A DNA stretch of 43,426 nt, taken from the IMG/VR virus record IMGVR_UViG_3300019458_000014, positions 1-43,426 of that record. The stretch is one strand, 5' to 3'. Both the position numbers and the translations under genes were made by a program. This stretch comes from a virus. Shown piece after piece: positions 1 to 43,426 of this stretch; positions within the stretch are counted from its first letter, which is position 1, and every line of letters starts with the position of its first letter. The notes under the pieces are model-generated. The model was not told the origin of the DNA and searched no databases. It saw only the letters and a list, made by a program, of their open reading frames with translations.

Positions 1-123
1 GCCGGACCTCGCGGAACACGCCGACCAGTCGCTCAACGTATGCCTCCGGGGTCGGTTCGAGCCCGATCTGTTCGGGCACGCCGTAATCTTGCTTGGGCGT
101 CATCGTGGGCTCCGCTCACCTAC
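1..123. repeat. Terminal direct repeat, copy 1 (identical to 43304..43426): circular-assembly overlap or true DTR
   Basis: Direct comparison: bases 1-123 match 43304-43426 base for base. Confidence 0.95.
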
Positions 124-288
124 GTACCGCCAGGCGAGGCCGTCGAAGCGGTAGATAGAGACGCCCGCTTCATGCTTCGGGTGGGCGGGAAAGAAGTTCT
201 GCCATGGGATGTGGCACTCGTTCGTCAGGGTCGGTGGTACTTCCCAATCTTCCCTTCCGTCGAGCGGTCCTCCGATGAAGATGCTCAC
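100..288 (-). CDS. Hypothetical small protein, 62 aa (GGPLDG motif)
   Basis: ORF track. GTG start 4 nt after GGGAGGAAGG. Its TGA overlaps (ATGA) the start of the ORF that continues across the circular junction (43406). Confidence 0.6.
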   Translation of the reverse strand: MSIFIGGPLDGREDWEVPPTLTNECHIPWQNFFPAHPKHEAGVSIYRFDGLAWRYVGERSPR

Positions 289-313
289 CCTTCCTCCCGT
301 CTATCGGTCATGC
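289..313 (-). promoter_or_regulatory. Gene-junction element copy 1 (minus strand GCATGACCGATAGACGGGAGGAAGG: stop + spacer + SD)
   Basis: Same 25-nt string recurs at 468-502 and 657-690, each time spanning a stop codon and the next start. Confidence 0.6.
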
Positions 314-466
314 GTGGCCAGCCCGACTCAAACCGAACCGGGTCGGCCTTCGGGGCTTGCACCACGGACATGGATTCCCCCGGTCCTCGAAACGACCGCG
401 ATAGCAACTCCCGCCGTATCGCCCATACCGATGGCACCCAGTCTTATGGATGCGTGACCGCCTCAT
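308..466 (-). CDS. Hypothetical Cys-rich small protein, 52 aa (below ORF-track cutoff)
   Basis: Hand translation from ATG 466: MRRSRIHKTGCHRYGRYGGSCYRGRFEDRGNPCPWCKPRRPTRFGLSRAGHA*. Start and stop both sit in junction-element copies. Confidence 0.45.
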   Translation of the reverse strand: MRRSRIHKTGCHRYGRYGGSCYRGRFEDRGNPCPWCKPRRPTRFGLSRAGHA

Positions 467-467
467 G

Positions 468-502
468 CCTTCCTCCCGTCCTATCGGTCATGCTGTATCC
501 CG
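468..502 (-). promoter_or_regulatory. Gene-junction element copy 2 (extended form CGGGATACAGCATGACCGATAGGACGGGAGGAAGG)
   Basis: Read directly. Contains the TGA of 488..655 and the SD for ATG 466. Confidence 0.6.
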
Positions 503-655
503 AGTCATGACCCAGGGATCATCCTTCTCGGCCCAACAGATGAGGGGCCATCGGCCCCTCGCCACGGCACGGGCCGCCTTCGTCAACACCGCTTCGCCGA
601 GGTCGTTCAGTTCGATTTTCCTCATCACGCCATCCTCGTCAAAAACCAGCATCAT
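488..655 (-). CDS. Hypothetical small protein, 55 aa (alternative GTG start at 769 gives 93 aa)
   Basis: ORF track 488..769. Internal ATGATG at 655 is preceded by GGGAGGAAGGG. Codons upstream of 655 lose the GC3 bias. Confidence 0.55.
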   Translation of the reverse strand: MMLVFDEDGVMRKIELNDLGEAVLTKAARAVARGRWPLICWAEKDDPWVMTRDTA

Positions 656-656
656 C

Positions 657-690
657 CCTTCCTCCCGTCTATCGGTCATGCTGTATCCCG
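657..690 (-). promoter_or_regulatory. Gene-junction element copy 3 (extended form)
   Basis: 33 of 34 nt shared with copy 2. Lies immediately upstream of ATG 655. Confidence 0.6.
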
Positions 691-765
691 TGAGAGTTCG
701 GCTTGAACGTTGAACAGTGGGGCATCCCCGATACGGGCAGGGTCCGAACACCTGGCTGACGGGGT

Positions 766-948
766 TCACCCTTCCTCCCGGTGTGCTTCCTCAAGTTCGC
801 GGAGCTCCTGGAGCGCCGCGCGCGCCTCGTCGCACATGCACTTCTCCGGCCGAAGGCAGTAGCCCTTCTTATGGCGAGCGAAGAGCCAGAGCTCGACGAT
901 GTCAGCCGCGCTCTTCTTTCGCGACGGCCACGGCCAGACCCGTGTCAC
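766..948 (-). CDS. Hypothetical protein, 60 aa
   Basis: ORF track. GC3-rich codons, Lys-containing. TGA overlaps GTG 769. Confidence 0.6.
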   Translation of the reverse strand: MTRVWPWPSRKKSAADIVELWLFARHKKGYCLRPEKCMCDEARAALQELRELEEAHREEG

Positions 949-975
949 ACTGGCACTTCTCCCCTCGACTTCCGA

Positions 976-998
976 GTGATGGCGCCGGGCGCCATCAC
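976..998 (-). terminator. Perfect 10-bp stem / 3-nt loop hairpin (GTGATGGCGC-CGG-GCGCCATCAC) overlapping the stop of 995..1258
   Basis: Read directly. No U-tract, so function (terminator or RNA stability element) is uncertain. Confidence 0.35.
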
Positions 999-1258
999 CA
1001 GCCCACCGTCCCGTCCGAGTGCAGCCCGCCGTTGCACGGCACGAGGATCTGGATGGCGCCTTGCGCGGTGAGGCGATAGCCCTGCCCGTCGCTCGGGCAG
1101 AACAGGCGGGTCGGGGCGGCGGTGTCCTGTCCGTGGTAGTGGAACCCGTCTGGAGGCGTCGCCTGCAGTTCGACCCGTTTCCCGGTCATGTCGCATGCCG
1201 GGCAGAGACCGTCGCCGATCAAGGCGACTCCCCGCTGCAGCACGGCATCCCGTGTCAC
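995..1258 (-). CDS. Hypothetical Cys-containing protein, 87 aa
   Basis: ORF track. Strong GC3 bias. GTGA overlap with upstream gene. Confidence 0.65.
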   Translation of the reverse strand: MTRDAVLQRGVALIGDGLCPACDMTGKRVELQATPPDGFHYHGQDTAAPTRLFCPSDGQGYRLTAQGAIQILVPCNGGLHSDGTVGW

Positions 1259-1485
1259 GCTGGCACTTCCTCACCCATCGGCGCCATGGCTTCGTGATGC
1301 GCTCGTGCCTCCCTCAATATCCGCCATGCCGTTATCTCCTCTGACTTCCGGCTGACGATGTGGCGCGTCCATTGCCACCCCCCGGACCGGTGGACCGGAT
1401 GACCGGTGTCGAGTTCGCATCGGATGGTGCGGTCCGCCCAACAGCGAGACCGGCAGCGGGGTATAGAGGCGGCGTTCCGCGTCAC
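1255..1485 (-). CDS. Hypothetical protein, 76 aa
   Basis: ORF track. Stop overlaps the next start (GTGA). Confidence 0.5.
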   Translation of the reverse strand: MTRNAASIPRCRSRCWADRTIRCELDTGHPVHRSGGWQWTRHIVSRKSEEITAWRILREARAHHEAMAPMGEEVPA

Positions 1486-1598
1486 GAGGCCCGGCCCTTC
1501 CGGTCCTTCCTGAGCTGTTCAAGGAACTCACGCGCGAACGTGCCGGGTTCCGGGGCCAGTCCCATCCGCCACCGCCAGCACTGCAGATGCCGACGCGC

Positions 1599-1763
1599 TC
1601 ACACGGCGAGGTCATCGCGCCTGTCGATGATCGCGACCAGCTTGGCCGTCACCCGAGGGGCCTTGCCCGCGACCTCGAACGCCGCCGCTAGGTATTGCCG
1701 CTCATGGGGCCACAGGAAGCGCGGAGGCGGCGCGGAACTCCGCTCCTCAGTCTCCCCCTTCAC
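1599..1763 (-). CDS. Hypothetical protein, 54 aa (below ORF-track cutoff)
   Basis: Hand translation VKGETEERSSAPPPRFLWPHERQYLAAAFEVAGKAPRVTAKLVAIIDRRDDLAV*. GTGA overlap with 1760..1921. Confidence 0.45.
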   Translation of the reverse strand: MKGETEERSSAPPPRFLWPHERQYLAAAFEVAGKAPRVTAKLVAIIDRRDDLAV

Positions 1764-1921
1764 GGCAGAACCTCGCCCGTATACATCGTGCGCTGGTCGG
1801 TGCGCGTAATCTCACCCAGCGGAAACACGTCTCTCAGGGCCACAACCCAGCCGGGATCAAGGGTGCAGTTGGCGACGAGATCGGCCAGTTCGTCGGGGTA
1901 GGGAGCCTGTTGGAGATTCAC
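1760..1921 (-). CDS. Hypothetical protein, 53 aa
   Basis: C-terminal part of ORF 1760..1999. GTG 1921 overlaps the RuvC stop (GTGA). Confidence 0.55.
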   Translation of the reverse strand: MNLQQAPYPDELADLVANCTLDPGWVVALRDVFPLGEITRTDQRTMYTGEVLP

Positions 1922-2451
1922 GCGATCGTCTCCGTCACGAACTCGGGCCACTCGACTTTCGCCAGTGCCTCCCGCACGTAGGCCGGCAGGGCGTCCCACA
2001 GCTCATATCGGGCGAGACCCATCCGCCGGAGCAGGTGCGCGTCGGCCTCGTTGTTATCCGCCCCCAAGAAGCCCCACCGGCGGATGGCACAGGCCAGAAC
2101 CTCGTCCTTGCCGGCGTTCCCTTTGCCGGTCGCGAACTTCTTGAGCACGGTCGGCGGGACCTCGGCGTAGGGGATCGCCTGCTCCCAAAGCAGCGTGCGG
2201 ATCACCCCACCGAGCTCCCCCATGAGCTCGCCCTTGAACTTCGAGGCGAACGAGTAGCCCTCGATCACGACCAGCGGACGGCCACCGTCCAGGTCCGAGA
2301 CCGGTGGCGTCTGGCACATCCGACGCATGATCTCGTCGCGGATCGCACAGAGACGCTCAGGCCCTCGGGACCGCACCTTGATCACGGCCGAGCCCGCCTC
2401 GTCGGCGTAGCCGGTCGCGGTCAAGCTCAGGTCGAGGCCGACGACCCTCAT
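1918..2451 (-). CDS. ruvC: RuvC-like Holliday junction resolvase
   Basis: N-terminus MRVVGLDLSLTATGYA matches the RuvC-family catalytic Asp strand. Size 177 aa, with acidic residues downstream. Confidence 0.75.
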   Translation of the reverse strand: MRVVGLDLSLTATGYADEAGSAVIKVRSRGPERLCAIRDEIMRRMCQTPPVSDLDGGRPLVVIEGYSFASKFKGELMGELGGVIRTLLWEQAIPYAEVPPTVLKKFATGKGNAGKDEVLACAIRRWGFLGADNNEADAHLLRRMGLARYELWDALPAYVREALAKVEWPEFVTETIA

Positions 2452-2678
2452 TCCTCCGGCCTCTCCGGCCCCACCTCCACACCCCTATACGAACCGTCGA
2501 CGACCAGATCGCGGTTCACATCGACGAGGGCACGCAAAAGGATCACGAGGGCGTCGGCCCGAACGGGCGTCTCGATGGTCAGCTTGACTGGTCTGCCCAG
2601 CCCGGGCATCCCACCATCACGGACGAGTGGCGTGGTCGTCGATGTGTTCGAGGTTGATCGTGCTTCGTGCTCACTCAT
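2448..2678 (-). CDS. Hypothetical protein, 76 aa
   Basis: MSEHEAR... part of ORF 2448..2975. ATGA overlap with ruvC. 8-nt overlap with the upstream gene. Confidence 0.55.
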   Translation of the reverse strand: MSEHEARSTSNTSTTTPLVRDGGMPGLGRPVKLTIETPVRADALVILLRALVDVNRDLVVDGSYRGVEVGPERPEE

Positions 2679-2946
2679 CGGTGTACGCCGGCAAGCTCTC
2701 CTGCACGACCGGCTCCTCGACCTCATCGACGACGAACGTCTTGAGATCGAGCGCGAGCGAGTGGACGATGTCCGGCTCGCCGCCTTCCTTGGCGAAACTC
2801 TCCTTGCGGCCGACGTACTCGAGCACCACACGGGCGTGCAGCCGCGTCCGCTCCGGGTGGTTGAACCCCGGGGCCTCGAGCACCCCAGCGATGCCGATGC
2901 CGAGGACCTCCTTCGGCGCCTTGGGCACCTTCGCCTTCCTGACCAT
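2671..2946 (-). CDS. Hypothetical protein, 91 aa (Lys-rich N-terminus, acidic C-terminus)
   Basis: ORF track. SD GGAGGAAGGGGG upstream of ATG 2946. Confidence 0.65.
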   Translation of the reverse strand: MVRKAKVPKAPKEVLGIGIAGVLEAPGFNHPERTRLHARVVLEYVGRKESFAKEGGEPDIVHSLALDLKTFVVDEVEEPVVQESLPAYTDE

Positions 2947-2967
2947 GTTTCCCCCTTCCTCCGACCG

Positions 2968-3552
2968 TCAGACACGGCCGGCAGCTTTCTCCTCCTCGAA
3001 CCAACGGCGGTGTCCGACCGTCGCGATCCGTCGAGCGACCTTCCACGCCTCGGCGACCTTCGCCTCGGTCGGATCGCCGTAGCGGGCGCGCGCAGCCCCG
3101 GTCCACAGGTTTCCTCGCGCCGGCGCCAGCGGCCCGGCCATCTCGTCGGCCACCACAGACCGGATCGCCGGGACCGACTGCGAGCCCCACATCGACGCGG
3201 CGATCAGCTCGGCCAGCGGGCGGTCGCCGCCGACGTGCGAAGCGATCTCATCGACGGCCTCCGAGCGCCAGAAGGCCTCACGCTCACCAACCTCGAGCTC
3301 CTTGTCGGTGGCCATCACGTGCGGCGCGTGCGCGTCCGAGTTGTGCCTGCCTCGGTAGGCCATGCGAAAGCGCGGCTTCGACAGCGGCGCCGGGCCGTCG
3401 CTCATCGCTGCCTCGACGCACGCCTTCGCGCAGGGATGACACTCGGCGAGCACCATCTCGGTCGCGAGCTCGTCCACCCACTCGTCCATCGGCTTCTTGC
3501 CGTGGCTCGCGTACATCCGGCGCACGAGCCGCACTGCTTCCTGCTCGGTCAC
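2968..3552 (-). CDS. Hypothetical protein, 194 aa
   Basis: VTEQEAV... part of ORF 2968..3819. GTG 3552 overlaps the upstream stop (GTGA). Confidence 0.6.
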   Translation of the reverse strand: MTEQEAVRLVRRMYASHGKKPMDEWVDELATEMVLAECHPCAKACVEAAMSDGPAPLSKPRFRMAYRGRHNSDAHAPHVMATDKELEVGEREAFWRSEAVDEIASHVGGDRPLAELIAASMWGSQSVPAIRSVVADEMAGPLAPARGNLWTGAARARYGDPTEAKVAEAWKVARRIATVGHRRWFEEEKAAGRV

Positions 3553-4268
3553 GAGCGCCTCGCCTCCTCCACGAGCTCGCGGATCCGACGCCCCGGCTCC
3601 TCGACCTGACGGATCAGCGTCGGCCAGTGCTTGGCCAGCGCCGTTTCGGTGACCACCAGCGAACGGACCCATTGCTCCGAGCTCTCGCGGGCCGCAGCCA
3701 CGACCTCGTGGATCTGCTCCGGTGTGGCTCCTGCCTCGGTCAGGGCTCGCTTGACCTTCCCGCGGAGCGTGCGGCCCAGCTCGGTCGGCGGGCCGTAGAG
3801 GGCGTCGAGCGCGTCCCACATCGGGTCGTGGCGACGTGCCTTGGATGTCGCTGTTTCGCGACCGTCGGAAGATTTATTACCTCCGTAAGGAGGGGTAGTG
3901 GACGGTTCTAGGGACGGTTCGGGTGGTCTGGGGGCCACCCCTGGGGTGGTCTGGGGGCCACCGGTGTCATCAGCGTCATCCCTCGATTGGAGGACAGCGA
4001 GCAGTGTGAGGTTGAGCTGGTAGGTGGTCGCCCGCCGGCCGCCGCCGCGCGTCTGCACGACGATCAGGCCGGCCGCCTCGAGCTCCCGGAGCGTCCGCTG
4101 CACGGCACGCTGACCGATCTGCGCGTACTCCGCGAGGCGGGGGACCGATGGGTAGGAGTTCCGACCGTCGGGGTGGGCGTGATCCGCCAGCCCGATCAGG
4201 ATGAGCTTGGCCGTGGGCGTCACGGGGACGCGAGCTCGGAGCACGGCGCCGACGGCCTCGATGCTCAT
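3549..4268 (-). CDS. Winged-helix DNA-binding protein, replication-organiser/initiator-like, 239 aa
   Basis: N-terminus MSIEAVGAVLR...AKLILIGLADHAHPDGRNSYPSVPRLAEYAQIGQRAVQRTLRELEAAGLIVV resembles HTH_36-type phage/plasmid replication proteins. SD GGAGGG before ATG 4268. Confidence 0.6.
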   Translation of the reverse strand: MSIEAVGAVLRARVPVTPTAKLILIGLADHAHPDGRNSYPSVPRLAEYAQIGQRAVQRTLRELEAAGLIVVQTRGGGRRATTYQLNLTLLAVLQSRDDADDTGGPQTTPGVAPRPPEPSLEPSTTPPYGGNKSSDGRETATSKARRHDPMWDALDALYGPPTELGRTLRGKVKRALTEAGATPEQIHEVVAAARESSEQWVRSLVVTETALAKHWPTLIRQVEEPGRRIRELVEEARRS

Positions 4269-4576
4269 GGTCCCTCCGCCTTCGCATCTACCGAGGGAGC
4301 TGCCGGACCCCCGTCTTGAGGGGGTAGACCGGGGAGCGGCTGTGCGTCGGCCTCGCGGTCGCGGCGCAAGTACTGGGCGGGTATCTGTGAGCCGGGCCGT
4401 CGCCAGACGCCACGCTCGTCCTGGACGAGACCGACGCTCGCCGGATCCCGGCACCAAGGACCGTCGTATCCGGGCTGGAGACGGCCCGGACTGAGATGCC
4501 TGTCAAAGTTGGTCTCCGTGGAGAACACGCGGCCGCACACGCAGAGGCACCGGTCGTTCCCGTGCCCGTCAGACAT
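4265..4576 (-). CDS. Zinc-finger-like protein, 103 aa (CxCxCG..F....FDRH...C.DP)
   Basis: MSDGHGNDRCLCVCGRVFSTETNFDRHL... part of ORF 4265..4669. ATGA overlap downstream. Confidence 0.6.
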   Translation of the reverse strand: MSDGHGNDRCLCVCGRVFSTETNFDRHLSPGRLQPGYDGPWCRDPASVGLVQDERGVWRRPGSQIPAQYLRRDREADAQPLPGLPPQDGGPAAPSVDAKAEGP

Positions 4577-4598
4577 CAGCAGATCACCGCTCCTGAGG

Positions 4599-4775
4599 TC
4601 ATCGCTCACGGTCGTTCCCGCCACCGGACGACCTGAGCATCTCCCGGCGCCAGCCCCAGGCGGCCTCACGTCGGGCCTGCGAGACCCCGATCGTCCGGCC
4701 GACCAGGAACCCGAGGTACAGGCAAAGACCGCCCACGACGAGCATCAGGGTTACGACGGCCTGGGCGGGGCTCAC
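4599..4775 (-). CDS. Small membrane protein, 58 aa, one TM helix
   Basis: VSPAQAVVTLMLVVGGLCLYLGFLVGRTIG... GTG 4775 overlaps the recT stop (GTGA). Confidence 0.55.
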   Translation of the reverse strand: MSPAQAVVTLMLVVGGLCLYLGFLVGRTIGVSQARREAAWGWRREMLRSSGGGNDRER

Positions 4776-5941
4776 TCCGTGAAGCTCCCCGAGCGCGAGT
4801 CGCGCGTGGCCATGCAACCCGCAACCGTGCAGATCTCCATCCAAGCAACGGTCCTCGACGGCCCCCACTCGTGGGGTCCCTCGTGGGCCGATGTGCTGAC
4901 GGCGGCGGTAGACTCAGTGCTCCCCTCCGAGACGGGCTCGCCTTCCCCATACGACTCCGACCCGTTGTCAGAACTCTGGTCTCCCGCTGCCGCCAACCCT
5001 TGCCACTGCCCGATCAGGTGGGCAGCGGTGAACTGATCCAAATCGTTGAAGCTGGCGACGTCCGCTTCGGTGTGCCGGCGCTCGTCATCCCAGCCCAGCT
5101 GCGCCGCCAAGATCGCGAGCGTCTGCTTCTGCCGTTTCGTCGCGGACTTGGCCGACTTGGGGGGCCGGGTGGGGGAGGGCTCCGCCACAGCGTCCACCGC
5201 GCCCGAACTCTCAGCAGGACTGTCGGGCTCAGGCTGCCCCGTCAACAGCTGCGGCGTGCCCTCCGGCGCGCCCTCCCCCACGATCTCGCCCTCGATGATC
5301 TCGCCGGTCGCCGTGTCCACGACCTTGCCATTCGGGGCCACGACGGTCTCACGGGCCTCGGCCAGCTCCTCGGCGGTCGCCTCCGGGTTGAAGTAGGCGT
5401 CGGCCTCCTCTGACTCCATGACCTCGCCCTCGACGTAAACGCGAGCACCAACGACGTCGGGGCAGAACCAGGCGACGCCGTTGGACATCGCTCGGGCGAA
5501 CAGCATGTTGCGAGGGAACGATGTCCAGGGCGTCGGATTGCCGTCCTTGGTGACGAAGCGCAGACCTGCGTTCTTCGCGTCGTCGATCGTGAAGATGCTG
5601 TGGCCGATGTCGACCCACTCGTCATCCTCGTCGGACTTCTCCCAGAACTCCAGCTCGCACCGGTCGGCCGTGATCGCCTGGACCCGGTAGTCGTAGCGGG
5701 GGTGGCTCTTCACCCGCTGGGCCAACAGGTCAGCCGAGAGCTCAACCTTGCCGTCCATCACATGCAGCGACCGCATCGACTCGATCGGCGACAGCCCGAG
5801 CTCACGGCCGGCGAGAACCTTGACGGCAGCTGCCGCACGCGACTTGATATCCGGGAACAGGCCCGAGGCCTCGATCATCTCGCCGACGAGCGCGAGGTTG
5901 TCAAGATCGGGCTTGCGAAGGACGATGGCGGTGTCGCTCAT
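4772..5941 (-). CDS. recT: RecT-like single-strand annealing recombinase with long low-complexity C-terminal extension, 389 aa
   Basis: ELGLSPIESMRSLHVMDGK and PWTSFPRNMLFARAMSNGVAWFCPDV resemble RecT-family conserved blocks. Sits in the early recombination module with ruvC. Confidence 0.7.
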   Translation of the reverse strand: MSDTAIVLRKPDLDNLALVGEMIEASGLFPDIKSRAAAAVKVLAGRELGLSPIESMRSLHVMDGKVELSADLLAQRVKSHPRYDYRVQAITADRCELEFWEKSDEDDEWVDIGHSIFTIDDAKNAGLRFVTKDGNPTPWTSFPRNMLFARAMSNGVAWFCPDVVGARVYVEGEVMESEEADAYFNPEATAEELAEARETVVAPNGKVVDTATGEIIEGEIVGEGAPEGTPQLLTGQPEPDSPAESSGAVDAVAEPSPTRPPKSAKSATKRQKQTLAILAAQLGWDDERRHTEADVASFNDLDQFTAAHLIGQWQGLAAAGDQSSDNGSESYGEGEPVSEGSTESTAAVSTSAHEGPHEWGPSRTVAWMEICTVAGCMATRDSRSGSFTE

Positions 5942-5978
5942 GCCGGGACGGAGACCCTCGAATCGCGGTACTCGTCCA

Positions 5979-6215
5979 TCAGGTCTCCCTTCTCAAGCTC
6001 TTGGCCAAATCACGGATGGCCTCGGTGACTGCGATAAGGCCGTACGCCTGCGAGATGAGCGCCATGCTCTGCTGGGTGATCACGACGTTGACGCCTTGGA
6101 ACCCGAGGACTTCCGCACGATCGCCGGCCTCCATGCAGCTCGCGATGATGCTGCGAGCAGCCATCAGCGCGTCCATGCGCGGCGGTGCGGAAGCTCCGTC
6201 TGGCGGTGTGCTCAC
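5979..6215 (-). CDS. Hypothetical protein, 78 aa
   Basis: C-terminal part of ORF 5979..6572. GTG 6215 overlaps the upstream stop. Confidence 0.5.
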   Translation of the reverse strand: MSTPPDGASAPPRMDALMAARSIIASCMEAGDRAEVLGFQGVNVVITQQSMALISQAYGLIAVTEAIRDLAKSLRRET

Positions 6216-6523
6216 GTCTGCCAGCCCTCCCCGAGGGCGTTGCAGGCCGGACATTCCCAGCGATCTTCGAGCGGATGGGCCGGGCACCGGTCGGTGTCCG
6301 GTAGACCGGACACGCTGATCGGGATCACGTCGCTCCCGCGATCGAGCGTCGGCACCAGCGAGAGCCGGACGTGGCTGACGGGGTGCGCGGCGATCGCGGC
6401 CGCAAGCCGCATGTCCACCTTCTGGCCGACGCGTGGGCATCCCCGCCTGTGGAACCAGCCTCCCCCGGTCGGGCTCACCATCCACTTCGGATAGCAGTGC
6501 GGGCACCGCGGCGGAGCCGTCAA
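6212..6523 (-). CDS. Hypothetical zinc-ribbon-like protein, 103 aa (CPHC ... CPAC)
   Basis: ORF track. TTG start overlapping the upstream stop (TTGA). Confidence 0.55.
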   Translation of the reverse strand: MTAPPRCPHCYPKWMVSPTGGGWFHRRGCPRVGQKVDMRLAAAIAAHPVSHVRLSLVPTLDRGSDVIPISVSGLPDTDRCPAHPLEDRWECPACNALGEGWQT

Positions 6524-6744
6524 AGCGCCGCCTCCCAGGCGTCGGTGACCTCGCGGTGACGCTTGGGGTCAAGCGGCTGCTCGAGGCCTGTCGCCTCGAT
6601 GAAGCGCCGCTCGAGGTACTCCCTCTCCTCGGCGTTCAGAGGCGGCTCGGACTGGTCAAGCGACTCGCGCTCGGTGTCGTAGTCGGATGGGTACAGGCCC
6701 TCGAGGTATTCGCGCTCCGTGAGCTCGCCCTCGTGGGTGGTCAT
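6520..6744 (-). CDS. Hypothetical acidic protein, 74 aa
   Basis: MTTHEGELTEREYLEG... ATGA overlap with 6741..6956. Confidence 0.6.
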   Translation of the reverse strand: MTTHEGELTEREYLEGLYPSDYDTERESLDQSEPPLNAEEREYLERRFIEATGLEQPLDPKRHREVTDAWEAAL

Positions 6745-6956
6745 GGCTCGTCCCACCCGTTGATCGAGAGCACGAGATCGAGGGCACGCCAAGGGGCCAC
6801 CCGCATCAGCTCCCTCGCCCAGGCAAGCTCTCGGGCGTGCGAGAGGTTGGCCATCACCCAGAGCGTCCGCTCCACGGGATCGTCGTCGTTCTCGCCCATC
6901 AGGTGCAGGACCGCGCGGTCACCAAGCTCATCGAGAAGCCGGGACCAGCGACTCAC
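6741..6956 (-). CDS. Hypothetical protein, 71 aa
   Basis: ORF track. GTGA overlap with the cro-like gene. Confidence 0.6.
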   Translation of the reverse strand: MSRWSRLLDELGDRAVLHLMGENDDDPVERTLWVMANLSHARELAWARELMRVAPWRALDLVLSINGWDEP

Positions 6957-7156
6957 GCAGCCGGCTCCTCGAATAGCTCGCGCACGGACACGTCGAGAGC
7001 GGCCGCGATCTTCGCGAGGGTGTCGGTGTGTGCGGGATTGCCCCCCTCGATCTTCTGCAGGGTCCGAAGGGCGATCCCCGCGCGCTCCGCGAGAGTCTGC
7101 TGGGTGAGTGATCCGCGGAGCTCCCGGATCCGAAGCCGCGGTGACGTGCCTTCCAC
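6953..7156 (-). CDS. Cro-like XRE-family HTH regulator, 67 aa
   Basis: LRELRGSLTQQTLAERAGIALRTLQKIEGG is a classical XRE HTH. Divergent from the repressor. Confidence 0.85.
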   Translation of the reverse strand: MEGTSPRLRIRELRGSLTQQTLAERAGIALRTLQKIEGGNPAHTDTLAKIAAALDVSVRELFEEPAA

Positions 7157-7163
7157 GGCGCGT

Positions 7164-7191
7164 AGTTTACAGCGTGCTTCTGACCATGCAA
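7164..7191 (-). promoter_or_regulatory. Candidate early-left promoter (TTGCAT-16 nt-TAAACT), GTG start 7 nt after -10: leaderless
   Basis: Hexamers read on the minus strand. No SD between -10 and GTG 7156. Confidence 0.5.
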
Positions 7192-7225
7192 GCCTCTGGG
7201 CCGAATCCGGTAGGAAAAAGGTCGC

Positions 7226-7255
7226 TTGACGTGCAGCGAAGTGCGCGTAGAGAAT
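7226..7255 (+). promoter_or_regulatory. Candidate repressor promoter (TTGACG-18 nt-GAGAAT), ATG 5 nt after -10: leaderless
   Basis: Hexamers read directly. The imperfect palindrome CGCTTGACGTGCAGCG (7223-7238) overlaps -35. No SD. Confidence 0.5.
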
Positions 7256-7260
7256 GCCGC

Positions 7261-7575
7261 ATGATGGCCCGCGATGTGATCGACCTCGAGTGGATCAGCC
7301 AGGACTGGGGCAGGCGACTTCGCGTGGCGCGCAAGGAGCGCGGCCTGACCCAGCTCCAGGCCTGCGTGGAGCTCGCCGTGACGCTTCGGACCTACCAGAA
7401 GTGGGAGACCGGCACTCTGCCCGATGGGGAGAACGCCGCCACGGTGGAGATCCGGTGGGGGGTTCGAATCATCCCTCCGGGAGACTCTAGGAAGCACGCT
7501 ACGGCCAGGAAGCTCAGTGCGGCCGGACAGCCGACGTCGGCCGAGCCCTCCGGCGTAGCCCTGGTCGCTGGGTGA
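7261..7575 (+). CDS. XRE-family HTH repressor (CI-like), 104 aa
   Basis: WGRRLRVARKERGLTQLQACVELAVTLRTYQKWETG HTH. Stop overlaps the integrase GTG (GTGA). Confidence 0.8.
   Translation: MMARDVIDLEWISQDWGRRLRVARKERGLTQLQACVELAVTLRTYQKWETGTLPDGENAATVEIRWGVRIIPPGDSRKHATARKLSAAGQPTSAEPSGVALVAG
7458..7482 (+). other. tRNA 3'-half mimic (T-loop GGTTCGAATC + acceptor-like strand) inside the repressor ORF: candidate attP core
   Basis: GGGGGTTCGAATCATCCCTCCGGGA read directly. No matching 5' tRNA half upstream, so it is not a tRNA gene. Confidence 0.5.
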
Positions 7576-8471
7576 GCGTCCCCGCCTCGTCGACGGTCAC
7601 GACCGAACGGCCGTTGGCCCGGAGTCCTACAGCAGCCGATACCTACAACGTGGGCGACTCGTTTGCGCTGCTCGCGGCGTGGGTCGAGTGGATGCAGGCG
7701 CGTGACCTCGCCCCCACCACGATCCGCAGCTATGAGAACGGCGTGACCGCGCTCGCCCGCCACCACCGCTGGAAGGTCTCGCTCGTCGAGATGGACGAGC
7801 AGGCAATCGTTACCTTCCTCGCCTCGATCGGCGACCGCTCTCCCACGAAGCAGCTCCACGCGAAGGGCATCCGCTCGTTCTACCAGTTCTGTGTGCGCCG
7901 CCAAGTGCTGCTGTTCGACCCAACGACCGACTGCAGCCCGCGACGGAGATGGCCCGGTGAGCCCGTCCGCTTCGAGCTGGATGAGATGACTCGGCTGCTG
8001 ATCGCAGCGGCGTGGCGGGAGGAGCGACGAGCCTGGGCGTTGCTCGCGTGTTTCGCCCTCGGCGCCCGCCGGACCGAGTTCTGTCTCCTGCCCCTGGCTG
8101 ACATCGACTGGGGGAAGCGCCTGGTCGTCTTCCGGCACACGAAGGGCAACCGGCCTCGGACGGTGGACATGGGCCCGTGGGCGTTCGAGGCGTGCTCCGA
8201 GCTACTCCGCTGGTCCGACGGCGAGCGGCTACTCCCGATCGCGCCCAACTGGTTCAACCGGTGGATGGCGGACGCTGGCAGCGACGCTGGCATCCCTCGA
8301 GCCCGCCTGCACACCCTGCGGGCGACCTTCGCCTCGATCCTCCTCGATGACGGCCAGCCTCCGCAGGTCGTCCAGCGACTCCTCGGCCACCAGTCGCTCG
8401 CGACCACCACCCGGTACGCCGCGATCGGGAGAGACCGACCGACGGCCAAGGCCGTCCAGGTGCTCGGCTAG
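7572..8471 (+). CDS. int: Tyrosine integrase, XerC/D-like, 299 aa
   Basis: SAM-like N-domain (APTTIRSYENGVTAL). Catalytic ARRTEF, HTLRATFAS, LLGHQSLATTTRY. Confidence 0.9.
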   Translation: MSVPASSTVTTERPLARSPTAADTYNVGDSFALLAAWVEWMQARDLAPTTIRSYENGVTALARHHRWKVSLVEMDEQAIVTFLASIGDRSPTKQLHAKGIRSFYQFCVRRQVLLFDPTTDCSPRRRWPGEPVRFELDEMTRLLIAAAWREERRAWALLACFALGARRTEFCLLPLADIDWGKRLVVFRHTKGNRPRTVDMGPWAFEACSELLRWSDGERLLPIAPNWFNRWMADAGSDAGIPRARLHTLRATFASILLDDGQPPQVVQRLLGHQSLATTTRYAAIGRDRPTAKAVQVLG

Positions 8472-9052
8472 AGGGCCAACCCGATGAAGTGCATCTCGAA
8501 GTAGGTGGCGTTCGATGCACCATCGGCGTTGCGGTCGGTCACGGTCGATTGAGCGAAGGCCTCCAAGTAGTCACCCTCGGCAAGCTGCAAGCGCTTCACG
8601 ACCTCAACGGATTCGGGATCGCCGATCCCCGCACCGTTAGCGATTGCGACCTGATTACCACCCGTGTCGGATCCAGCGGCGTTCTGACGGATCTGAGTCT
8701 GGACGACACCGCTGCCGTCGGCACCAGCGGTGAACCGCACGGCCAGAGTGACCTCATAGAACCCGGCAAGGCCGAGTCCACTCGGCACCACGAGTCGGGA
8801 ATTGTTTGTCGACGTGTCGTGGAAGCCGTCGGTGTCTTCGCCGACACTCTCGGAGGTCCAGGCGAGCAGTCCCCACGTATCGACGGTGAGGTTCTGATCC
8901 GTCCCAGCGCGATGGGTCGAGACCCCGTGGTACCTCGCCAGGAAGTCGACCTGCGCCTTGAGGTAGTTCAGGTTGTCCCGGATGTGCAGGTTGAGCTCAG
9001 GGTCGGGAACGACCTCGAGGGTCCGCCACGTCCGCGGCTCGGTCCAGCCCGT
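8468..9052 (-). CDS. Tail fibre / receptor-binding-like protein with C1q/TNF-like C-terminus, about 194 aa; no canonical start (ACG 9052?)
   Basis: The frame is open and clearly coding from 9055 (TGWTEPRTWRTLEVVPDPELNLHIRDNLNYL...), but the first ATG/GTG/TTG is at 8791. SD GAGGGGAG lies 7 nt before ACG 9052. Confidence 0.55.
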   Translation of the reverse strand, partial: TGWTEPRTWRTLEVVPDPELNLHIRDNLNYLKAQVDFLARYHGVSTHRAGTDQNLTVDTWGLLAWTSESVGEDTDGFHDTSTNNSRLVVPSGLGLAGFYEVTLAVRFTAGADGSGVVQTQIRQNAAGSDTGGNQVAIANGAGIGDPESVEVVKRLQLAEGDYLEAFAQSTVTDRNADGASNATYFEMHFIGLAL

Positions 9053-9055
9053 CGG

Positions 9056-9232
9056 CTAGCTCCCCTCGGTCGGCTTCGGGACGTTCGGCACGAGTCCGAC
9101 GCCGAGCGATCCGACGAAGGAGCCGGCCATCGCGAACACGTCGTTGATGCTCACGTCGCCGTCGGCCGTCACGCTTATGGCCACCGCGATCGCGGCGGCG
9201 AGCGCCACGAGGAACTTCCGGATAGCTGCCAT
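9056..9232 (-). CDS. Small membrane protein, 58 aa
   Basis: Hand translation MAAIRKFLVALAAAIAVAISVTADGDVSINDVFAMAGSFVGSLGVGLVPNVPKPTEGS*. TGATG overlap upstream. Confidence 0.5.
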   Translation of the reverse strand: MAAIRKFLVALAAAIAVAISVTADGDVSINDVFAMAGSFVGSLGVGLVPNVPKPTEGS

Positions 9233-9531
9233 CACTTCGCTCCCTTCCTGCGGGCATCAACCAAGATGCCAGCGAACCCGGTACCGGCTAGCACCAGGCC
9301 GACCGCGTACAGGACCGACCTCCACGTGAGCGGGGTCCCTTGGGTCCCGAACACCGCCTCGCCCACGAGCAGGATCGTGATCGCGAACCCGAGGCGCGCC
9401 GAGAGCCATGCCCATGCGAACGGGACCCCCCGGCGCCAGTCGCGGAAGTGCAGACCCACCAGCGACAGGGCACCGCCGGCAGCGAGGGCCGTCATGCCCA
9501 AGATCAAGGCTTTGACGGTCTGCTCAGCCAC
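9232..9531 (-). CDS. Holin-like membrane protein, 99 aa, about 4 TM
   Basis: Hydrophobic segments in ORF 9232..9579. GTG 9531 overlaps the upstream gene by 8 nt. Confidence 0.55.
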   Translation of the reverse strand: MAEQTVKALILGMTALAAGGALSLVGLHFRDWRRGVPFAWAWLSARLGFAITILLVGEAVFGTQGTPLTWRSVLYAVGLVLAGTGFAGILVDARRKGAK

Positions 9532-9721
9532 GGCTGTTCCCGTTGCCTCGCCGGGCGATCCGCGGGCCGAACAGGGCACCGGCGACGAGCATCATCAGGA
9601 TGTGGATCGACGCTGGTGGCTCATAGGTCGGCACCGTGGCATCGACGATGATCGAGGCGAGCCAAGCCACGACCACAGCCCACGCGATGATGAGGCGCAC
9701 CAGGTCTAGCGGTTCGGCCAC
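9524..9721 (-). CDS. Holin-like membrane protein, 65 aa, 2 TM
   Basis: ORF track: LVRLIIAWAVVVAWLASIIV and IHILMMLVAGALFG helices. Adjacent to the endolysin. Confidence 0.6.
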   Translation of the reverse strand: MAEPLDLVRLIIAWAVVVAWLASIIVDATVPTYEPPASIHILMMLVAGALFGPRIARRGNGNSRG

Positions 9722-9822
9722 TTATGGCTCTGCTCCCAGCGATGGTGCGCGAACACCTTGAAGGCGTACATCAGACCGAAAGCGACCATCGGCAGCATGA
9801 AGTTGCCGAGGAACTCCGCCAT
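9706..9822 (-). CDS. Small membrane protein, 38 aa
   Basis: MAEFLGNFMLPMVAFGLMYAFKVFAHHRWEQSHKWPNR. SD GGGGGAGGA before ATG 9822. Confidence 0.45.
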   Translation of the reverse strand: MAEFLGNFMLPMVAFGLMYAFKVFAHHRWEQSHKWPNR

Positions 9823-9832
9823 GTCCTCCCCC

Positions 9833-10333
9833 TCACCCCCGGACCCCGAAGCTCGCGTGCCAGGGCTCGTCGGTCGGCCGGGACTGCTCCCACCCGTGAT
9901 TGCGGAGAACACGGCGTGAGAGCTCGAACAGGTTCGTCCAGTCGCCCGTCGCGCGATCGCGGACGCGGATGGCCTTGAGCAGCGTCGATATGTCGACCGC
10001 GAGCCCGCGTGGGTGGAACGTCTTGGAGGGCGAGGCAAACCGCTTGGAATCCGAGGCGTATAGGCGCGTCTGCTGGTCGCACGAGCGGTGCGACCCCGTG
10101 AGGATGATCGGGATGAACCGCGTCCCTCCCGAGCGCCGCTGGATCCGCGAGCTGCGCGGCACGAGCACCGCGAGGCGGTTCTCGGCCTCCCGGAACGAAC
10201 GCATCGCCGGCAGCTGCAAGATGATCGGGGTCCCGCCCTCGGGTGGCTGGTCGTAGACGACCAGGTTCACGTAGTCGTCGCGGCAGGGACCGCCGTAGTA
10301 GATCGACCCATAGTCTGTCTTGAGCACGGCCAC
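9833..10333 (-). CDS. Endolysin, peptidase M15 (L-Ala-D-Glu / VanY-like) family, 166 aa
   Basis: TGSHRSCDQQTRLY, HPRGLAVDIS and EPWHASF match the M15 zinc-ligand blocks. Followed by membrane proteins. Confidence 0.75.
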   Translation of the reverse strand: MAVLKTDYGSIYYGGPCRDDYVNLVVYDQPPEGGTPIILQLPAMRSFREAENRLAVLVPRSSRIQRRSGGTRFIPIILTGSHRSCDQQTRLYASDSKRFASPSKTFHPRGLAVDISTLLKAIRVRDRATGDWTNLFELSRRVLRNHGWEQSRPTDEPWHASFGVRG

Positions 10334-10355
10334 GAGACCATCGTCGGCCGAGACG

Positions 10356-13049
10356 TCAAGCCACGGCGCGCTCGCGGAGCTTCACCCGTACGAGCGCCTC
10401 GCCGCGGCGCATGAAGTACGCGTCGGGGCTCTCGACCGTGACGAAGTGGACCTCGCGATCTTCGGCCCGCCTCGAGGAGTAGTTGTCCTCGAGCTCCACG
10501 AGCCCACCCTCGTTCGCGAGGCTGAACAGCGCGGCGAGGGCCTGGCCTCCCGAGACCTGCTTGCTGTCCAGATGCCAGAGCGAGGTCTGGTCGGCGCAAA
10601 GAAGCAGCGCGTCCCAGGTCCGCTCCCATATCTGGCAGAACGAGATCGGGTCGATCGAGAACACCACCGGCGTTTTGGTGGCATCGGTCGTCCGCAGGCG
10701 GAGCTCCGTCTGCAGGTATTTGAAGGGAACCCGGACGTCCGGCGTCGCAATCTGCACCCCTCCAGAGGCCACGAACGATTGGGCGAGCGCGAAAGTCCCG
10801 TCGTCCGTGGCGTACCAGACCTCGGCCGACGTGCCAGCCGGGAACTGCCCGACCACCAAGATCCCGATCAGCTGCTTGGTCTCGGCCACGCCGTAGGCGT
10901 AGCGGGAGGACACGAGCGAGCCGTACCCGGAGGTCGGGTAAGTCTCGCGCGCGACGTAGGGGTTGCCCTTCCGCCAGATCATCACGCGGTCGCGGTGGTT
11001 GATCGCGAGGCCACCGGCGTTCGCGGTCGCCTGCGACTGGTCGGTGATGACCTCCTGCTCACAGAACGCCGCGACCGGAGCCCGGAGCGAGATCCTCCAC
11101 CATCGCATGCGCCGGTTCGTCGCTCCGATCGCCGCGAGGTCCGTTTGGACGTGGATCGCGGTCCCGTAGAGCTGGATCCCGACGACCTTGGTGGATGGAT
11201 CGCCGTCACGCCACAGGCGCACGTCGAGCTCCACCGGCACACCGTCGGGACCGAGCTGGAACACGGCAGGGCGCCGACGCGTCGTGCCGTCGCTGTCAGG
11301 AGCCGGGAGGGACCCGGCGATCGTCGTGATCCCGATGCCGTGCGCGATCGCCTCGCCCCGGAAGCCCCGAGGCAGGTTGTTCACGGCCACGCCAGCCACG
11401 CCGTCCCACTGGTAGACCCAGCAGTCGGGGCCCTGGTTGCAGAAGAACACGCACCCGTTCTTGGTCCCGGCCATCCGGTGCGGCTCGTCGACATTCGGAG
11501 CCGAGATGCCGGCGTTGCCGACCACGTACACGGCCGTTCCGAGTGCCACGTTCGGCGTCCCCTCGAGCGGGACAGAGAACAGCTGCGAGCCTGACGCCTG
11601 TGACTCCGTGAGGATCAGAAGGCGGTTCCCCCCCACGGCGATGCCGGCCGGCATGTCGGTCGCCGCGACCGTGTATTGAGCGACCACCGCCGGCGTGTTG
11701 GCCCGGTAGACGATCTTGTTGTCGAGCGCGAAGAACTCGAACGAGTCCGAGTGTGCCTGACAGATGCCCTTGGCGGCGGAGGGTCCGATGTTGCCTACGG
11801 CATCCCATTCGTTGTTCTGCGCGTCGTACACGAGGACCGACGGAGAGGCCGAGGCCGAGAAGTCGAGCAGCCAGAACCGATCGCCCTTGCCGAGCTCCAC
11901 GAGCCGCGGATCGTTCAGCGTGACGAGGGAATAGACCACTTTGTCGACGAGCATCTTCCGGGACGCCCCGGCCTGTCGGGTGAAGCGGAACCGGCGGGTC
12001 AGCGGACCACCGGTGATCTGGATCGAGGTCGATGCGACGATCGTTCCAGCCGCCTGGATGCCCTGCAGGTCGACCTCCCCCGATGCGAACACGGTCGATG
12101 CGGTATCGCGGAGCTCCCACAACAGCGTCTTGGCGTCTTGCTCGTCGACGGTCACCTTGTCGAGCTTGGCAACCTGAGCGGGACTCAGCACCGAGGCCTT
12201 GATCCGGTACTTGTACGCCTTGCCTGCTGCGGCCGTGAACGTGAGCGCCTGCGACCAGGCCACATCCGTCAAGGGCGGGTCGGGGGTGACCACGAACAAC
12301 TTGGAGACGATCACGTTGTCGTTGGCGTTGTCTCGGATCGTGACGTAGAGCGTGATGGGCTGCGTGTCGCCGCCACCGTTCACCCAACCGCTGAACGTCA
12401 CGACCGTCTGGAAGTTGAGCGGATCCTGGCCTGTGACCTCCACCACCGCGCCTTCGGTGTCCAAGAACTTGTCCGAGCCGACGTTGTGTGTGGTGGGCGT
12501 GACCTGGACGAACGTGTTGCCCTCGATCACGGCCAGCGGGTCCATGTACGCGTAGTAGTCGACCTGGTAGGTCCCGTTGGCGAGCGAGGCGTCGGCTCGC
12601 ACGATGTCGCCCACGGCGTTCAGGCGGGTGTCGTTGCCCACGTCCGTCGAGGTCCCCACGACGTCGACGAAGGTGTTGCCCTGGATCGTGGTCGAGGCGC
12701 CGCCCCCAGACGACCCGACCTGAGCGAGCGCACGAGCGAGCCGAACCTCGCCGGGGTTCACCAGGTCAACGCCGACGGAACGCTCGTAACGTCGGAAGCT
12801 GGCGTCGTCGCCGGGGTCGACGACCCGGTAGCCCTCCCCGCCGACCCAGGAGTCCTGCAACCAGCGCAAGTCGTCCTCCCGAAGGTTCTGGACGCCAGGC
12901 GAGCCCGGAACGCCCTGGCGCTCCGCGAACAGCGATCGCCACGTTCGGCGCACCCCTCGCAGGCCGGTCTGGGCGAAGAACTGCTCGTTGTCGGCGACCT
13001 TGTACCAGATGCCCCCGATCCGGAAGTCGCCGAAGTCCGAGCGGCTCAC
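10356..13049 (-). CDS. Large tail/nozzle or baseplate structural protein, 897 aa
   Basis: ORF track. Strong GC3 bias, beta-rich composition. Position at the end of the particle module. GTGA overlap upstream. Confidence 0.6.
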   Translation of the reverse strand: MSRSDFGDFRIGGIWYKVADNEQFFAQTGLRGVRRTWRSLFAERQGVPGSPGVQNLREDDLRWLQDSWVGGEGYRVVDPGDDASFRRYERSVGVDLVNPGEVRLARALAQVGSSGGGASTTIQGNTFVDVVGTSTDVGNDTRLNAVGDIVRADASLANGTYQVDYYAYMDPLAVIEGNTFVQVTPTTHNVGSDKFLDTEGAVVEVTGQDPLNFQTVVTFSGWVNGGGDTQPITLYVTIRDNANDNVIVSKLFVVTPDPPLTDVAWSQALTFTAAAGKAYKYRIKASVLSPAQVAKLDKVTVDEQDAKTLLWELRDTASTVFASGEVDLQGIQAAGTIVASTSIQITGGPLTRRFRFTRQAGASRKMLVDKVVYSLVTLNDPRLVELGKGDRFWLLDFSASASPSVLVYDAQNNEWDAVGNIGPSAAKGICQAHSDSFEFFALDNKIVYRANTPAVVAQYTVAATDMPAGIAVGGNRLLILTESQASGSQLFSVPLEGTPNVALGTAVYVVGNAGISAPNVDEPHRMAGTKNGCVFFCNQGPDCWVYQWDGVAGVAVNNLPRGFRGEAIAHGIGITTIAGSLPAPDSDGTTRRRPAVFQLGPDGVPVELDVRLWRDGDPSTKVVGIQLYGTAIHVQTDLAAIGATNRRMRWWRISLRAPVAAFCEQEVITDQSQATANAGGLAINHRDRVMIWRKGNPYVARETYPTSGYGSLVSSRYAYGVAETKQLIGILVVGQFPAGTSAEVWYATDDGTFALAQSFVASGGVQIATPDVRVPFKYLQTELRLRTTDATKTPVVFSIDPISFCQIWERTWDALLLCADQTSLWHLDSKQVSGGQALAALFSLANEGGLVELEDNYSSRRAEDREVHFVTVESPDAYFMRRGEALVRVKLRERAVA

Positions 13050-14200
13050 GCCACGCCCCGGTTGACCCGGCGCCGGCGATGATCCTCAGCGGCAAGCAAG
13101 GATTGCTGATGCCGTGACCGGGCATCGGTGAAGCTCTGCCACTCGAACACAGCGGCGCGCGCCCTGGCACCCGGGACGATCGAGGCGTGCAGCGTCCCAG
13201 CGTCGGGGGCCACGCCGCCGGACTCCTCGAGCAGCTGCAGCCGCGCACAGACGCCGAGCTCCGTGAGGGCCCGGAGCTCCTCGGTGAGGTTGCCGAGGGT
13301 CGGGCGCGCTCGGTAGGCGAGGCGGATCGCCGACGCGTCGACCGTGCGAGGCACGATGATCGCGCCGTTCGGGAAGTTGGCCTCATCGGCGAGTACCGGC
13401 GGCAGGTAGGAAGCGTCGAGGCCGTAGATCTCGCCGGCCACGACCTGGTAGGCGAGGACGACCTCCTCGATGTCCGGGACCGTCGAGACGTAGTAGGTCG
13501 TGGACGCCTGATACGCGAGGGCGATCTCGCCGGGCACCCAGACGTGCGGCCAGAGCTCGAGGTCCACGATCTGTCGGGCCGCGTCGAGGATCTCGCGGCG
13601 GCGGAGTCGCGCCTCCACGAGCACCGCGGTTCCCTGGACGTGGGATCGCCCAGCCGTGCCATCTTGGCCTCGCAAGATAGGCACCGTTCCAGCGGTCGCA
13701 TCGCCGGGGGCCGATGAGACCGCGAGCTCGTCGGTTCCATCATCGAACTCGAGCCACAGTCCCGAGTGCGAGATCTTGCTCGCGTCACCGAGCGGGCTCG
13801 TGTTGATGACGAGGGCGCCTGCGCTCAGCGGGTTGTCGTTGACGTAGAACCGATGTGGGCGGTCCTTCATGAGTCCTCGCACCGACCGCACGAGGTCTTG
13901 ACGGGGCTCGGCGCGCACCGTGAAGTAGGCGAACTCGGTGAGCGCCGGCACCCCGGTCGTTACCCACTTCGCCTGCCAGTCGCCGATGGCGGCGGCGGCG
14001 GCCAGCGCATGGTCGTATCGGAACCGCCCGACGGCGACCTTGGTGATGTCCGCGGGCGTCGGCCAGTTCCTGGTCGTGACGTTGCCGGCCGGATCCGTGA
14101 TCGTCAGGACGATGGTGGTCGGATCAGAGAGCGCGCCCGCGGCCTGGAACGAGGCCTCGAGCCGAACAGTGTCGCCCTGGTCGTAGACCCGGTCAGGCAT
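13046..14200 (-). CDS. Structural protein with Ig-like N-terminal domain, 384 aa
   Basis: ORF track. GDTVRLEASFQ..DPTTIVLTITDPAGNVTT is an Ig-like pattern. Confidence 0.55.
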   Translation of the reverse strand: MPDRVYDQGDTVRLEASFQAAGALSDPTTIVLTITDPAGNVTTRNWPTPADITKVAVGRFRYDHALAAAAAIGDWQAKWVTTGVPALTEFAYFTVRAEPRQDLVRSVRGLMKDRPHRFYVNDNPLSAGALVINTSPLGDASKISHSGLWLEFDDGTDELAVSSAPGDATAGTVPILRGQDGTAGRSHVQGTAVLVEARLRRREILDAARQIVDLELWPHVWVPGEIALAYQASTTYYVSTVPDIEEVVLAYQVVAGEIYGLDASYLPPVLADEANFPNGAIIVPRTVDASAIRLAYRARPTLGNLTEELRALTELGVCARLQLLEESGGVAPDAGTLHASIVPGARARAAVFEWQSFTDARSRHQQSLLAAEDHRRRRVNRGVA

Positions 14201-14873
14201 CCGGGCTCCCCTCGCCCACGGGCCGGGTGGTCACGGAGCCCGCGCCCGCAGGCACGGCCACGACGCTTGCGACACTCGGGTCCCTGGTGCCCACGTTCGA
14301 TTCATACAGGGGTCGGGCAAGCAGGCTGACGATGCCCGGGGCGGGGATGACGACCCCAACGATGATGGTCCCGTTGGCGGCGAACACGGCCTCGGCGAAG
14401 ATGGCCCCACGAGCCGTCACGAGCAGGAACGGAGACGCACCGGTGTGGGCCTCCGCGAAGATGGCGGTGGCCGCGACTCGAATCGCCTGAATCTGTGCGC
14501 CGAGGTCCGCCCCAGCGTGGAAGGCTGCCGCACCACGGACCTGCACGAGGGGAGCACCGGTGAGGCTACCCTCCGCGAAGATGGCCCCCGCGGCTGTTAC
14601 TAGGAACACGAGCCTCCCCGAGAGCACGGCCTCGGCCTCAACCGCTGCGGCCGCCGGGATGATCTTGAAGCTCGAGGCGGAGAGCGAGGCCTCCGCCTGG
14701 ATCGCGCTAGCAGCAACCGCGATGTTGAATGGAGCACCCGAGAGCACGGCCTCGGCGAAGAAGGCAGCCTCAGCAGTCACGATCGGTACCCCGAGCGTCC
14801 AGACGAAACGCTTCGGATAGTGGCTCCTCGGCGGCTGGACCCAGCGACGGCGGAACGGTCCGCCGGTCAGCAC
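14193..14873 (-). CDS. Repeat-containing structural protein, 226 aa (7 x 20-aa Ala-rich repeats)
   Basis: ORF track. Repeat unit approximately (V/A)xAxxAIFAEAxLxGAPxxx. Confidence 0.6.
   Translation of the reverse strand: MLTGGPFRRRWVQPPRSHYPKRFVWTLGVPIVTAEAAFFAEAVLSGAPFNIAVAASAIQAEASLSASSFKIIPAAAAVEAEAVLSGRLVFLVTAAGAIFAEGSLTGAPLVQVRGAAAFHAGADLGAQIQAIRVAATAIFAEAHTGASPFLLVTARGAIFAEAVFAANGTIIVGVVIPAPGIVSLLARPLYESNVGTRDPSVASVVAVPAGAGSVTTRPVGEGSPDA
14389..14808 (-). repeat. Seven in-frame tandem 60-bp repeats inside 14193..14873
   Basis: gcctc(g/c)gcgaagatggc-type unit starts at 14389, 14449, 14509 (diverged), 14569, 14629, 14689 and 14749. Confidence 0.8.
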
Positions 14874-15344
14874 CTACAGCTCCTCGTAGATAAGCTCAGT
14901 GAAGATCGAGATGGAGTCGGCCGGAGCTGCAAGCAGACGAAACGCGACGGGGTCCTGGGCTGCGTTGATCGGTCCGATCTTCGAGAGGTCGGTCGCGATG
15001 AACGCAGGGCCGGCCTGCCGGACGTTCCACGGGATCAGCCCGATCCGCGTGCCGACAGTAGACGGCGTGTTCGAGATGCCGGTGACCGCTGCTGTGGCCG
15101 TCGGAGCTCGCGGATGCAGCGGCGTCTCGGTCAGAGCCGCACCCGCCGTCCCAACAGTGATCCCTCGGAAGATGCCGATCCGAAGCGTCTCCTCATTCGC
15201 GTCTCCGAGATCCGTCGTGTTCCCGAGTCTCAGCTCATGGAGCACGATCGGGATATCGGTCGCGACGGTGATGACGAACAGGTCGGCTGCCGCCGTCACA
15301 GCGATGATGTCCTCGGAGACCGAGTAGAGAAAGCCGTATGCCAT
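14874..15344 (-). CDS. Structural protein, 156 aa
   Basis: ORF track. Coding composition. Contiguous with neighbours. Confidence 0.6.
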   Translation of the reverse strand: MAYGFLYSVSEDIIAVTAAADLFVITVATDIPIVLHELRLGNTTDLGDANEETLRIGIFRGITVGTAGAALTETPLHPRAPTATAAVTGISNTPSTVGTRIGLIPWNVRQAGPAFIATDLSKIGPINAAQDPVAFRLLAAPADSISIFTELIYEEL

Positions 15345-15350
15345 CGTTCT

Positions 15351-16115
15351 TCACATCCTTGTGTAGGCAGAGTCGCGGTACGGGTTGGGGAGCAACAAGG
15401 ACGCGGCAAGCGCCACACGGAGGCGGATATAGGCAGCCTGGACTTCATCGGCGCCGCCGGAAGCGGTGCCCGTGCCGGACAGGACCGCAGCCGCCGAGCT
15501 CGGGCCTGCGGTCACAGCGGCCTCAGTAGCGTGGAGCGACATGTCGCCGCCCGTGATCGTCTCGGTCTCCTGGCGCGCGGTAAACGATCCGAACGTCACG
15601 CCGGCCTGCGAGGCCGAGAGGTCCGTGGTGAGCGGCCCCATCGCGTCGGTGTTGATAGCGCACGCACATATAACGTGGTCATTCGCAGCAAGACTGTTGT
15701 CGGCAGACATCGTCGCCGAGATCGCGGTGCCGATCGCCGTGTCCGCGCCATAGACGACTGTCGGCGGCACCCAGATCTCACCAGCAGCTTTCGAGAAGAC
15801 CATCACGAAGGCGCCAGCCACGTTCCACGCGGTGACCTCCGTGAGCGTCGGGTTGGCCTCGGTGTCGGAGGTCGCCTCCTTGTACCAGACCTGCATCACC
15901 ATCGAGCCGGTGTCGGTGCCCGCACCGACTGTGCCGCTTTGGCCGCTAGCCAACGCGGTCCAGCCAGCGGTCATCGTCCAGTCCTCGATGGTGTGGCTCT
16001 TGCCACCCGCGATCAGGATCATCATGTCGCCCGTGAGCTGGGCGGCATTGATGGTCGGTGAGAAGGTGTTCTGGCTGTAGGTCGCCGCGTCTGTGGCTCT
16101 ATGCGCGATCGCCAC
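15351..16115 (-). CDS. Structural protein, 254 aa
   Basis: ORF track. Thr/Ala/Gly-rich beta-type composition. Confidence 0.6.
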   Translation of the reverse strand: MAIAHRATDAATYSQNTFSPTINAAQLTGDMMILIAGGKSHTIEDWTMTAGWTALASGQSGTVGAGTDTGSMVMQVWYKEATSDTEANPTLTEVTAWNVAGAFVMVFSKAAGEIWVPPTVVYGADTAIGTAISATMSADNSLAANDHVICACAINTDAMGPLTTDLSASQAGVTFGSFTARQETETITGGDMSLHATEAAVTAGPSSAAAVLSGTGTASGGADEVQAAYIRLRVALAASLLLPNPYRDSAYTRM

Positions 16116-16118
16116 GAG

Positions 16119-16775
16119 CTAGTCCACGAAGAAGTCGAGGTCCCCGACGGGCAGGCGAAGCGTGTCGCCGACGTTCACGATCTTGTTCGTCACCTTGAAG
16201 AGCACGCCCGTCCCAACCGCTGTGATGTTGACGGCGGCGCCCCCCGAGGTCGTCGCGAAGGTGAACGCATCGACCGTGAGGCCGCCGGAACGGACGAAGT
16301 ACAGCGTTCCCTCGGTGATCCCTGCCGGGAGCGCGACTGCGCCTCGCAGTGGCAGGAACACAACCCGGTCATCGGTCGTCAGGCCGTGGGTCGCCGACGA
16401 GATCGTGTCACCGGCGACGTCGTTGCCGCTGAACGCGCGCCGATGCCCGCCGGCCGGTTGCATGACAGCGGTCGCCATGCAGTTGCCGGCCGAGACGGCA
16501 TCCCAGATCGAGACGCCCCAGACACCGTCGCCAGTGACCGCGGGCATCCCGACGAAGTCCTCGATGTTCGTGTTCTGGGAAGCACCGGCTGCCGCGGCGT
16601 CGAGCTCGAGGGCCTGACGGGCGTAGGAGCCGCCGGCGACTTCGCTGGCACCGGTGTCCCCCGGATAGGCGGTGTGCAGGGCGACGTACACCGTGGTCGG
16701 AGGCGTGAAGGCGGCATTCCGGAAGATGTGGTCGATGACCGTGTTCTCACGGGCATCTGAGAGGCCGAGTGGCAT
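16119..16775 (-). CDS. Tail fibre/collar-like protein, 218 aa
   Basis: N-terminus LSDARENTVIDHIFRN...YVALHTAYPGDTGASEVAGGSYARQA resembles a block common in phage fibre-associated proteins. Confidence 0.5.
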   Translation of the reverse strand: MPLGLSDARENTVIDHIFRNAAFTPPTTVYVALHTAYPGDTGASEVAGGSYARQALELDAAAAGASQNTNIEDFVGMPAVTGDGVWGVSIWDAVSAGNCMATAVMQPAGGHRRAFSGNDVAGDTISSATHGLTTDDRVVFLPLRGAVALPAGITEGTLYFVRSGGLTVDAFTFATTSGGAAVNITAVGTGVLFKVTNKIVNVGDTLRLPVGDLDFFVD

Positions 16776-17051
16776 CTAACCGTCCACCGATCCGACCCGC
16801 ACGGGTCCGTCGGGTCCGGGTCCATAGACAGAATCCTGCTCGTAGACCTCCTCGGGGATCAGATAGCCGTTCACCACGAGGCCCTGCAGCCCCTCGAGCT
16901 TTTCAGCGAAGGGCACGGGATCGCCTGCAGCGAAGTGATACACGTCTTGGCGCCCATCCTCGTCGCGATCGCCGTGACCGATCGCGACAGCGCGACCGGC
17001 GACGAACAGTGATCGCTCCCAGAGCTCCGGTTCCCGCTCTTCCTCGGCCAT
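16776..17051 (-). CDS. Hypothetical acidic structural-module protein, 91 aa
   Basis: ORF track. TGATG overlap upstream. Confidence 0.6.
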   Translation of the reverse strand: MAEEEREPELWERSLFVAGRAVAIGHGDRDEDGRQDVYHFAAGDPVPFAEKLEGLQGLVVNGYLIPEEVYEQDSVYGPGPDGPVRVGSVDG

Positions 17052-17503
17052 CAGCCACCCGCTTCCCTGGCCGAGGCCGAGACCACGATTCCCACGGTCG
17101 GCGTCCCGCCCCCCGTCAAGGTCTGCAGCATCGTGACGGCCCGCATAAGCAGGCGCCCGGAGGCTACGTCCGAGAGGACCGCGGCGCCTGCCGCAGTCGT
17201 CAGGTTCGTGTCGGTCACGGCTGACTCGGCGGCTGCGGCCACAGATGGAAGGCGCGCGATCCGCTCGGCGCCCGCGCCGTCGAGGTCGGTCTGGTCGATG
17301 AATCGGGCGATGTCATGCCACACGACGCCATCGGTGGAGACCTGGATCTTCGCGCGGACGTTGATGGTGGCTGCGGCGGGGGCAACCGTGTATCGAAAGG
17401 TCCCGAGCACGCCCTCGGGCCCCACGTCCACCGGCACCGGCTGCCCGATGACCTGAGCCCCATCGACGCCCGTGAGGCCGGAGCGTTTCGCCAAGATCGT
17501 CAT
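17051..17503 (-). CDS. Structural protein, 150 aa
   Basis: MTILAKRSGLTGVDG... part of ORF 17051..17761. SD GAGGGAGG. ATGA overlap upstream. Confidence 0.6.
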   Translation of the reverse strand: MTILAKRSGLTGVDGAQVIGQPVPVDVGPEGVLGTFRYTVAPAAATINVRAKIQVSTDGVVWHDIARFIDQTDLDGAGAERIARLPSVAAAAESAVTDTNLTTAAGAAVLSDVASGRLLMRAVTMLQTLTGGGTPTVGIVVSASAREAGG

Positions 17504-18000
17504 GCGACCTCCCTCTCGAGGTTCGTGCGATCGGCCCGGAACGCGGCTTGGGCCTCGTCGGAGCGTCGCTTCGCGGCGTCGATCTGTCGTCGCTTGGTCC
17601 CCGCCGGCTGGGATCCCTCGTGGCGGACCTTGCGGTAGTCCTCGAGGCGCGAGTCCCAGCGACGGGTCTTGGCCGGATCCACCTGGCCGGCGCCCACCGT
17701 CCGGGTCGGGGTGTATCCGTTGTGCACCGAGCAGAGTCGGTCGCGGAAGCAGGCGCCGCACTCACGACCGTTCGCCGTGGCGGGTTCGCCACATCGGCAT
17801 CGGGGCACGGCGCTCATCGGCTCCATCGTCAGCGCCCGAGTCAAGCCGGCCCGGTGAAGCCAGCACAGGAAGATCCCGTCGATGAGCGCGAGATCGTCGA
17901 CCTCGACGCACGAGAGATGACCGCAACGCGCCATCGCGCGAGAAGGGGGCGCGTTGCGCTCGTCCTCCCAGAGATACGGCGGAGGCCAGCGGCGCCTCAT
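17500..18000 (-). CDS. Cys/His-rich protein in the structural module, 166 aa
   Basis: MRRRWPPPYLWED... part of ORF 17500..18354. ATGA overlaps at both ends. Confidence 0.55.
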   Translation of the reverse strand: MRRRWPPPYLWEDERNAPPSRAMARCGHLSCVEVDDLALIDGIFLCWLHRAGLTRALTMEPMSAVPRCRCGEPATANGRECGACFRDRLCSVHNGYTPTRTVGAGQVDPAKTRRWDSRLEDYRKVRHEGSQPAGTKRRQIDAAKRRSDEAQAAFRADRTNLEREVA

Positions 18001-18341
18001 CCGTCGATCCAGCCCGGCAGGTCCGTGCCCAAGCGCGTGTCGTCGACCGTCGCGATCCGCGCGGCGTAGCCGGCGGTCGTGATCGCGCTCACCTGAGCCG
18101 AGGTCAGCGGGCCGTTCCAGGTGCCACCGCGGTACTTGATGCCGCCCGCAGCCTCGCCTTGGGCCTGGTCGAGGTAGGCCACGCCGCCGGGTGTGATCCA
18201 GACGTCGCGGCCACGCCGCGTCCCGAAGAACAGCTGGCGGAACTTTGGGGTCTGTCGGTCGTAGCGACGGGTCGCGAAGGTCCCACGCACGATCGAGGTC
18301 GCTGCCTCGACGGGCGGCAAGAAGTACGAAGCGGTCGCCAC
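17997..18341 (-). CDS. Hypothetical head-associated protein, 114 aa
   Basis: ORF track. SD GGGAGGAGG before GTG 18341. Confidence 0.6.
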   Translation of the reverse strand: MATASYFLPPVEAATSIVRGTFATRRYDRQTPKFRQLFFGTRRGRDVWITPGGVAYLDQAQGEAAGGIKYRGGTWNGPLTSAQVSAITTAGYAARIATVDDTRLGTDLPGWIDG

Positions 18342-18360
18342 GGCCTCCTCCCACGGGGAA

Positions 18361-18386
18361 GGTGGGGGCGCCGGGGCACCCCCACC
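18361..18386 (-). terminator. GC hairpin (8-bp stem GGTGGGGG/CCCCCACC) just downstream of the capsid gene
   Basis: Read directly in the 58-nt gap after the capsid stop. Confidence 0.4.
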
Positions 18387-18399
18387 ACCCGCTCAGGGC

Positions 18400-19362
18400 T
18401 CAGTTCGCCCCGATGCTCGAGCTGGTCTCGTACCGGATGAGCGAGTTCTCTCGGATCCGGCCGTAGCCCAGGAGGGCGTACCAGCCGACCGAGATGAATC
18501 GCTGCAGGTCGTCGAACGGCCCGGAGATCACCACGTGCTGCGGGTCACCGACGCCCTCGCCGAGGGCCTGCTTGCCCGTGCAGATCGTCGCGTACACGTC
18601 GACGGTTCCGCCCACGCCCGCGTCGACGAAGATCCGCGCGTTGGGGTTCTCCACCCACCGGACCCCACCGAAGGCCCCGATCTCGCCCATGTACAGGGCG
18701 TTCGGGTCGGTGTTGCCGTGTGGGTAGGACCACGCCTGCTGCCCGCTCTCCGCCTGCAGGTCGTAGGACACGTCCGGGTGACCGAACGCGACGTACAGCA
18801 TCGACCCCGGAGGGGGCGGCGTGTTCTTGCCCGCCAAGAACGCCCGGGCCCGGCGGATGTTGTTGCCGGCGAGCGTGTGGCCAGCCGCCACGGTCACCCG
18901 GGAGGTCGCCGCCCCGCCGTAGAGCACGTTGGTCCCGGCGACCAGCACATCGCGAGCGATGAGGTCGACGGACTCCTCCATGTTCTGGGCGATCTCCTGC
19001 GGGACCGCCAGGTCCAGCGACAGGAACGAGGTCAGGCGGAGCTTCCGCGTGTGCTTGACCGCGTTGCCCTGCTCGACCAGGGTCACGGTCTTTTGGGTGT
19101 CGGCCATGTTGACGGCCGCCGGCTCGGTGCCCTCAGCGAGCGCAGTCGTCGCCGGAGCCAGGGCACTGATGAGCGTGAACGTCACAGCGTTGCCAGGCAT
19201 CGGCTCCGCCCCGCGACCACCGGCCCACTTCACGTCCGCCACACGGCGGTACACGAAGCCGGCTCGGAAGGCCATCAGCGCGGCGGTCTGGAACACCGTC
19301 TTTACGGTGTCGCCACCGATGAACCCGGCACCATCGGTTGTAAGCATCGATGGAGCAGGCAT
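18400..19362 (-). CDS. Major capsid protein (HK97-fold type), 320 aa
   Basis: Size, position after the scaffold, strong SD GGGAGGAGGAG. C-terminal FDDLQRFISVGWYALLGYG-type block is typical of HK97-like capsids. Confidence 0.8.
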   Translation of the reverse strand: MPAPSMLTTDGAGFIGGDTVKTVFQTAALMAFRAGFVYRRVADVKWAGGRGAEPMPGNAVTFTLISALAPATTALAEGTEPAAVNMADTQKTVTLVEQGNAVKHTRKLRLTSFLSLDLAVPQEIAQNMEESVDLIARDVLVAGTNVLYGGAATSRVTVAAGHTLAGNNIRRARAFLAGKNTPPPPGSMLYVAFGHPDVSYDLQAESGQQAWSYPHGNTDPNALYMGEIGAFGGVRWVENPNARIFVDAGVGGTVDVYATICTGKQALGEGVGDPQHVVISGPFDDLQRFISVGWYALLGYGRIRENSLIRYETSSSIGAN

Positions 19363-19398
19363 CTTCGACTCCTCCTCCCGGAAGAGTCGAGACCTCGG

Positions 19399-19965
19399 TT
19401 AGGGGGCCTGCTCCTCGCGGGCTTTGGCTAGCTCTTCGGACTGGAGGGCGCCGAGCTTCTCCCAGGCCACGTGCGGCGGGTTCTCGGCGGCGATCCGCGC
19501 GACCTTCTGGTCGTAGGACTCGCCTCCACCCGCCCCTGTCGGCGCGACGCCCGGGTAGGGAGCTGCCCCCCCAGCGGCCATCGCGTCTTGAGCGGCCTGA
19601 GCGGCTGGATCGGGGACCGGCGTCGGCTGCTGGGGCTGAGCGGCCGGCTGGGCCGGAGGCTCACCCGTCGGCGCGGGCGTCGGAGTCGGTGCCGGCTGAG
19701 CCGGTTGCGTGGCCTTGGCCTCCTCAGCGAGCTTGGACGCGAATGTGGCCTGTTTGTCTAGGTCTTGTCCGGCCAGGAGCTCGATCTGCGTCGGCGTAAG
19801 GCCGTGCGTCGCTCCGAGTGCCTGCGCCTGCAGCTGTCGGTTCTTCTCCCGCAGCTCGGCGTTCTCTCGCTTGAGGGCCTCGTCGGGCCCGGGGGGCGGA
19901 GTCCCCGTCGCACCTGCCCCTTGGTCGTACCCGCCTTGCGGGTCGCCCGGTGGGTCGGTCTGCAT
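19399..19965 (-). CDS. Scaffolding protein, 188 aa
   Basis: Coiled-coil (LKRENAELREKNRQLQAQ) plus Pro/Ala/Gln low complexity. Directly upstream of the capsid gene. SD AAGGAGG. Confidence 0.65.
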   Translation of the reverse strand: MQTDPPGDPQGGYDQGAGATGTPPPGPDEALKRENAELREKNRQLQAQALGATHGLTPTQIELLAGQDLDKQATFASKLAEEAKATQPAQPAPTPTPAPTGEPPAQPAAQPQQPTPVPDPAAQAAQDAMAAGGAAPYPGVAPTGAGGGESYDQKVARIAAENPPHVAWEKLGALQSEELAKAREEQAP

Positions 19966-20254
19966 GATGCACCGGCCTCCTTGAGGTCGATCGGCGGGCT
20001 TCCCGCCGGGGCGGTCGTTCCGCCCTCGGCATCAGGCTCGCCGGACGTGTCAAGCAGACCGGGCCCAGAAGAAAGTTCAAGATTCTTTTCTCGCAGGTCA
20101 GACAGGGTCTCGGAGTCTGAATTGAGCCCTTTGTCGGGCGAGACCGCCTGCGAGGCAGGTGTCAAGTTTCCTGCACGGCTCACATCGTCGCAGGTCACAG
20201 GCCTGTCCGAGCCCATATCTGCTGGCCCAGAGGCGATTTCCGCTGCCCCGTTTT

Positions 20255-20299
20255 TAGAATGGTGGGTAGGTCCGGCGTGGGATCGGACCAGAAAGGAGG
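20255..20299 (+). promoter_or_regulatory. -10-like TAGAAT (20255-20260) and strong SD AAAGGAGG (20292-20299) for the reverse-oriented gene
   Basis: Read directly in a locally less GC-rich stretch. The -35 is weak. Confidence 0.4.
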
Positions 20300-20304
20300 T
20301 CGGG

Positions 20305-20655
20305 ATGCCGACCGAGATGGAGCCGGAGATGGAGCGGCTGACGGCGTTGATGAACGCCAGTCTGGCCAGGGTGGTGGCGCGCTGGAACGGCTCCGCCCGG
20401 CAGGCGAGGTGGGACTGCGAGGATGGCTGGGTCACGGCCTACACGACCGAGCGCGTGCGCGGTGGACCACACGATGGCCGGTTCGTGACGATGCTCTACA
20501 AGCCGACAGGCAAGGGCTCGCGATCGGGCAAGGCGAGCGAGTGGACGCGGACCTACCTGCGGGCCTTCTCCACGCGCAAAGCTGCACGCCGGCGCGCTGA
20601 GACCCTGTTCTACCAGCACTCGCCCAGGAGAGCGGCACGACACGGGAGGAGCTAG
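20305..20655 (+). CDS. Reverse-oriented 'moron' protein, 116 aa, unknown function
   Basis: MPTEMEPEMERLTALMNAS... part of ORF 19765..20655. ATG follows AAAGGAGG by 5 nt. Confidence 0.65.
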   Translation: MPTEMEPEMERLTALMNASLARVVARWNGSARQARWDCEDGWVTAYTTERVRGGPHDGRFVTMLYKPTGKGSRSGKASEWTRTYLRAFSTRKAARRRAETLFYQHSPRRAARHGRS

Positions 20656-21956
20656 AGACCCTCCCTCGCCGCGGCGTACTGAGGCGCTCCGGCCTGAGCA
20701 CCCACGAGCCGCTGTCCGACCAGCGCGTTCCGGTTCCGGGTGATCTGATCAAGCGTCCCTCGGAGGTTCCGCGGATCCGCACCCGACTCGAGCACGGCGA
20801 GGTCCGCATCGGAGATGCCAGCGGCCCGGAGCTCCGGCGCGATGAAGTCCTTGATGGCCCGCACCTTCGCGACGAGGTCCGTGAGGTCCACGATCTCGCC
20901 ATGAGCGCCGATCTGACGTGACGCAGCTACCGCCTGACGCGCGTTGATGGCCAGGTCGTCGGTTGCCTGCAGGGTGGCCGCCTCGTAGATGTTGGCGATT
21001 CGCGCGTTGGGCTTCCTGGCCACGTAGTCAGCCCATTCCTTCATGCCCACCGGATCTTGCCCCATCGCCCGGAGCGTGCGGTTGATGGCCTGACGGAACG
21101 GCTCGCGGATCTTCGCCTCACGGATCACGTTGGCCTCGAACGCCCACTCGTCGGGGGACTTGTTGTTGCCGATGAGCGCCCCGATCAGGCGCCGGTCGAC
21201 CCGGATGCCGTACTCGCGAGCGATGTCGGCGTAGCCGTTCGGGCCATAGGCGACCCGGATGTACTCGGCCGGCGTCATCTTGAGCGAACCGTCGGCGTTG
21301 AAGATGCCGGGGAAGGTGCGCTGGAACACCTTGGACTCGTACACCGCCGCCTCGACCTCGTAGACCGACCACTGGCCCCGGATCGCCTGCTCGACGAGCG
21401 GCATGAACTGGTCGGGTGAGAGACCGAGACCTCGCAAGATCCCCCGGAGCTCGCCGCGGGTGAGATCGTCCCCGCCCTTGGCCCAGCCGGGGACCCCACC
21501 TCCACCACCGCCGCCACCACCAGCCGGACCCAGGTTCTTGAGGGCCCCGGCGACCTCGGCCTGCGAGGACCGCGAGAGGGACGCGGCCCGGCCGGCGCCG
21601 ATCAGGTTCCCCCACGAGACCGCGCGGGCCAGCACCCGGTCGTTGGAGGACGAAGCGTCGATCATCTTCCCGTTCCCGATGTAGACGCCCATGTGATCGG
21701 CCTGCCCCTCGCCGAGCCGCCCGAAGTTGAAGAAGAGCAGGTCGCCCGGGCGGAGCTTCTGAGTGTTCGCACCGGGGAACGTCTGGTAGTAGCCGTTGGC
21801 GGTCGACCGCGGGACGTTGACGCCGGCGCGCGAGAGCGCCCACCACACGAGACCCGAGCAGTCGAACTGCCGCGGACCCTCCGAGCCGAACGTGTAGCCC
21901 TTGCCGAGCTGCCGGCGGAGGATCCGGAGGAACCGCGCGACCGAGGCGTCGGCCAT
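20652..21956 (-). CDS. NlpC/P60 cysteine peptidase domain protein with about 280-aa C-terminal domain, 434 aa (virion-associated cell-wall hydrolase candidate)
   Basis: FDCSGLVWWAL (Cys) and DHMGVYIGNGKMIDASS (His) are NlpC/P60 catalytic blocks. Confidence 0.8.
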   Translation of the reverse strand: MADASVARFLRILRRQLGKGYTFGSEGPRQFDCSGLVWWALSRAGVNVPRSTANGYYQTFPGANTQKLRPGDLLFFNFGRLGEGQADHMGVYIGNGKMIDASSSNDRVLARAVSWGNLIGAGRAASLSRSSQAEVAGALKNLGPAGGGGGGGGGVPGWAKGGDDLTRGELRGILRGLGLSPDQFMPLVEQAIRGQWSVYEVEAAVYESKVFQRTFPGIFNADGSLKMTPAEYIRVAYGPNGYADIAREYGIRVDRRLIGALIGNNKSPDEWAFEANVIREAKIREPFRQAINRTLRAMGQDPVGMKEWADYVARKPNARIANIYEAATLQATDDLAINARQAVAASRQIGAHGEIVDLTDLVAKVRAIKDFIAPELRAAGISDADLAVLESGADPRNLRGTLDQITRNRNALVGQRLVGAQAGAPQYAAAREGL

Positions 21957-22349
21957 CTATCTCCGCCCCATCAGTCGCGCGATCGTAGCGGCGACCTCGG
22001 CGCCCTTGTCACGCCAGTACTGCGTGCGTTCGACGCCCTGACTTCCGAGCAGCGAGTCGTAGATCTCGAAGTCCGACAAGTGCTGGACGTTCTTCCACCA
22101 GCCCTTCGGCGGGAGCCGCCCCCAGACCTCGTAGTAGATGCGCTCCGCCCGCGGCTTGTCGGGATCCTCGGGCTGCGACGCTGGGCCCTGCCCGGCCGCA
22201 ATGATGGCGGCGACATCTTCGGGAGTCAGCTCGAACGCAGGCGGCTGCGTCCCGCTCGTGCCCTCGTCCCCCGGCGTACCAGCCGGGGGCATGCCGGTCG
22301 TCCCGACGCCGTGTCCAGTCGGTCCAAGCTCCTCTGGCCTCGTGCTCAC
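21957..22349 (-). CDS. Hypothetical virion-module protein, 130 aa
   Basis: ORF track. GTGA overlap with the giant gene. Shares the TGHGVGTTGM decapeptide with it. Confidence 0.65.
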   Translation of the reverse strand: MSTRPEELGPTGHGVGTTGMPPAGTPGDEGTSGTQPPAFELTPEDVAAIIAAGQGPASQPEDPDKPRAERIYYEVWGRLPPKGWWKNVQHLSDFEIYDSLLGSQGVERTQYWRDKGAEVAATIARLMGRR

Positions 22350-25300
22350 TCAGGCACCCCCCCGAGGCGATACCAGGTGTTCGGGATGAAGATCTCGAGC
22401 GCGGAGTCCGGCCCGTTCTCCTTGTCGAGCCAATCCCACTCGGCGCGGAACACCGGGGAGGCCTCCCTCAGCTGGTTCACGTAGCTCCTGACCGACTCGA
22501 TCATGGTGCGGTAGGCGATCGCCTTGGTCGCGGTGTCCTCGAGCCCGTGCAGGTCCGCCCGCTCCACCACGCCTTGAACCTGCCGCACAGCGTCAAGCAG
22601 TCCGTCCCAGTACGGGCGCGCCTCCTCGGCTCCGATGAACCCCCACGTGTCGTCGCGTCGGTTGAGGACCTGCTCGAAGCTCCACCCCCAGGTGTTGGCG
22701 TGGGCGACCTGCGCGGCGAACACCGGATCCGCCGCGGTCTGCTGGCGTATCCACGAGTCGAGCGCCGCATAGGCCCTCGTCGAGGAGAAGGCGGGGTCGG
22801 TCGCCTCCTGCTCAGCAATCGCGAGCCGGACCTGCTCGTACATGCCCCAGAGCTGCTCGGCGCCGGCCGAGGTCTGCTCCCCGAGGACGGTCTCGTGGTC
22901 GAACCGGCTGTTGAACTGGTAGGAGCGTGCCACGAGCGAGAGCAGGTAGCCCTCCCTCTCGGACGGTGACCAGGTTTCCCACCGAAGGATCATCGGGTTC
23001 TGCTTGGTCGAGAAGGCGTCATAGGACCCGTTCACCCAGGCACGAAGAGCTGCGTAGGCAGCGTTCCGCTCCTCCTCGGGACCCGAGAGGTCAATCGCGG
23101 CGCGAAGCTCCTCCATCTCGGACCACCACGGGTTGATCTTCTCGTCGTAGGCGGCCTCCGGGATCGCGTCGAGCAGCCGGTCACCGACCGTTCTGACGCC
23201 AGCTTTGAGCGCCCGGTCGAAGAACAGGCGATAGGCCTGCTCGCCCTGAGGGAAAGCGAGTCCGAGGATCTTGAGGCCCTTCTCCCAGTCGGCCACGATG
23301 CCCAGGCGCTCCGCCGTCTTGGACTCGAGCGTTCGGAGGTTCGCCTCCGACAGTCGATCACGGGTGAGGTCGAACAGGGGTAGGAAGCCCCGAAGCCACT
23401 GACCGACCTCGGTCTTGGAGAAGAGCTTGTCCTTCGCAAGCTCGCGGGCGATGGCCATGACCCGACTCTCCACCTGTTCGGACGAGTGGGAGTCGAAATC
23501 GGTCCGCCACGCGGGGTACAGGTCGCGGATCTCCTTGAGCGCGGCGTCGTGGTCGTTCTTGAGCTCGTCGTAGCCGGGATCGCCCTCCCCGATCCGCTGC
23601 TGGGCCAGGGCATCCACGAGCGCCCGATACCGCGCGTCCTCGGTGAAGAACGCGTCCCAGCCGGACTGCCGCTCGCCCTCGGCGATGAACTCCTCTGGCG
23701 AGCGAACGTGTCGCAGCCCCGCGGCGATCTGCGAGAAGAAGATGCCCGGGTCGAACTTGCCCTCCTCGTACAGCTCACGCGGGATGATCGCCCACACCCA
23801 TTCCGGGTGAAGCTGGGCGAACTCGCGGGCGCCCTTGGTCGACAGGAGCTCGGCGACCGCGCGGTTGGCCGGGATCGGGACCGGCGATGCGAGGGGATCG
23901 TTCGGATCGTCCGCGTCCCAGAAGGTTCGGGCGATCGTCATCAGCCGGAGATCCTCGTGCGTGGCCATGAATCGAGTGCGGCCCTCGAGCGGGCCGTGCA
24001 GCTCGATCAGCGATCGGTACTCGCGCTCGAGGTCGACCGTCGGGAACTCGACCTTGGGCGCTGCGGGGAACACCCACGCGAAGAACATCCGCGCCGCTGC
24101 GAGCTTCCGGGACTGCCTGCGAGCGAGCTCGGGGTTCGGCTCAAGGCCCATCGCCTCCTGGAGCTGCAGGAAGTGGGTCGCGTTGAAATCAGCCGTATTC
24201 CGCGCGGTGTCCGGGAAGGCCGTCTCGATCCCGTAGCGGAGCCAGGCCGGGAGCAGGGCCTCTGGCTGGACGACATTGATGTCTCCGAACTGGAAGAGCC
24301 ACGACTCCACGCGTGCTTTCAGCCGAGCGTTCACGTTCGAGGAGGCGAGCCAGTTCTGCATGGCCATCTGGAACGGCGGCGCGAGCGAGGGCACCGGGAT
24401 CGGGAACTCTGTGCCGGCGAAACCCCCGAGGTTCACCGGGAAGGCACCTTGGGCGAACAGGTTGAAGCTCGACAGGTTGGCCATGAGCTCCCACCCGCCG
24501 CCGGCACCGGGCTTGAGCCGTCCCCCGGTGAACGCCGCGAGGAGCGGAGCGGCGCCGGCCCACCACGAGAGCGGGATCACGAGCTCCCCGGTCTCCGGGT
24601 CGCGCTTGACGAACCCCGACTGCATGGCGTTCCGCCCGAGGCGGAGCGCGTGCCCGAGGACCTCGGGGCGCTGACGGATGATCCGCGACCACACGAGCGG
24701 GAACTCGAGGAAGGGCTGCACGAATACCAGGCCGAAGCGGGTCATCTCCTCGAACCGACCGGTCCGCGAGAAGTCGAACATGATGCGCCGGACCTGCGAG
24801 ATGCCCTGCTGCCGTGCGGTCTCGCGGAAGCCGGGTAGCCCCCGCTGGATCTGCTCGGCTGACCACCCCATCTCGCGCGCGTTCTCCACGAGCGAGCGGT
24901 AGGTGACGTCGTACCAGTGCTTGAAGTAGGGCTGGCGCGAAAGCGTATTCGTCGGGGTCTGCAGGATCAGCCGGCCCATGATGTCTCGGGCTCGCTTGAA
25001 CGGTCCAACCTGCCCCGTGAAGAACTCGGCCATCTCGGGGCCGTGCACGAAGAGCGGCTTTTCGCCCTGCGGGATCGCTCTCAGCACGGAGATGTCGAGC
25101 TGGTTCACCGCGGCGGCCGAGGCGAGCTCGGAATGCCCGGCCGTGATGTCCTCGGCGTAGGCGGCCGCCCGGCGGACCTCGAACTCGAGCAGGTCGTCGG
25201 TGACCTCCTCGGCACCGTGCAGCAGGCCCTTCGCGTAGGACGGGCCCTCCCCGCGCGTGTCCTTGAGCCAGCGCATGATGTCGTCGACGATGTCCTCGGT

Positions 25301-28300
25301 GTCCCTACCTCGCCCCACGCTCCCCAGGATGCGATTGCCCATCGGATCCGTCCCGTATTGATGAACCAGCACGTGCCACCAGTAATCGTCGAAGTTGTCC
25401 GCGTCACGACCGATCGCGTCCCAGCGGCCTGGCCGGAGCTGCCCGAACACACGGCGAAGAGCGTCGTCGGATTGGGTGAGCACGTGTGAGGCGGCAGCCC
25501 CGGCGTTCACGAGCTGCTCGTTCGGGATGCCCGGCAGCGCGAACGTCATGATGCCCTCGTCGATCCGCCGCTGGGCCTCGAGCGCCTGGGTCGCGTTCTT
25601 GGCCGCGTCGCCTCGCACCCGGAGCTTTCCGGCGTCGATGCCGATCGCCGCGAGCTGACGCGGGTACGTGGTGGCGATCGTGAGCGCAGCCTGGCGCATC
25701 TGGTCGTCCCACGCCCCGCCCGTGAGGATCACGTCGGCGAGGGCGCCACCCCGGTCTTGGTGGTCCGGGTTGAAGCCGATGTCGTCGATGATCCCCCGGT
25801 GGGTCCGGTCGTTCAGGAACAAGATCGCGTCCTCGAGCTCCTGACCGCGCTGACCTGGCGCCTCCGGGAGCTTGAAGCCGACGGGGAGCCGCTGCGGCTC
25901 GTTCATCCCGAGGCGAGCGAGCAGGGGCCCCGACCGCTTGCCGGTCTGGAGCCGGCGCATGAGCCCGACGGTCGCGAGGAACCGGCTCTGCTCCTCGATC
26001 CCGACCACGCGCAGGATGTATGCCGGGCGGAGCACCGCGAGCGGCTTCCACACGGCGAGGAAGGCCTGCGAGATGAGCAGGTCGGCCGCCCGGTCCACAC
26101 CACGGCGGATCGGCAGGATCGCCTTGGCGGAGCGGGCCGAGGCGATCGCCTCCGTGAGTCGTGCGACCTCGGCGTCGTTGTTCGCCGCCTTCGCCGCCTT
26201 GAGCGCGCGTTCGAGCTCCGGGACGTTGCCGAGGTTCCCGAGGGTCACGCGCTGAGCCCGCGTCCACTTGCGGAGTGTTCCCATGATCTCGGCGATCCCG
26301 AGCTCGTAGAGCACCGGGTCAAGCATCTCGTAGGTGTTGTCGAACTGCGACCGCAGGAACGGCTGGAACTCGCTCGTAACGCTCGTGATGCCCGCCTCGG
26401 CATCCCGGATGGCCTGCTCGAGCGCCTCGCGCTCTTCACGACCGGCGCCCCGAAGCGCCCGCCGGAGGCCCCGGATCCTGATGCGCTCGGCCTCGGTGCC
26501 CGCAAAGGCTGCGAAGGTCTGGCGCCTCCCGCCCGTCCCGCCACCATAGATCTTCTGTAGGTGCTGGACGATGCGAGCCGAGAGCGCCGCGTCGATGCCG
26601 TACTTGGCGTTCTTGCGCTCCCGGATGCGGGCGTTCCACTCGCCCACGACCCGCTTGAAGTCGGTCTCTCTGGTCGGGTTGCGTCGGTCGACGGCGGCCG
26701 CGAACTGCGTCTTGGCTCGAGCGATCTCATCCGGCGAGGCGACCTTGGAGCGGATCAGGGCGCGCTCGAAGTCGCGAACGACATCGGCATCTTCGATCTC
26801 GAACACGATCCGCGATCCGTAGCGACGCGGGTTCGTCTGGGGAAGCGCCCGGATGGTCCGGCCGATGTCGGTGCCGGCGAACTCGGTCGTCCGCAGCCAG
26901 TTGTTGAACCGGGCAAGCGAGGCACCGGTCAGGCGCCCGCCGGCGATATGGGGGATCTCGAGCATCCTGACGACCCCCCCGGCGAAATCAGCCGCCGCGT
27001 CGTCGAGCACCTGCAACGCCTGGCCAGCCTCTCTGGTCCGGCGCTGCGCCGCGGCCGTCGCCGAGGCCGGCACGCCCATCGTGGTCGCGAACGTCCGGTG
27101 AAGCGCCTCGGTCCGCTGGACGCGAAGCACACGGTCAAGCTCCAGGATGTCCTCGGCGAAGGTCCCCGCCTTGGGCCGCACCCCCATCGCCGTTGCGAGG
27201 AGACCACGGATCGCGGCGTCGCGCTGCTCACCCGACAGGCCGAGCTTCCGGGCCGTCCGGTTGAACTCCCAGACCCGGCTCGCCGTAGCGGCGTCGATGC
27301 CCGACCCGACACCGAACCATCGCCGGTAGTTGTTGACAGCGCGGTCGAACATCGCTTCCGGCCGCCGCGCACGGTCGGCCTCGCGACGGAGATACTGCGC
27401 GATCGTCACGTCTTTCAGATCGCCTATCCGGCGAGCCGGCTGATCCAAGAACTGGTTGACGCGCGAGATGTACTCAGCACTCGAGGCCGTGCCGACTCGG
27501 CCCGAGATCAGATGTGAGGCCTTGACGCCCGAGCGCCAGCGCAAGCCCCACATGAGCGGGTCGACCTTGCCGCCAAGGATCAGGTCGGCCACGGCCGTCG
27601 CCCACATCGGCACACCTGCGTCCTCGTGGAGCTCCGTGTACACGTTGGTCCGGCCCAAGATGATGTCCCGGGAGTCGCGAAGGGCCTCCGCGATCCTCGG
27701 CAGGTCCGGCTCGTCCGTGAGGTGATACGACGGGTCAACCAGAGCCCGCGTGTGCCGCCCGATGTCCCCGAACGCGTCGACGACCTCCCCGAACACCACC
27801 CGCTCGATCGCCCCGACCCCCCGCGAAAGCAAGTCCAACGTCGTCCCGACCGATCGACCGACGAACGTGTCAGTGAACGGAAGCTCTGCTCGCTCGGCGA
27901 TCTCCTTGCCCGCCTTGATGTAGTCGGACTGGGCGTCCTCGAGGACCGAGAGCCAGTCGCCAGGAGATGCCAACCCTGAGAGCACGGTCTCCGCGAACCG
28001 CTGTTGGGCCTCGATGCCTCGGATCTGCGACGGGTCGACGTAGCTCGTCTGCTGTGCGCTCTCGAGGGCAAGCTGGGCCGGAGATATCTCCTCCGTCCGA
28101 GGCTTCACCGCCTGCAGCTCACCGGTCCCGGCGAACACGGGTCGGGAGATGGTCTCCTCGTGCATCTTCAAGACCTCGCCGAGCCGAGGGTCCAGGGCGG
28201 TCGCGACGTCCCCGAGCGTGCGGACCTCTCGGCCCCGGAGCGCGGCCTGGTGAGCGGCGGCGACCTGCAACTGCGGGGTGAGCCCGGGGAGCCTCGCCGT

Positions 28301-28915
28301 GTACTCGAGGTTCTCTCGAAGGAGCGCCAGCTCCACGTCCGACCGAGCGATGTCGAGCGCCGCACCCATCGCTTGAACGAGCTCGAACCGTTCCCCCCTG
28401 ACCGGTGCGAACGCACGCAGCACCTTGGCGACGCGGGCCGGGTCGACCACCATCATCCCCGTCGTCCCCACCCCATGACCGGTCGCAGCTGACGGCGGCG
28501 GCTCGGCCTCGGTAAGGATCGACCGCAGGACCCGCCGCACCATGCGGGTCTCGTCGATCGGGTAGAACCGACGCGCGGTCTCGAGCGTGATCGGCCCACC
28601 GGTCACCGGGTCGGTGTACAGACCGGTGTGGAGGCTCGCCACGCCTGTTCGACTCGACACGACCGACGCACGGTAGGGCTCGAACAGGAAGGAAGGATCC
28701 AGGTCGAATCGACGAGACAGAAGCTTGGCCGCTCGGGTGAGGTCCTGGGCGTTCCACTGCGTCTGCGCGAGCGCCAGTGTCATCCGACTCGGGAGCGTGC
28801 CGCGCGAGGCTCGTTCGACGTCGGAGATGCGCCGGGGAACGTCCGCCCGATACAGATCGAGCAGCTCGGGGCTCTCGCGCTGTTCCGCGCGCAGGATCGA
28901 TTCGGGGATCGACAC
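22346..28915 (-). CDS. Giant protein, 2189 aa, unknown function (internal virion / ejection protein candidate)
   Basis: Uninterrupted 6.6-kb ORF with consistent GC3 bias, between portal and scaffold. No enzymatic motif recognised by eye. Confidence 0.85.
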   Translation of the reverse strand: MSIPESILRAEQRESPELLDLYRADVPRRISDVERASRGTLPSRMTLALAQTQWNAQDLTRAAKLLSRRFDLDPSFLFEPYRASVVSSRTGVASLHTGLYTDPVTGGPITLETARRFYPIDETRMVRRVLRSILTEAEPPPSAATGHGVGTTGMMVVDPARVAKVLRAFAPVRGERFELVQAMGAALDIARSDVELALLRENLEYTARLPGLTPQLQVAAAHQAALRGREVRTLGDVATALDPRLGEVLKMHEETISRPVFAGTGELQAVKPRTEEISPAQLALESAQQTSYVDPSQIRGIEAQQRFAETVLSGLASPGDWLSVLEDAQSDYIKAGKEIAERAELPFTDTFVGRSVGTTLDLLSRGVGAIERVVFGEVVDAFGDIGRHTRALVDPSYHLTDEPDLPRIAEALRDSRDIILGRTNVYTELHEDAGVPMWATAVADLILGGKVDPLMWGLRWRSGVKASHLISGRVGTASSAEYISRVNQFLDQPARRIGDLKDVTIAQYLRREADRARRPEAMFDRAVNNYRRWFGVGSGIDAATASRVWEFNRTARKLGLSGEQRDAAIRGLLATAMGVRPKAGTFAEDILELDRVLRVQRTEALHRTFATTMGVPASATAAAQRRTREAGQALQVLDDAAADFAGGVVRMLEIPHIAGGRLTGASLARFNNWLRTTEFAGTDIGRTIRALPQTNPRRYGSRIVFEIEDADVVRDFERALIRSKVASPDEIARAKTQFAAAVDRRNPTRETDFKRVVGEWNARIRERKNAKYGIDAALSARIVQHLQKIYGGGTGGRRQTFAAFAGTEAERIRIRGLRRALRGAGREEREALEQAIRDAEAGITSVTSEFQPFLRSQFDNTYEMLDPVLYELGIAEIMGTLRKWTRAQRVTLGNLGNVPELERALKAAKAANNDAEVARLTEAIASARSAKAILPIRRGVDRAADLLISQAFLAVWKPLAVLRPAYILRVVGIEEQSRFLATVGLMRRLQTGKRSGPLLARLGMNEPQRLPVGFKLPEAPGQRGQELEDAILFLNDRTHRGIIDDIGFNPDHQDRGGALADVILTGGAWDDQMRQAALTIATTYPRQLAAIGIDAGKLRVRGDAAKNATQALEAQRRIDEGIMTFALPGIPNEQLVNAGAAASHVLTQSDDALRRVFGQLRPGRWDAIGRDADNFDDYWWHVLVHQYGTDPMGNRILGSVGRGRDTEDIVDDIMRWLKDTRGEGPSYAKGLLHGAEEVTDDLLEFEVRRAAAYAEDITAGHSELASAAAVNQLDISVLRAIPQGEKPLFVHGPEMAEFFTGQVGPFKRARDIMGRLILQTPTNTLSRQPYFKHWYDVTYRSLVENAREMGWSAEQIQRGLPGFRETARQQGISQVRRIMFDFSRTGRFEEMTRFGLVFVQPFLEFPLVWSRIIRQRPEVLGHALRLGRNAMQSGFVKRDPETGELVIPLSWWAGAAPLLAAFTGGRLKPGAGGGWELMANLSSFNLFAQGAFPVNLGGFAGTEFPIPVPSLAPPFQMAMQNWLASSNVNARLKARVESWLFQFGDINVVQPEALLPAWLRYGIETAFPDTARNTADFNATHFLQLQEAMGLEPNPELARRQSRKLAAARMFFAWVFPAAPKVEFPTVDLEREYRSLIELHGPLEGRTRFMATHEDLRLMTIARTFWDADDPNDPLASPVPIPANRAVAELLSTKGAREFAQLHPEWVWAIIPRELYEEGKFDPGIFFSQIAAGLRHVRSPEEFIAEGERQSGWDAFFTEDARYRALVDALAQQRIGEGDPGYDELKNDHDAALKEIRDLYPAWRTDFDSHSSEQVESRVMAIARELAKDKLFSKTEVGQWLRGFLPLFDLTRDRLSEANLRTLESKTAERLGIVADWEKGLKILGLAFPQGEQAYRLFFDRALKAGVRTVGDRLLDAIPEAAYDEKINPWWSEMEELRAAIDLSGPEEERNAAYAALRAWVNGSYDAFSTKQNPMILRWETWSPSEREGYLLSLVARSYQFNSRFDHETVLGEQTSAGAEQLWGMYEQVRLAIAEQEATDPAFSSTRAYAALDSWIRQQTAADPVFAAQVAHANTWGWSFEQVLNRRDDTWGFIGAEEARPYWDGLLDAVRQVQGVVERADLHGLEDTATKAIAYRTMIESVRSYVNQLREASPVFRAEWDWLDKENGPDSALEIFIPNTWYRLGGVPE

Positions 28916-28918
28916 GGC

Positions 28919-29278
28919 CTACCGGCCTTCGCGGATCTTGGCCACGTAGTCCCCGAGGCCCGGGGTTCCCGACGCTTCGAGGTCCTCGGCGACCCGCAAC
29001 ATGAACGTCCGCTCGTCCTCCGAGGACAGGCGCACGTAGTTGGGCCCGGACCCGAACGGGGCACCCGCCGTGATCGGCTCTTCGGGCCTGGACGACGGCG
29101 CCATGATGAACTCGTCGTAACCGTCGTTCAGCTCTTGAACCGGGCCCTCATCAGGGTTGCCGGGTGCCGGGCCCTCGGCGACGTCTGGAACCTGCGCGAG
29201 CCTGGCCAGATCCGCCGATGCCCCGTGAGGAGCGTCTTTGCCGGCTCGGATCGGCGGGGTCTGACCAGGCCTTGGCAC
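28919..29278 (-). CDS. Hypothetical protein, 119 aa
   Basis: ORF track. Abuts its neighbours. Confidence 0.6.
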   Translation of the reverse strand: MPRPGQTPPIRAGKDAPHGASADLARLAQVPDVAEGPAPGNPDEGPVQELNDGYDEFIMAPSSRPEEPITAGAPFGSGPNYVRLSSEDERTFMLRVAEDLEASGTPGLGDYVAKIREGR

Positions 29279-29707
29279 CTACGCCACCCGACGGATGTGC
29301 TCGACGATCATGGACAGCTGCTCGGCGCAGCCGTCGCAGCCGGGCTGGTACCCCTCCGGTGAGTGTCCGACCTCGGCCGACCGATGCACCCCGCAGGCGA
29401 CCGGGGAGTAGGGGATCTCCCGGTAGACGAGCTCCATCGCGCCCTTGGACGGTGCCTTCGGCGTGCGGAACGGCATCGCCGCGTCCTCGGCCTCCGGGTC
29501 CGCCTTCGGCACGTCGTGGGCCGTCACGTGACGAGCGAGGTCGACCTGGCCGTCCTCGTTCCGCTCGGTAGCGGCCTCCACGCGCACCTGCGCGTCGGCG
29601 GCCTTGGCCGACTCGATGGCTTCTTCGAGCTCGGCCTTCTTCATGCTGGGCGAGCCGGCGATCCCGAGCTCCGCCGCCTCGTGCTTCAGCTCCTCGACCG
29701 TTCCCAT
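29279..29707 (-). CDS. HeH/SAP (Rho-N-like) motif protein, 142 aa
   Basis: MGTVEELKHEAAELGIAGSPSMKKAELEEAIE motif. SD GGAAGGAG before ATG 29707. Confidence 0.6.
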   Translation of the reverse strand: MGTVEELKHEAAELGIAGSPSMKKAELEEAIESAKAADAQVRVEAATERNEDGQVDLARHVTAHDVPKADPEAEDAAMPFRTPKAPSKGAMELVYREIPYSPVACGVHRSAEVGHSPEGYQPGCDGCAEQLSMIVEHIRRVA

Positions 29708-29711
29708 GTGG

Positions 29712-31541
29712 TCATCTCCTTCCTGCTCGTAGGAGCTCCTGCGGTGGGAGTGGCACCGCCGGCGACTCCGCTTCCGGCGTTCCGAGCGCCGCGGCTGGGT
29801 TGGGTGCCCCCGGTGGGGCTGGGGGTCCGGGTGATGGACCCACCACCGGGGGCACGGGCGACTGCTCCTGGCGCTGTGCGGCAAGCGTCCGGGTCACAAG
29901 GTCCTTGAGCGCGACGCCCTCATCGAACGCGAGCACCGCCTCACCGATCGCGGACAGACCACCGCTCGCGGCAAGCTGCGCCAAGAACGCATCGCCGAGG
30001 TCCTGGGCGCGGACCCGGGCGAGCTCCTCGGCTGCCTCCTCGACGGTGGGATCCTGCTCGATGGCGGTCTCCCGCGACATCAGCTTGAGCGCGACCTTGT
30101 TCTGCGAGAGCACCGTATGGGTGGGGAGGTCCAGACCGGAGGCCGGCCCATAGGAGACCCAGGTCGACGTGTCGGTGATCTCGTCGGTATCGTAGGTCAT
30201 CGCGAAGCGCCGGCCCCTCGCGATCCCCGAAACCTTCTTCCCGGCGGCCGCGCACCACTTCCGGTCCTGCTCGAGCGCCGCCTCGTTGGCGACCTGCTTC
30301 ATGAGGGCGAAGCGGTCGTGGTAGTCCTGCACGACGTCGGAGAGCTTGCCCTGAGCCCGCGTCAAGAACGCGGCCGTAGCCTTGTTGAGCTGGGTCTCGC
30401 CCTCACGCGCGGTCGGCTTGATCGCACCCTCGCGGCTCTCGGCCTCGAGCTGGGCGAGCACCTGCAGGGCCGCGACCGACGGCGCGTCGGGACCGATCGG
30501 CTTCATGAAGGCGTCAGGGCCCATCGCGAAGTACGTCTGGTTCGGCCCGCGCTCGGTAGGGTTCTTCACCTGCCACACGAGCTTTCCGCCGTAGACCATC
30601 TGAACGAAGTAATCAACGAGCATGTGCCAGTACCGGTTGCGTGTTTGCACCGGGCCCTTCGAGTCGTCAAGGAGCCCCTGTGGCTCCGAGCCCCAGCTCG
30701 GGCGGTAGGCGATCTGCACCGGGCAGACGTGCGTGTCGTTCGCCATCCAGAACAGCAACTCGGTCGAGTCGCGGCCCTCGCCGTCGCGATAGATCGCAGC
30801 CTTGGCGATGTAGTCGCACGAGTACCAGTCGACCACCTTCACCGTGGGCATCTTCATCTCGCGCACGGCCGCGGCCATCGAGGCGATGTCGTACGCGTAG
30901 GTGCTCGCCGCCCAGCGGGAGTCGCCGCGCCCGATCTTCTGGGCGAGCCGAGCATGGGCCTCGGGGAACAGCTTGGCGAGCTTGAGGGCCGGCCACTCCT
31001 CGGCGACCGCCGCGTACTCGGTCGGGCGGTCCACGCCCCACTCCTGTTCGGGCAGCACGCAGAGCGGATCGATCCGGGTGAACACCGGGAATCGTTCGGC
31101 TCCCCGGTAGCCCTTCTGCGGCCAGATCCGCATCGCCGTGTAGCCAGCGGCCGGGAGGTCCATGCCGTGGGCGTTCAGACTGAACCGGAGATGCGACCGC
31201 TCGTCGTAGCCGACCACGATCCGCTCACGACGCTCCGCGGCGTCCTCGTCGGGGTGCCCCTCGGGGAACACGCGAGTCATGGGGTACACCTTGGCGAACA
31301 GGCGCCCGATGTCCTCGATCTGATCGCGGAAGAAGTTGGCGATCAGCGGCAGGTTCACCCGCGACACGTCCGAGCCGTAGACGTCCCACCACCGGTTCTC
31401 CACGAGGGCCCGGATGTCGGCCTGGCGGGACCTGAGGCCGTTCCAGTGAGCTTCGAGGATCCGATACCGCTCACGGACCTCTTCGGCCACGTCGGAGCCG
31501 TTCGGCGGCGCAGCGAGCGGGTAGGTCGCCATCGCGCCCAT
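29712..31541 (-). CDS. Portal protein, 609 aa
   Basis: Size and position immediately downstream of the terminase. No motif proof. Confidence 0.65.
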   Translation of the reverse strand: MGAMATYPLAAPPNGSDVAEEVRERYRILEAHWNGLRSRQADIRALVENRWWDVYGSDVSRVNLPLIANFFRDQIEDIGRLFAKVYPMTRVFPEGHPDEDAAERRERIVVGYDERSHLRFSLNAHGMDLPAAGYTAMRIWPQKGYRGAERFPVFTRIDPLCVLPEQEWGVDRPTEYAAVAEEWPALKLAKLFPEAHARLAQKIGRGDSRWAASTYAYDIASMAAAVREMKMPTVKVVDWYSCDYIAKAAIYRDGEGRDSTELLFWMANDTHVCPVQIAYRPSWGSEPQGLLDDSKGPVQTRNRYWHMLVDYFVQMVYGGKLVWQVKNPTERGPNQTYFAMGPDAFMKPIGPDAPSVAALQVLAQLEAESREGAIKPTAREGETQLNKATAAFLTRAQGKLSDVVQDYHDRFALMKQVANEAALEQDRKWCAAAGKKVSGIARGRRFAMTYDTDEITDTSTWVSYGPASGLDLPTHTVLSQNKVALKLMSRETAIEQDPTVEEAAEELARVRAQDLGDAFLAQLAASGGLSAIGEAVLAFDEGVALKDLVTRTLAAQRQEQSPVPPVVGPSPGPPAPPGAPNPAAALGTPEAESPAVPLPPQELLRAGRR

Positions 31542-31544
31542 CGT

Positions 31545-33755
31545 CTAGCGGCGCGTCAAGCCGGCGAGCCGCTCCTCGGCCCATCTCGGGGCGGGCTGGC
31601 GCATCCGCTGGGAGACCCACGAGATCTGGTCGTCGTCGTCGTAGTCGTCGGCGGCCGCCTCCGCGGCCAGATGCGCGACGAGCAGGGGATCGGATCGGAA
31701 CGCGTAGAACCAGTGACCCATCACGAGGTCCCACGTCGAGCCCTCCGGCCAGGCGCAGGCCTCCTTGATGAACTGGTCGGCGAACGCCCGCTCCTCGCCG
31801 CCACCGTACGGGATCCGCACGCGCCCGAACTGGTAGATGGGGCCCAGCATCTCGACGCCGCGATCGGGGTCGGGCTTGGTCTGCTTGGTCGTCGAGTGCG
31901 GCACGAGCGCGACGCCGCGCTCGGAGCACCAGGTCTGCACGAACTCGTACTGGGTGAGCCAGCGTTGCTGCGATTGATGCTCGACCACGAGGTAGGTCGG
32001 TAGCACCCCCTCGCCTTCGTCGCGCGCCGCCTCGTACCACTCGTGGAGCAGGCCGCTGTAGGTTCCGTCGGGGTTCCGATAGAGCAGGTCGGGCGCCTGC
32101 ATGATGGCACGCTTGCCCCGGTAAACCTGGTGAACGCGATCGGCCCATCCGACGATGTGCTGGACCGACCACCACTTCGCGCCCGACGGGTCGACGGTGA
32201 TCATCGAAAGCGCCGGGGCCTCGGGCCGGAACAGTTGGCCGAAGCGGAGCCCGTGCTCGAGGCACCCCGGGGAGATCGCGCCTTTGGAGTCGCGACCGCC
32301 CTCGAACCAGACGCGCTGTGCCAGGAAGCCCACGGGATCCACGTCGGCCTGTTGCCACACGAGCTCGAATCGCCGGCTGTTGCCCATCGCCTTCCGCAGC
32401 CGCCGCCAGGACGTCCGCACAGGATCGAGCAGGCACCCATCGGGCCACGGCCCGCCGTGCGTGAGCTTCACACGGCCATCGACCTCGGCCCGCTCGCAGC
32501 GGCTCTCGTCGTGTGCCGGGAGCGCGATGTGCTCGTAGATTGGCCGGGGCTGGCCGAGCTCGTCCGTCTCCTCATCGTCGAGCTGCTGACGGACCTGCCA
32601 CGACAGGTCCTCCGGCCCGTAGCGCGCGTTCGACAGCACGAGCAGGCCATCGGGTTCGAGGCGTGTCTCGGCCTCCTGATCCCACCAGTCGAACATCTTC
32701 TCGCGCTGGTCGGCGTTCGCGGCATTGGACTTGTCGATCAGGTCGTCCCAGACCATCACGTCGGGTCTGACCGACAGGATCGACTTCTCGTAGGAGGCCG
32801 AGTTGAACGTCGCCTCCTTCTGCTGCAGATCCGACCAGCGGAGCGGCTGTACGTCCAGAGCCTCGTTCGACCACCGAGTGCCGGCGCGGTCGGGCTTGAA
32901 CCGCCCGTATCGTCGGATCAGCTCGGCGTTGGACTCCATCGTCCGCCGGAGCCGGTGGATGTAGAGCTTCGCCTTGTCGTCGGACCGGTGCCCGAGCACG
33001 AACACGAGCTCGATGCCCTTGGACCGCACCAGGGTCTCGAGCCAGAGACACCAGTCATGGGTGATGACGGTCGACTTGCCGAGACCCGGGTTGAAGTTGC
33101 AGACCGCATACTGCTCGCCCGGCATGAAGAAGAGCTCCGTCAGACGGGTTGCGCACATCGTCGCCCACGGCGGCGAGGAGCGACCGAAGATCTCCGGGCG
33201 AAACAGCGCGAAGTCGTCGAGCACCGTGCGCGACTCGTCGTCGAGCTCGTCGTAGGGGATCGGGTCGTTCGACTTGGCCCGCGCGAGCTTCGCGAGCTGC
33301 TCGTCCGTGGTGGCCTCGAGCTCACCCTCCTTCCGCCACTTGGCCCGCCAGCGCTCCACGGTGTCGACGCTCATCACCATCATCTCGGCGACGTAGACCG
33401 CCGTGTGACCCTCGCGCAGCATCGCCAGGACCTCGGGGCCAATCTTGGCCCGGTCGGCTCGGCGGATCTTGCGGTTCGGCGGCGGTGCCGGCGTGGCCGG
33501 ACGACCGAACGTCGGCTTCGGCGGCAGGCCGTCGGGCATCGGGGGGAGCTCGTCGGGTGCGTGATACTCGCCAAGACGGAAGTTGAACTGCCGGCGGGCC
33601 CTCGCGTCGTGAACCCACTTCTCGCACGCGCCGCGACTCACCGTTCCCCTGAGCTCGAGTTCCTCCCAGAGCCTCGCCACGCCGATCTTACCCTTGCGCT
33701 CCGCGTAGGTGGTGAGGAAGGCATCGCGGATCTCGCGTGGGATGATCTTCGGCAT
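31545..33755 (-). CDS. terL: Terminase large subunit with about 190-aa N-terminal double-HTH (small-subunit-like) extension, 736 aa
   Basis: Walker A NFNPGLGKST, Walker B PDVMVWDDLID. HTH-like segments in the N-terminal part. No separate small-subunit ORF seen. Confidence 0.8.
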   Translation of the reverse strand: MPKIIPREIRDAFLTTYAERKGKIGVARLWEELELRGTVSRGACEKWVHDARARRQFNFRLGEYHAPDELPPMPDGLPPKPTFGRPATPAPPPNRKIRRADRAKIGPEVLAMLREGHTAVYVAEMMVMSVDTVERWRAKWRKEGELEATTDEQLAKLARAKSNDPIPYDELDDESRTVLDDFALFRPEIFGRSSPPWATMCATRLTELFFMPGEQYAVCNFNPGLGKSTVITHDWCLWLETLVRSKGIELVFVLGHRSDDKAKLYIHRLRRTMESNAELIRRYGRFKPDRAGTRWSNEALDVQPLRWSDLQQKEATFNSASYEKSILSVRPDVMVWDDLIDKSNAANADQREKMFDWWDQEAETRLEPDGLLVLSNARYGPEDLSWQVRQQLDDEETDELGQPRPIYEHIALPAHDESRCERAEVDGRVKLTHGGPWPDGCLLDPVRTSWRRLRKAMGNSRRFELVWQQADVDPVGFLAQRVWFEGGRDSKGAISPGCLEHGLRFGQLFRPEAPALSMITVDPSGAKWWSVQHIVGWADRVHQVYRGKRAIMQAPDLLYRNPDGTYSGLLHEWYEAARDEGEGVLPTYLVVEHQSQQRWLTQYEFVQTWCSERGVALVPHSTTKQTKPDPDRGVEMLGPIYQFGRVRIPYGGGEERAFADQFIKEACAWPEGSTWDLVMGHWFYAFRSDPLLVAHLAAEAAADDYDDDDQISWVSQRMRQPAPRWAEERLAGLTRR

Positions 33756-34223
33756 CTAAGACCAGTAGCCCCGCGCGTGAAGGGCCAGGGTCATCCTCCG
33801 AGAGAGCTCCGAGTAGATGTGGGCGAATCGCTCCTCGTCCGGCGTCGCGCTCGTCCCGAAGTTCGCTGCTCGCCAGCGACGATCGCGTCCTCGCTCGCGC
33901 CAGTACGCGAGCGCGGCATGGATGAGCTCATGGGCGACGATTGATCCCCCGAGGTACTCACGGTTGAGCAGGATGAAGCCGATCCGAGGCGACATAGCGA
34001 CAAGGCGACCCCGGCGATCCACGGTCCACTCGGTCCGCGGAGCACAGAGCGCCACGGCGTCGGAACCGAAAGCCTGGCGCGTTCGACGATCGAGTTCCTG
34101 CGACATCAGCGACGACCGGTCCCAGTGCCGGCGCATCTCGCTCACCGTGTCGAAGATCCGGACCTCGAAGTACATATGCCCGCCGCGGTCGTCGTGCCCG
34201 ACCCGGAACCGGTCGAAACTCAC
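33756..34223 (-). CDS. HExxH zinc-metallopeptidase-like protein, 155 aa
   Basis: GGSIVAHELIHAALAY motif. GTG 34223 preceded by GGAGG. Confidence 0.55.
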   Translation of the reverse strand: MSFDRFRVGHDDRGGHMYFEVRIFDTVSEMRRHWDRSSLMSQELDRRTRQAFGSDAVALCAPRTEWTVDRRGRLVAMSPRIGFILLNREYLGGSIVAHELIHAALAYWRERGRDRRWRAANFGTSATPDEERFAHIYSELSRRMTLALHARGYWS

Positions 34224-34369
34224 CTGCGCCTCCGGCGCATCCGATGACGACCGTGACGGCGGTGGAACACCCACGAGCGGATCCGGACGCCCACGGGAGG
34301 CATCCGATGGTCGATCTCGAACAGACCGATCAGCACGCCGGCGACGACGGACAGCAACACGAGCAGCAC
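34220..34369 (-). CDS. Small membrane protein, 49 aa
   Basis: Hand translation VLLVLLSVVAGVLIGLFEIDHRMPPVGVRIRSWVFHRRHGRHRMRRRRR*. GTGA overlap downstream. Confidence 0.4.
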   Translation of the reverse strand: MLLVLLSVVAGVLIGLFEIDHRMPPVGVRIRSWVFHRRHGRHRMRRRRR

Positions 34370-34401
34370 GACGAGCTCCCGCCAGGTGTCGCCGAGACCG
34401 G

Positions 34402-34548
34402 CTACTTCGAGCCCTTCCGTACGGCCCTCGCCTTCGAGGCCTGGATCGCCCGCCCCTGACGGTCGGCCTTGGCCTTGGCGCCCTTGCCACGATAGACCTT
34501 GCCGCCCTTGCCATATCGGTAGCCGGTCCCCACCTTCTCGGTCGGCAT
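34402..34548 (-). CDS. Small Lys/Gly-rich basic protein, 48 aa
   Basis: MPTEKVGTGYRYGKGGKVYRGKGAKAKADRQGRAIQASKARAVRKGSK. Lys richness is unusual for non-coding high-GC DNA. Confidence 0.55.
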   Translation of the reverse strand: MPTEKVGTGYRYGKGGKVYRGKGAKAKADRQGRAIQASKARAVRKGSK

Positions 34549-34770
34549 CAGCAGCTCCCCGAGGACTTCGCGGTGAACTTCTCCCACTGGATGGTTCCGT
34601 GGCGAACAGGGGCGACGCGGAGGGTTCTCATGAACCCAGGCTCTTCCCAGCCGTCAAGCAGAACGGCTACGATGTCCCCGTGAACAGCGAGCGCTGGATG
34701 GTCACCGTGTGGTGTGCCGCCCTATCACTCGGAGTGATCGTCGGGATCGCCGTGTACGCGGTCGTGGTGA

Positions 34771-34789
34771 GCTGACGGGCCCCGTCGGC
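34771..34789. terminator. Hairpin GCTGACGGG-C-CCCGTCGGC between the RTX gene and the late-operon leader
   Basis: Read directly, 5 nt downstream of the RTX gene stop. Confidence 0.4.
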
Positions 34790-34793
34790 GCCC

Positions 34794-35345
34794 TCACCCC
34801 ACGCACTGCCCGGTGACGTGCGTGGTATGGGTCTCGATGTTCTGGATCGTGTCGGCAGCGGAGTCGTGGAAGTGGATCAGCTCATCGACGCCGGAGCCAC
34901 CGTTGATGAAGTCCGCACCGCAGCCAGCCAGGATCAGGTCGGTTCCATTATCGCCGTAGAGCGAGTCGGCAGACTGCCCATTCATGCCGATCCTATAGCC
35001 CTCGTAGAGGTCGTCGTTCCCGGCATTGCCGTGGATCGTGTCGCCGCCCGCACCACCCCAGATCCAATCCCCGCCGTCGCCACCGTGCACGACGTCGCCG
35101 AACTGCCCTGACTCCACGTTGTCCCAGCCACCGAACATCTGCCAGTTGGAAGCGGCCGATCCTGCGGTCCCATGAACCTCGCCCACGCACTCGTCGCCTG
35201 AGCCTCCTACCCCCGTCGGGGCGTTGCTGTGAACCAACGTCTGGTTGAACTCGTCCCTGCACGGACCTTGATGAGCCGAGGCGACGCTCGCCCCGAGCGC
35301 CACCACACCGAGCACCACGAGCAGATAACCGAGCCGCCTGAACAT
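34794..35345 (-). CDS. Secreted RTX-type calcium-binding repeat protein, 183 aa
   Basis: Signal peptide MFRRLGYLLVVLGVVALGASVASA. Six GGxGxDxUx-like nonapeptides (GGDGGDWIW, GGAGGDTIH, GNAGNDDLY, GDNGTDLIL, GCGADFIN, GGSGVDELI). SD GAGGAGG. Upstream in-frame Met codons are possible. Confidence 0.75.
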   Translation of the reverse strand: MFRRLGYLLVVLGVVALGASVASAHQGPCRDEFNQTLVHSNAPTGVGGSGDECVGEVHGTAGSAASNWQMFGGWDNVESGQFGDVVHGGDGGDWIWGGAGGDTIHGNAGNDDLYEGYRIGMNGQSADSLYGDNGTDLILAGCGADFINGGSGVDELIHFHDSAADTIQNIETHTTHVTGQCVG

Positions 35346-35630
35346 CCGTCGCCTCCTCGAGCTCCGGGCGGCCCCCCGACGCCCGAGGGCCCTCATGCCG
35401 GCCCGAGAACCCCAGCCGGCGACCATGCCGCCCCGCCGAGGTCGTCGCCTCGTACCGGACTTCGGGTGACCCCGGACCCCGGAGGATCCGCCACCTAGCG
35501 AACCGAGGGACCCGCGGAGCCGAGATCCGAGCTTCTGGGGGCTCGGGCCCCCCCGACGCCAGATCACCGGGAGGGCGCCTCCGCCCCGCGAGCACCTACC
35601 TGGTACGCATTCCAAGGCTCGCGCGGGCGG

Positions 35631-35885
35631 TCAAGCAGGTGGGTCCGGCGCGGGTTCGAGGATCGGCGAGATGTCGAAGCGGAAGGTCGTTCGTCCCTTC
35701 CACCGGTCGTCGCCGATCATGGCGCCGAGTCCGAGGTCGCGCTCGATAACCTCGCCGGCCACCGAGATCTGCTGGGCGAAGCGACTCTCGAGAACCTCGC
35801 GAGCTGCTTCGAACAGCTCCGAGATCTGCTGCGGTCCGGTGCCTTCGGCCCGGAGCTCACAGCGGTAGAGCATGGTCAGCCTCAT
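35631..35885 (-). CDS. Hypothetical protein, 84 aa
   Basis: MRLTMLYRCELRAEG... part of ORF 35631..35951. SD GGGAGGTG. Confidence 0.55.
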   Translation of the reverse strand: MRLTMLYRCELRAEGTGPQQISELFEAAREVLESRFAQQISVAGEVIERDLGLGAMIGDDRWKGRTTFRFDISPILEPAPDPPA

Positions 35886-35977
35886 GGCTTCACCTCCCGG
35901 GGTATCCGCCCCTGTCCCCAGCCGGGGCATCCACCCGGCCTGGTGAGGCAACCGTGGCGCTAGCGGTCAAGCAAGGG

Positions 35978-35983
35978 TAGGAT
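35978..35983 (+). promoter_or_regulatory. -10-like TAGGAT, 6 nt before GTG 35990 (leaderless candidate)
   Basis: Read directly. No convincing -35. Confidence 0.3.
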
Positions 35984-35989
35984 CGGGCC

Positions 35990-36148
35990 GTGAGCGTTCG
36001 AGACCTCGAGGCCCGCGACTGGTGGTTCCTGATCATCTGGGGCCTGTTCTGGGCGGCGGTGATCTTCATGGTGGTTGCCTCGATCGCGACCGGCGTGAGC
36101 GGTGGCGCCGGCGAAGGTGCGTACCCGGGAGCCCCGGTTCTCGGCTAA
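35990..36148 (+). CDS. Small membrane protein, 52 aa
   Basis: Hand translation VSVRDLEARDWWFLIIWGLFWAAVIFMVVASIATGVSGGAGEGAYPGAPVLG*. Confidence 0.45.
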   Translation: MSVRDLEARDWWFLIIWGLFWAAVIFMVVASIATGVSGGAGEGAYPGAPVLG

Positions 36149-36226
36149 GGCTCCGGCGAGGGCTCTGTAGGCCCGAACCGGCGAGGAAGTTCTTGGCGGC
36201 TTGACACGGCGCGCGACGGTGTTCCC

Positions 36227-36502
36227 GTGGCGTTTCGACCTCACACGACGACCGAGGACTGGGCCCATCAAGAGGCCCGTGCACTCTCGGCGCTCGAGGT
36301 CAACCGCGCCGCGATCGACTCCACACCACGAGGTACGCCTGCCGGCGCTCGTTCCCGGGGCCAGGCGCCCTTCATGGTGCTCAAGGCCAGGTGGGGCGGG
36401 TCCTGCCTAGCCTGCGGCCGCAAGATCCCTAGGCGTCGCCAGGTCCGCTACTGGTTCGACCGTGGGATCACCTGCCGCACCTGCACGCTGCCCGAGACAT
36501 AG
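36227..36502 (+). CDS. Zinc-ribbon protein, 91 aa (start uncertain)
   Basis: ORF track. C-terminal WGGSCLACGRKIPRRRQVRYWFDRGITCRTC has two CxxC pairs. Confidence 0.5.
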   Translation: MAFRPHTTTEDWAHQEARALSALEVNRAAIDSTPRGTPAGARSRGQAPFMVLKARWGGSCLACGRKIPRRRQVRYWFDRGITCRTCTLPET

Positions 36503-37110
36503 CAACCCGCCCGTCGGAAGCTCCCGTGGAGGCTTGCAAAGCGGTACAGGCCGACGGACGGGCCGAGTGAACGAGACCGCGACTTCGGCGATACGGAAGG
36601 GCGGAGCCCACAGCCCTCGAATCACGGGGGGCTCCGGGGGGGAGACCTGTGCCCTCAGTCCGGACCCCGACCAGATGAGAGAGGCCCCGGCGTCGAGCGC
36701 GCGGGGCCCCTCGGTGGTCGACTGCGTGTGGCGCACGACCGCCCCCAGGGTCCCACCCACGGTCTGTCCTGTCAACTACCGGCGGGACCGAAGGATATCC
36801 GGCCCGAAGGGCGATCCACCGAACATCATCCGGCGTAGGCTCGATCCGACCGCAGGGATGTCGGGTACAGGCGTGGGCGGTAGGATTAGAGGGTTTAGGC
36901 GCGCAGGGTCCACCCCGGGTCGCGACCGCGTGCGCGCGAGCGAGGGCCGAGAGTAACGGCGCTGCAGGGCATACCAGGACACACTACCGCTGGGGCAGGC
37001 ATGAGCCTTGCCGCTTGTGTGTGAATCCGGACATGGGCTCGGAGGGCCCAAGAATGGTCACCCCCTCCCCTGGAGCTAGTTCCTAGGCCCATCACGCCGA
37101 ACAAACGGAA

Positions 37111-37141
37111 GGGCCCGGCCGAGACCTACCCGGCCGGGCCC
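37111..37141 (-). terminator. Intrinsic-terminator-like hairpin (11-bp GC stem, 9-nt loop) ending the 40085..37156 operon
   Basis: GGGCCCGGCCG-agacctacc-CGGCCGGGCCC, followed on the minus strand by TTCCGTTTGTT. 15 nt after the stop at 37156. Confidence 0.7.
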
Positions 37142-37155
37142 CGTGCTCCCTCAAC

Positions 37156-37508
37156 CTACGCCGTCTGCTCCTCCTCCCCGTCGTCGACGTGGGTGCGCCC
37201 CGCCGGTCCCTCACCGGGCCGCTGGGCCGCTACGTCGATGGCGGCTCCGAGTGCCTCCCACAATGCGAGTGCCTCCGTCGGGTACAGCCACCACCCCCGG
37301 GACGTATGCCCGACGTACCCTTCGCGAGATCGCGGTACTTCCGGTCGGTGCGCCACTGATGCGCCGCTTCGGTCACGTACTCCCGAACGTCGACGGCGGC
37401 GCCGTTCCCGTTACCGGCATCCTTCACTTGCACGCGGATAACGTGCCCCCGCTTGCCAAGCGGGACCGTCGCGACATCGGCGACGACTTCCATCGCCTCG
37501 GCCATCAT
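37156..37508 (-). pseudogene. PC4/p15-like ssDNA-binding domain protein split over two overlapping frames (37230..37508 and 37156..37356)
   Basis: Frame A: VPLGKRGHVIRVQVKD...AAVDVREYV. Frame B (-1): GYVGHTSRGWWLYPTEALALWEALGAAIDVA. Together they resemble one PC4-like fold. The frame A tail looks like junk. Confidence 0.4.
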
Positions 37509-37705
37509 GACACCGCCGTCTCGTCCGGCAGCCATGCGCCGGCGTATCCGCAGCCGCACTCGACGAACAACGCGAGCGACCGAACGTCGGCCAGGACCGG
37601 ACTCACGCGGATGAGCGTGACCATCGGCAAGCAGCCCATTACGTGCACGTAGTGCCCGGAGCCGCACTCCGGGCACGTAATAGCCCGTCCCTCACGCGCG
37701 CTCAT
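37505..37705 (-). CDS. Zinc-ribbon protein, 66 aa (CPECGSGH ... CGCG)
   Basis: MSAREGRAITCPECGSGHYVHV... ATGA overlaps at both ends. Confidence 0.6.
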   Translation of the reverse strand: MSAREGRAITCPECGSGHYVHVMGCLPMVTLIRVSPVLADVRSLALFVECGCGYAGAWLPDETAVS

Positions 37706-38058
37706 GCGGCATCCCACCCGAACCGCTCCACGTCCCGGTCGGCGAGCCGGTCGGTCACGCCTTGCCAGTCGGCCCAGATGGCCGAAGGATGCTCCCCCAC
37801 CATCGACGCGAGCCGGTCGGCTTGCCAGTACCCGAACGTCCCACCCTTCCCGACCTTCTCCACGTCGCGCAGTGCTTGACGCGGCGTGATGCCGAATCGC
37901 GCGGCGTAGAACTCGCACCAAACCTTGACGCATCCGACGTCCGGCCGCTCAGTGCCCGGTCGGTCGGGCACAACGCCCCGCATAGCGCGCGCCAGATAAG
38001 GCCGCGCCGCCGATGCTGGAAAGGCCGCATGACCTTTCCGGTCTCTCTGAGGTTCCAC
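37702..38058 (-). CDS. Hypothetical protein, 118 aa (start uncertain; Met at 37983 possible)
   Basis: ORF track. SD GGAGGGG before GTG 38058. The first 25 codons have weak GC3 bias. Confidence 0.5.
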   Translation of the reverse strand: MEPQRDRKGHAAFPASAARPYLARAMRGVVPDRPGTERPDVGCVKVWCEFYAARFGITPRQALRDVEKVGKGGTFGYWQADRLASMVGEHPSAIWADWQGVTDRLADRDVERFGWDAA

Positions 38059-38085
38059 GGGAACCCCTCCGTTCTCGGGCCCATC

Positions 38086-38301
38086 TCACCGGGCCCGGTC
38101 GGGTGGCCGCGGTCTCACGCCGCGACCGTGCGAGCGTACAGCATCCTGTACGGCTTGTACAGCGTATCCGCGCAGATAGCGATTCTCCCCCGATGACGGC
38201 TGTAGGGCTATCCCGGCGGCCCATGCGAAGGCCCGCCGGCACGAGGCCGACGGGCCCGGATCGCAGGGCGGAACGAGGCTACTCGCCCAGATGCGATTCA
38301 A
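38086..38301 (-). CDS. Possible hypothetical protein, 71 aa
   Basis: TTGA coupling to the upstream gene, but the 3' half has poor codon bias and contains the operator-like motif. Confidence 0.3.
   Translation of the reverse strand: MNRIWASSLVPPCDPGPSASCRRAFAWAAGIALQPSSGENRYLRGYAVQAVQDAVRSHGRGVRPRPPDRAR
38133..38152. promoter_or_regulatory. Operator-like 20-mer AGCGTACAGCATCCTGTACG (6-4-6 inverted repeat GTACAG/CTGTAC), copy A
   Basis: 19 of 20 nt identical to 38971-38990. A third GTACAG half-site lies at 38157-38162. Confidence 0.45.
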
Positions 38302-38906
38302 GAACTGATCGGCGTCCCTGTCGTCCGCCCGATGCGCCGATCGTATTCGTCCAGCATGCCGGTCAGTAGGGCGACCCAGGCCGCCTCGGGGTCGCGGAGA
38401 CGCTCGCCCTCGTATGTCAGCGGCCCCGGATCGGGCGTCGCTCCGATAGCATCGAGCGTGGCGTCGCGGGCGACCATCCCACTGCCCGACCCCCAGGCCA
38501 CGTAGGACACGGCCTCATAAGCGGTGTTCGCGACCTCGTAGCGCGAGTCGGCGTCCTCGAGCTCGTAGGAGTCCTCGTAGGCCGCAGCCGCGTAGGCTGC
38601 GCCCTGAGCGAGCGCCTCGGCCCGTAGCCTGTGCTCCTCGCATGGGTGATCGGCCCAGGCGGACGTCGCGTCCCATGCTGCCCGTACTGCGGGGTGTGCG
38701 TAGCGCAGCACGTGCTCGGTCGGGCGCAGGCGACACAGCATCTGCACGCCGATGACCTGCATCTGCTCCTCGTCGCCGGAGGCGGTCCCCATCAGCCGTG
38801 GGGCGAGCGCCCAGAGCTGCTGACGACCGTCGTCACTGAGATGCTCATTGATCTGCGCTGCCGCCGTGCGAAGCACTGGATGGACGCGCATCTCGTCGAT
38901 GTTCAT
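38298..38906 (-). CDS. Hypothetical helical protein, 202 aa
   Basis: MNIDEMRVHPVL... part of ORF 38298..39011. SD GGGGGGAGAG. Confidence 0.6.
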   Translation of the reverse strand: MNIDEMRVHPVLRTAAAQINEHLSDDGRQQLWALAPRLMGTASGDEEQMQVIGVQMLCRLRPTEHVLRYAHPAVRAAWDATSAWADHPCEEHRLRAEALAQGAAYAAAAYEDSYELEDADSRYEVANTAYEAVSYVAWGSGSGMVARDATLDAIGATPDPGPLTYEGERLRDPEAAWVALLTGMLDEYDRRIGRTTGTPISS

Positions 38907-38937
38907 GTCTCTCCCCCCTTCGGGCAGCTCGCCTGCC

Positions 38938-39042
38938 TCACGCAGGGTCTCCCGCGATTCGAACGCTTCCAGCGTACAGCATCCTGCACGTCCCGGCTCC
39001 TCGGCACTCATCGCAGCGCGTCTCGAGAAGCGGTACGCTCAT
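38938..39042 (-). CDS. Micro-protein, 34 aa, with DnaJ-type CxxCxGxG motif
   Basis: MSVPLLETRCDECRGAGTCRMLYAGSVRIAGDPA*. ATGA overlap with the upstream gene. Confidence 0.4.
   Translation of the reverse strand: MSVPLLETRCDECRGAGTCRMLYAGSVRIAGDPA
38971..38990. promoter_or_regulatory. Operator-like 20-mer AGCGTACAGCATCCTGCACG, copy B
   Basis: 19 of 20 nt identical to 38133-38152. 65 nt upstream of ATG 38906. Confidence 0.45.
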
Positions 39043-39677
39043 GACCTCACCACCCGGAGGCCCTGACGCTCGGCCACGTTGCGCGCGTTCGCCTCGTAGC
39101 CGGCGAGCAGACGGTCGGCGATCTCGTGCAAGTGCCTCCCGACGTCGCGGTTGCCCTCCGTCCCGTTCCGGTCGGCCACGGCGATCTGCTCGTCTGCTTG
39201 GGCGCGGATACTGACGGCGGCGGCGAGCTCGTGGCCGTCCTCCAGCCGATAGACGCGCCGACAACCGTTGCACCGCGCAACCCCGACCATCCGGCCCCCG
39301 CGCCATGCTTGCTGAATCAGCGCGGCCGGCCCACCGTACCCGTTGCGGTGGATATGGAAGGGCTGAGGTTCCGGCCCCTCGGGGCATTGCAGGCTCGTCA
39401 GATAGCCGTTCCGAGCCGTGAACTGAACGGTTCCATGCTCGATCTCGGCCGGCTGCTCGAATCCCCACAGCGTAAGGCCCCGGTCGTAGGGGTCGAACCC
39501 GCCCGGCGCCACGTCGTCCTCGTCGGGGAACGGGAACCGGAAACGCACCGCGGCGAGCGTCTCGGGGTTGAACGTGTAGCCGTCGATTCGCCCGACCTGA
39601 TCGGCCCGCAGGTAGTACAGGTCCTCGCAGGTTCCGATCTTGACCTGGCGCCCTCCCAGCTTCGCGTATTCGCCCAT
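39039..39677 (-). CDS. Hypothetical protein, 212 aa (MGEYAKLGGRQVKIGTCEDLYYLRADQ N-terminus)
   Basis: ORF 39039..39719, start moved to ATG 39677 (coupled to the micro-ORF). Confidence 0.65.
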   Translation of the reverse strand: MGEYAKLGGRQVKIGTCEDLYYLRADQVGRIDGYTFNPETLAAVRFRFPFPDEDDVAPGGFDPYDRGLTLWGFEQPAEIEHGTVQFTARNGYLTSLQCPEGPEPQPFHIHRNGYGGPAALIQQAWRGGRMVGVARCNGCRRVYRLEDGHELAAAVSIRAQADEQIAVADRNGTEGNRDVGRHLHEIADRLLAGYEANARNVAERQGLRVVRS

Positions 39678-39745
39678 CACTGCACCCCTTCCCGGTTCGT
39701 CCATCCGCACCAGCGGCAACGACAGTTCGGAAAGTCCTCATTCAT
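39677..39745 (-). CDS. Micro-ORF, 22 aa (MNEDFPNCRCRWCGWTNREGVQ)
   Basis: Strong SD GGAGGAAGGG 7 nt upstream. ATGA/TGATG coupling on both sides. Confidence 0.3.
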   Translation of the reverse strand: MNEDFPNCRCRWCGWTNREGVQ

Positions 39746-39876
39746 GGTCGGACCCTTCCTCCGTGATAGCGGCCGCCACAGCGACACTCGCAGCGCGGCC
39801 CTCGGGCGTTCCAACAGGGCGCCGTGCAGGTTGCCGCCGAGCGGATGCGCCGGATGAGCCGCCGAAGGACCCGCAT
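39742..39876 (-). CDS. Micro-ORF, 44 aa, Arg/Cys-rich
   Basis: Hand translation MRVLRRLIRRIRSAATCTAPCWNARGPRCECRCGGRYHGGRVRP*. Coupled at both ends. Confidence 0.3.
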   Translation of the reverse strand: MRVLRRLIRRIRSAATCTAPCWNARGPRCECRCGGRYHGGRVRP

Positions 39877-40085
39877 CAGGCGTCCCTCCCGACGGCGTGA
39901 ACGACGACCCGCCACACGTCCGAGCGGCGGAATAGCTCGTCGGCCCGCCGGCCAGCCCGTCGGATCACGTCGGCCGCGTCGGGGTTCCCCGCGATCAGCT
40001 CGACGACCCGTGTACGGGTATCGAATCCGAGGGCTCGCACCACTCGCCCCCGTCGCGCGCCTTGCGCGTGTCGTACGTTGTCCAT
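39876..40085 (-). CDS. Hypothetical protein, 69 aa, first gene of the leftward operon
   Basis: ORF track. SD GGGGGAGGAG upstream of ATG 40085. Confidence 0.55.
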   Translation of the reverse strand: MDNVRHAQGARRGRVVRALGFDTRTRVVELIAGNPDAADVIRRAGRRADELFRRSDVWRVVVHAVGRDA

Positions 40086-40171
40086 CTCACCGGACTCCTC
40101 CCCCGAGGCCTCTCACGGGCCCCGACCTGGTAATACTCGCACGCCCCACCGACATCGGGCGACCAGGAGGC

Positions 40172-40201
40172 TTGACGCCCTATCCGTCGGCGTGCGAGAA
40201 T
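40172..40201 (+). promoter_or_regulatory. Candidate promoter TTGACG-18 nt-GAGAAT, ATG 7 nt after -10 (leaderless); same hexamers and spacing as the repressor promoter
   Basis: Read directly. No SD before ATG 40209. Confidence 0.5.
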
Positions 40202-40208
40202 CGCCGTC

Positions 40209-40508
40209 ATGCGATCGCTGCTCTACCCAGAGAAGCGCCGGCTGCGCGACGCTTACAAGCGCCGTGTGCGTGCAGAGGCCGACGTCGACCGGCAACTGCT
40301 CGAGTACGCGACCGACGGAGTGCCCTACTCCGAGCTCGCGGCCGTGCTCGAGATCACCAAGTCGGCCGTCGGGCAGCGACTCGCCGTGATCCGGGGTCGG
40401 GCGGTCGGTGGCGCCGCCGACCAGGGCTCCGCATCTCATCCGCAGGGTTCGCCCGCGGGCGGGGCCCGGCCCGACCCCGACCTGTCCGAGCGGCGCGGCC
40501 CTAGCTAG
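40209..40508 (+). CDS. Small HTH protein, sigma-70 region-4 / LuxR-like, 99 aa
   Basis: VPYSELAAVLEITKSAVGQRLAVIRGR HTH pattern. Confidence 0.65.
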   Translation: MRSLLYPEKRRLRDAYKRRVRAEADVDRQLLEYATDGVPYSELAAVLEITKSAVGQRLAVIRGRAVGGAADQGSASHPQGSPAGGARPDPDLSERRGPS

Positions 40509-40511
40509 GCG

Positions 40512-40880
40512 ATGGCACCGCGGCACCCCTCGGGCCCTCTCGTGCTGGCGGCTCTTTCCGTCGAGCTTGGGCGGGCAGTCCCGACGACCACCGTCGCCCG
40601 GCGGGTCGGTCACGCCGGCAGCCAATATGAGATCCGGCTCGTCCGTGAGGTCCTGTACGCCCTCTACATGGCCGGGCTCTGTGAGAAGCCCATGGGGCGC
40701 AGGCTCCGGTGGACGCTGACGACTCTTGGATGGCGCGCCGCCAGCACCGACGGAATGGACCACTCGGTCGCCTACTGGCAGCGGAAGTCACGTGATGCGT
40801 ATCACGTGATCCGCACCCTCGAGACGTACATCCGCACCCTCGAGGACGCGCTGTACCCGATGCGCCAAGTCGAGGCCTGA
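40512..40880 (+). CDS. Winged-helix DNA-binding protein, 122 aa
   Basis: LAALSVELGRAVPTTTVARRVG...LVREVLYALYMAGLCEKP...RWTLTTLG is a wHTH pattern. Confidence 0.6.
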   Translation: MAPRHPSGPLVLAALSVELGRAVPTTTVARRVGHAGSQYEIRLVREVLYALYMAGLCEKPMGRRLRWTLTTLGWRAASTDGMDHSVAYWQRKSRDAYHVIRTLETYIRTLEDALYPMRQVEA

Positions 40881-40881
40881 G

Positions 40882-41436
40882 ATGGTTGCCCGCAGACTCC
40901 CGAAGCCCTTCACCCCGGCGGAGCTCCGCGCGCTGTTCGCCACTTCGGATCCGGTCGCCGTCGCCGCGATGCGATTCCTGCACGCGACCGGGATGCGGTC
41001 GGCCGAGGCCCTTTCGATCACCAGCACCGAGGCGGAGACCTGGCCTCGCCCGGGCGTGCTCCGGCGACGGACACACGCGACGCGTATCACCGGAAAGGGG
41101 GGCAAAGAGCGCGTCGTGCTCCTGAACCCCAAGGCACTCGCCTCCGCGCGTCTGGCGCTCAGCGCGTCAGCAGCAAACGGCCATCTGTTCGGGTTCTCAG
41201 ACCGCCAGCTCCGCCGTCTGGTCGCACGGGCCGGTCTCGAGGCCGGCGTCGAGCGCGCCCACCCCCACCGGTTCCGCCACACGTACTGTTCCGAGCACGC
41301 CGAGGCCGGCACCGATATCGCGATCGTCGCCGATATGGCCGGGCATTCATCCGTCAACACGACGAGGCTCTATTACGAGTCAAGCGTTCGGGCTCGGAGC
41401 GTCGCCGAGCGGCGGCGGCGGCGGTTCACCCACTGA
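40882..41436 (+). CDS. Tyrosine recombinase, catalytic domain only, 184 aa
   Basis: ATGMRSAEAL (Arg), GKGGKERVV (Lys), HRFRHTY (HxxR), MAGHSSVNTTRLYY (His, Tyr). Only about 25 residues precede the catalytic domain. Confidence 0.8.
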   Translation: MVARRLPKPFTPAELRALFATSDPVAVAAMRFLHATGMRSAEALSITSTEAETWPRPGVLRRRTHATRITGKGGKERVVLLNPKALASARLALSASAANGHLFGFSDRQLRRLVARAGLEAGVERAHPHRFRHTYCSEHAEAGTDIAIVADMAGHSSVNTTRLYYESSVRARSVAERRRRRFTH

Positions 41437-41676
41437 TCCCGTCCTCTCCGGCCGGACCGTGAGCCGGTCCTCCCACCCTGTCTCGGGCACGATTGCCAGC
41501 AAGCGTGTGCGGTCGAACTCGAGCGTCGCGATGTGCTCGGCGCCCCCCTCCTCGTTCGTCCTATCCCGCTCGTGGTAGCAGATCCCCTCGACCAGCATCA
41601 ACACCCGCTGGCCCTTGTGGACCCGGATCGGCGACGTCAGATCGCGGATCGGCCGGGACTCGATGACCTCACGCAT
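41380..41676 (-). CDS. Hypothetical protein, 98 aa
   Basis: ORF 41380..41694 with ATG 41676 (8-nt overlap upstream). 3' end overlaps the recombinase gene convergently. Confidence 0.55.
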   Translation of the reverse strand: MREVIESRPIRDLTSPIRVHKGQRVLMLVEGICYHERDRTNEEGGAEHIATLEFDRTRLLAIVPETGWEDRLTVRPERTGSVGEPPPPPLGDAPSPNA

Positions 41677-41884
41677 ACTGGCCGCCATGTCCACAGCGAC
41701 AGTCGCCCTCGTTCACGACCCTCAGCCGGCGCCGAACGACCACCCGGACCGAGCCATCAGCGAATCTAACGAGCTGGCCTCCACGCCCGACGACGCACCG
41801 GCCATCGGGGCGTCGGATCGGTTCGCACCGCTGGCCGATGAGGGCCGAGGCGGTCTCGCGCGTGCCGAGGTAGACGTACCTCAC
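41669..41884 (-). CDS. Hypothetical protein, 71 aa
   Basis: ORF track. GTGA overlap with the WhiB-like gene. Confidence 0.55.
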   Translation of the reverse strand: MRYVYLGTRETASALIGQRCEPIRRPDGRCVVGRGGQLVRFADGSVRVVVRRRLRVVNEGDCRCGHGGQYA

Positions 41885-42462
41885 GGCACGGGCTCGTAGG
41901 TCGCCTCGAAGATGTCCGGCTTGCGTAGTCGTCGACGTGCTGTCCGCACACTGACCCCGTGCTCCTCTGCGTAGAGCGCGGCCGGACCCTTGTGGCCACG
42001 TCCGGGGCCGGGCCGCAGGTCAAAAGCGGACACAGGCCACTCGAGCGGATCGACGATCCTCCACGTCCCGCTCGTTGCCGAGCGGCGCGCGAGCGCCAGC
42101 GCCATCCGCAGCCGACGGCCAGGGTCGACGCTCCGGCTGCGTACCGTCCGCCGCTCGGCTTGGGTGAGACCGCCCCAGATCCCCGGCTGCTCTCGGGCGA
42201 GCCCCTGCACCGTGCACTCGAGCCGCACCGGGCAGAACGCGCAGACAACGCGCGCCTGCCGAACGGCCAGGCGCTCCGGCCACTCCCGAGCCGGATAGAA
42301 CCACGTCGCCGACGCCCTCGAGGCATCGGCGCACGAGGCCTCCGAGCGCCACGACTCCGCCCGGAGGCCCGCCACGTGAGCGAGCAGCTCGTCGGCGCTC
42401 GCCACACGATCGGCCACGGTCGGTCCACGAGGGACCACGGGCACCAGGTGTATCGCCGTCAC
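41881..42462 (-). CDS. WhiB-like (Wbl) Fe-S transcription factor with about 90-aa C-terminal HTH-like extension, 193 aa
   Basis: C...CAFCPVRLEC four-Cys pattern followed by GIWGGLTQAERR, the Wbl signature. Confidence 0.8.
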   Translation of the reverse strand: MTAIHLVPVVPRGPTVADRVASADELLAHVAGLRAESWRSEASCADASRASATWFYPAREWPERLAVRQARVVCAFCPVRLECTVQGLAREQPGIWGGLTQAERRTVRSRSVDPGRRLRMALALARRSATSGTWRIVDPLEWPVSAFDLRPGPGRGHKGPAALYAEEHGVSVRTARRRLRKPDIFEATYEPVP

Positions 42463-42710
42463 TCGTCCTTCCCGAAGGCCTCGAGCCAGGCCTCCGCCTC
42501 GCTCTCGAAGCCAGGCCGGATGTCACCGAGCAGCGTTATGGGGTCCTGCGGGTGATCCCAGCGGCGGCGGGGATTCTCGATGAAGGCGGGCGGGGGGAAG
42601 GGCTTCGGGGGTCCGTCGTTCAGGCTCCACTCCCGCGTGACCAGCGAGCCGTCGGCCCGGGTCCACTCGACACGGATCACCGGCATCGCGAACGGATCGG
42701 GTCGGGTCAC
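42459..42710 (-). CDS. Hypothetical protein, 83 aa
   Basis: C-terminal part of ORF 42459..42806. GTGA overlaps at both ends. Confidence 0.55.
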   Translation of the reverse strand: MTRPDPFAMPVIRVEWTRADGSLVTREWSLNDGPPKPFPPPAFIENPRRRWDHPQDPITLLGDIRPGFESEAEAWLEAFGKDE

Positions 42711-43138
42711 CCGCAACTCCACGGACCCCACCCGCCGGCGTGCGCCATCCGGATCGACACAATCACGTTCGTCCTCCCGTTGTAGACACCCCTGAACATC
42801 TCCCATCGGTCACGGATGTAGAGCTCGACGCGACCGGCCCAGTACGGCAGCCGATGCTGGAAGACTCCCCCATTGCCGTTGCCGTAGGCATCGGGTCTGA
42901 GCCCCGACTCGCACCGAGCGACCTCGAGCGCCTTGGCCGCCCCGCCGGGCACCGGCCAGATACGGACGGCGCAGCGAATCAGCGTCGCGACCGGGCGCAC
43001 GTCGTGGCGCTCGTAGTAGGGACGCTGCCAGTGGATCGGGCACGGGCCTCGTTTGTGATGGGCTTCGGCTCGTATGGACATCATTGGGATCATCGTCAGG
43101 GTCAGGAACAACACGGTCATAACTCGTCGATTTCGCAT
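42707..43138 (-). CDS. Secreted transglycosylase-like (lysozyme-like, CESG motif) protein, 143 aa
   Basis: Signal peptide MRNRRVMTVLFLTLTMIPMMSIRAEA. ALEVARCESGLRPDAYGNGNGGVFQHRLPYW resembles SLT/Rpf-type catalytic blocks. SD GGAGGTGA. Confidence 0.6.
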   Translation of the reverse strand: MRNRRVMTVLFLTLTMIPMMSIRAEAHHKRGPCPIHWQRPYYERHDVRPVATLIRCAVRIWPVPGGAAKALEVARCESGLRPDAYGNGNGGVFQHRLPYWAGRVELYIRDRWEMFRGVYNGRTNVIVSIRMAHAGGWGPWSCG

Positions 43139-43196
43139 TGAAGGGGAATCACCTCCGGTTCGGTCGGAGCCACGCCGCCTCGGGCAGCGCGGACGC

Positions 43197-43406
43197 CTAG
43201 CGGTCGGTCACGTCTTGACGATCACCCCCTCGACTTCCGCTCAAGGGTCGGAACCACCAGTAGCGGAACCTCACGTCTGGCGTCCCGGCATCACGCAGCA
43301 CAGGCCGGACCTCGCGGAACACGCCGACCAGTCGCTCAACGTATGCCTCCGGGGTCGGTTCGAGCCCGATCTGTTCGGGCACGCCGTAATCTTGCTTGGG
43401 CGTCAT
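43197..43406 (-). CDS. 69-aa ORF resembling an internal segment of N6/N4 DNA methyltransferases (probable remnant); spans the terminal repeat
   Basis: GLEPTPEAYVERLVGVFREVRPVLRDAGT resembles the block after the DPPY motif, but no DPPY or SAM-binding motif is present. Confidence 0.4.
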   Translation of the reverse strand: MTPKQDYGVPEQIGLEPTPEAYVERLVGVFREVRPVLRDAGTPDVRFRYWWFRPLSGSRGGDRQDVTDR

Positions 43407-43426
43407 CGTGGGCTCCGCTCACCTAC
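43304..43426. repeat. Terminal direct repeat, copy 2 (identical to 1..123)
   Basis: Direct comparison. Confidence 0.95.

Follow-up and report, generated by a model that had tools for sequence, protein, structure and literature searches.

The window analysed here is the whole of a 43,426-nucleotide stretch, positions 1-43,426 of the record IMGVR_UViG_3300019458_000014, read on one strand. It is the circularly assembled genome of a temperate siphovirus-like phage of a high-GC bacterium, probably one of the Actinomycetota. The assemblies linked to the source reads of the phage are ENA ERZ27251176 and NCBI GCA_973789865.1. The ORF list and the Pfam search showed a cro-like gene, a repressor gene (rep) and an integrase gene (int) packed without spacers, with the cro-like gene diverging from the co-oriented rep and int (Table 1). 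This is the layout on which the original prediction of an integration-dependent immunity (IDI) switch was built, and the ORF calls and Pfam back both the positions and the gene identities (cro-like HTH protein, HTH repressor, XerC/D-type integrase). The GTGA overlap of the rep stop with the int start (7572-7575) and the CTAG common to the int stop and the convergent ORF (8468-8471) are also present as described. The convergent ORF had been called a fibre gene, a name for which its 107-aa product gave no Pfam or PHROG match.

Table 1. Features of the switch region and the basis for each
Feature	Position	Strand	Basis
cro-like HTH_3 gene, 67 aa	6953..7156	-	ORF call, Pfam HTH_3 E 1.4e-9
Intergenic control region, 104 bp, between the divergent cro-like and rep ORFs	7157..7260	.	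ORF calls
Sigma-70-like promoter candidate for rep, TTGACG-18-GAGAAT	7226..7255	+	Consensus scan, putative function
rep, viral form, 104 aa, HTH about residues 17-59	7261..7575	+	Pfam, HMMER homologues
Earlier-proposed tRNA 3'-end mimic, codons WGVRIIPPG	7458..7482	+	Judged a coding by-product
Predicted attP core 11-6-11, rep codons 78-86, 28 bp	7492..7519	+	Motif conservation, junction of L105
Mimic of tRNA-Phe(GAA) nt 1-16, GGCCAGGAAGCTCAGT vs GGCCAGGTAGCTCAGT, 15/16	7503..7518	+	
C-terminal tail of Rep, residues 84-104, KLSAAGQPTSAEPSGVALVAG; putative degron that integration would remove	7510..7572	+	
int, XerC/D-type tyrosine integrase, 299 aa, no arm-binding domain	7572..8471	+	Pfam, PHROG integrase
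Convergent ORF, 107 aa, without family match	8468..8791	-	ORF call, Pfam, PHROG

The sigma-70-like consensus scan found one site (0.2 expected), and because this promoter candidate stops 6 nt short of the ATG, the rep mRNA may be leaderless. ARAGORN detected no tRNA across the whole window, and an Rfam scan by E-value over its full length had no relevant match. A DNA search of positions 6900-8500 against 50,697 phage records gave no match. The same cro(-)/rep(+)/int(+) arrangement was found in 10 relatives, whose Int proteins are 33-80% identical to that of the phage. The 104-aa Rep matched Pfam HTH_3 (E 8.5e-6) and HTH_31 (E 6.8e-6). A tblastn search with Rep gave weak HTH matches only and a word-based homologue search found Rep alone; homologues surfaced by a full HMMER search.

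Int matched Pfam Phage_integrase (PF00589, E 2e-19) and an N-terminal SAM-like domain (PF13495), and nothing else. Its residues R166, K191, H247, R250, H273 and Y282 were invariant in 19 homologues (alignment A1), and the catalytic hexad is intact. The start of Int is uncertain, as relatives start about 26 codons later, with rep-int spacers of 5-97 nt. Its C-terminus, AVQVLG, bears no obvious degradation tag such as IDI integrases have at this end; C-termini were variable among the 19 homologues, a few of which end in -PPAA or -PRVA. The integrases of M. smegmatis and M. abscessus phages that were matched are 25-35% identical to Int, and for residues 164-289, the C-terminal third, the identity is 35% with the integrases of some 20 M. 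smegmatis phages, such as MichelleMyBell and Panchino. These phages belong to Cluster N. Cluster N is named among the IDI clusters (PMC9262239), and the comparison suggests a distant link between Int and known IDI integrases. No match of the Xis/HTH_17 type or to another excisionase-type Pfam family was found among the L003 genes, which cover about half of the genome; a recombination directionality factor, which IDI switches with their core-site-only Int lack, may still be encoded. A second tyrosine-recombinase-like ORF (PF00589, without a core-binding domain) was found at 40882-41436 and could serve another site.

A 28-bp segment near the 3' end of rep has the form of a recombinase core, with a left arm AAGCACGCTAC (7492-7502), an overlap GGCCAG (7503-7508) and a right arm GAAGCTCAGTG (7509-7519). 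The overlap equals nt 1-6 of tRNA-Phe(GAA) and the right arm copies tRNA nt 7-17; over 7503-7518 the first 7 nt are identical, one mismatch follows, and the next 8 nt are identical again. The sole mismatch, T8->A, changes an in-frame TAG to AAG (Lys84). Positions 7503-7518 are the only place in the window that matches the tRNA-Phe 16-mer with at most one mismatch, a level reached in none of 100 shuffles, and in 58 of 66 IMG/VR matches the 16-mer is the 5' end of tRNA-Phe(GAA). One match to the 16-mer, in L077, came without a tRNA call and was set aside as accidental, since it falls within a capsid-like ORF. Read in reverse complement, tRNA nt 7-11 (GTAGC) give GCTAC, the inner 5 nt of the left arm. 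Over their full length, the two arms of the window's core form a poor inverted repeat (5/11). AGG, a rare codon that makes up 5% of the Arg codons in the phage's long genes, is kept at the core, in line with a constraint on the DNA. GGCCAGG was also considered as a tRNA 3' acceptor strand read in reverse complement, an origin rejected because the next bases match the D-arm AGCTCAGT, not the T-arm. The attP probably lies inside the phage's own rep, where it would imitate the start of the tRNA-Phe gene. For the phage itself, neither attL nor attR nor an empty attB was recovered, and both assemblies holding it have an uninterrupted attP.

The motif xxTAC-N6-G(T/A)A was found in the rep tail of all 10 relatives. 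The 11-nt inverted arms match at 10/11 positions in L009 and L098, at 9/11 in L104 and at 8/11 in L011 and L023; L099 has an atypical right arm. In L005, the relative with 80% Int identity, the match to the tRNA-Phe 5' end extends to 18/19. The N-terminal domains of the reps are unrelated in several relatives, and the rep of L005 has no HTH_3 match and a MerR-type divergent partner. Two relatives, L023 and L104, hold the DNA motif in another reading frame, in which the tRNA sequence would not supply a stop at once. Conservation across two frames shows that the motif is not a peptide one, and the constraint on the core appears to act on DNA. Two other readings of the block, a peptide motif (TAR-K/Y-L) and an RNA stem, were dropped in view of these two frames and of the recombinase-type inverted arms formed by the flanks. 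The cores of different members match the 5' ends of three tRNA isotypes: besides tRNA-Phe, the overlap GCGGGTG of L098 belongs to tRNA-Gly in 94 of 122 matches and GCTGGAG of L006 to tRNA-Thr in 36 of 75, while no single isotype fits GGGGAGG (L008/L009). The positions equivalent to tRNA nt 8-10 form one codon in 9 of 11 attP-form genomes (the window and 8 of the 10 relatives), and in 7 of these 9 this codon (AAG, TAC or TAT) is one substitution away from TAG. The viral rep forms thus seem to avoid the tRNA-derived stop codon.

Int-based scans of IMG/VR and the JGI metagenomes yielded few close relatives, all in the attP form. An integrated form was found in a homologous cassette, L105, through P0068, a 79-aa Rep homologue with 46% identity whose neighbouring cro-like ORF is 45% identical to that of the window. 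P0068 is present on four independent assemblies (the L105 prophage assemblies include GCA_046128415.1, GCA_046128375.1 and GCA_046128595.1), in three of which host-type genes (RibD_C) lie downstream; the longest also has DUF4386 and a flavin monooxygenase downstream. The P0068 ORF ends ...ACG CCC TCG TAG and is fused to the 5' end of tRNA-Arg(CCT): the G of ACG is tRNA nt 1, and TAG is nt 8-10 (U8-A9-G10). The frame at this junction is that of ACG GCC AGG AAG in the window. The position equivalent to the 7492-7519 core is the phage-host junction in L105, and the prophage Rep of this homologous cassette is truncated there, with the same geometry on tRNA-Arg(CCT). The viral form of L105 and its Int were not recovered, since the 24-mer on the attR side of the prophage had no match in IMG/VR. 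The predicted 83-aa Rep of the phage (with three alternative starts) and the truncated forms of ten relatives were absent from about 15 billion proteins in exact look-ups.

Taken together, these data suggest that the cassette is a switch of the IDI kind, with its attP at 7492-7519 in rep, the 5' end of tRNA-Phe as its target and an 83-aa Rep in the prophage; we put the probability of this reading at roughly 65%. Int, having core-binding and catalytic domains only, would recombine the core with the tRNA-Phe 5' end, with the crossover falling in GGCCAG. At attR, the rep ORF would read ...ACG GCC AGG TAG, the stop being the tRNA's own U8-A9-G10, in a predicted sequence ...AAGCACGCTAC GGCCAG GTAGCTCAGT(T/C)GGTA... 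in which rep is joined to tRNA-Phe. The prophage Rep would then have 83 aa, keeping the HTH and lacking the 21-aa VALVAG tail, and the intact tRNA body would land directly behind the rep promoter. The predicted attL has the tRNA-Asp-tRNA-Phe spacer, then GGCCAG and GAAGCTCAGTGCGGCCGGAC..., which lead into the rep tail and int; here both the tail codons and int would be severed from the rep promoter and from rep translation. With the tRNA 5' end as target, integration would therefore remove a likely instability tail at a stop supplied by the tRNA, and immunity would depend on integration, which in an IDI switch means an inactive viral Rep and an active prophage Rep. The degron role of the tail is taken from known systems (PMC3694055, PMC9262239), by analogy with which the 21 residues ending in VALVAG may be a protease tag. 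The ending is unlike the canonical -LAA; the tails of relatives end in VALAAV, LAAAMG, LALIGA, LALTGA, LVIASG, GVAVA, DLALA and VPALA, which are similar in character, and such short hydrophobic or Ala-Gly endings recur on otherwise unrelated reps.

The IDI reading of the cassette is thus probably right in its main parts, namely an attP within rep that overlaps a tRNA, the loss of the Rep C-terminus and the uncoupling of int; the comparative support comes from the integrated homologue, in which the rep ORF is fused to a host tRNA gene and shortened to 79 aa. It differs from the original prediction in the place and in the end of the tRNA, since the core at 7503-7518 mimics nt 1-16 of tRNA-Phe, and in the extent of the loss, which becomes 21 residues (Rep 104 to 83 aa) instead of 30-40. 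The original prediction had placed the attP in a T-arm/acceptor-like string, GGGGGTTCGAATCATCCCTCCGGGA, sharing its core with a host tRNA 3' end as in BPs. This string lies exactly at 7458-7482, and the tRNA-Phe mimic begins 21 nt downstream of it. It carries the loop signature G-TTCGAAT-C in canonical form with 5+7+1 nt after it, it shares 18 nt (GTTCGAATCATCCCTCCG) with the T-arm/acceptor of a single tRNA-Met, encoded on a low-GC viral contig of 129.6 kb, and canonical IDI does employ tRNA 3' ends (PMC9262239). However, the implied T-stem (GGGGG/CATCC) contains a G-A mismatch, a tRNA beginning CCCGGAG would be unusual, and Rfam gave no tRNA-like match to the string at E<=5. The search for a host tRNA carrying this core showed that the exact 20-mer TTCGAATCATCCCTCCGGGA has two matches in 185,579 species genomes, which is close to the chance expectation; both lie in coding DNA and neither in a tRNA. 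The 9-mer core GTTCGAATC is not significantly rare either (two copies in the window vs 0.31 expected; two reached in 3 of 100 shuffles). Homologous repressors (L010, P0068) lack the string and have KVALVG or WGIRVPL there, with different DNA, and in the integrated L105 the homologous codons (WGIRV) are retained, 8 codons upstream of the junction. To judge from these comparisons, the string is a chance product or a by-product of the WGVRIIPPG codons; a 3'-end mimic as the attP is already largely refuted and highly improbable.

It is also conceivable that the phage integrates at the tRNA-Phe 5' end via 7492-7519 while immunity is independent of integration, the 21-aa tail being no degron, both Rep forms being functional and the core sitting in the rep 3' end only through genome compactness. 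The non-canonical Rep tail, the lack of an obvious tag on Int and the members L023 and L104, which the tRNA's TAG does not truncate, fit such an arrangement, and some IDI-like prophages are without ssrA-like tags (PMC8092301). We consider it unlikely, given that unrelated rep N-domains all bear a 20-30-aa extension with a hydrophobic or Ala-Gly ending, that the tRNA's TAG is the very next codon in most members' frame, that the IDI design has its counterpart here in the rep-int operon, the divergent cro and an Int lacking an arm-binding domain, and that no excisionase-type family appeared among the L003 genes, about half of the genome. A reading in which the conserved block is a protease-recognition peptide or an int-regulatory RNA or DNA element, with the attP elsewhere or with no integration at all, could draw on the absence of a junction for the phage itself, on the second PF00589 ORF and on the weak symmetry of the arms in the window. 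The attP would then lie near the second recombinase (40.2-41.4 kb) or in the gene-poor 35.6-37.1 kb. The latter region is upstream of the packaging genes (large terminase at 31545-33755), where a cos/pac region is expected, and the second recombinase is without a core-binding domain. The occurrence of the motif in two frames speaks against a peptide, and the match to tRNA 5' ends of three isotypes, together with the joining of the homologous cassette L105 to a tRNA exactly at this position, makes this reading quite improbable.

For the IDI switch reading into a tRNA 5' end, a more tentative generalization, to which we give somewhat less than even odds, is that across a family of such switches in uncultivated actinobacterial phages one half-site of a small Xer-like Int is the near-universal tRNA segment G7-U8-A9-G10-C11-U12-C13-A14-G15 and the 6-bp overlap is acceptor-stem nt 1-6. 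If true, a six-base change would retarget a phage to another tRNA, and Phe, Arg, Gly and Thr versions have been seen. The tRNA's invariant UAG (nt 8-10) would be co-opted as the stop that removes the repressor degron, an essential and often single-copy tRNA would depend on the repressor promoter, tying host viability to the maintenance of lysogeny, and the rep mRNA could become non-stop if RNase P cut it where the tRNA begins. To our knowledge, no lysis-lysogeny switch simpler than IDI is known; it has been characterised almost only in phages of Mycobacterium and its close relatives, and the known sites are always tRNA 3' ends or a few non-tRNA loci. An IDI system reading into a tRNA 5' end outside cultured hosts would mean that the design reaches further and varies more than has been described. 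It would bring a simple retargeting rule (a 6-bp overlap equal to acceptor nt 1-6, adjoining a conserved D-arm half-site), a stop supplied by the tRNA, tRNA expression from the repressor promoter and a possible interplay with RNase P and tmRNA. If they could be directed to selected tRNA genes through their 28-bp sites, such small integrases without arm-binding domains would also make useful integration tools for Actinomycetota.

Xer/dif-type sites have an 11-6-11 core with inverted arms and a two-domain XerC/D-like recombinase, and the phage core resembles them; unlike in Xer/dif, the phage itself encodes the recombinase here, and the predicted target is a tRNA 5' end and not dif. In Mx8 and SSV1 the attP likewise lies inside a phage gene that is split by integration, but the gene split here would be the repressor and not the integrase. 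The closest relatives in design are the IDI systems of BPs, Brujita and Charlie (Clusters G, I1/P and N) and of Gordonia and M. abscessus prophages (Broussard et al. 2013; PMC3694055, PMC9262239, PMC8092301). With BPs, Brujita and Charlie the phage has in common a cassette of about 1.5-2 kb of int, rep and divergent cro with rep and int contiguous and co-oriented and a control region of 104 bp, within the 100-300 bp of IDI cassettes, as well as a viral Rep whose C-terminus is short and hydrophobic or Ala-rich and an Int without an arm-binding domain. Predicted common features are a core inside the rep ORF, a prophage Rep shortened by a stop that arises where phage and host DNA meet, and a host tRNA gene as target. 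In canonical BPs-type systems the tRNA 3' end lies in a common core of about 35 bp (PMC9262239), whereas the conserved core here matches tRNA 5' nt 1-16 with an exact identity of 7 + 8 nt. In further contrast, rep would here run in the same direction as the tRNA and continue into it, the conserved U8-A9-G10 of the tRNA would act as the stop, the upstream region of the tRNA would be swapped for the rep promoter instead of the tRNA being rebuilt from phage DNA, and the putative degradation tags are non-canonical. The M. abscessus MabA1 site attB-5 (PMC8092301) is not among the IDI sites listed, and no rep-tRNA ORF fusion is described for it. In pelagiphage HTVC105P and its relatives (bioRxiv 10.1101/410191), which are SAR11 podoviruses, the core lies outside the repressor and has no link to immunity. 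The tRNA-dependent lysogeny of Fionnbharth and Cluster L (PMC10865867) also uses a short core (8-10 bp) with a host tRNA gene, an atypical way for a tyrosine integrase to target a tRNA, but there the tRNA is destroyed and replaced by a phage-encoded one, whereas here the tRNA body would stay intact and the window encodes none. Set beside these systems, the switch in the window is probably an IDI switch that uses the 5' end of a tRNA.

ORF geometry bore out the three ORFs of the original prediction (a cro-like gene, the repressor gene rep and the integrase gene int; 67, 104 and 299 aa) together with their junctions, and this gene layout is established. Pfam searches assigned HTH_3 (E 1.4e-9) to the cro-like product, HTH_3/HTH_31 to Rep and Phage_integrase (E 2e-19) with a SAM-like domain at the N-terminus to Int, whose two domains are intact and whose residues R166, K191, H247, R250, H273 and Y282 are kept across 19 homologues. 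A sigma-70-like promoter candidate (TTGACG-18-GAGAAT) ends 6 nt upstream of the rep ATG, a spacing compatible with a leaderless rep mRNA. Just 3′ of the rep stop, within the annotated Int N-terminus (codons ERPL), lies a perfect 10-bp palindrome, which is unchanged in L005, the contig of an 80% relative; the rep-int spacers of two other relatives, L006 and L008, hold related GACCGTTC-type motifs. The palindrome could be regulatory or act as another binding site, and int may in fact start further downstream, at a GTG.

A 25-mer inside rep had been proposed to mimic a tRNA 3′ end and to mark attP. The 25-mer is indeed present; as a tRNA relic, it gave no ARAGORN or Rfam signal, and the T-stem that it implies is mispaired. 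The window has two copies of its 9-mer GTTCGAATC, a count reached in 3% of shuffles, and a search of 185,579 species genomes for its exact 20-mer gave just two hits, neither of them in a tRNA. The tRNA likeness is limited to 18 nt, which are identical to the T-arm/acceptor of one tRNA-Met, encoded by a 129.6-kb viral contig. The relic reading was rejected: the stretch codes for WGVRIIPPG, which in homologous repressors is replaced by KVALVG or WGIRVPL, encoded by different DNA.

The evidence points to a site further 3′ in rep. About 30 Int relatives were found, all metagenomic, and ten genomic contexts (L005, L006, L008, L009, L010, L011, L023, L098, L099 and L104) were examined. The cro(−)/rep(+)/int(+) module was present in 10/10. 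Comparison of the window with L005 (Int 80% identical) showed that the N-terminal domains of rep are unrelated and that homology begins directly 3′ of the 25-mer, at CTCTAGGAAGCACGCTACGGCCAGGAAGCTCAGT. A block xxTAC-N6-G(T/A)A in the rep tail is common to all ten relatives, and its 11-nt flanks are inverted repeats, matching at 10/11 positions in L009 and L098, 9/11 in L104 and 8/11 in L011 and L023 (chance expectation, about 3/11); the window's own arms have weak symmetry (5/11). In L023 and L104 the DNA block is kept in a different reading frame, and the block has kept AGG, a codon used for only 5% of Arg residues in this phage, implying constraint on the DNA and not on the peptide. By its sequence anatomy (11-6-11) the block is readable as a simple tyrosine-recombinase core, which fits an Int without an arm-binding domain.

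The overlap and right arm of this core resemble a tRNA 5′ end. Of 66 IMG/VR matches to GGCCAGGTAGCTCAGT, 58 are exact 5′ ends of tRNA-Phe(GAA), those of actinobacterial Glu-Asp-Phe clusters among them, and the window copy is identical to this 16-mer at 15/16 positions. This tRNA-Phe 5′ mimic within rep is the sole match with at most one mismatch in the window, and 0/100 shuffles yield one; for L005 the match to the tRNA-Phe 5′ end is 18/19. Read in frame with rep, the site is ACG GCC AGG AAG, where the tRNA would give ACG GCC AGG TAG. In 9/11 genomes in the attP form, counting the window and its ten relatives, tRNA nt 8-10 make up a single codon, and this codon (AAG, TAC or TAT) is one substitution from TAG in 7/9; the frame of L023 and L104 gives no immediate TAG. 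The overlap GCGGGTG of L098 matched tRNA-Gly 5′ ends in 94/122 cases, GCTGGAG of L006 matched tRNA-Thr in 36/75 and GGGGAGG of L008 and L009 was ambiguous, these patterns being the phage 7-mer with a grafted TAGCTCA, which bear only on whether such acceptor stems exist.

Some relatives showed further features. At L099 1376-1401 the left side, GCATCC/GGCCAG, resembles host DNA 5′ of actinobacterial tRNA-Phe (..CTTCC/GGCCAG) and not the TAC arm that the phages usually have; its right arm, AGATAC, departs from the pattern, and the crossover register may be different. Directly 3′ of int in L011 (Int 51% identity), positions 1981-6888 hold tRNA-Leu, TROVE (Ro60-like), an RlaP-family gene and then tRNAs Met, Ser and Ser. 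A small element in an Actinomycetota MAG (GCA_035573935.1; L102/L103) carries an Int relative of 41% identity, an AlpA-like HTH, a Terminase_7 small subunit and a 482-aa capsid protein, with a 317-nt GC-rich spacer instead of rep upstream of int; the element could be satellite-like, with an integrase of the same family.

A full HMMER search with Rep as query gave single-domain homologues. P0067, P0069, P0071 and P0114 have a tail of the same kind, and P0068 (79 aa) lacks it. P0068 was found on four contigs, three from NCBI metagenome assemblies and one from Logan, whose sequences agree fully over 890-960 nt; it shares 46% identity with the window Rep, and the cro-like ORF upstream of it is 45% identical to the window's. 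Its ORF ends ...TCA ACG CCC TCG TAG, and ARAGORN placed a tRNA-Arg(CCT) at 1563-1637 of the carrier contig L105, so that the tRNA begins at the G of ACG and its nt 8-10 spell the TAG stop. This homologous cassette is joined to the 5′ end of a tRNA gene, whose TAG ends rep. The cassette keeps the counterparts of the 25-mer's codons, 8 codons 5′ of the junction. Host-type genes lie downstream: RibD_C in all three NCBI contigs, and also DUF4386 and a flavin monooxygenase in the longest. Judged by sequence, the junction is the predicted attR (the rep-tRNA side), in the same reading frame as in the window. The Int of this relative was not recovered when the attR-side 24-mer was searched in IMG/VR.

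The exact terminal repeat marks the assembly as circular or terminally redundant; the 43.3-kb sequence is read as a circularly assembled genome (unit length 43,303 nt). No DNA similarity was found to 50,697 GenBank phage records. The identical Int is encoded on two further contigs (ENA metagenome, 43,444 nt; NCBI MAG, 24 kb), with rep and int uninterrupted in both. The minus strand holds most genes. Capsid-type Pfam matches (Phage_capsid_3/4) lie just past 18.4 kb, which with the terminase puts the structural module between ~35.6 and 8.5 kb, running downwards; the WhiB-like gene is among the early genes, which come after the cro-like gene. The GC content of the window is 63-71%, and the host is likely a member of Actinomycetota. 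A three-gene plus-strand cassette (40209-41436) lies amid minus-strand early genes; its recombinase has the catalytic domain alone, the core-binding domain being absent, and dimer resolution, inversion or a second att system are candidate roles.

Features of the phage genome
Feature	Position (nt)	Strand	Remarks
Terminal direct repeat	1-123 = 43304-43426		123 nt
26-nt motif, three copies	288-313, 468-493, 656-681	−	spacing 180/188 nt; reads ATGACCGATAGACGGGAGGAAGGG; suggests three tandem paralogous small genes (N-terminus MTDRREEG)
cro-like gene	6953-7156	−	
Promoter candidate	7226-7255		
rep	7261-7575	+	
25-mer	7458-7482		
Predicted attP core	7492-7519		overlap GGCCAG, 7503-7508
tRNA-Phe 5′ mimic	7503-7518		GGCCAGGAAGCTCAGT
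int	7572-8471	+	
Palindrome	7606-7615		AACGGCCGTT
Possible int start	7650		
Structural ORF	14193-14873	−	direct repeats at 14382-14782 (180-nt period, three copies, 66-80% identical), probably a repeated domain of a tail or fibre protein
2189-aa ORF, structural module	22346-28915	−	tape-measure-sized; internal repeats, ~2-kb period (23135, 25145, 27146)
Large terminase	31545-33755		
Second GTTCGAATC copy	38956-38964	−	tRNA context absent; taken as chance
HTH-like ORF	40209-40508	+	99 aa
122-aa ORF	40512-40880	+	
Tyrosine-recombinase-like ORF	40882-41436	+	184 aa; PF00589 E 6.7e-21; PHROG integrase
WhiB-family ORF	41881-42462	−	193 aa; PF02467 in precomputed calls for L003 (genes cover about half this genome); hints at an actinobacterial host

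Taken together, these sequence data favour a switch of the integration-dependent immunity (IDI) type, with a tRNA-Phe 5′-end attP inside rep (probability about 0.65). Int would exchange strands inside GGCCAG, with tRNA-Phe as the predicted target; the A at tRNA position 8 in the phage copy puts the crossover left of position 8 if the tRNA is to remain functional. At attR, an 83-residue Rep ending ...SRKHATAR would result, with KLSAAGQPTSAEPSGVALVAG removed; at attL, the tail and int would lose both the rep promoter and the translational coupling through the GTGA overlap. The rep promoter would then transcribe the tRNA; a similar case has been made for tRNA-Met in MabA1 prophages, at attB-5 (PMC8092301). 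For this phage itself, the search for junctions was negative: the two further contigs are uninterrupted, and the predicted truncated Rep is absent among about 15 billion proteins.

The hydrophobic/Ala-Gly end of the removed tail, a putative degron, is similar in character to the ssrA-like tags that IDI repressors carry (PMC3694055, PMC9262239). The cassette, known here from sequence, shares the architecture of IDI systems but differs from them in lacking the canonical ~35-bp common core with a tRNA 3′ end (PMC9262239). tRNA 5′-end targets are known but rare, as in MabA1 prophages (PMC8092301) and pelagiphage HTVC105P (bioRxiv 10.1101/410191), and the combination of such a target with a core inside rep is unreported so far. 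By analogy, the cassette probably works like integration-dependent immunity.

Follow-up and report, generated by a model that had tools for sequence, protein, structure and literature searches.

An ACG codon at the conserved initiator position of a phage fiber-like gene: a case for weak near-cognate initiation

Where translation might begin on a coding frame that holds no canonical start codon for its first 88 codons is the question raised by a fiber-like open reading frame (ORF) in the virus record IMGVR_UViG_3300019458_000014. The window analyzed here is the whole of that record (43,426 nucleotides), a complete genome bearing a terminal repeat of 123 bp. A sequence-only reading of this DNA had listed four options without choosing among them: initiation at an ACG codon, a base error or polymorphism, read-through of an upstream TAG to give a membrane-anchored fusion, and an inactivated gene. 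The analysis described below favors weak initiation at the ACG, with a probability of about one half; read-through is possible, not favored.

The Locus and Its Reading Frame

On the minus strand of the window, the TAG at 9058-9056 is followed in the same frame by CCG (9055-9053), ACG (9052-9050), and then GGC TGG ACC GAG CCG and onward, with the 195 sense codons counted in the sequence-only reading running uninterrupted to the TAG at 8470-8468. The first in-frame ATG, GTG, or TTG is indeed 88 codons in, as had been stated, and is the GTG at 8791-8789, from which public gene callers begin the protein. GC content at codon positions 1, 2, and 3 of the 88 start-less codons is 0.61, 0.47, and 0.85, a pattern that shifts in the other two frames. 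As this signature matches that of the 68% GC genome and as the same codons encode the N-terminal motif of a protein family, the start-less stretch is taken as coding, in agreement with the earlier reading and with the homology and confident fold described below.

The membrane ORF upstream encodes 59 aa if it begins at GTG 9235 or 58 aa if it begins at ATG 9232, with two hydrophobic segments and a GC3 of 0.88. Searches of Pfam and PHROG returned no family for it; a homologous 57-aa ORF lies directly 5' of the fiber gene in one relative, L001. The fiber gene occupies an accessory zone bounded by the lysis cassette and a convergent integrase, and the tetranucleotide CTAG at 8468-8471 is common to the stop codons of integrase and fiber. 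Positions of these features are collected in Table 1.

Table 1. Features of the fiber locus in the window
Feature	Position	Strand	Remarks
ACG, proposed near-cognate start codon	9050..9052	-	Conserved initiator position of the family
Shine-Dalgarno-like GAGGGGAG	9060..9067	-	Inside 3' end of upstream ORF; 7 nt before ACG
Fiber-like ORF	8468..9052	-	194 codons plus TAG stop (8470-8468)
First canonical in-frame start, GTG	8789..8791	-	Gives 107-aa product P0001
Small membrane ORF, 59 aa	9056..9235	-	Last gene of lysis cassette; stop TAG 9058-9056
Tyrosine integrase	7572..8471	+	Convergent with fiber ORF; PF00589, E = 2e-19; phrog_1
N-terminal module, residues 2-39	8936..9049	-	Extended GWTEPRTW arm and helix 17-39 (LNLHIRDNLNYL...); AlphaFold2 secondary structure, motif conservation
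C1q/TNF-like beta-sandwich, residues 43-192	8477..8926	-	Structure matches and sequence match

Fold and Family of the Encoded Protein

The full 194-residue sequence, including the start-less part, is modeled by AlphaFold2 with a pLDDT of 94.3. Comparison of the model with the PDB using Foldseek gave 354 hits at E <= 1e-3, with a jelly-roll that superposes on C1q/TNF domains (TM ~0.83 to C1q domains) and with the central spike knob/petal of phage phi812 among the matches (9eul, E = 1.8e-10); the sequence match to 9eul/9euf is weak (E = 2e-8). In the BFVD library, the structures matched are C1q-domain phage proteins and tail fibers. The C1q/TNF-like C terminus recognized in the letters alone is thereby confirmed, and the receptor-binding-like role assigned with it is supported as a prediction. 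Neither Pfam nor PHROG searches returned a family for the protein, and the family has almost no relatives in cultured phages. A single-sequence query finds full-length homologs at E = 2e-21 to 5e-19, and a profile search finds 16,391 cluster representatives.

At its extreme N terminus the family carries the motif [A/G]-W-T-x-P-R-T-W ... L-N-x-H-[IV]-R-D-N, which in the window reads T-G-W-T-E-P-R-T-W...L-N-L-H-I-R-D-N, so that the departure from the family motif is in the initiator codon only. The beta-sandwich of ~140 aa that follows in the family, with D-T-D-x-x-H-D...N-N-S-R...G-D-Y-[VL]-E, is likewise present in the window according to alignments and the AlphaFold2 model, and in a three-sequence alignment the residues conserved among relatives are kept. 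By these predictions, the gene at 9052 to 8468 is intact and encodes a small protein of the tail-fiber or receptor-binding type, in which an N-terminal attachment arm and a helix precede the C1q/TNF-like head.

These results bear directly on the annotated call, in which the gene would begin at GTG 8791 and encode 107 aa. That codon is the first canonical in-frame start and the one chosen by the gene callers, but the 88 codons upstream are coding by composition and homology, no strong Shine-Dalgarno-like sequence precedes the GTG, and a protein begun there would be missing arm and helix together with several strands. The sequence-only reading had warned that this start would delete the conserved N-terminal block; residue 88 in fact falls inside the beta-sandwich. 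Similar clipped calls in relatives (P0194, P0195, and P0193) are gene-calling artifacts. The annotated start is considered very improbable and was rejected on the evidence of the coding codons upstream, the severed sandwich, and the weak Shine-Dalgarno context.

ACG Occupies the Initiator Position of the Family

Comparison with ~150 relatives shows where the missing start should lie. The family begins M-[A/G]-W-T-x-P-R-T-W, with the Met exactly two codons before the Trp, and the codon in that slot in the window is the ACG. Among individual homologs, L001 begins GTG-GGC-TGG and L002 and L003 begin ATG-CCG/GCG-TGG, where the window has ACG-GGC-TGG in the same place; HMMER retrieved some 26 single-domain proteins, 170-188 aa long, that begin M-[A/P/T/S]-W-T. 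In 148 of 167 distinct family instances a canonical start (ATG, GTG, or TTG) stands exactly two codons before the Trp, whereas in seven, the window included, the slot holds ACG or ATC. The suggestion that the ACG would be the start codon were it ATG is thus borne out in position, the initiator Met of the relatives being found exactly there.

Whether the ACG is the true base is a separate matter. An error in sequencing or assembly, with T as the true base at 9051 on the minus strand and a gene that starts with ATG, would agree exactly with the family and with the junctions of this phage, and the evidence for the ACG comes from a single metagenomic contig. In a search of 5.8 billion proteins no match exceeded 40% identity and no other contig carried this protein; GenBank phages, searched at both the DNA and the protein level, yielded nothing useful as a close relative; a degenerate pattern specific to the N terminus of the window found no match in IMG/VR or metagenome contigs; and the genome collection gave distant matches only, to the N-terminal motif. 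The sequence-only reading had proposed that ATG in relatives would reveal a trivial error. The start slot is indeed filled by ATG or GTG in relatives, but at 36-40% identity these fix the position of the start and are not proof of a wrong base in the window. Consensus substitution errors are, moreover, rare and would have to strike this one base, and no other broken genes were noticed on this complete-genome contig. As described next, six other independent assemblies have ACG or ATC at the same codon, which makes the variation real at the level of the family, and error is accordingly an improbable account of the window.

Recurrence of Non-canonical Codons in the Start Slot

The seven members with a non-canonical codon in the start slot are mutually unrelated, with ACG in three (the window, L188, and L015) and ATC in four (L023, L264, L266, and L283), ACG being the rarer of the two. 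Their best BLAST hits are canonical proteins rather than each other, and in each a Shine-Dalgarno-like sequence stops 6-10 nt short of the codon and the ORF is intact, at 172-278 codons. In samples chosen regardless of start codon, the non-canonical rate was 2/47 and ~1/82. Where no canonical start is nearby, the slot holds only single-base neighbors of ATG, save in two members with longer N-terminal extensions, and AAG, AGG, ATA, ATT, and CTG were not seen in the start slots of the family. Scans with AAG/AGG and CTG patterns gave chance matches only.

A fixed-pattern scan for ACG in a metagenome collection of 241 million records returned 92 matches, one of them a family member, and the same pattern found no family member in IMG/VR. 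The other 91 metagenome matches and the single IMG/VR match were set aside as chance occurrences in GC-rich DNA.

This recurrence has to be weighed against a start-loss allele, in which a recent ATG-to-ACG transition silenced, or nearly silenced, a dispensable accessory fiber gene that has not yet decayed. The codon is one transition from ATG, the gene belongs to the accessory zone, and the ACG variant is very rare in large collections. All seven non-canonical cases are, in addition, singleton tips whose nearest relatives are canonical; the codon is not shared within any diverged clade or conserved among diverged orthologs, so that its long-term maintenance is unsupported. The Shine-Dalgarno of the window, at median strength for the family, also shows no sign of compensation for a weaker start.

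Other features of the family argue against start loss. Clear truncations were not identified among its ORFs: of 151, 11 fall below 130 codons, six of them in a cluster at 91-94 codons that may represent a natural short subtype. Start variants are at least about as frequent as clear truncations, whereas inactivation at random is expected to produce nonsense and frameshift alleles far more often than losses of the start, by a predicted factor of at least ten. The codons observed are near-cognate ones only, ACG and ATC, and the ORF of the window is fully intact. Seven independent ACG/ATC members count against ordinary pseudogenization as well as against a one-off sequencing error. Start loss is considered unlikely, if a real possibility, and it overlaps the favored reading of weak ACG initiation in that any residual expression would use the same ACG mechanism.

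The Stop-Start Junction

The good Shine-Dalgarno sequence reported 7 nt upstream of the ACG is confirmed: GAGGGGAG, at 9067-9060, is separated from the A of the ACG by exactly 7 nt (CTAGCCG), a functional spacing for the near-cognate codon that stands at the conserved initiator position. The energy of its duplex with the anti-Shine-Dalgarno, -7.8 kcal/mol, is the same as the median for the 148 family members that have a canonical start. From the TAG of the membrane ORF to the ACG the distance is 3 nt, a proximity typical of termination-reinitiation pairs. In favor of initiation in this setting, an in-frame stop one codon upstream of the start is more common in non-canonical members (4/7 versus 15/147; Fisher p = 0.005, a post hoc comparison with n = 7). 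Near the junction, no promoter-like sites were found on the strand of the gene and no terminator-like sites, nor was any special RNA structure found at the junction itself (fold z-score -0.24).

The arrangement is in keeping with the habits of this phage. The order TAG, one codon, start recurs in four other genes, and all eight TAG-terminated genes with a close downstream gene have the next start in frame, at 0 or +3 nt. Examples are TAG ACG ATG, TAG GCC GTG, and TAG GCG ATG, compared with TAG CCG ACG here; seven of the eight junctions have ATG or GTG within 0-1 codon, and the eighth is that of the fiber, with ACG. Eight TAG codons with open frames in frame behind them might suggest an alternative genetic code in which TAG specifies an amino acid. 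But ATG or GTG behind seven of the eight marks real gene boundaries, the long ORFs (2189, 897, and 736 aa), read with the standard code, are uninterrupted and have no internal TAG, and the window has no tRNA gene. With all other TAGs being genuine gene ends, reassignment was rejected, and its probability is close to nil.

Read-through of the TAG at 9058-9056 would append the fiber to the C terminus of the 59-aa membrane protein, giving a membrane-anchored fusion of ~255 aa. The two ORFs are in frame in both the window and L001, a C follows the stop, and every TAG junction of the phage is in frame. Across the family, the upstream gene shares its frame with the fiber gene in 5/7 non-canonical members versus 43/144 canonical ones (p = 0.03, a post hoc comparison with n = 7). 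Much, however, speaks for a separate start. L001 has its own GTG immediately after the TAG; the family needs a free N terminus of the form M-[small]-W-T, and in L002 and L003 the protein stands alone; L015 and L264 have two in-frame upstream stops, and in L023 the upstream gene is out of frame; and the stops themselves differ among members (TAG, TGA, and TAA). No suppressor tRNA was found in the window or related loci. Because a correctly spaced Shine-Dalgarno and a conserved initiator position are present, the downstream ORF has initiation signals of its own, and read-through, although imaginable, is given little weight.

A Model of Weak Initiation at ACG

The codon position, the Shine-Dalgarno and its spacing, the geometry of coupling, the integrity and fold of the ORF, and the recurrence of ACG and ATC are shown here and support weak near-cognate initiation, the reading given about even odds. 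The canonical initiator would have been replaced by ACG, at which translation would still start (at 9052) with initiator tRNA. Initiation would be helped by the Shine-Dalgarno-like GAGGGGAG and by ribosomes finishing the 59-aa ORF at its TAG, through termination-reinitiation or some local coupling. The presumed outcome is a low yield of full-length fiber protein, with low expression either tolerated or selected. Against this, ACG is among the weakest near-cognate starts measured, and the median Shine-Dalgarno offers no compensation. We know of no natural ACG start in bacteria or phages, and none was reported in the open-access subset of the literature that was searched.

A more ambitious form of the idea, put forward tentatively and as rather less than an even chance, is that ACG and ATC are selected low-efficiency initiation codons that recur in the fiber family, where they are read by just-terminated ribosomes and set a low copy number. 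They would then be the first natural ACG starts in bacterial-type translation, and would suggest that termination-coupled reinitiation relaxes the choice of start codon.

Implications

As regards annotation, gene callers that use table 11 cannot call ACG, and what they return here is the 107-aa fragment P0001, with half of the fold missing; ATC-starting relatives are clipped likewise (P0194 and P0195, 161 aa). Such mis-calls matter because receptor-binding proteins are mined for host-range prediction. Should the ACG and ATC codons prove to be real starts, they would amount to seven natural, independently evolved cases in which near-cognate initiation takes place beside a stop codon, and would bear on the control of start-codon specificity in reinitiation. 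If the start was merely mutated, the gene would be a freshly silenced accessory fiber and the lesson would be confined to annotation.

Comparison with Known Systems

Natural AUU starts are found in infC and pcnB of E. coli, and table 11 lists ATT, ATC, ATA, and CTG as rare starts. The fiber gene resembles infC and pcnB in that a codon one base away from AUG follows a Shine-Dalgarno and fills a conserved initiator position, presumably lowering yield, and the four ATC members fit this near-cognate class directly; ACG, in contrast, is not among the recognized starts of table 11. The AUU of infC is conserved across species and forms part of a feedback loop of IF3, whereas the cases in the fiber family are singletons with no regulatory loop evident.

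Among viruses, VP2 of AAV and C' of Sendai virus are minor proteins initiated at ACG by eukaryotic scanning and leaky initiation. A weak ACG start for a low-copy viral protein is what is proposed here as well, although VP2 and C' have neither a Shine-Dalgarno nor coupling to an upstream ORF. In phage Qbeta, the minor virion protein A1 is made by programmed read-through of a stop codon; the fiber gene is comparable in that an in-frame ORF lies behind a stop and its product would be of low abundance, and differs in having its own Shine-Dalgarno and conserved initiator position and in having homologs that are stand-alone genes.

The jelly-roll fold is shared with the central spike knob/petal of Staphylococcus phage phi812 (9eul/9euf), the CBD of the short tail fiber of cyanophage A-1(L) (8ke9), and C1q-domain proteins of uncultured Caudovirales. 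Unlike those spikes and fibers, the protein described here is a stand-alone one of ~190 aa with an MxWTxPRTW arm.

Closest to the proposed start codon itself are E. coli reporters, in which ACG gave ~0.1-1% of the activity of AUG, with N-terminal Met identified by mass spectrometry (Hecht et al., bioRxiv 10.1101/063800). The fiber gene likewise has ACG behind a good ribosome-binding site but, unlike these engineered constructs, is a natural phage gene of a high-GC host. Start-codon specificity in reinitiation is treated as an open question in a review (PMC12548453), and the described cases have ATG or GTG, typically in ATGA or TGATG overlaps (PMC6728339, PMC10666635). As termination-reinitiation works at very short stop-start distances only (Huber et al. 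2023, PMC10666635), the placement of the upstream stop 3 nt from the proposed start makes the fiber gene similar in geometry to such coupled pairs (Huber et al. 2019, PMC6728339; Huber et al. 2023, PMC10666635).

An open reading frame without a conventional start

Re-reading of the sequence bears out each element of the sequence-only reading, namely a small membrane ORF, its terminating TAG, an open frame behind it, a late first start codon and a suitably spaced Shine-Dalgarno (SD) site. Past the TAG at 9058-9056 the frame reads CCG ACG GGC TGG ACC GAG CCG CGG ACG TGG... and meets no further stop for 195 codons, with GTG 8791 as its earliest ATG, GTG or TTG; public gene calls place the start of the fibre protein there, giving a product of 107 aa (P0001). 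The start-less stretch codes for protein. Codon positions 1/2/3 have GC fractions of 0.61/0.47/0.85, a pattern that is rotated in the other two frames, and the stretch encodes the best-conserved portion of a large family of proteins. The minus-strand fibre gene and the plus-strand integrase gene are convergent, their TAG stops overlapping in the palindrome CTAG at 8468-8471, so that no intergenic space is left at that end of the integrase gene.

Features of the window and of the predicted fibre protein (nucleotide positions, or residues where stated)
Feature	Position	Strand	Remarks
Direct terminal repeat	1-123 and 43304-43426		123 bp
2189-aa ORF	22346-28915	minus	upstream of capsid genes
Small membrane ORF	9235..9056	minus	59 aa from GTG 9235; two hydrophobic segments
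Stop of 59-aa membrane ORF	9058-9056	minus	TAG
SD-like GAGGGGAG	9067-9060	minus	7 nt between its end and the A of ACG 9052
Fibre-frame stop	8470-8468	minus	TAG
TAG junctions	31547, 29281, 28921, 21959, 16121, 14876, 9058	minus	
TAG junction	40506	plus	
Fibre model, extended arm	residues 1-16		predicted structure
Fibre model, helix	residues 17-39		predicted structure
Fibre model, beta-sandwich	residues 43-192		predicted structure

Genomic setting

The window is an entire contig of 68% GC, and its terminal repeat indicates that the assembly of the phage genome is complete and circularly closed. Its Pfam content includes a capsid gene (PF13252) and a podophage Gp80-like fibre adaptor (PF23140); an NlpC/P60 protein is also encoded, and ORFs of 384 and 897 aa are probably tail proteins. 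The genome being podophage-like, the 2189-aa ORF, for which a Pfam search gave no match, may encode a giant protein of the internal or ejection type. Several small membrane ORFs lie in a run, a convergent tyrosine integrase adjoins an HTH regulator, and the fibre gene is the final gene ahead of the integrase.

The nearest relative in architecture is a 44.9-kb JGI contig (L001), in which a homologous 57-aa membrane ORF ends in TAG and is followed directly by GTG GGC TGG ACC GAG CC.... In both genomes (window 8468-9235, L001 9827-10546) the fibre gene follows a lysis cassette, behind the small membrane ORF. A large tail protein directly precedes the fibre gene in five other loci (L002, L003, L188, L266 and L283), and these differing neighbours imply that the gene has moved between modules.

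Fold and family of the fibre protein

Structure prediction from the 194 residues beginning at the ACG position, with a 60-sequence alignment, gave a confident fold (mean pLDDT 94.3, pTM 0.87). Against the PDB, the top Foldseek match was the central spike knob/petal of Staphylococcus phage phi812 (9eul, E = 1.8e-10), a protein also matched by a profile search of PDB sequences (E = 2e-8); cyanophage tail and short-fibre domains came next, then many C1q and TNF-ligand domains, with a TM of ~0.83 to C1q domains when normalised to C1q. Matches in a viral structure library were C1q-domain proteins of uncultured Caudovirales, along with proteins annotated as tail fibres or minor tail proteins. The label proposed from sequence alone, a receptor-binding-like fibre whose C-terminus is C1q/TNF-like, is upheld. 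A start at 8791 corresponds to residue 88, within the beta-sandwich, and was rejected.

The window's fibre protein has no match among Pfam or PHROG families, and searches found relatives almost absent from cultured phages; in metagenomes the family is large, its profile hitting 16,391 cluster representatives at E <= 1e-3. Giant proteins of the family frequently carry the head domain in tandem, and three of them (P0007, P0008 and P0012; 1400-2100 aa) have 6-11 copies.

Where the family starts

When loci were picked by peptide motif only, ignoring gene calls, nearly all showed a canonical start exactly two codons ahead of the W in W-T-x-P-R-T-W. Among 167 distinct instances this slot holds ATG in 139, GTG in seven and TTG in two, and a further 10 have a canonical start at most four codons away; likewise, an exhaustive HMMER search turned up some 26 single-domain proteins (170-188 aa) that begin M-[A/P/T/S]-W-T. 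The ACG of the window occupies the same slot as this initiator codon.

The window's own junctions follow a regular pattern. Eight genes end in TAG and have another gene close downstream, and in every one the next start is in frame, at 0 nt (TAG GTG, TAG ATG, TAG GTG) or +3 nt (TAG ACG ATG, TAG GCC GTG, TAG GCG ATG, TAG nnn GTG), and none of the eight shows a spacing of +1, +2, +4 or +5; TAG CCG ACG, counted among them, is a +3-type junction with ACG as its start-slot codon. Genes of the window that end in TGA mostly overlap the next gene (by -4, -8 or -1 nt), a few having a short positive spacing.

The sequence-only reading had looked to relatives to settle the base itself. They do place a canonical start at the ACG slot, but none is near enough to read the base: a search of 5.8 billion proteins found no relative above 40% identity, and a degenerate pattern of the window's own N-terminus matched nothing in IMG/VR or metagenome contigs.

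Seven members with ACG or ATC

Seven members carry a non-canonical codon in the start slot, ACG in three and ATC in four. Scanning metagenomes for ACG-[G/A]-W-T-x-P-R-T-W returned 92 matches, of which 91 were due to chance and one was a true member, L188; there the TAG of a 509-aa tail protein is followed by ...GGAAGGGAG CGCAGTAGCT ACG GCT TGG ACG ACA CCT CGA ACC TGG, with no canonical start ahead of the motif. L264/L265 (TTAGGAGGGCAGTAGCT ATC GCT TGG) and L266 (TGG TGA CGT ATC GCC TGG) were reached via truncated protein calls among homologues, L283 (CCG TAG GAG GGT AGT CAC ATC GCT TGG) by a start-blind IMG/VR pattern scan, and L015 (TAA TTC ATG GAG GAC TAG CTT ACG GCC TGG) and L023 (ATG AGG CTG GAG GGC TGA CCG ATC GCC TGG) by a relaxed motif search of earlier start-blind loci. 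Public calls for L003, L264 and L266 (P0193, P0194 and P0195) lose 14-20 N-terminal residues, in two cases because the probable start is ATC; in the third an internal GTG was picked although an ATG is present. L015 (2986-3003) and L023 (2976-3002) also contain ATG mini-ORFs of 3-5 codons (MED*, MRLEG*) that include the SD site and terminate exactly one codon ahead of the ACG or ATC, the ATG in L023 overlapping the stop of the upstream gene (ATGA).

All seven have an SD-like sequence ending 6-10 nt upstream of the slot and an intact ORF of 172-278 codons. As their proteins are not mutual best hits, they represent independent events. Start-blind samples put their rate at 2/47 and ~1/82, and one fixed DNA pattern in IMG/VR returned ATG 117 times and ATC once, with no true ACG, ATA, ATT, AAG, AGG or CTG.

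An assembly error in the window contig is highly unlikely, and consensus sequencing errors cannot plausibly have struck one codon seven times; the finding is real and no trivial artefact of reading. A recent start-loss mutation in a dispensable accessory gene is a serious, though less likely, alternative, which differs from the best explanation, near-cognate initiation, mainly in degree. Random inactivation of a 180-codon ORF should, by rough estimate, yield nonsense and frameshift changes at least 10:1 over start losses. The family yielded no ORF that is clearly truncated; its 11 shortest instances have 91-127 codons, and the six clustering at 91-94 may be a natural short subtype. A slot without a nearby canonical start is always a single-base neighbour of ATG, save in two members with longer N-terminal extensions. 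The implausibility of repeated error, the scarcity of truncations and these ATG-neighbour codons together suggest that the ACG and ATC variants retain some expression. What speaks against stable selection of the feature is that all seven are singleton tips whose closest relatives are canonical, that ACG is much rarer than ATC, and that the window's SD site, at -7.8 kcal/mol, is only of median strength for the family; as a group, the SD sites of the seven are slightly stronger than those of canonical members (one-sided Mann-Whitney p = 0.026). The window's own ACG may be a fresh mutation.

Proposed initiation beside a stop codon

The favoured reading, at about even odds, is near-cognate initiation, here at ACG, apparently coupled to the adjacent stop, with a mechanism that we infer and a family pattern drawn from seven cases. 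The initiator tRNA would start translation at the ACG, placed by the SD site, and ribosomes terminating at the TAG 3 nt upstream would aid this initiation. The frame has a stop exactly one codon ahead of the start in 4/7 non-canonical and 15/147 canonical members (Fisher p = 0.005, post hoc, seven cases), and one within seven codons of it in 7/7 and 82/147 (p = 0.02, likewise post hoc on seven cases); both associations are consistent with a nearby stop playing a part. Neither a promoter-like nor a terminator-like site occurs on the gene's strand at the junction, and the RNA there shows no unusual structure. In E. coli, ACG with a good ribosome-binding site gives ~0.1-1% of the AUG level, and the product carries an N-terminal Met by mass spectrometry (Hecht et al., bioRxiv 10.1101/063800). 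Termination-reinitiation is efficient only where stop and start overlap or lie a few nucleotides apart (PMC10666635), and how start-codon specificity is controlled in reinitiation has been called an open question (PMC12548453).

Read-through of the TAG, yielding a membrane-anchored fusion with the 59-aa ORF, could draw on the in-frame arrangement conserved between the window and L001 and on a weak tendency of non-canonical members to have their upstream gene in frame (5/7 against 43/144 canonical ones, p = 0.03). It is nonetheless very improbable: in L001 the gene has a GTG start of its own, homologues stand alone as proteins whose N-terminus is fixed, two events would be required in L015 and L264, the upstream gene is out of frame in L023, and no suppressor tRNA was found. 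Reassignment of TAG throughout the phage was rejected.

Comparison with known systems

We know of no bacterial or phage gene for which a natural ACG start has been described, and the literature searched reports none. Established functional non-canonical starts are conserved among diverged orthologues, a feature that the window's ACG lacks, and the ACG-initiated minor structural proteins of eukaryotic viruses resemble it by analogy only. Near-cognate starts do occur naturally, as AUU in infC and pcnB and as ATC, a rare table-11 start, and it is these, together with engineered ACG reporters, that near-cognate initiation at the window's ACG resembles.

What the first reader, a model, noticed from the sequence alone, without database searches (positions are those of the whole stretch)
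22346..28915. 2189-aa giant gene between portal and scaffold in a genome with no tape measure
- A single uninterrupted 6.6-kb ORF takes up about 15% of the genome. It is translationally coupled to its neighbours.
- It sits after terminase, portal and two small genes, and before an NlpC/P60 hydrolase, the scaffold and the capsid gene.
- No tape-measure-like gene, tail tube or sheath is evident downstream, so the virion is probably short-tailed.
- I recognise no polymerase, nuclease, protease or transglycosylase motif in the protein. I looked for N4 vRNAP-type and DxDGD motifs and did not find them.
- Inference: an internal virion or ejectosome protein that substitutes for a tape measure or core. 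Very large genes of unknown function are known in some actinobacterial podophages.
Basis: partly seen in the sequence, partly recalled or inferred. Interest (0 to 1): 0.7.

Follow-up and report, generated by a model that had tools for sequence, protein, structure and literature searches.

The report
Giant orphan protein of actinobacterial podophage
The 6.6-kb gene is real and belongs to a very large, uncharacterised family of giant proteins that sits next to cell-wall-cutting enzymes in short-tailed phages of Actinobacteria; it is most likely carried in the virus particle and released to help the DNA cross the cell envelope, but no experiment has shown this.

Summary
A 2189-codon ORF lies at 22346-28915 on the minus strand. 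It has a uniform coding signal and takes 15% of a complete 43.3-kb temperate actinophage genome.

The protein matches nothing in Pfam, NCBIfam or PDB sequences. A confident AlphaFold model of its core has no PDB fold match. It is not an orphan: a profile of the core finds 3395 protein clusters of 1300-3600 aa. These include the 'hypothetical' 1646-aa gp10 of Streptomyces phage Manuel (Beephvirinae, a subfamily in which Abafar and Arkania are podoviruses by EM).

Across distant relatives one cassette recurs: a small phrog_8200 protein, the giant, a 130-290 aa protein, then an NlpC/P60 peptidase with or without a transglycosylase or lysozyme. In full phage genomes it lies between portal and scaffold/capsid. 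Some relatives carry inserted VanY, HExxH peptidase-like or ART-PolyVal domains.

Best reading, from context only (confidence about 0.55): a virion-carried, ejected envelope-penetration protein. It would be analogous to, but not homologous with, T7 gp15/gp16, P22 gp16/gp20, phi24B gp47 and Microbacterium phage Akoni gp31.

The 'tape-measure substitute' part is untested.

The parts
22346..28915 (-). Giant gene, 2189 aa. It has an N-terminal region (about aa 1-300) shared only with close relatives. The family core spans about aa 300-1900; the best conserved part is about aa 940-1640. The C-terminal extension (about aa 1900-2189) is shared with close relatives and L007.
   Evidence: ORF and translation. 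Coding signal. phrog_10618 at E 1.4e-7. Homologues and alignments. AlphaFold model of aa 930-1905 with pLDDT 79 and pTM 0.68, mostly helical. No PDB fold match.
28919..29278 (-). 119-aa partner gene directly upstream of the giant (3-nt gap). It belongs to phrog_8200.
   Evidence: phrog_8200 at E 8e-7. The protein in the same position in L017 hits the same PHROG at E 1e-17. Homologues precede the giant in L001, L002, L005, L006 and L008. L017's equivalent small protein has homologues directly before the giant in L009 and L010.
29279..29884 (-). Small gene between portal and the phrog_8200 gene. The listed 201-aa ORF overlaps the portal stop by 173 nt, so the true start is probably further in. 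The L008 homologue is 144 aa. It has a Rho_N/SAP-like helix-hairpin motif.
29712..31541 (-). Portal protein homologue, 609 aa.
   Evidence: BLASTP to the annotated portal of Streptomyces phage Manuel (21%, E 1e-5) and to the equivalent genes of all relatives. The L001 homologue has a weak PF16510 P22_portal hit. The window protein itself has no direct Pfam or PHROG hit.
31545..33755 (-). Large terminase, 736 aa, with an N-terminal helix-turn-helix domain.
   Evidence: phrog_38 at E 6e-27; HTH_29/28/23 at aa 101-149. The same fusion occurs in L001, L002 and L008.
21957..22349 (-). 130-aa gene whose GTG start overlaps the giant's stop codon (GTGA). It is conserved in close relatives. Distant relatives have a 255-290 aa protein in the same slot.
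20652..21956 (-). 434-aa protein with an N-terminal NlpC/P60 peptidoglycan endopeptidase domain.
   Evidence: PF00877 at E 1e-20. PHROG tail and virion hydrolase families. NCBIfam RipC/RipA-type families. Relatives have a homologous or analogous hydrolase in the same slot (NlpC/P60, Phage_lysozyme2, SLT).
19399..19965 (-). Scaffold-like 188-aa gene directly upstream of the capsid gene. The assignment rests on position only.
   Evidence: No family hit. Conserved in position in L001, L005, L006 and L008.
18400..19362 (-). Major capsid protein, 320 aa.
   Evidence: phrog_1357 at E 2e-56; PF13252 at E 1e-14. 35% identical to the Manuel capsid protein (E 7e-51).
10356..13049 (-). 897-aa late protein of unknown family, probably a tail component. 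In L007 its homologue directly follows the giant-like gene and the hydrolase.
   Evidence: No Pfam, PHROG, NCBIfam or PDB hit. Homologues in L001 and L007 (27%, E 1e-51).
1..123 (.). Terminal direct repeat, identical to 43304-43426. It shows that the contig is a complete, circularly closed or terminally redundant genome.

Best explanation
The gene encodes a mostly alpha-helical structural protein of about 240 kDa. It is made with the head-assembly genes of a temperate, short-tailed actinobacterial phage.

**Proposed mechanism (all steps inferred)**
1. The protein is built into the procapsid near the portal, together with its small phrog_8200 partner, the coupled 130-aa protein and the NlpC/P60 peptidase.
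2. It leaves through the tail at infection.
3. With the hydrolase opening the peptidoglycan, it extends or lines the path from the very short tail across the thick actinobacterial envelope to the membrane.
4. In relatives that carry an ART domain, it also brings an effector into the cell.

Functionally this is the role that gp14/gp15/gp16 play in T7 and gp7/gp20/gp16 play in P22.

**What is shown and what is not**
- Shown: the gene is real, conserved, co-transcribed with and tightly spaced to head-module genes, and linked across deep divergence to wall hydrolases.
- Inferred: presence in the virion, internal location, ejection and conduit formation.
For: 1. **Position and expression.** The gene lies inside the morphogenesis operon between portal and scaffold/capsid. 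It has a GTGA overlap with the next gene and a 3-nt gap to the previous one. The same placement is seen in L001, L002, L008, L009, L016 and phage Manuel.
2. **Conserved cassette.** The order small protein (phrog_8200 where scanned: window and L017), giant, 130-290 aa protein, NlpC/P60 (with or without SLT or lysozyme) holds in relatives with only about 20% identity.
3. **Rosetta-stone fusions.** Some family members have cell-wall or effector domains fused into the giant itself. These are VanY plus an HExxH motif at the C-terminus of P0094, HExxH motifs in P0044, P0060 and P0149, and ART-PolyVal in P0051. Two of 21 scanned members have ART-PolyVal, best E 1e-10. Insertions cluster at two profile positions, about 540-556 and about 700-716. 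Iyer et al. 2017 associate ART domains in such architectures with proteins packaged in the head and injected (PMC5512222).
4. **No catalytic signature.** Residues conserved across the family are mostly G, P, W, F and R. There are no Pfam, NCBIfam or PDB hits.
5. **Podovirus context.** Family members sit in Beephvirinae genomes such as Manuel. Two Beephvirinae, Abafar and Arkania, are podoviruses by TEM, with a tail of about 16 nm in Arkania.
6. **Precedent.** Giant proteins in other podophages are virion-associated. Burro gp27 gives an SDS-PAGE band (PMC7302621). phi24B gp47 is abundant in the virion by MS yet absent from the cryo-EM map, and was proposed to be an ejection protein.
Against: - No proteomic, structural or genetic data exist for any member of this family.
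- There is no detectable homology to any known ejection or core protein: T7 gp15/gp16, P22 gp16/gp20, phi24B gp47, GP4 DarB-like, Akoni gp31 and SPP1 gp7 all give hhalign probability of 1.6% or less.
- No transmembrane or strongly hydrophobic segments were found. Only two windows exceed a Kyte-Doolittle score of 1.4.
- In T7 and P22 the ejection genes follow the tail genes, not the portal.
- SEA-PHAGES annotators call the adjacent hydrolases 'minor tail proteins', so an external tail location is equally compatible with the linkage.
- Homologues occur in a circular element of about 15.3 kb with integrases and a primase-helicase but no capsid, portal or terminase gene (L017). That needs an extra assumption, such as a satellite using a helper's capsid.
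Confidence: 0.55

Rival explanations
1. External tail or neck structural protein. The giant forms a tail hub, knob or large appendage on the outside of the virion. It positions the NlpC/P60 and glycosidase enzymes at the tail tip, as gp13 sits on the phi29 tail knob. It is not ejected.
For: - The giant is tightly linked to peptidoglycan hydrolases that annotators label minor tail proteins.
- In L007 the giant-like gene, a hydrolase and the homologue of the window's 897-aa late protein are adjacent, with no capsid gene between them.
- No membrane-active segments were found.
Against: - In every complete genome seen, the gene lies upstream of scaffold and capsid. The usual podophage tail genes, including a GP4 fibre-I-like domain, lie downstream of the capsid gene.
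- Several copies of a 180-240 kDa protein would make a bulky tail. The paper texts describe only a very short tail for Abafar and about 16 nm for Arkania; the micrographs themselves were not seen here.
- ART-PolyVal insertions in relatives point to delivery into the cell.
Confidence: 0.2
2. Packaged cargo or effector protein of the polyvalent, DarB-like kind. It rides in the head and enters the host to counter defences or reprogramme the cell. It has no structural role in the DNA conduit.
For: - ART-PolyVal, DUF7178 and peptidase-like domains are inserted at hot spots in relatives.
- Giant polyvalent proteins exist in podophages GP4 and phi24B; GP4 also supplies the Pfam fibre-I model (PF23140) that a window protein matches.
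- Occurrence in capsid-less mobile elements (L017) matches the finding that polyvalent proteins occur in both phages and other mobile elements.
Against: - The window's own protein, and most family members, have no recognisable effector or LPD domain.
- The conserved part is a helical core of about 1500 aa with structural-type conservation.
- There is no homology to DarB-like GP4 gp or to phi24B gp47.
- The constant linkage to wall hydrolases argues for an entry role.
Confidence: 0.15
3. Head-assembly factor that stays in or leaves the procapsid. Candidates are a MuF/SPP1 gp7-like portal-associated protein, an internal scaffold or a capsid-size determinant. It has no role at entry.
For: - The slot immediately after the portal is where SPP1 gene 7 and MuF-type genes sit (PMC5512222).
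- Capsid-less elements that carry the cassette (L017) could use it to remodel a helper's capsid.
Against: - No PF04233 hit, and hhalign probability 0.09% to SPP1 gp7.
- A separate scaffold-like gene is present.
- This reading does not explain the hydrolase linkage or the VanY and ART fusions.
Confidence: 0.07
4. Non-virion enzyme, for example a cryptic virion or early RNA polymerase, or a replication protein.
For: Size alone (N4 vRNAP is 3500 aa). Helical proteins of new fold can hide active sites.
Against: - No polymerase or nuclease family hit in Pfam, NCBIfam, PHROGs or PDB.
- No conserved acidic motif among 70-121 aligned members. The near-invariant acidic residues are isolated (D1381, E1404).
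- The gene sits in the late structural operon.
Confidence: 0.03

Closest known systems
gp10 of Streptomyces phage Manuel and the equivalent genes of other Beephvirinae (Immanuel3, WRightOn, Abafar and others); PHROG phrog_10618
   Same: True, distant homologues. tblastn with family member P0007 gives E 1e-60 to 1e-64. The window protein against Manuel gp10 gives 24% identity, E 8e-5. The Foldseek BFVD hit to the Manuel protein has E 2e-16. The gene order is the same: portal, small genes, giant, a protein of about 270 aa, peptidase, glycosylase, then scaffold-like gene and capsid. Beephvirinae members Abafar and Arkania are podoviruses by TEM.
   Different: The Beephvirinae proteins are about 1650 aa and lack the window protein's N-terminal (about 300 aa) and C-terminal (about 290 aa) extensions. 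Those phages are virulent, have about 60% GC and carry tRNA arrays. The window phage is temperate and 68% GC. All these proteins are annotated 'hypothetical', so membership gives no function.
T7 internal core / ejectosome proteins gp14, gp15, gp16
   Same: Large, mostly helical virion proteins of a podophage. They work with a peptidoglycan-cleaving activity to build a path across the envelope. Gene and protein notes are; the mechanism is from established knowledge of T7.
   Different: No sequence similarity (hhalign probability 0.1-0.2%), and the PDB Foldseek search gave no hit at E <= 0.001. In T7 the hydrolase domain is inside gp16 and the genes follow the tail genes. Here the hydrolase is a separate neighbouring gene and the cassette follows the portal. 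The host envelope is Gram-positive or actinobacterial.
phi24B gp47 (vb_24B_48, about 2800 aa) and the GP4 DarB-like protein (3224 aa): giant polyvalent proteins of T=9 podophages
   Same: A giant protein in a podophage. phi24B gp47 is abundant in virions by MS, invisible in cryo-EM, and proposed to be packaged and ejected (bioRxiv 10.64898/2026.04.10.717836). One downstream window protein also matches the Pfam model built on GP4 fibre I (PF23140).
   Different: Not homologous (hhalign probability 1.6% and 0.2%). Those proteins contain LPD, MuF-C peptidase or DarB-type domains; the window protein has none. Their genes lie far from the portal.
Microbacterium podophage giant proteins (Akoni gp31, 4487 aa; Burro gp27)
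   Same: Actinobacterial podophages. The giant gene of unknown function abuts the portal gene. Burro gp27 is virion-associated by SDS-PAGE (PMC7302621).
   Different: Not homologous (hhalign probability 0.5%). These proteins are twice as long. The gene lies upstream, not downstream, of the portal. The phages are virulent.
MuF / SPP1 gp7 minor head proteins and MuF-toxin fusions
   Same: Same slot immediately after the portal and before the scaffold. Same tendency of relatives to carry ART-type effector domains.
   Different: No PF04233 hit, and hhalign probability 0.09% to SPP1 gp7. The window protein is seven times longer than SPP1 gp7.

Membership tests
Uncharacterised giant-protein family (phrog_10618 and relatives; Beephvirinae gp10 type) | Sequence homology over the conserved core (about aa 300-1900 of the window protein). 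| tested here: met
   phrog_10618 at E 1.4e-7. Collinear HMM matches to P0006-P0009. A profile of aa 930-1905 finds 3395 clusters at E <= 1e-3 and 1700 at E <= 1e-30. BLASTP to Manuel gp10 gives E 8e-5. Foldseek BFVD to the Manuel protein gives E 2e-16.
Uncharacterised giant-protein family (phrog_10618 and relatives; Beephvirinae gp10 type) | Cassette context: small phrog_8200 protein upstream, a 130-290 aa protein and peptidoglycan hydrolase(s) downstream. | tested here: met
   The window's 119-aa protein hits phrog_8200, the 130-aa gene is coupled downstream, and NlpC/P60 follows. The same order is seen in L001, L002, L008, L011, L018 and L019.
T7-type internal core / ejection proteins (gp15, gp16) and P22 ejection proteins (gp16, gp20) | Sequence or fold homology to gp15, gp16 or P22 gp16/gp20. 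| tested here: not met
   hhalign probabilities 0.1-0.3%. No PDB sequence hit with single-sequence or deep-profile queries. No Foldseek PDB hit at E <= 0.001.
T7-type internal core / ejection proteins (gp15, gp16) and P22 ejection proteins (gp16, gp20) | Location inside the capsid on the portal, and release through the tail at infection. | not testable with these tools
   This needs virion MS, cryo-EM or cryo-ET. Only gene context is available.
Polyvalent proteins (Iyer et al. 2017; DarB-like, LPD-containing) | Two or more effector or enzymatic domains (LPD, ART, MTase, helicase, peptidase and the like) in one polypeptide. | tested here: not met
   The window protein has no Pfam hit at E <= 0.01. 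Only a minority of relatives carry ART-PolyVal, VanY, DUF7178 or HExxH-type inserts.
Polyvalent proteins (Iyer et al. 2017; DarB-like, LPD-containing) | Encoded among virion-packaging or late genes of a portal-terminase phage. | tested here: met
   The gene lies between portal and capsid.
MuF / SPP1 gp7 minor head protein | MuF domain (PF04233). | tested here: not met
   No Pfam hit. hhalign to SPP1 gp7 gives probability 0.09%. Only the gene position matches.
Tape measure protein | TMP family domains, and position between tail-assembly chaperones and distal tail genes of a long-tailed phage. | tested here: not met
   No TMP Pfam or PHROG hit. BFVD hits to TMPs are non-significant (E >= 0.3). 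The gene lies in the head block, and no tube or sheath gene was found.
N4-type virion RNA polymerase | Single-subunit RNAP domain and motifs. | tested here: not met
   No Pfam, NCBIfam, PHROG or PDB match. No conserved acidic motif in alignments of 70-121 sequences.

The most novel reading that the evidence does not exclude
The giant, its phrog_8200 partner and the protein of about 130-290 aa form a portable entry module built on a new protein fold, specific to short-tailed phages of Actinobacteria. It makes the trans-envelope DNA conduit that these phages need, because a 15-nm tail cannot span the wall.

The module is also carried by integrative elements of about 15 kb that have their own integrases and primase-helicase but no capsid, portal or terminase gene (L017, possibly L010). 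These would be satellites that ride in a helper's capsid while supplying their own ejection or pilot protein. That would be a satellite strategy not described so far.
Probability: 0.2. Interest if true: 0.75.

Novelty: new variant of a known kind. Interest (0 to 1): 0.5.

Why it matters
How short-tailed phages get DNA across the thick envelope of Gram-positive and actinobacterial cells is poorly understood. The well-studied ejectosomes (T7, P22, N4-like) all come from Gram-negative hosts.

This gene belongs to a family of thousands of giant proteins with no solved relative. The family has a confidently predicted but unmatched fold, constant linkage to wall hydrolases, and members in cultured, easily grown Streptomyces phages. 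That makes the question directly testable, for example by virion MS, cryo-EM or knockouts of Manuel, Abafar or Arkania gp10.

The insertion hot spots that hold ART, VanY and peptidase-like domains, and the presence of the cassette in small capsid-less integrative elements, hint at a delivery platform and at satellite biology.

If the protein turns out to be an ordinary tail component, the result is still a useful annotation for a family that is currently labelled 'hypothetical' everywhere.

Tried and rejected
**Family and structure searches on the giant that found nothing**
- Pfam, NCBIfam and PDB-sequence searches of the giant: nothing.
- PDB profile searches with the 5-sequence and 70-sequence alignments: only chance hits to designed helical repeats and LXR.
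- tblastn of the giant against 50,697 phage genomes: no hit at 1e-5. Beephvirinae were reached only through the intermediate P0007. Two other family members, P0034 and P0051, gave nothing.
- Genome-contig scan (one genome per species): no confirmed relative.

**Structure prediction**
- The first AlphaFold run used 8 sequences and was unusable (pLDDT 53).
- The second run used 61 sequences and was good (pLDDT 79). Foldseek against PDB gave no hit below E 2. Foldseek against BFVD gave only unannotated family members.

**Homology tests, all negative**
- phi24B gp47/48, T7 gp15 and gp16, SPP1 gp7, Akoni gp31, P22 gp16 and gp20, and the GP4 DarB-like protein. These compare a profile with a single sequence, so very remote homology cannot be excluded.

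**Other checks**
- PDB sequence searches of the capsid, portal and 897-aa proteins found nothing, so a GP4/phi24B-type virion could not be confirmed beyond the fibre-I domain.
- Hydropathy scan: no transmembrane-like helices.
- Assembly chimera was rejected because of collinear homologues on independent contigs and uniform GC3.
- The member with the stronger ART-PolyVal match (E 1e-10) was not identified. Only P0051 was located.
- Literature searches found no virion proteome for any phage carrying this family.


Full report
**1. The observation**

The window holds one uninterrupted ORF at 22346..28915 on the minus strand. It has a GTG start, a TGA stop and 2189 codons. GC content by codon position is 0.69/0.48/0.88. 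The third-position value stays between 0.81 and 0.92 in every 200-codon block, as expected for a real gene in a 68% GC genome.

From base composition, a stop-free run of this length anywhere in the window has a probability of about 8e-16. The longest ORFs in non-coding frames are about 630 aa.

The window begins and ends with the same 123 bases. It is therefore a complete genome of 43,303 bp, and the gene takes 15.2% of it.

The downstream gene's GTG overlaps the giant's TGA as GTGA. Upstream, the previous gene's TAG is separated from the giant's GTG by three bases.

An assembly chimera is excluded. A different metagenome contig encodes a collinear protein that is 61% identical over 99% of the length. 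Four others are 41-43% identical in the full-length alignment.

**2. The genome around it**

Along the minus strand the order is as follows.

| Gene | Evidence |
|---|---|
| Large terminase with an N-terminal HTH domain | phrog_38, E 6e-27 |
| 609-aa portal homologue | BLASTP to the annotated portal of Streptomyces phage Manuel, E 1e-5; weak P22_portal hit in the L001 homologue |
| Small gene with a Rho_N-like motif | |
| 119-aa phrog_8200 protein | |
| The giant | see above |
| 434-aa NlpC/P60 protein | PF00877, E 1e-20 |
| Scaffold-like gene | position only |
| Capsid gene | phrog_1357, E 2e-56; PF13252 |

The genes after the capsid gene show no tape-measure, tube or sheath signature. One of them starts with the fibre-I domain of podophage GP4 (PF23140, E 1e-27).

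A WhiB gene and two tyrosine recombinases mark a temperate actinobacterial phage. One close relative of the giant sits in a 526-kb bacterial contig, so that copy is probably a prophage.

**3. The giant is not an orphan**

The word-indexed protein search found only four close relatives and a handful of distant ones of 1400-1770 aa.

I then scored a profile of the conserved core (aa 930-1905) against every one of 1.84 billion cluster representatives. It found 3395 clusters at E <= 1e-3 and 1700 at E <= 1e-30. The listed best 150 are 630-3600 aa long, and full-length members are mostly 1300-3600 aa.

Most members are about 1400 aa. A second class, which includes the window protein, is 2000-2300 aa. 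The window class adds about 300 N-terminal and about 290 C-terminal residues to the shared core.

Through the intermediate P0007, the family reaches cultured phages. There are 29 Streptomyces phage records, and those inspected (Manuel, Abafar, and Percastrophe as Arkania's nearest relative) belong to the Beephvirinae. The 1646-aa gp10 of phage Manuel is annotated 'hypothetical protein'. Abafar and Arkania of this subfamily are podoviruses by electron microscopy, with a tail of about 16 nm in Arkania (PMC11536984; PMC13587820).

The window phage shares portal, capsid (35% identity), hydrolase and giant homologues with Manuel.

**4. Conserved context**

In every full phage genome examined, the giant lies after the portal and before the scaffold-like and capsid genes. 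This covers the window, L001, L002, L008, L009, L016 and Manuel.

Across members that share only about 20% identity, a cassette recurs:
- a small protein of 100-140 aa (phrog_8200 in the window at E 8e-7 and in L017 at E 1e-17);
- the giant;
- a 130-290 aa protein;
- an NlpC/P60 peptidase, often followed by a lysozyme or SLT-type glycosidase. In L002 a Phage_lysozyme2 protein takes this slot instead.

This linkage to peptidoglycan hydrolases is the strongest functional clue.

**5. The protein itself**

No Pfam, NCBIfam or PDB-sequence match exists for the single sequence or for profiles of 5 or 70 sequences.

With a 61-sequence alignment, AlphaFold gave a usable model of aa 930-1905 (mean pLDDT 79, pTM 0.68). 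It is almost entirely helical, with one small beta region.

Foldseek found no PDB structure below E = 2. In BFVD it found only unannotated family members, including the Manuel protein. At the level these tools can see, the fold is unmatched.

The residues conserved across 70-121 members are mainly glycine, proline, tryptophan, phenylalanine and arginine. Only isolated acidic residues are conserved. That pattern suits a structural protein rather than an enzyme. No transmembrane-like segments were seen.

**6. What relatives add**

The insertions cluster at two profile positions, about 540-556 and about 700-716. Others have extra termini.

The additions include:
- an ART-PolyVal ADP-ribosyltransferase domain (P0051 aa 693-873, E 9e-7; two of 21 scanned members, best E 1e-10);
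- a VanY D-Ala-D-Ala carboxypeptidase with a nearby HExxH motif (P0094);
- HExxH or HExxHxxGxxH motifs (P0044, P0060, P0149);
- DUF7178.

A wall-cleaving domain and a cytoplasm-acting effector domain fused into the same scaffold suggest that the protein leaves the virion and reaches both the wall and the cell interior. Iyer et al. 2017 describe exactly such additions for proteins packaged in phage heads and injected (PMC5512222). The window protein itself carries none of these inserts.

**7. Best explanation and its rivals**

I think the giant is most likely a virion-carried protein that is released at infection. Together with its small partners and the NlpC/P60 enzyme, it would open and line the path for DNA across the actinobacterial envelope. 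This is the job done by gp14/15/16 in T7 and by gp7/20/16 in P22. I put this at about 0.55.

Every step from 'late structural-operon gene linked to hydrolases' to 'internal, ejected conduit' is inference.

| Rival | Confidence |
|---|---|
| External tail hub or appendage that carries the hydrolases | 0.2 |
| Packaged effector or cargo protein with no conduit role | 0.15 |
| Head-assembly factor of the MuF/gp7 or size-determining kind | 0.07 |
| Cryptic enzyme such as a virion RNA polymerase | 0.03 |

**8. Comparison with what is known**

I tested direct homology and found none to the following: phi24B gp47/48, the GP4 DarB-like protein, T7 gp15 and gp16, P22 gp16 and gp20, SPP1 gp7, and the 4487-aa Akoni gp31. 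The hhalign probability was 1.6% or less in each case.

The resemblance to these proteins is therefore functional and contextual only. phi24B gp47 is abundant in virions by MS but invisible in cryo-EM, and its authors propose an ejection role. Burro gp27 is virion-associated by SDS-PAGE, and in Akoni the equivalent giant gene abuts the portal gene.

The only family to which the window protein demonstrably belongs is the uncharacterised one typified by Beephvirinae gp10 and phrog_10618.

**9. An observation that does not fit neatly**

L017 comes from an Acidimicrobiales MAG. It is a 15,459-bp contig with a 141-bp terminal repeat, so it is a closed circle of about 15.3 kb.

It carries a 261-aa protein, a phrog_8200 protein and a 1400-aa giant. 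These are homologous to the three cassette proteins of phage-like L009. It also carries WhiB, two integrases, a repressor/cro-like pair and a primase-helicase. It has no terminase, portal or capsid gene by Pfam, PHROG or BLAST.

L010 is similar, although that contig is incomplete.

Either these are satellites that bring their own copy of the module to a helper's capsid, or the module has a role that does not need a capsid. I could not survey how common this is, because context look-ups were limited to a few proteins.

**10. Verdict**

The gene is a new, extended variant of a very large and entirely uncharacterised family. That family probably represents the entry machinery of actinobacterial podophages. 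It is moderately interesting, mainly because the family is huge, has no structural or functional precedent, and can be tested at once in cultured Streptomyces phages.

Noticed in passing
L017 1-15459 (GCA_035525365.1 DATLEK010000015.1); also L010: A closed circular element of about 15.3 kb (141-bp terminal repeat). It carries a 1400-aa giant homologue with its phrog_8200 and 261-aa partners, WhiB, two tyrosine integrases, an HTH regulator pair and a primase-helicase. It has no terminase, portal or capsid gene. It may be a satellite or another kind of integrative element. L010 shows integrase, an HTH_17 protein and the giant cassette with no portal in the 8 kb upstream.
   Followed up: partly
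window 31545-33755 (-): The large terminase is 736 aa, with an N-terminal helix-turn-helix domain (HTH_23/28/29, aa 101-149). The same fusion is present in L001, L002 and L008. No separate small terminase was recognised, so this may be a TerS-like DNA-recognition domain fused to TerL.
   Followed up: partly
window 1-123 and 43304-43426: Identical 123-bp direct repeats at the two ends of the window. The contig is a complete circularly closed or terminally redundant genome of 43,303 bp.
   Followed up: yes
window 14193-14873 (-): A 226-aa late gene built of three tandem 180-nt (60-aa) repeats, 66-80% identical at the DNA level. It is probably a repeat-containing fibre or decoration protein.
   Followed up: no
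window 34794-35615 (-): A 273-aa protein with RTX calcium-binding nonapeptide repeats (PF00353, E 2e-8), just upstream of the terminase region. This is unusual in an actinophage.
   Followed up: no
window 16119-16775 (-): A 218-aa protein whose first 106 residues match the N-terminal domain of fibre I (gp80) of Ralstonia podophage GP4 (PF23140, E 1e-27; phrog_240). This links the virion to GP4-type podophage architecture, although the capsid, portal and 897-aa proteins gave no PDB sequence hits.
   Followed up: partly
window 7572-8471 (+), 40882-41436 (+), 41881-42462 (-): Two tyrosine recombinase genes (299 aa full-length; 184 aa with the catalytic domain only) and a 193-aa WhiB-domain protein. 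These indicate a temperate phage of an actinobacterial host.
   Followed up: partly
Family members P0038, P0053, P0063, P0046, P0041, P0044, P0033 (not in the window): Insertions of 420-1460 aa at one profile position (about 525-556) of the giant family. Several contain DUF7178 (PF23802). A second hot spot at about 700-716 holds the ART-PolyVal domain of P0051. The scaffold seems to tolerate and collect cargo domains at fixed sites.
   Followed up: partly
L007 13-8202 (IMGVR_UViG_3300025936_000203): A 1162-aa protein homologous only to the C-terminal 800 residues of the giant (21% identity). It is followed directly by a 364-aa gene, an NlpC/P60-like gene and a homologue of the window's 897-aa late protein. 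This suggests that the giant, the hydrolase and the 897-aa protein work together.
   Followed up: no
window 29279-29884 (-) versus 29712-31541 (-): The 201-aa ORF as listed overlaps the end of the portal gene by 173 nt. The homologue in L008 is 144 aa, so the true start is probably internal. Similarly, the ORFs at 20432-20902 and 19758-20435 overlap their neighbours and are doubtful genes.
   Followed up: partly

Follow-up and report, generated by a model that had tools for sequence, protein, structure and literature searches.

A phage operon conserved among uncultured relatives pairs a small helix-turn-helix protein with a tyrosine recombinase of the catalytic domain only

It has been remarked more than once that actinobacteriophages can carry a second tyrosine recombinase, but no explanation has ever been given. 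The stretch of DNA analysed here (the window, all 43,426 nucleotides of it) raises the question again, since it carries two such genes, and the second of them is so short that it must be asked whether it is a whole protein or the remains of one. The window is a complete genome of 43 kb (123-nt terminal overlap) with a GC content of 68%, and is a high-GC phage genome of the actinobacterial type. An earlier note on this DNA considered it unusual for a phage of this size to have two tyrosine recombinases; they are indeed rare, but have been documented for Arthrobacter phages of cluster FF and the Gordonia phages Bowser and Oregano, whose genomes of ~40-47 kb have two tyrosine recombinase genes where orientation switches (PMC13097055, PMC12766476, PMC4982277, PMC9584220) and whose second enzyme is also unexplained (PMC13097055, PMC4982277, PMC9584220). 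No close sequence relation of the window to these or to any other isolated phages was detected (no megablast match, best tblastn identity 33% or less). In the window the second recombinase has no domain other than the catalytic one, and its gene is coupled to that of a helix-turn-helix (HTH) protein. The GTDB genomes searched held no close relative of the window, and therefore no prophage or host was identified; a search of IMG/VR for relatives of the main integrase gave nothing close, and an Rfam search of the window found nothing. The features discussed are collected in Table 1.

Table 1. Promoters, genes and smaller features of the two recombinase cassettes, in window coordinates, with the corresponding promoters of four relatives
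Feature	Position	Strand	Remarks
Twin promoter	7226..7255	+	TTGACG-N18-GAGAAT; precedes leaderless repressor gene
First cassette (context)	7261..8471	+	XRE-type repressor gene overlapping 299-aa integrase gene
XRE-type repressor gene	7261-7575	+	Leaderless; part of first cassette
Main integrase gene, 299 aa	7572-8471	+	Full-length simple integrase: SAM-like core-binding domain and catalytic domain
Operon promoter	40172..40201	+	TTGACG-N18-(TGc)GAGAAT; sigma-70/SigA-type
99-aa small HTH protein	40209..40508	+	Sigma region 4 / HTH_23 / RelI-like; conserved first gene of module
122-aa protein	40512..40880	+	~75-aa domain and 45-aa C-terminal extension; lineage-specific cargo
Local repeats in 122-aa extension	40787..40844	+	Two ATCACGTGAT-type palindromes 14 nt apart; two ATCCGCACCCTCGAG copies 21 nt apart
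184-aa tyrosine recombinase	40882..41436	+	PF00589; catalytic domain only, basic C-terminal tail (RRRRR)
Catalytic codons	R39 40996-40998; K72 41095-41097; H129 41266-41268	+	
Catalytic codons	R132 41275-41277; H155 41344-41346; Y164 41371-41373	+	
L001 promoter			TTGACA-17-TAGGCT-8-ATG
L004 promoter			TTGACA-17-GAGAAT-9-ATG
L186 promoter			TTGACG-17-GAGGAT-7-ATG
L188 promoter			TTGACA-17-CAGACT-6-ATG

That the 184-aa protein (here the mini-recombinase) belongs to the tyrosine recombinases was clear from its match to PF00589 (E=7e-21), which covers profile positions 4-169 of 172, and the predicted structure agreed: with an AF2 model of pLDDT 89.4 and pTM 0.88, Foldseek returned XerH, the Brujita integrase (5vfz), XerA and IntI at probability 1.00, with a TMq of 0.71 for XerA. 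All the catalytic residues listed by the earlier note are there (R39, K72, H129, R132, H155 and Y164). They are invariant in a clade of 17 short homologues, most of 181-205 aa (range 155-253 aa), whose members are 46-68% identical to the window protein, have the start motif RRLPKPFT in common and are set off by a gap in score from ordinary Xer-like proteins of 270-320 aa (at least 123 bits against at most 71); the residues thus appear to be under selection. The note had also seen essentially no N-terminal core-binding domain, and this too was borne out, as the protein starts at the linker between the core-binding and catalytic domains, aligning with residues 99-276 of XerA and 105-282 of XerD, and no Phage_int_SAM match was found in it.

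The best matches in sequence and structure were XerA, XerD and XerH (E=7e-21 for XerA 4a8e), and the whole catalytic set is common to the mini-recombinase and the Xer proteins XerA, XerC, XerD and XerH. It nevertheless scored below the NCBIfam cut-offs for XerA (74.5 vs 220 bits), XerC (70.9 vs 335) and XerD (60.5 vs 330) and, unlike the Xer proteins, is phage-encoded and has no core-binding domain of ~100 aa. In architecture it resembles FimB and FimE of the Escherichia coli fim switch (NF007370/NF007371), which are likewise of ~200 aa, comprise the catalytic domain only and have a basic C-terminal tail past the nucleophile tyrosine. Residues 10-175 aligned colinearly by hhalign with residues 13-186 of the 200 of FimB (probability 91%, E=1.1e-6), and BLASTP matched FimE over the C-terminal third (1e-10). 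Membership by sequence failed (32.2 vs 222 bits for NF007371, 23.9 vs 221 for NF007370), so that the Fim analogy is an architectural one. The clade of the mini-recombinase is closer by sequence to the Xer proteins than to FimB/FimE, and differs from the latter in being phage-borne, in its high-GC host and in its pairing with a dedicated HTH gene.

The three open reading frames of the operon were found as previously described, down to the TGA-g-ATG junction between the second and the third, and each has a GC3 of 0.83, a high-GC coding signature. Two readings of that junction had been offered, both of which join the 122- and 184-aa proteins into one enzyme, and neither withstood comparison with relatives. 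According to the first, a frameshift or sequencing error has broken one ordinary integrase of ~306 aa into halves, as the summed lengths of 306 aa and two ORFs 1 nt apart in different frames would allow. This is effectively refuted and retains almost no probability: 17 proteins from independent samples are short recombinases that begin alike, the 122-aa gene is missing from L186, L007 and L106, where the recombinase gene follows the HTH gene directly, no core-binding domain is matched by the 122-aa protein, which has free-standing homologues of about 80 aa, and the coding signature of both ORFs stays clean as far as the stop. The relatives have kept the short gene, with the same RRLPKPFT motif at the start of the 17 homologues. 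According to the second reading the 122-aa protein, taken as a winged-helix protein, is a separate core-binding subunit of the 184-aa enzyme. The tight coupling of the genes would suit such a partnership, as would a 77-aa homologue encoded upstream of the L001 recombinase gene with an overlap of 4 nt, but the idea is highly improbable given that only two of the ten module loci have the 122-aa gene, that the slot is elsewhere taken by a lipoprotein-like ORF, Cys-rich (Zn-ribbon-like) ORFs, acidic helical proteins or nothing, and that two of the four known homologues (P0115 and P0117; the homologues range over 77-83 aa) lie on contigs without any recombinase nearby.

The 122-aa protein itself had no match in Pfam, PHROG or NCBIfam and resembled neither SAM-like core-binding domains nor the N-terminal part of the main integrase. 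Only the pattern of its sequence makes the ~75-aa domain winged-helix-like, the AF2 model from the single sequence being poor (pLDDT 55), and the C-terminal extension is helical and specific to the window, with a coding GC pattern of 0.64/0.45/0.87. As judged from these comparisons it is cargo of its lineage and not the missing half of the mini-recombinase. The local repeats in the extension are unique in the window genome and absent from relatives. The two ATCCGCACCCTCGAG copies are exact and encode the duplicated peptide IRTLE. The repeats are probably a coding duplication, and could conceivably serve as a binding site; as a recombination site they were rejected, being unique, without a partner site and part of a coding extension that only the window has.

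What the relatives have in common is the outer pair of genes. Ten loci have the HTH gene first and the mini-recombinase gene last (the window, L001, L003, L004, L007, L106, L108, L186, L188 and L191), and in these the cassette is always opposite in direction to the neighbouring phage genes. The closest relative by HTH identity is L186 (70% for the HTH protein, 64% for the recombinase). Between the two genes lie none to three variable, unrelated small genes that differ by lineage; in L007 and L106 the HTH and recombinase genes overlap by 4 nt. This conservation of the pair in related uncultured phages marks a real module rather than a broken or split integrase. The analysis shows that 40172-41436 is an autonomous operon, conserved in a clade of temperate siphophages that are uncultured and high in GC (actinobacterial-type), with as its invariant parts a host-type leaderless promoter, a sigma-4/RelI-like HTH gene at the head and a catalytic-only recombinase of ~185 aa at the end, the last being translationally coupled to whichever gene precedes it. 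In the window the operon runs counter to a single long leftward transcription unit and is placed exactly where the early genes end and the late genes start; a terminator was sought between the convergent genes and none was found (fold z=+0.96).

The operon promoter, a strong one, has its TTGACG at 40172-40177 and, after a spacer of 18 nt, its GAGAAT at 40196-40201. The ATG at 40209 sits 7 nt past the -10 element with no Shine-Dalgarno sequence, just as the earlier note had it, and the transcript should begin at or adjoining this ATG, which would make the operon mRNA leaderless. In the twin promoter the hexamers lie at 7226-7231 and 7250-7255, again with N18 between them, and the ATG is at 7261 or 7264. 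TTGACG-N18-GAGAAT occurs exactly twice in the window (7226 and 40172), each time 5-7 nt upstream of an ATG. When up to one mismatch was allowed the 30-nt pattern still had two matches in 43.4 kb, against ~0.08 expected, and none of 100 shuffles reached two; sigma-70-like matches numbered only three genome-wide, both twin promoters and one within a coding region. The operon promoter had been called a near copy of the repressor promoter. The twin is real and the hexamers and spacing are the same, but apart from these only a 'GC' before the -35 element is common to the two and the spacer sequences are unrelated, which makes them members of one promoter class and not a copied sequence. The position of the promoter is conserved in five loci, the window included.

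Similar care is needed with the HTH protein. An ORF for the sigma-region-4-like protein that had been proposed is present, and although its own Pfam match was weak (Sigma70_r4_2, E=0.003, below the cut-off), members of its family matched HTH_23 (9.5e-7), Sigma70_r4 (6.6e-5) and HTH_7. The protein has a disordered Gly/Pro/Ser tail and no detectable sequence similarity to Xis, HTH_17 or DUF3653. Every one of its close homologues (E<=1e-10) heads a mini-recombinase cassette. RelI (Rv2664)/ClpC2-type HTH proteins form a small family specific to Actinomycetes, and the profile of the HTH family, from an alignment of nine members, matched the antitoxin RelI (PDB 9sdc) at E=1e-5 over 57-61 residues (PMC13284704). 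The similarity is modest, and RelI is the antitoxin of a RelE-like RNase, a toxin with no counterpart in the window. One reading builds upon this match, together with the pair layout and size typical of toxin-antitoxin genes, the constitutive leaderless promoter and the orientation opposite to the neighbours: the operon would be a prophage-expressed toxin-antitoxin or abortive-infection-like module, in which the RelI-like protein keeps in check, by neutralising or repressing it, a mini-recombinase that nicks DNA and is let loose on superinfecting DNA. It is very unlikely, as PADLOC gave no match, unrelated genes between the partners are atypical of toxin-antitoxin pairs and the catalytic set, competent for religation, is conserved in full. 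To our knowledge no tyrosine recombinase acting as a toxin has been described so far.

The first cassette bears on the second in several ways. With its leaderless repressor gene overlapping that of a simple integrase it resembles the repressor-int operons of the Brujita/BPs type, which go with simple arm-less actinophage integrases and integration-dependent immunity (PMC4557955, PMC3694055), and the second cassette mimics this layout with a leaderless HTH gene followed by a recombinase gene; the HTH protein, however, is not an XRE-type repressor, and the Brujita integrase keeps the core-binding domain that the mini-recombinase lacks. In L003 and L110 the module adjoins the Int-repressor cassette, the integrase and mini-recombinase genes being adjacent and convergent, and the module therefore belongs to the lysogeny region. 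Both recombinases of the window are Xer-like simple recombinases, and the identical hexamers of the two promoters suggest co-expression. In lambda the gene of a small DNA-binding protein adjoins or overlaps the recombinase gene (xis-int), and the HTH module likewise has a small DNA-binding gene directly upstream of, or overlapping, its recombinase gene, although the mini-recombinase has no arm-binding domain, unlike the enzyme of the Xis-type architecture. From these likenesses it might be argued that the mini-recombinase is a partner of the arm-less 299-aa integrase, forming an XerC/XerD-like hetero-tetramer with it at attP/attB or modulating its directionality, with the HTH protein in an Xis-like role. 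Such a partnership is unlikely. On the circular genome of the window ~9 kb separate the two cassettes in one direction and 32 kb in the other, the enzymes are 31% identical over 93 aa only, a shared site sequence was sought and none found, and the co-occurrence with a full integrase covers only three genomes.

The earlier note had found no convincing inverted repeats marking a target site, and the present analysis came to the same result: inverted repeats were at chance level and none was conserved in relatives. A palindrome scan that reached 700 bp beyond each end of the cassette in seven loci found no shared site, no dif-like site was recognised, and no inverted or direct repeats were shared across relatives. 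No pair of repeated sites turned up, as would fit a site present in one copy. Of the inverted repeats that touch the cassette the best (40893-40919 / 42589-42615, 23 of 27 matches, both arms encoding PKPF) has no counterpart in L001 or the other relatives, and since repeats of 20-23 nt are frequent in the background it was treated as chance. In L186/L187 the cassette lies between copies of a CATCGGGAT(A) motif, one of them upstream and the other two in tandem past the stop codon, but the common core with the window (40153 on the plus strand, 40856 on the minus strand) is only 7 nt and there were 21 matches genome-wide against ~10 expected; it is not general and was rejected as a site.

These searches also bear on the possibility that the enzyme is a Fim-type invertase that flips a nearby promoter segment, such as the divergent region at 40.05-40.25 kb, and so switches expression of the late operon or of the cassette. 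The FimB-like architecture would fit, the cassette adjoins the start of a late operon that itself lacks a sigma-70-like promoter, and a weak inverted repeat (40051-40072 / 40230-40251) brackets the promoter. Yet its arms are 73% complementary with a perfect core of 8 bp, which is chance level in DNA of 68% GC, and as no equivalent is kept in L001, L186, L003, L004 or L007 it was rejected as a site. No short inverted repeats that would mark off an invertible segment, as in the fim switch, were found next to the mini-recombinase gene, and no inversion was seen between relatives, all of which have the same orientation. The invertase must be considered distinctly unlikely.

Taken as a whole the locus is best explained as an autonomous operon of an HTH gene and a mini-recombinase gene that encodes an active Fim-like enzyme with a dedicated HTH factor, an explanation to which slightly better than an even chance is given. 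By analogy with the FimB/FimE class the mini-recombinase would be an active enzyme, acting on a short simple site without arm sites. The Fim recombinases depend on the accessory DNA-binding proteins IHF and Lrp. Reliance on such proteins may extend to the mini-recombinase, with the co-conserved HTH protein as its dedicated accessory or regulatory factor, which may guide the enzyme to its site, control the direction of the reaction or activate it in the manner of Xis or XafT, and/or autoregulate the operon; it could also be a plain autorepressor. There is a precedent in XafT of TLCphi, an HTH protein that activates or directs an Xer-type enzyme (PMC9226527). The repressor-class promoter and an orientation like that of a lysogeny-expressed 'moron' make expression from the prophage and early in infection most likely, that in lysogeny being suggested by the promoter class only. 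The reaction would more likely be an intramolecular or single-site one on the phage DNA (a local inversion, circularisation or the resolution of multimers) than integration into the chromosome a second time. In the part of the ORF set scanned against family libraries no partition genes came to notice, so that resolution of a plasmid prophage has no positive support, and since no target site was found the role, whether resolution, inversion or that of an integrase accessory, stays inferred.

A bolder version, held only tentatively and thought rather unlikely, is that the HTH protein and the mini-recombinase are a natural split recombinase in which the HTH protein gives sequence-specific DNA recognition in trans, stands in functionally for the missing core-binding domain and brings in or activates the Xer-like enzyme, with a hotspot for cargo in the slot between the genes. 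Were this true, the two-component design would be one not so far described among tyrosine recombinases, and a programmable system with the DNA-binding module swapped might be possible. In the window the second enzyme belongs to a discrete family of catalytic-domain-only proteins, always coupled to one small HTH protein, and the pair is a concrete, testable unit. If the HTH protein targets or activates the enzyme, the pair would show a recombinase working without a DNA-clamping domain outside the Fim system and could offer a very small recombinase (~185 aa) for high-GC hosts. In annotation, such gene pairs should not be 'repaired' into frameshifted integrases.

Upstream of the operon lies a conserved element of 141 nt (39742-39881) that is common only to the window and L001; it was rejected as a feature of the module since L001 is its sole sharer.

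The 184-aa tyrosine recombinase of the cassette matches PF00589 (E=7e-21) over profile positions 4-169 of 172, and a search of 5.8 billion proteins placed it in a discrete clade of 17, termed here the mini-recombinases. Pairwise BLASTP identity between clade members and the window protein is 42-69%, with at least 123 bits, and below them come ordinary Xer-like proteins of 270-320 aa scoring at most 71 bits. Most members are 181-205 aa long, three have roughly 40-70 aa of unrelated sequence added at the N-terminus, and one, of 155 aa, is a fragment. The earlier note had described a recombinase with all catalytic residues and essentially no core-binding domain, and both points were borne out. 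R39, K72, H129, R132, H155 and Y164 are invariant in the clade alignment, the N-terminus (M-x-x-RRLPKPFT) is conserved, and the clade profile aligns with archaeal XerA at residues 99-276 and with XerD at 105-282, stretches that begin at the inter-domain linker and cover the catalytic domain. Profile-profile comparison with E. coli FimB was colinear over the whole length (residues 10-175 against 13-186 of 200, probability 91%). These alignments from the linker onward and the FimB colinearity therefore define an architecture of the type of the Fim family, which are known catalytic-domain-only recombinases; in sequence, however, the mini-recombinase is nearer to Xer and falls below the Fim family cut-offs. 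XerA, XerC and XerD are its nearest NCBIfam families, with scores far under their cut-offs. An AF2 model with 17 homologues as input had a pLDDT of 89.4 and retrieved XerH, the mycobacteriophage Brujita integrase, XerA (TMq 0.71) and IntI in Foldseek. Comparative sequence analysis establishes the mini-recombinase as a predicted catalytic-domain-only enzyme with intact catalytic residues, under purifying selection. A subgroup (homologues P0006, P0008 and P0014; related phage loci L007, L106 and L109) has a Cys-rich W-C-x4-C-x2-H insertion just upstream of the catalytic GKG-x-KER hairpin, which may bind metal and which the window protein lacks.

Ten distinct loci carry the same module of promoter, HTH gene, none to three variable genes and mini-recombinase, always oriented opposite to the phage genes on its two sides and usually with a DnaN-like or 226-aa gene at one end and, at the other, a conserved gene of 65-160 aa. 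Nine first-gene proteins form one aligned family with an Arg-rich helix, a second helix and then G-x-S-x3-(I/L)A-x2-LG(I/V)SRQ-x-V-x2-RL, and members match HTH_23, Sigma70_r4, Sigma70_r4_2 and HTH_7. The family profile also matched RelI (PDB 9sdc, E=1e-5), an actinobacterial antitoxin (PMC13284704); a reading of the cassette as a TA- or Abi-like module is very improbable. At E<=1e-10 the HTH profile recovered from the big database only heads of mini-recombinase cassettes, including the new locus L191, and as judged from these sequences the HTH protein is a constant, co-conserved partner of the mini-recombinase. At L003 and L110 the module directly adjoins a full-length integrase-repressor cassette; that the mini-recombinase is a partner of the main, arm-less integrase is nevertheless unlikely. 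As a gene layout, the repressor-integrase operon of the window resembles the cassettes that mycobacteriophages BPs and Brujita use for integration-dependent immunity.

The cassette promoter had been located to the exact nucleotide by the earlier note and called a near copy of the repressor promoter, which holds for hexamers, spacing and class and not for duplication, only a GC before the -35 being common to the two beyond the hexamers. The 30-nt pattern with at most one mismatch occurs twice in the window against 0.08 expected, and a consensus scan of the whole genome returned only these promoters and one intragenic match. The two predicted promoters are of one class, not a duplicated sequence. 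Promoter position is kept in L001, L004, L186 and L188, which makes the leaderless first gene a trait of the family. GC3 is 0.83 with low GC2 in the 99-, 122- and 184-aa ORFs. It is clear that the cassette is a real, promoted and conserved operon.

Features of the window and of related phage loci
Feature	Position	Strand	Detail
Start-associated repeats	289-312, about 470-501, 657-689	minus	
Repressor promoter	7226-7255		TTGACG, 18-nt spacer, GAGAAT; ATG 7261, 5 nt downstream
Repressor-integrase operon	7226-8471 (island 7261-8471)	rightward	leaderless XRE HTH repressor gene overlapping 299-aa arm-less Xer-like integrase; TGA stop and GTG start share bases
Major head protein	18400-19362	minus	
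2189-aa ORF	22346-28915	minus	weak PHROG match only
Large terminase	31545-33755	minus	
273-aa protein	34794-35615		RTX calcium-binding nonapeptide repeats (PF00353, E=2e-8)
First late-side genes	39039-39719, 39876-40085	minus	
141-nt non-coding element	39742-39881		83% identical to L001 7539-7678
Cassette promoter	40172-40201		TTGACG 40172-40177, 18-nt spacer, GAGAAT 40196-40201; ATG 40209, 7 nt further on
Cassette ORFs	40209-40508, 40512-40880, 40882-41436	rightward	99-aa HTH, 122 aa, 184 aa; island 40209-41436
Early-gene end	41380-41694	minus	
L186			HTH (70% identical to window), 9 nt, recombinase (64%); TTGACG-17-GAGGAT-7-ATG
L007, L106	10001-10579, 394-954 (recombinases)		HTH and recombinase, 4-nt overlap
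L001			HTH, 77-aa homologue of 122-aa protein, recombinase; TTGACA-17-TAGGCT-8-ATG
L188			HTH, 49-aa Cys-rich ORF, recombinase; TTGACA-17-CAGACT-6-ATG
L191			HTH, 53 aa, 75 aa, recombinase
L004	10001-10762 (recombinase P0007)		HTH, 113 aa, 111 aa (9666-10001), recombinase with N-terminal extension; TTGACA-17-GAGAAT-9-ATG
L003			HTH, 83 aa, 87 aa, 63-aa lipoprotein-like ORF, recombinase
Small-gene arrays	L001 9148-10750, L004 10770-11220	minus	

The suggestion that the 122- and 184-aa proteins are a two-piece or frameshifted integrase is ruled out by the gene layouts of relatives and by free-standing homologues of about 80 aa. L186, L007 and L106 have no 122-aa gene, and an exhaustive HMMER search found just two further homologues (79 and 83 aa, 50-52% identical over residues 3-71), both surrounded by small genes on the same strand and neither close to a recombinase gene. 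Nothing in Pfam, PHROG or NCBIfam matches the 122-aa protein, nor does it resemble the core-binding domain of the integrase that the phage itself encodes. The layouts, the recombinase-free homologues and the absence of core-binding similarity therefore mark it, on comparative grounds, as lineage-specific cargo. It consists of a ~75-aa domain and a helical tail of 45 aa that is peculiar to the window, where the C-terminal 47 codons retain the coding GC pattern (0.64/0.45/0.87). The winged helix named by the earlier note is a putative one, single-sequence AF2 giving a pLDDT of only 55. In P0007, the 253-aa L004 recombinase, the N-terminal ~70 aa are an extension paralogous to the product of the 111-aa ORF immediately preceding it, which suggests that upstream cargo domains can fuse to the recombinase. 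Directly downstream of the mini-recombinase, L001 and L004 have lower-GC arrays of paralogous small genes, in which about 30-67 nt of 5' sequence with the SD recur from gene to gene; arrays of this kind are missing from the window.

FimB and FimE require accessory DNA-binding help and by analogy the mini-recombinase, presumably active on a short simple site, would need it too; the HTH protein would be this helper, the operon regulator or both. Judging by its promoter class and orientation, the operon would be expressed from the prophage. Convincing inverted repeats had escaped the earlier note, and here likewise no inverted or direct repeats round the cassette, and no palindromes with 4-10-nt spacers at seven loci, combined conservation with a signal above background. 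The best inverted repeat touching the cassette (40893-40919/42589-42615, 27 nt with 23 matches) has no L001 counterpart and is probably chance; its arms each encode PKPF, in the recombinase N-terminus and in a 115-aa ORF (42459-42806). Two ATCACGTGAT-type palindromes 14 nt apart and, after these, a pair of exact ATCCGCACCCTCGAG copies 21 nt apart (40787-40844) were rejected as a target, being unique in the genome and within the window-specific C-terminal coding extension of the 122-aa ORF, as was the CATCGGGAT motif flanking the L186/L187 cassette, which is not general. The relatives align colinearly and none shows an inverted segment, and Fim-like promoter inversion, which the shared architecture brings to mind, is a rather improbable role. 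No partition genes were noticed in the part of the ORF set scanned against family libraries, so resolution of a plasmid prophage has no positive support. A single-site or intramolecular reaction would be favoured over a second chromosomal integration, because there is no repeated site pair and the enzyme is clamp-less.

That two tyrosine recombinases in one phage are unusual holds in so far as they are rare, but they are already on record in actinobacteriophages of Arthrobacter cluster FF and in Gordonia phages Bowser and Oregano, where the second integrase is unexplained (PMC13097055, PMC12766476, PMC4982277, PMC9584220). No account was found in the literature of a clade of Xer-like recombinases that are phage-borne, consist of the catalytic domain alone and have as constant partner a sigma-4/RelI-like HTH protein, behind a leaderless promoter. 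The main value of the cassette is as a clean, testable two-gene unit, and it should not be annotated as a broken integrase.

The window (68% GC) is from a temperate siphophage with an actinobacterial-type host and also codes for a RecT-like protein, an HTH_36 replication-type protein and WhiB. Its first and last 123 nt (1-123 and 43304-43426) are identical, so the assembly is either circularly closed or terminally redundant, giving a closed genome of 43,303 unique bp; the start of a methylase-like ORF (MTPKQDYGVPEQIG...) straddles the junction. It has no tRNA genes or Rfam matches, and no close homologue was detected in isolated phages, by sequence relationship, or in 185,579 species genomes. 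Nearly all of it is transcribed leftward except for two rightward islands, the repressor-integrase operon and the cassette, the latter exactly at the junction of the early-gene end and the first late-side genes. The 3' ends of the mini-recombinase gene and of a convergent 104-aa ORF share 57 nt (41380-41436) with no terminator-like hairpin between the two genes (fold z=+0.96), which makes convergent transcription of cassette and early operon likely. In relatives, the homologous part of this 104-aa ORF stops earlier, and its tail in the window may be a read-through extension.

The 141-nt non-coding element is better conserved between the window and L001 than the flanking coding DNA (~70%), went undetected in more distant relatives and is without an Rfam match; on the minus strand it terminates in GGAGGAAGGG-N7-ATG and is probably a late-operon leader or promoter region. 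Directly upstream of three small early ORFs are copies of a repeat of ~24-33 nt, (GGGATACAG)CATGACCGATAGACGGGAGGAAGG, two of them exact 24-mers against none expected, which recall the start-associated sequences of cluster K mycobacteriophages.
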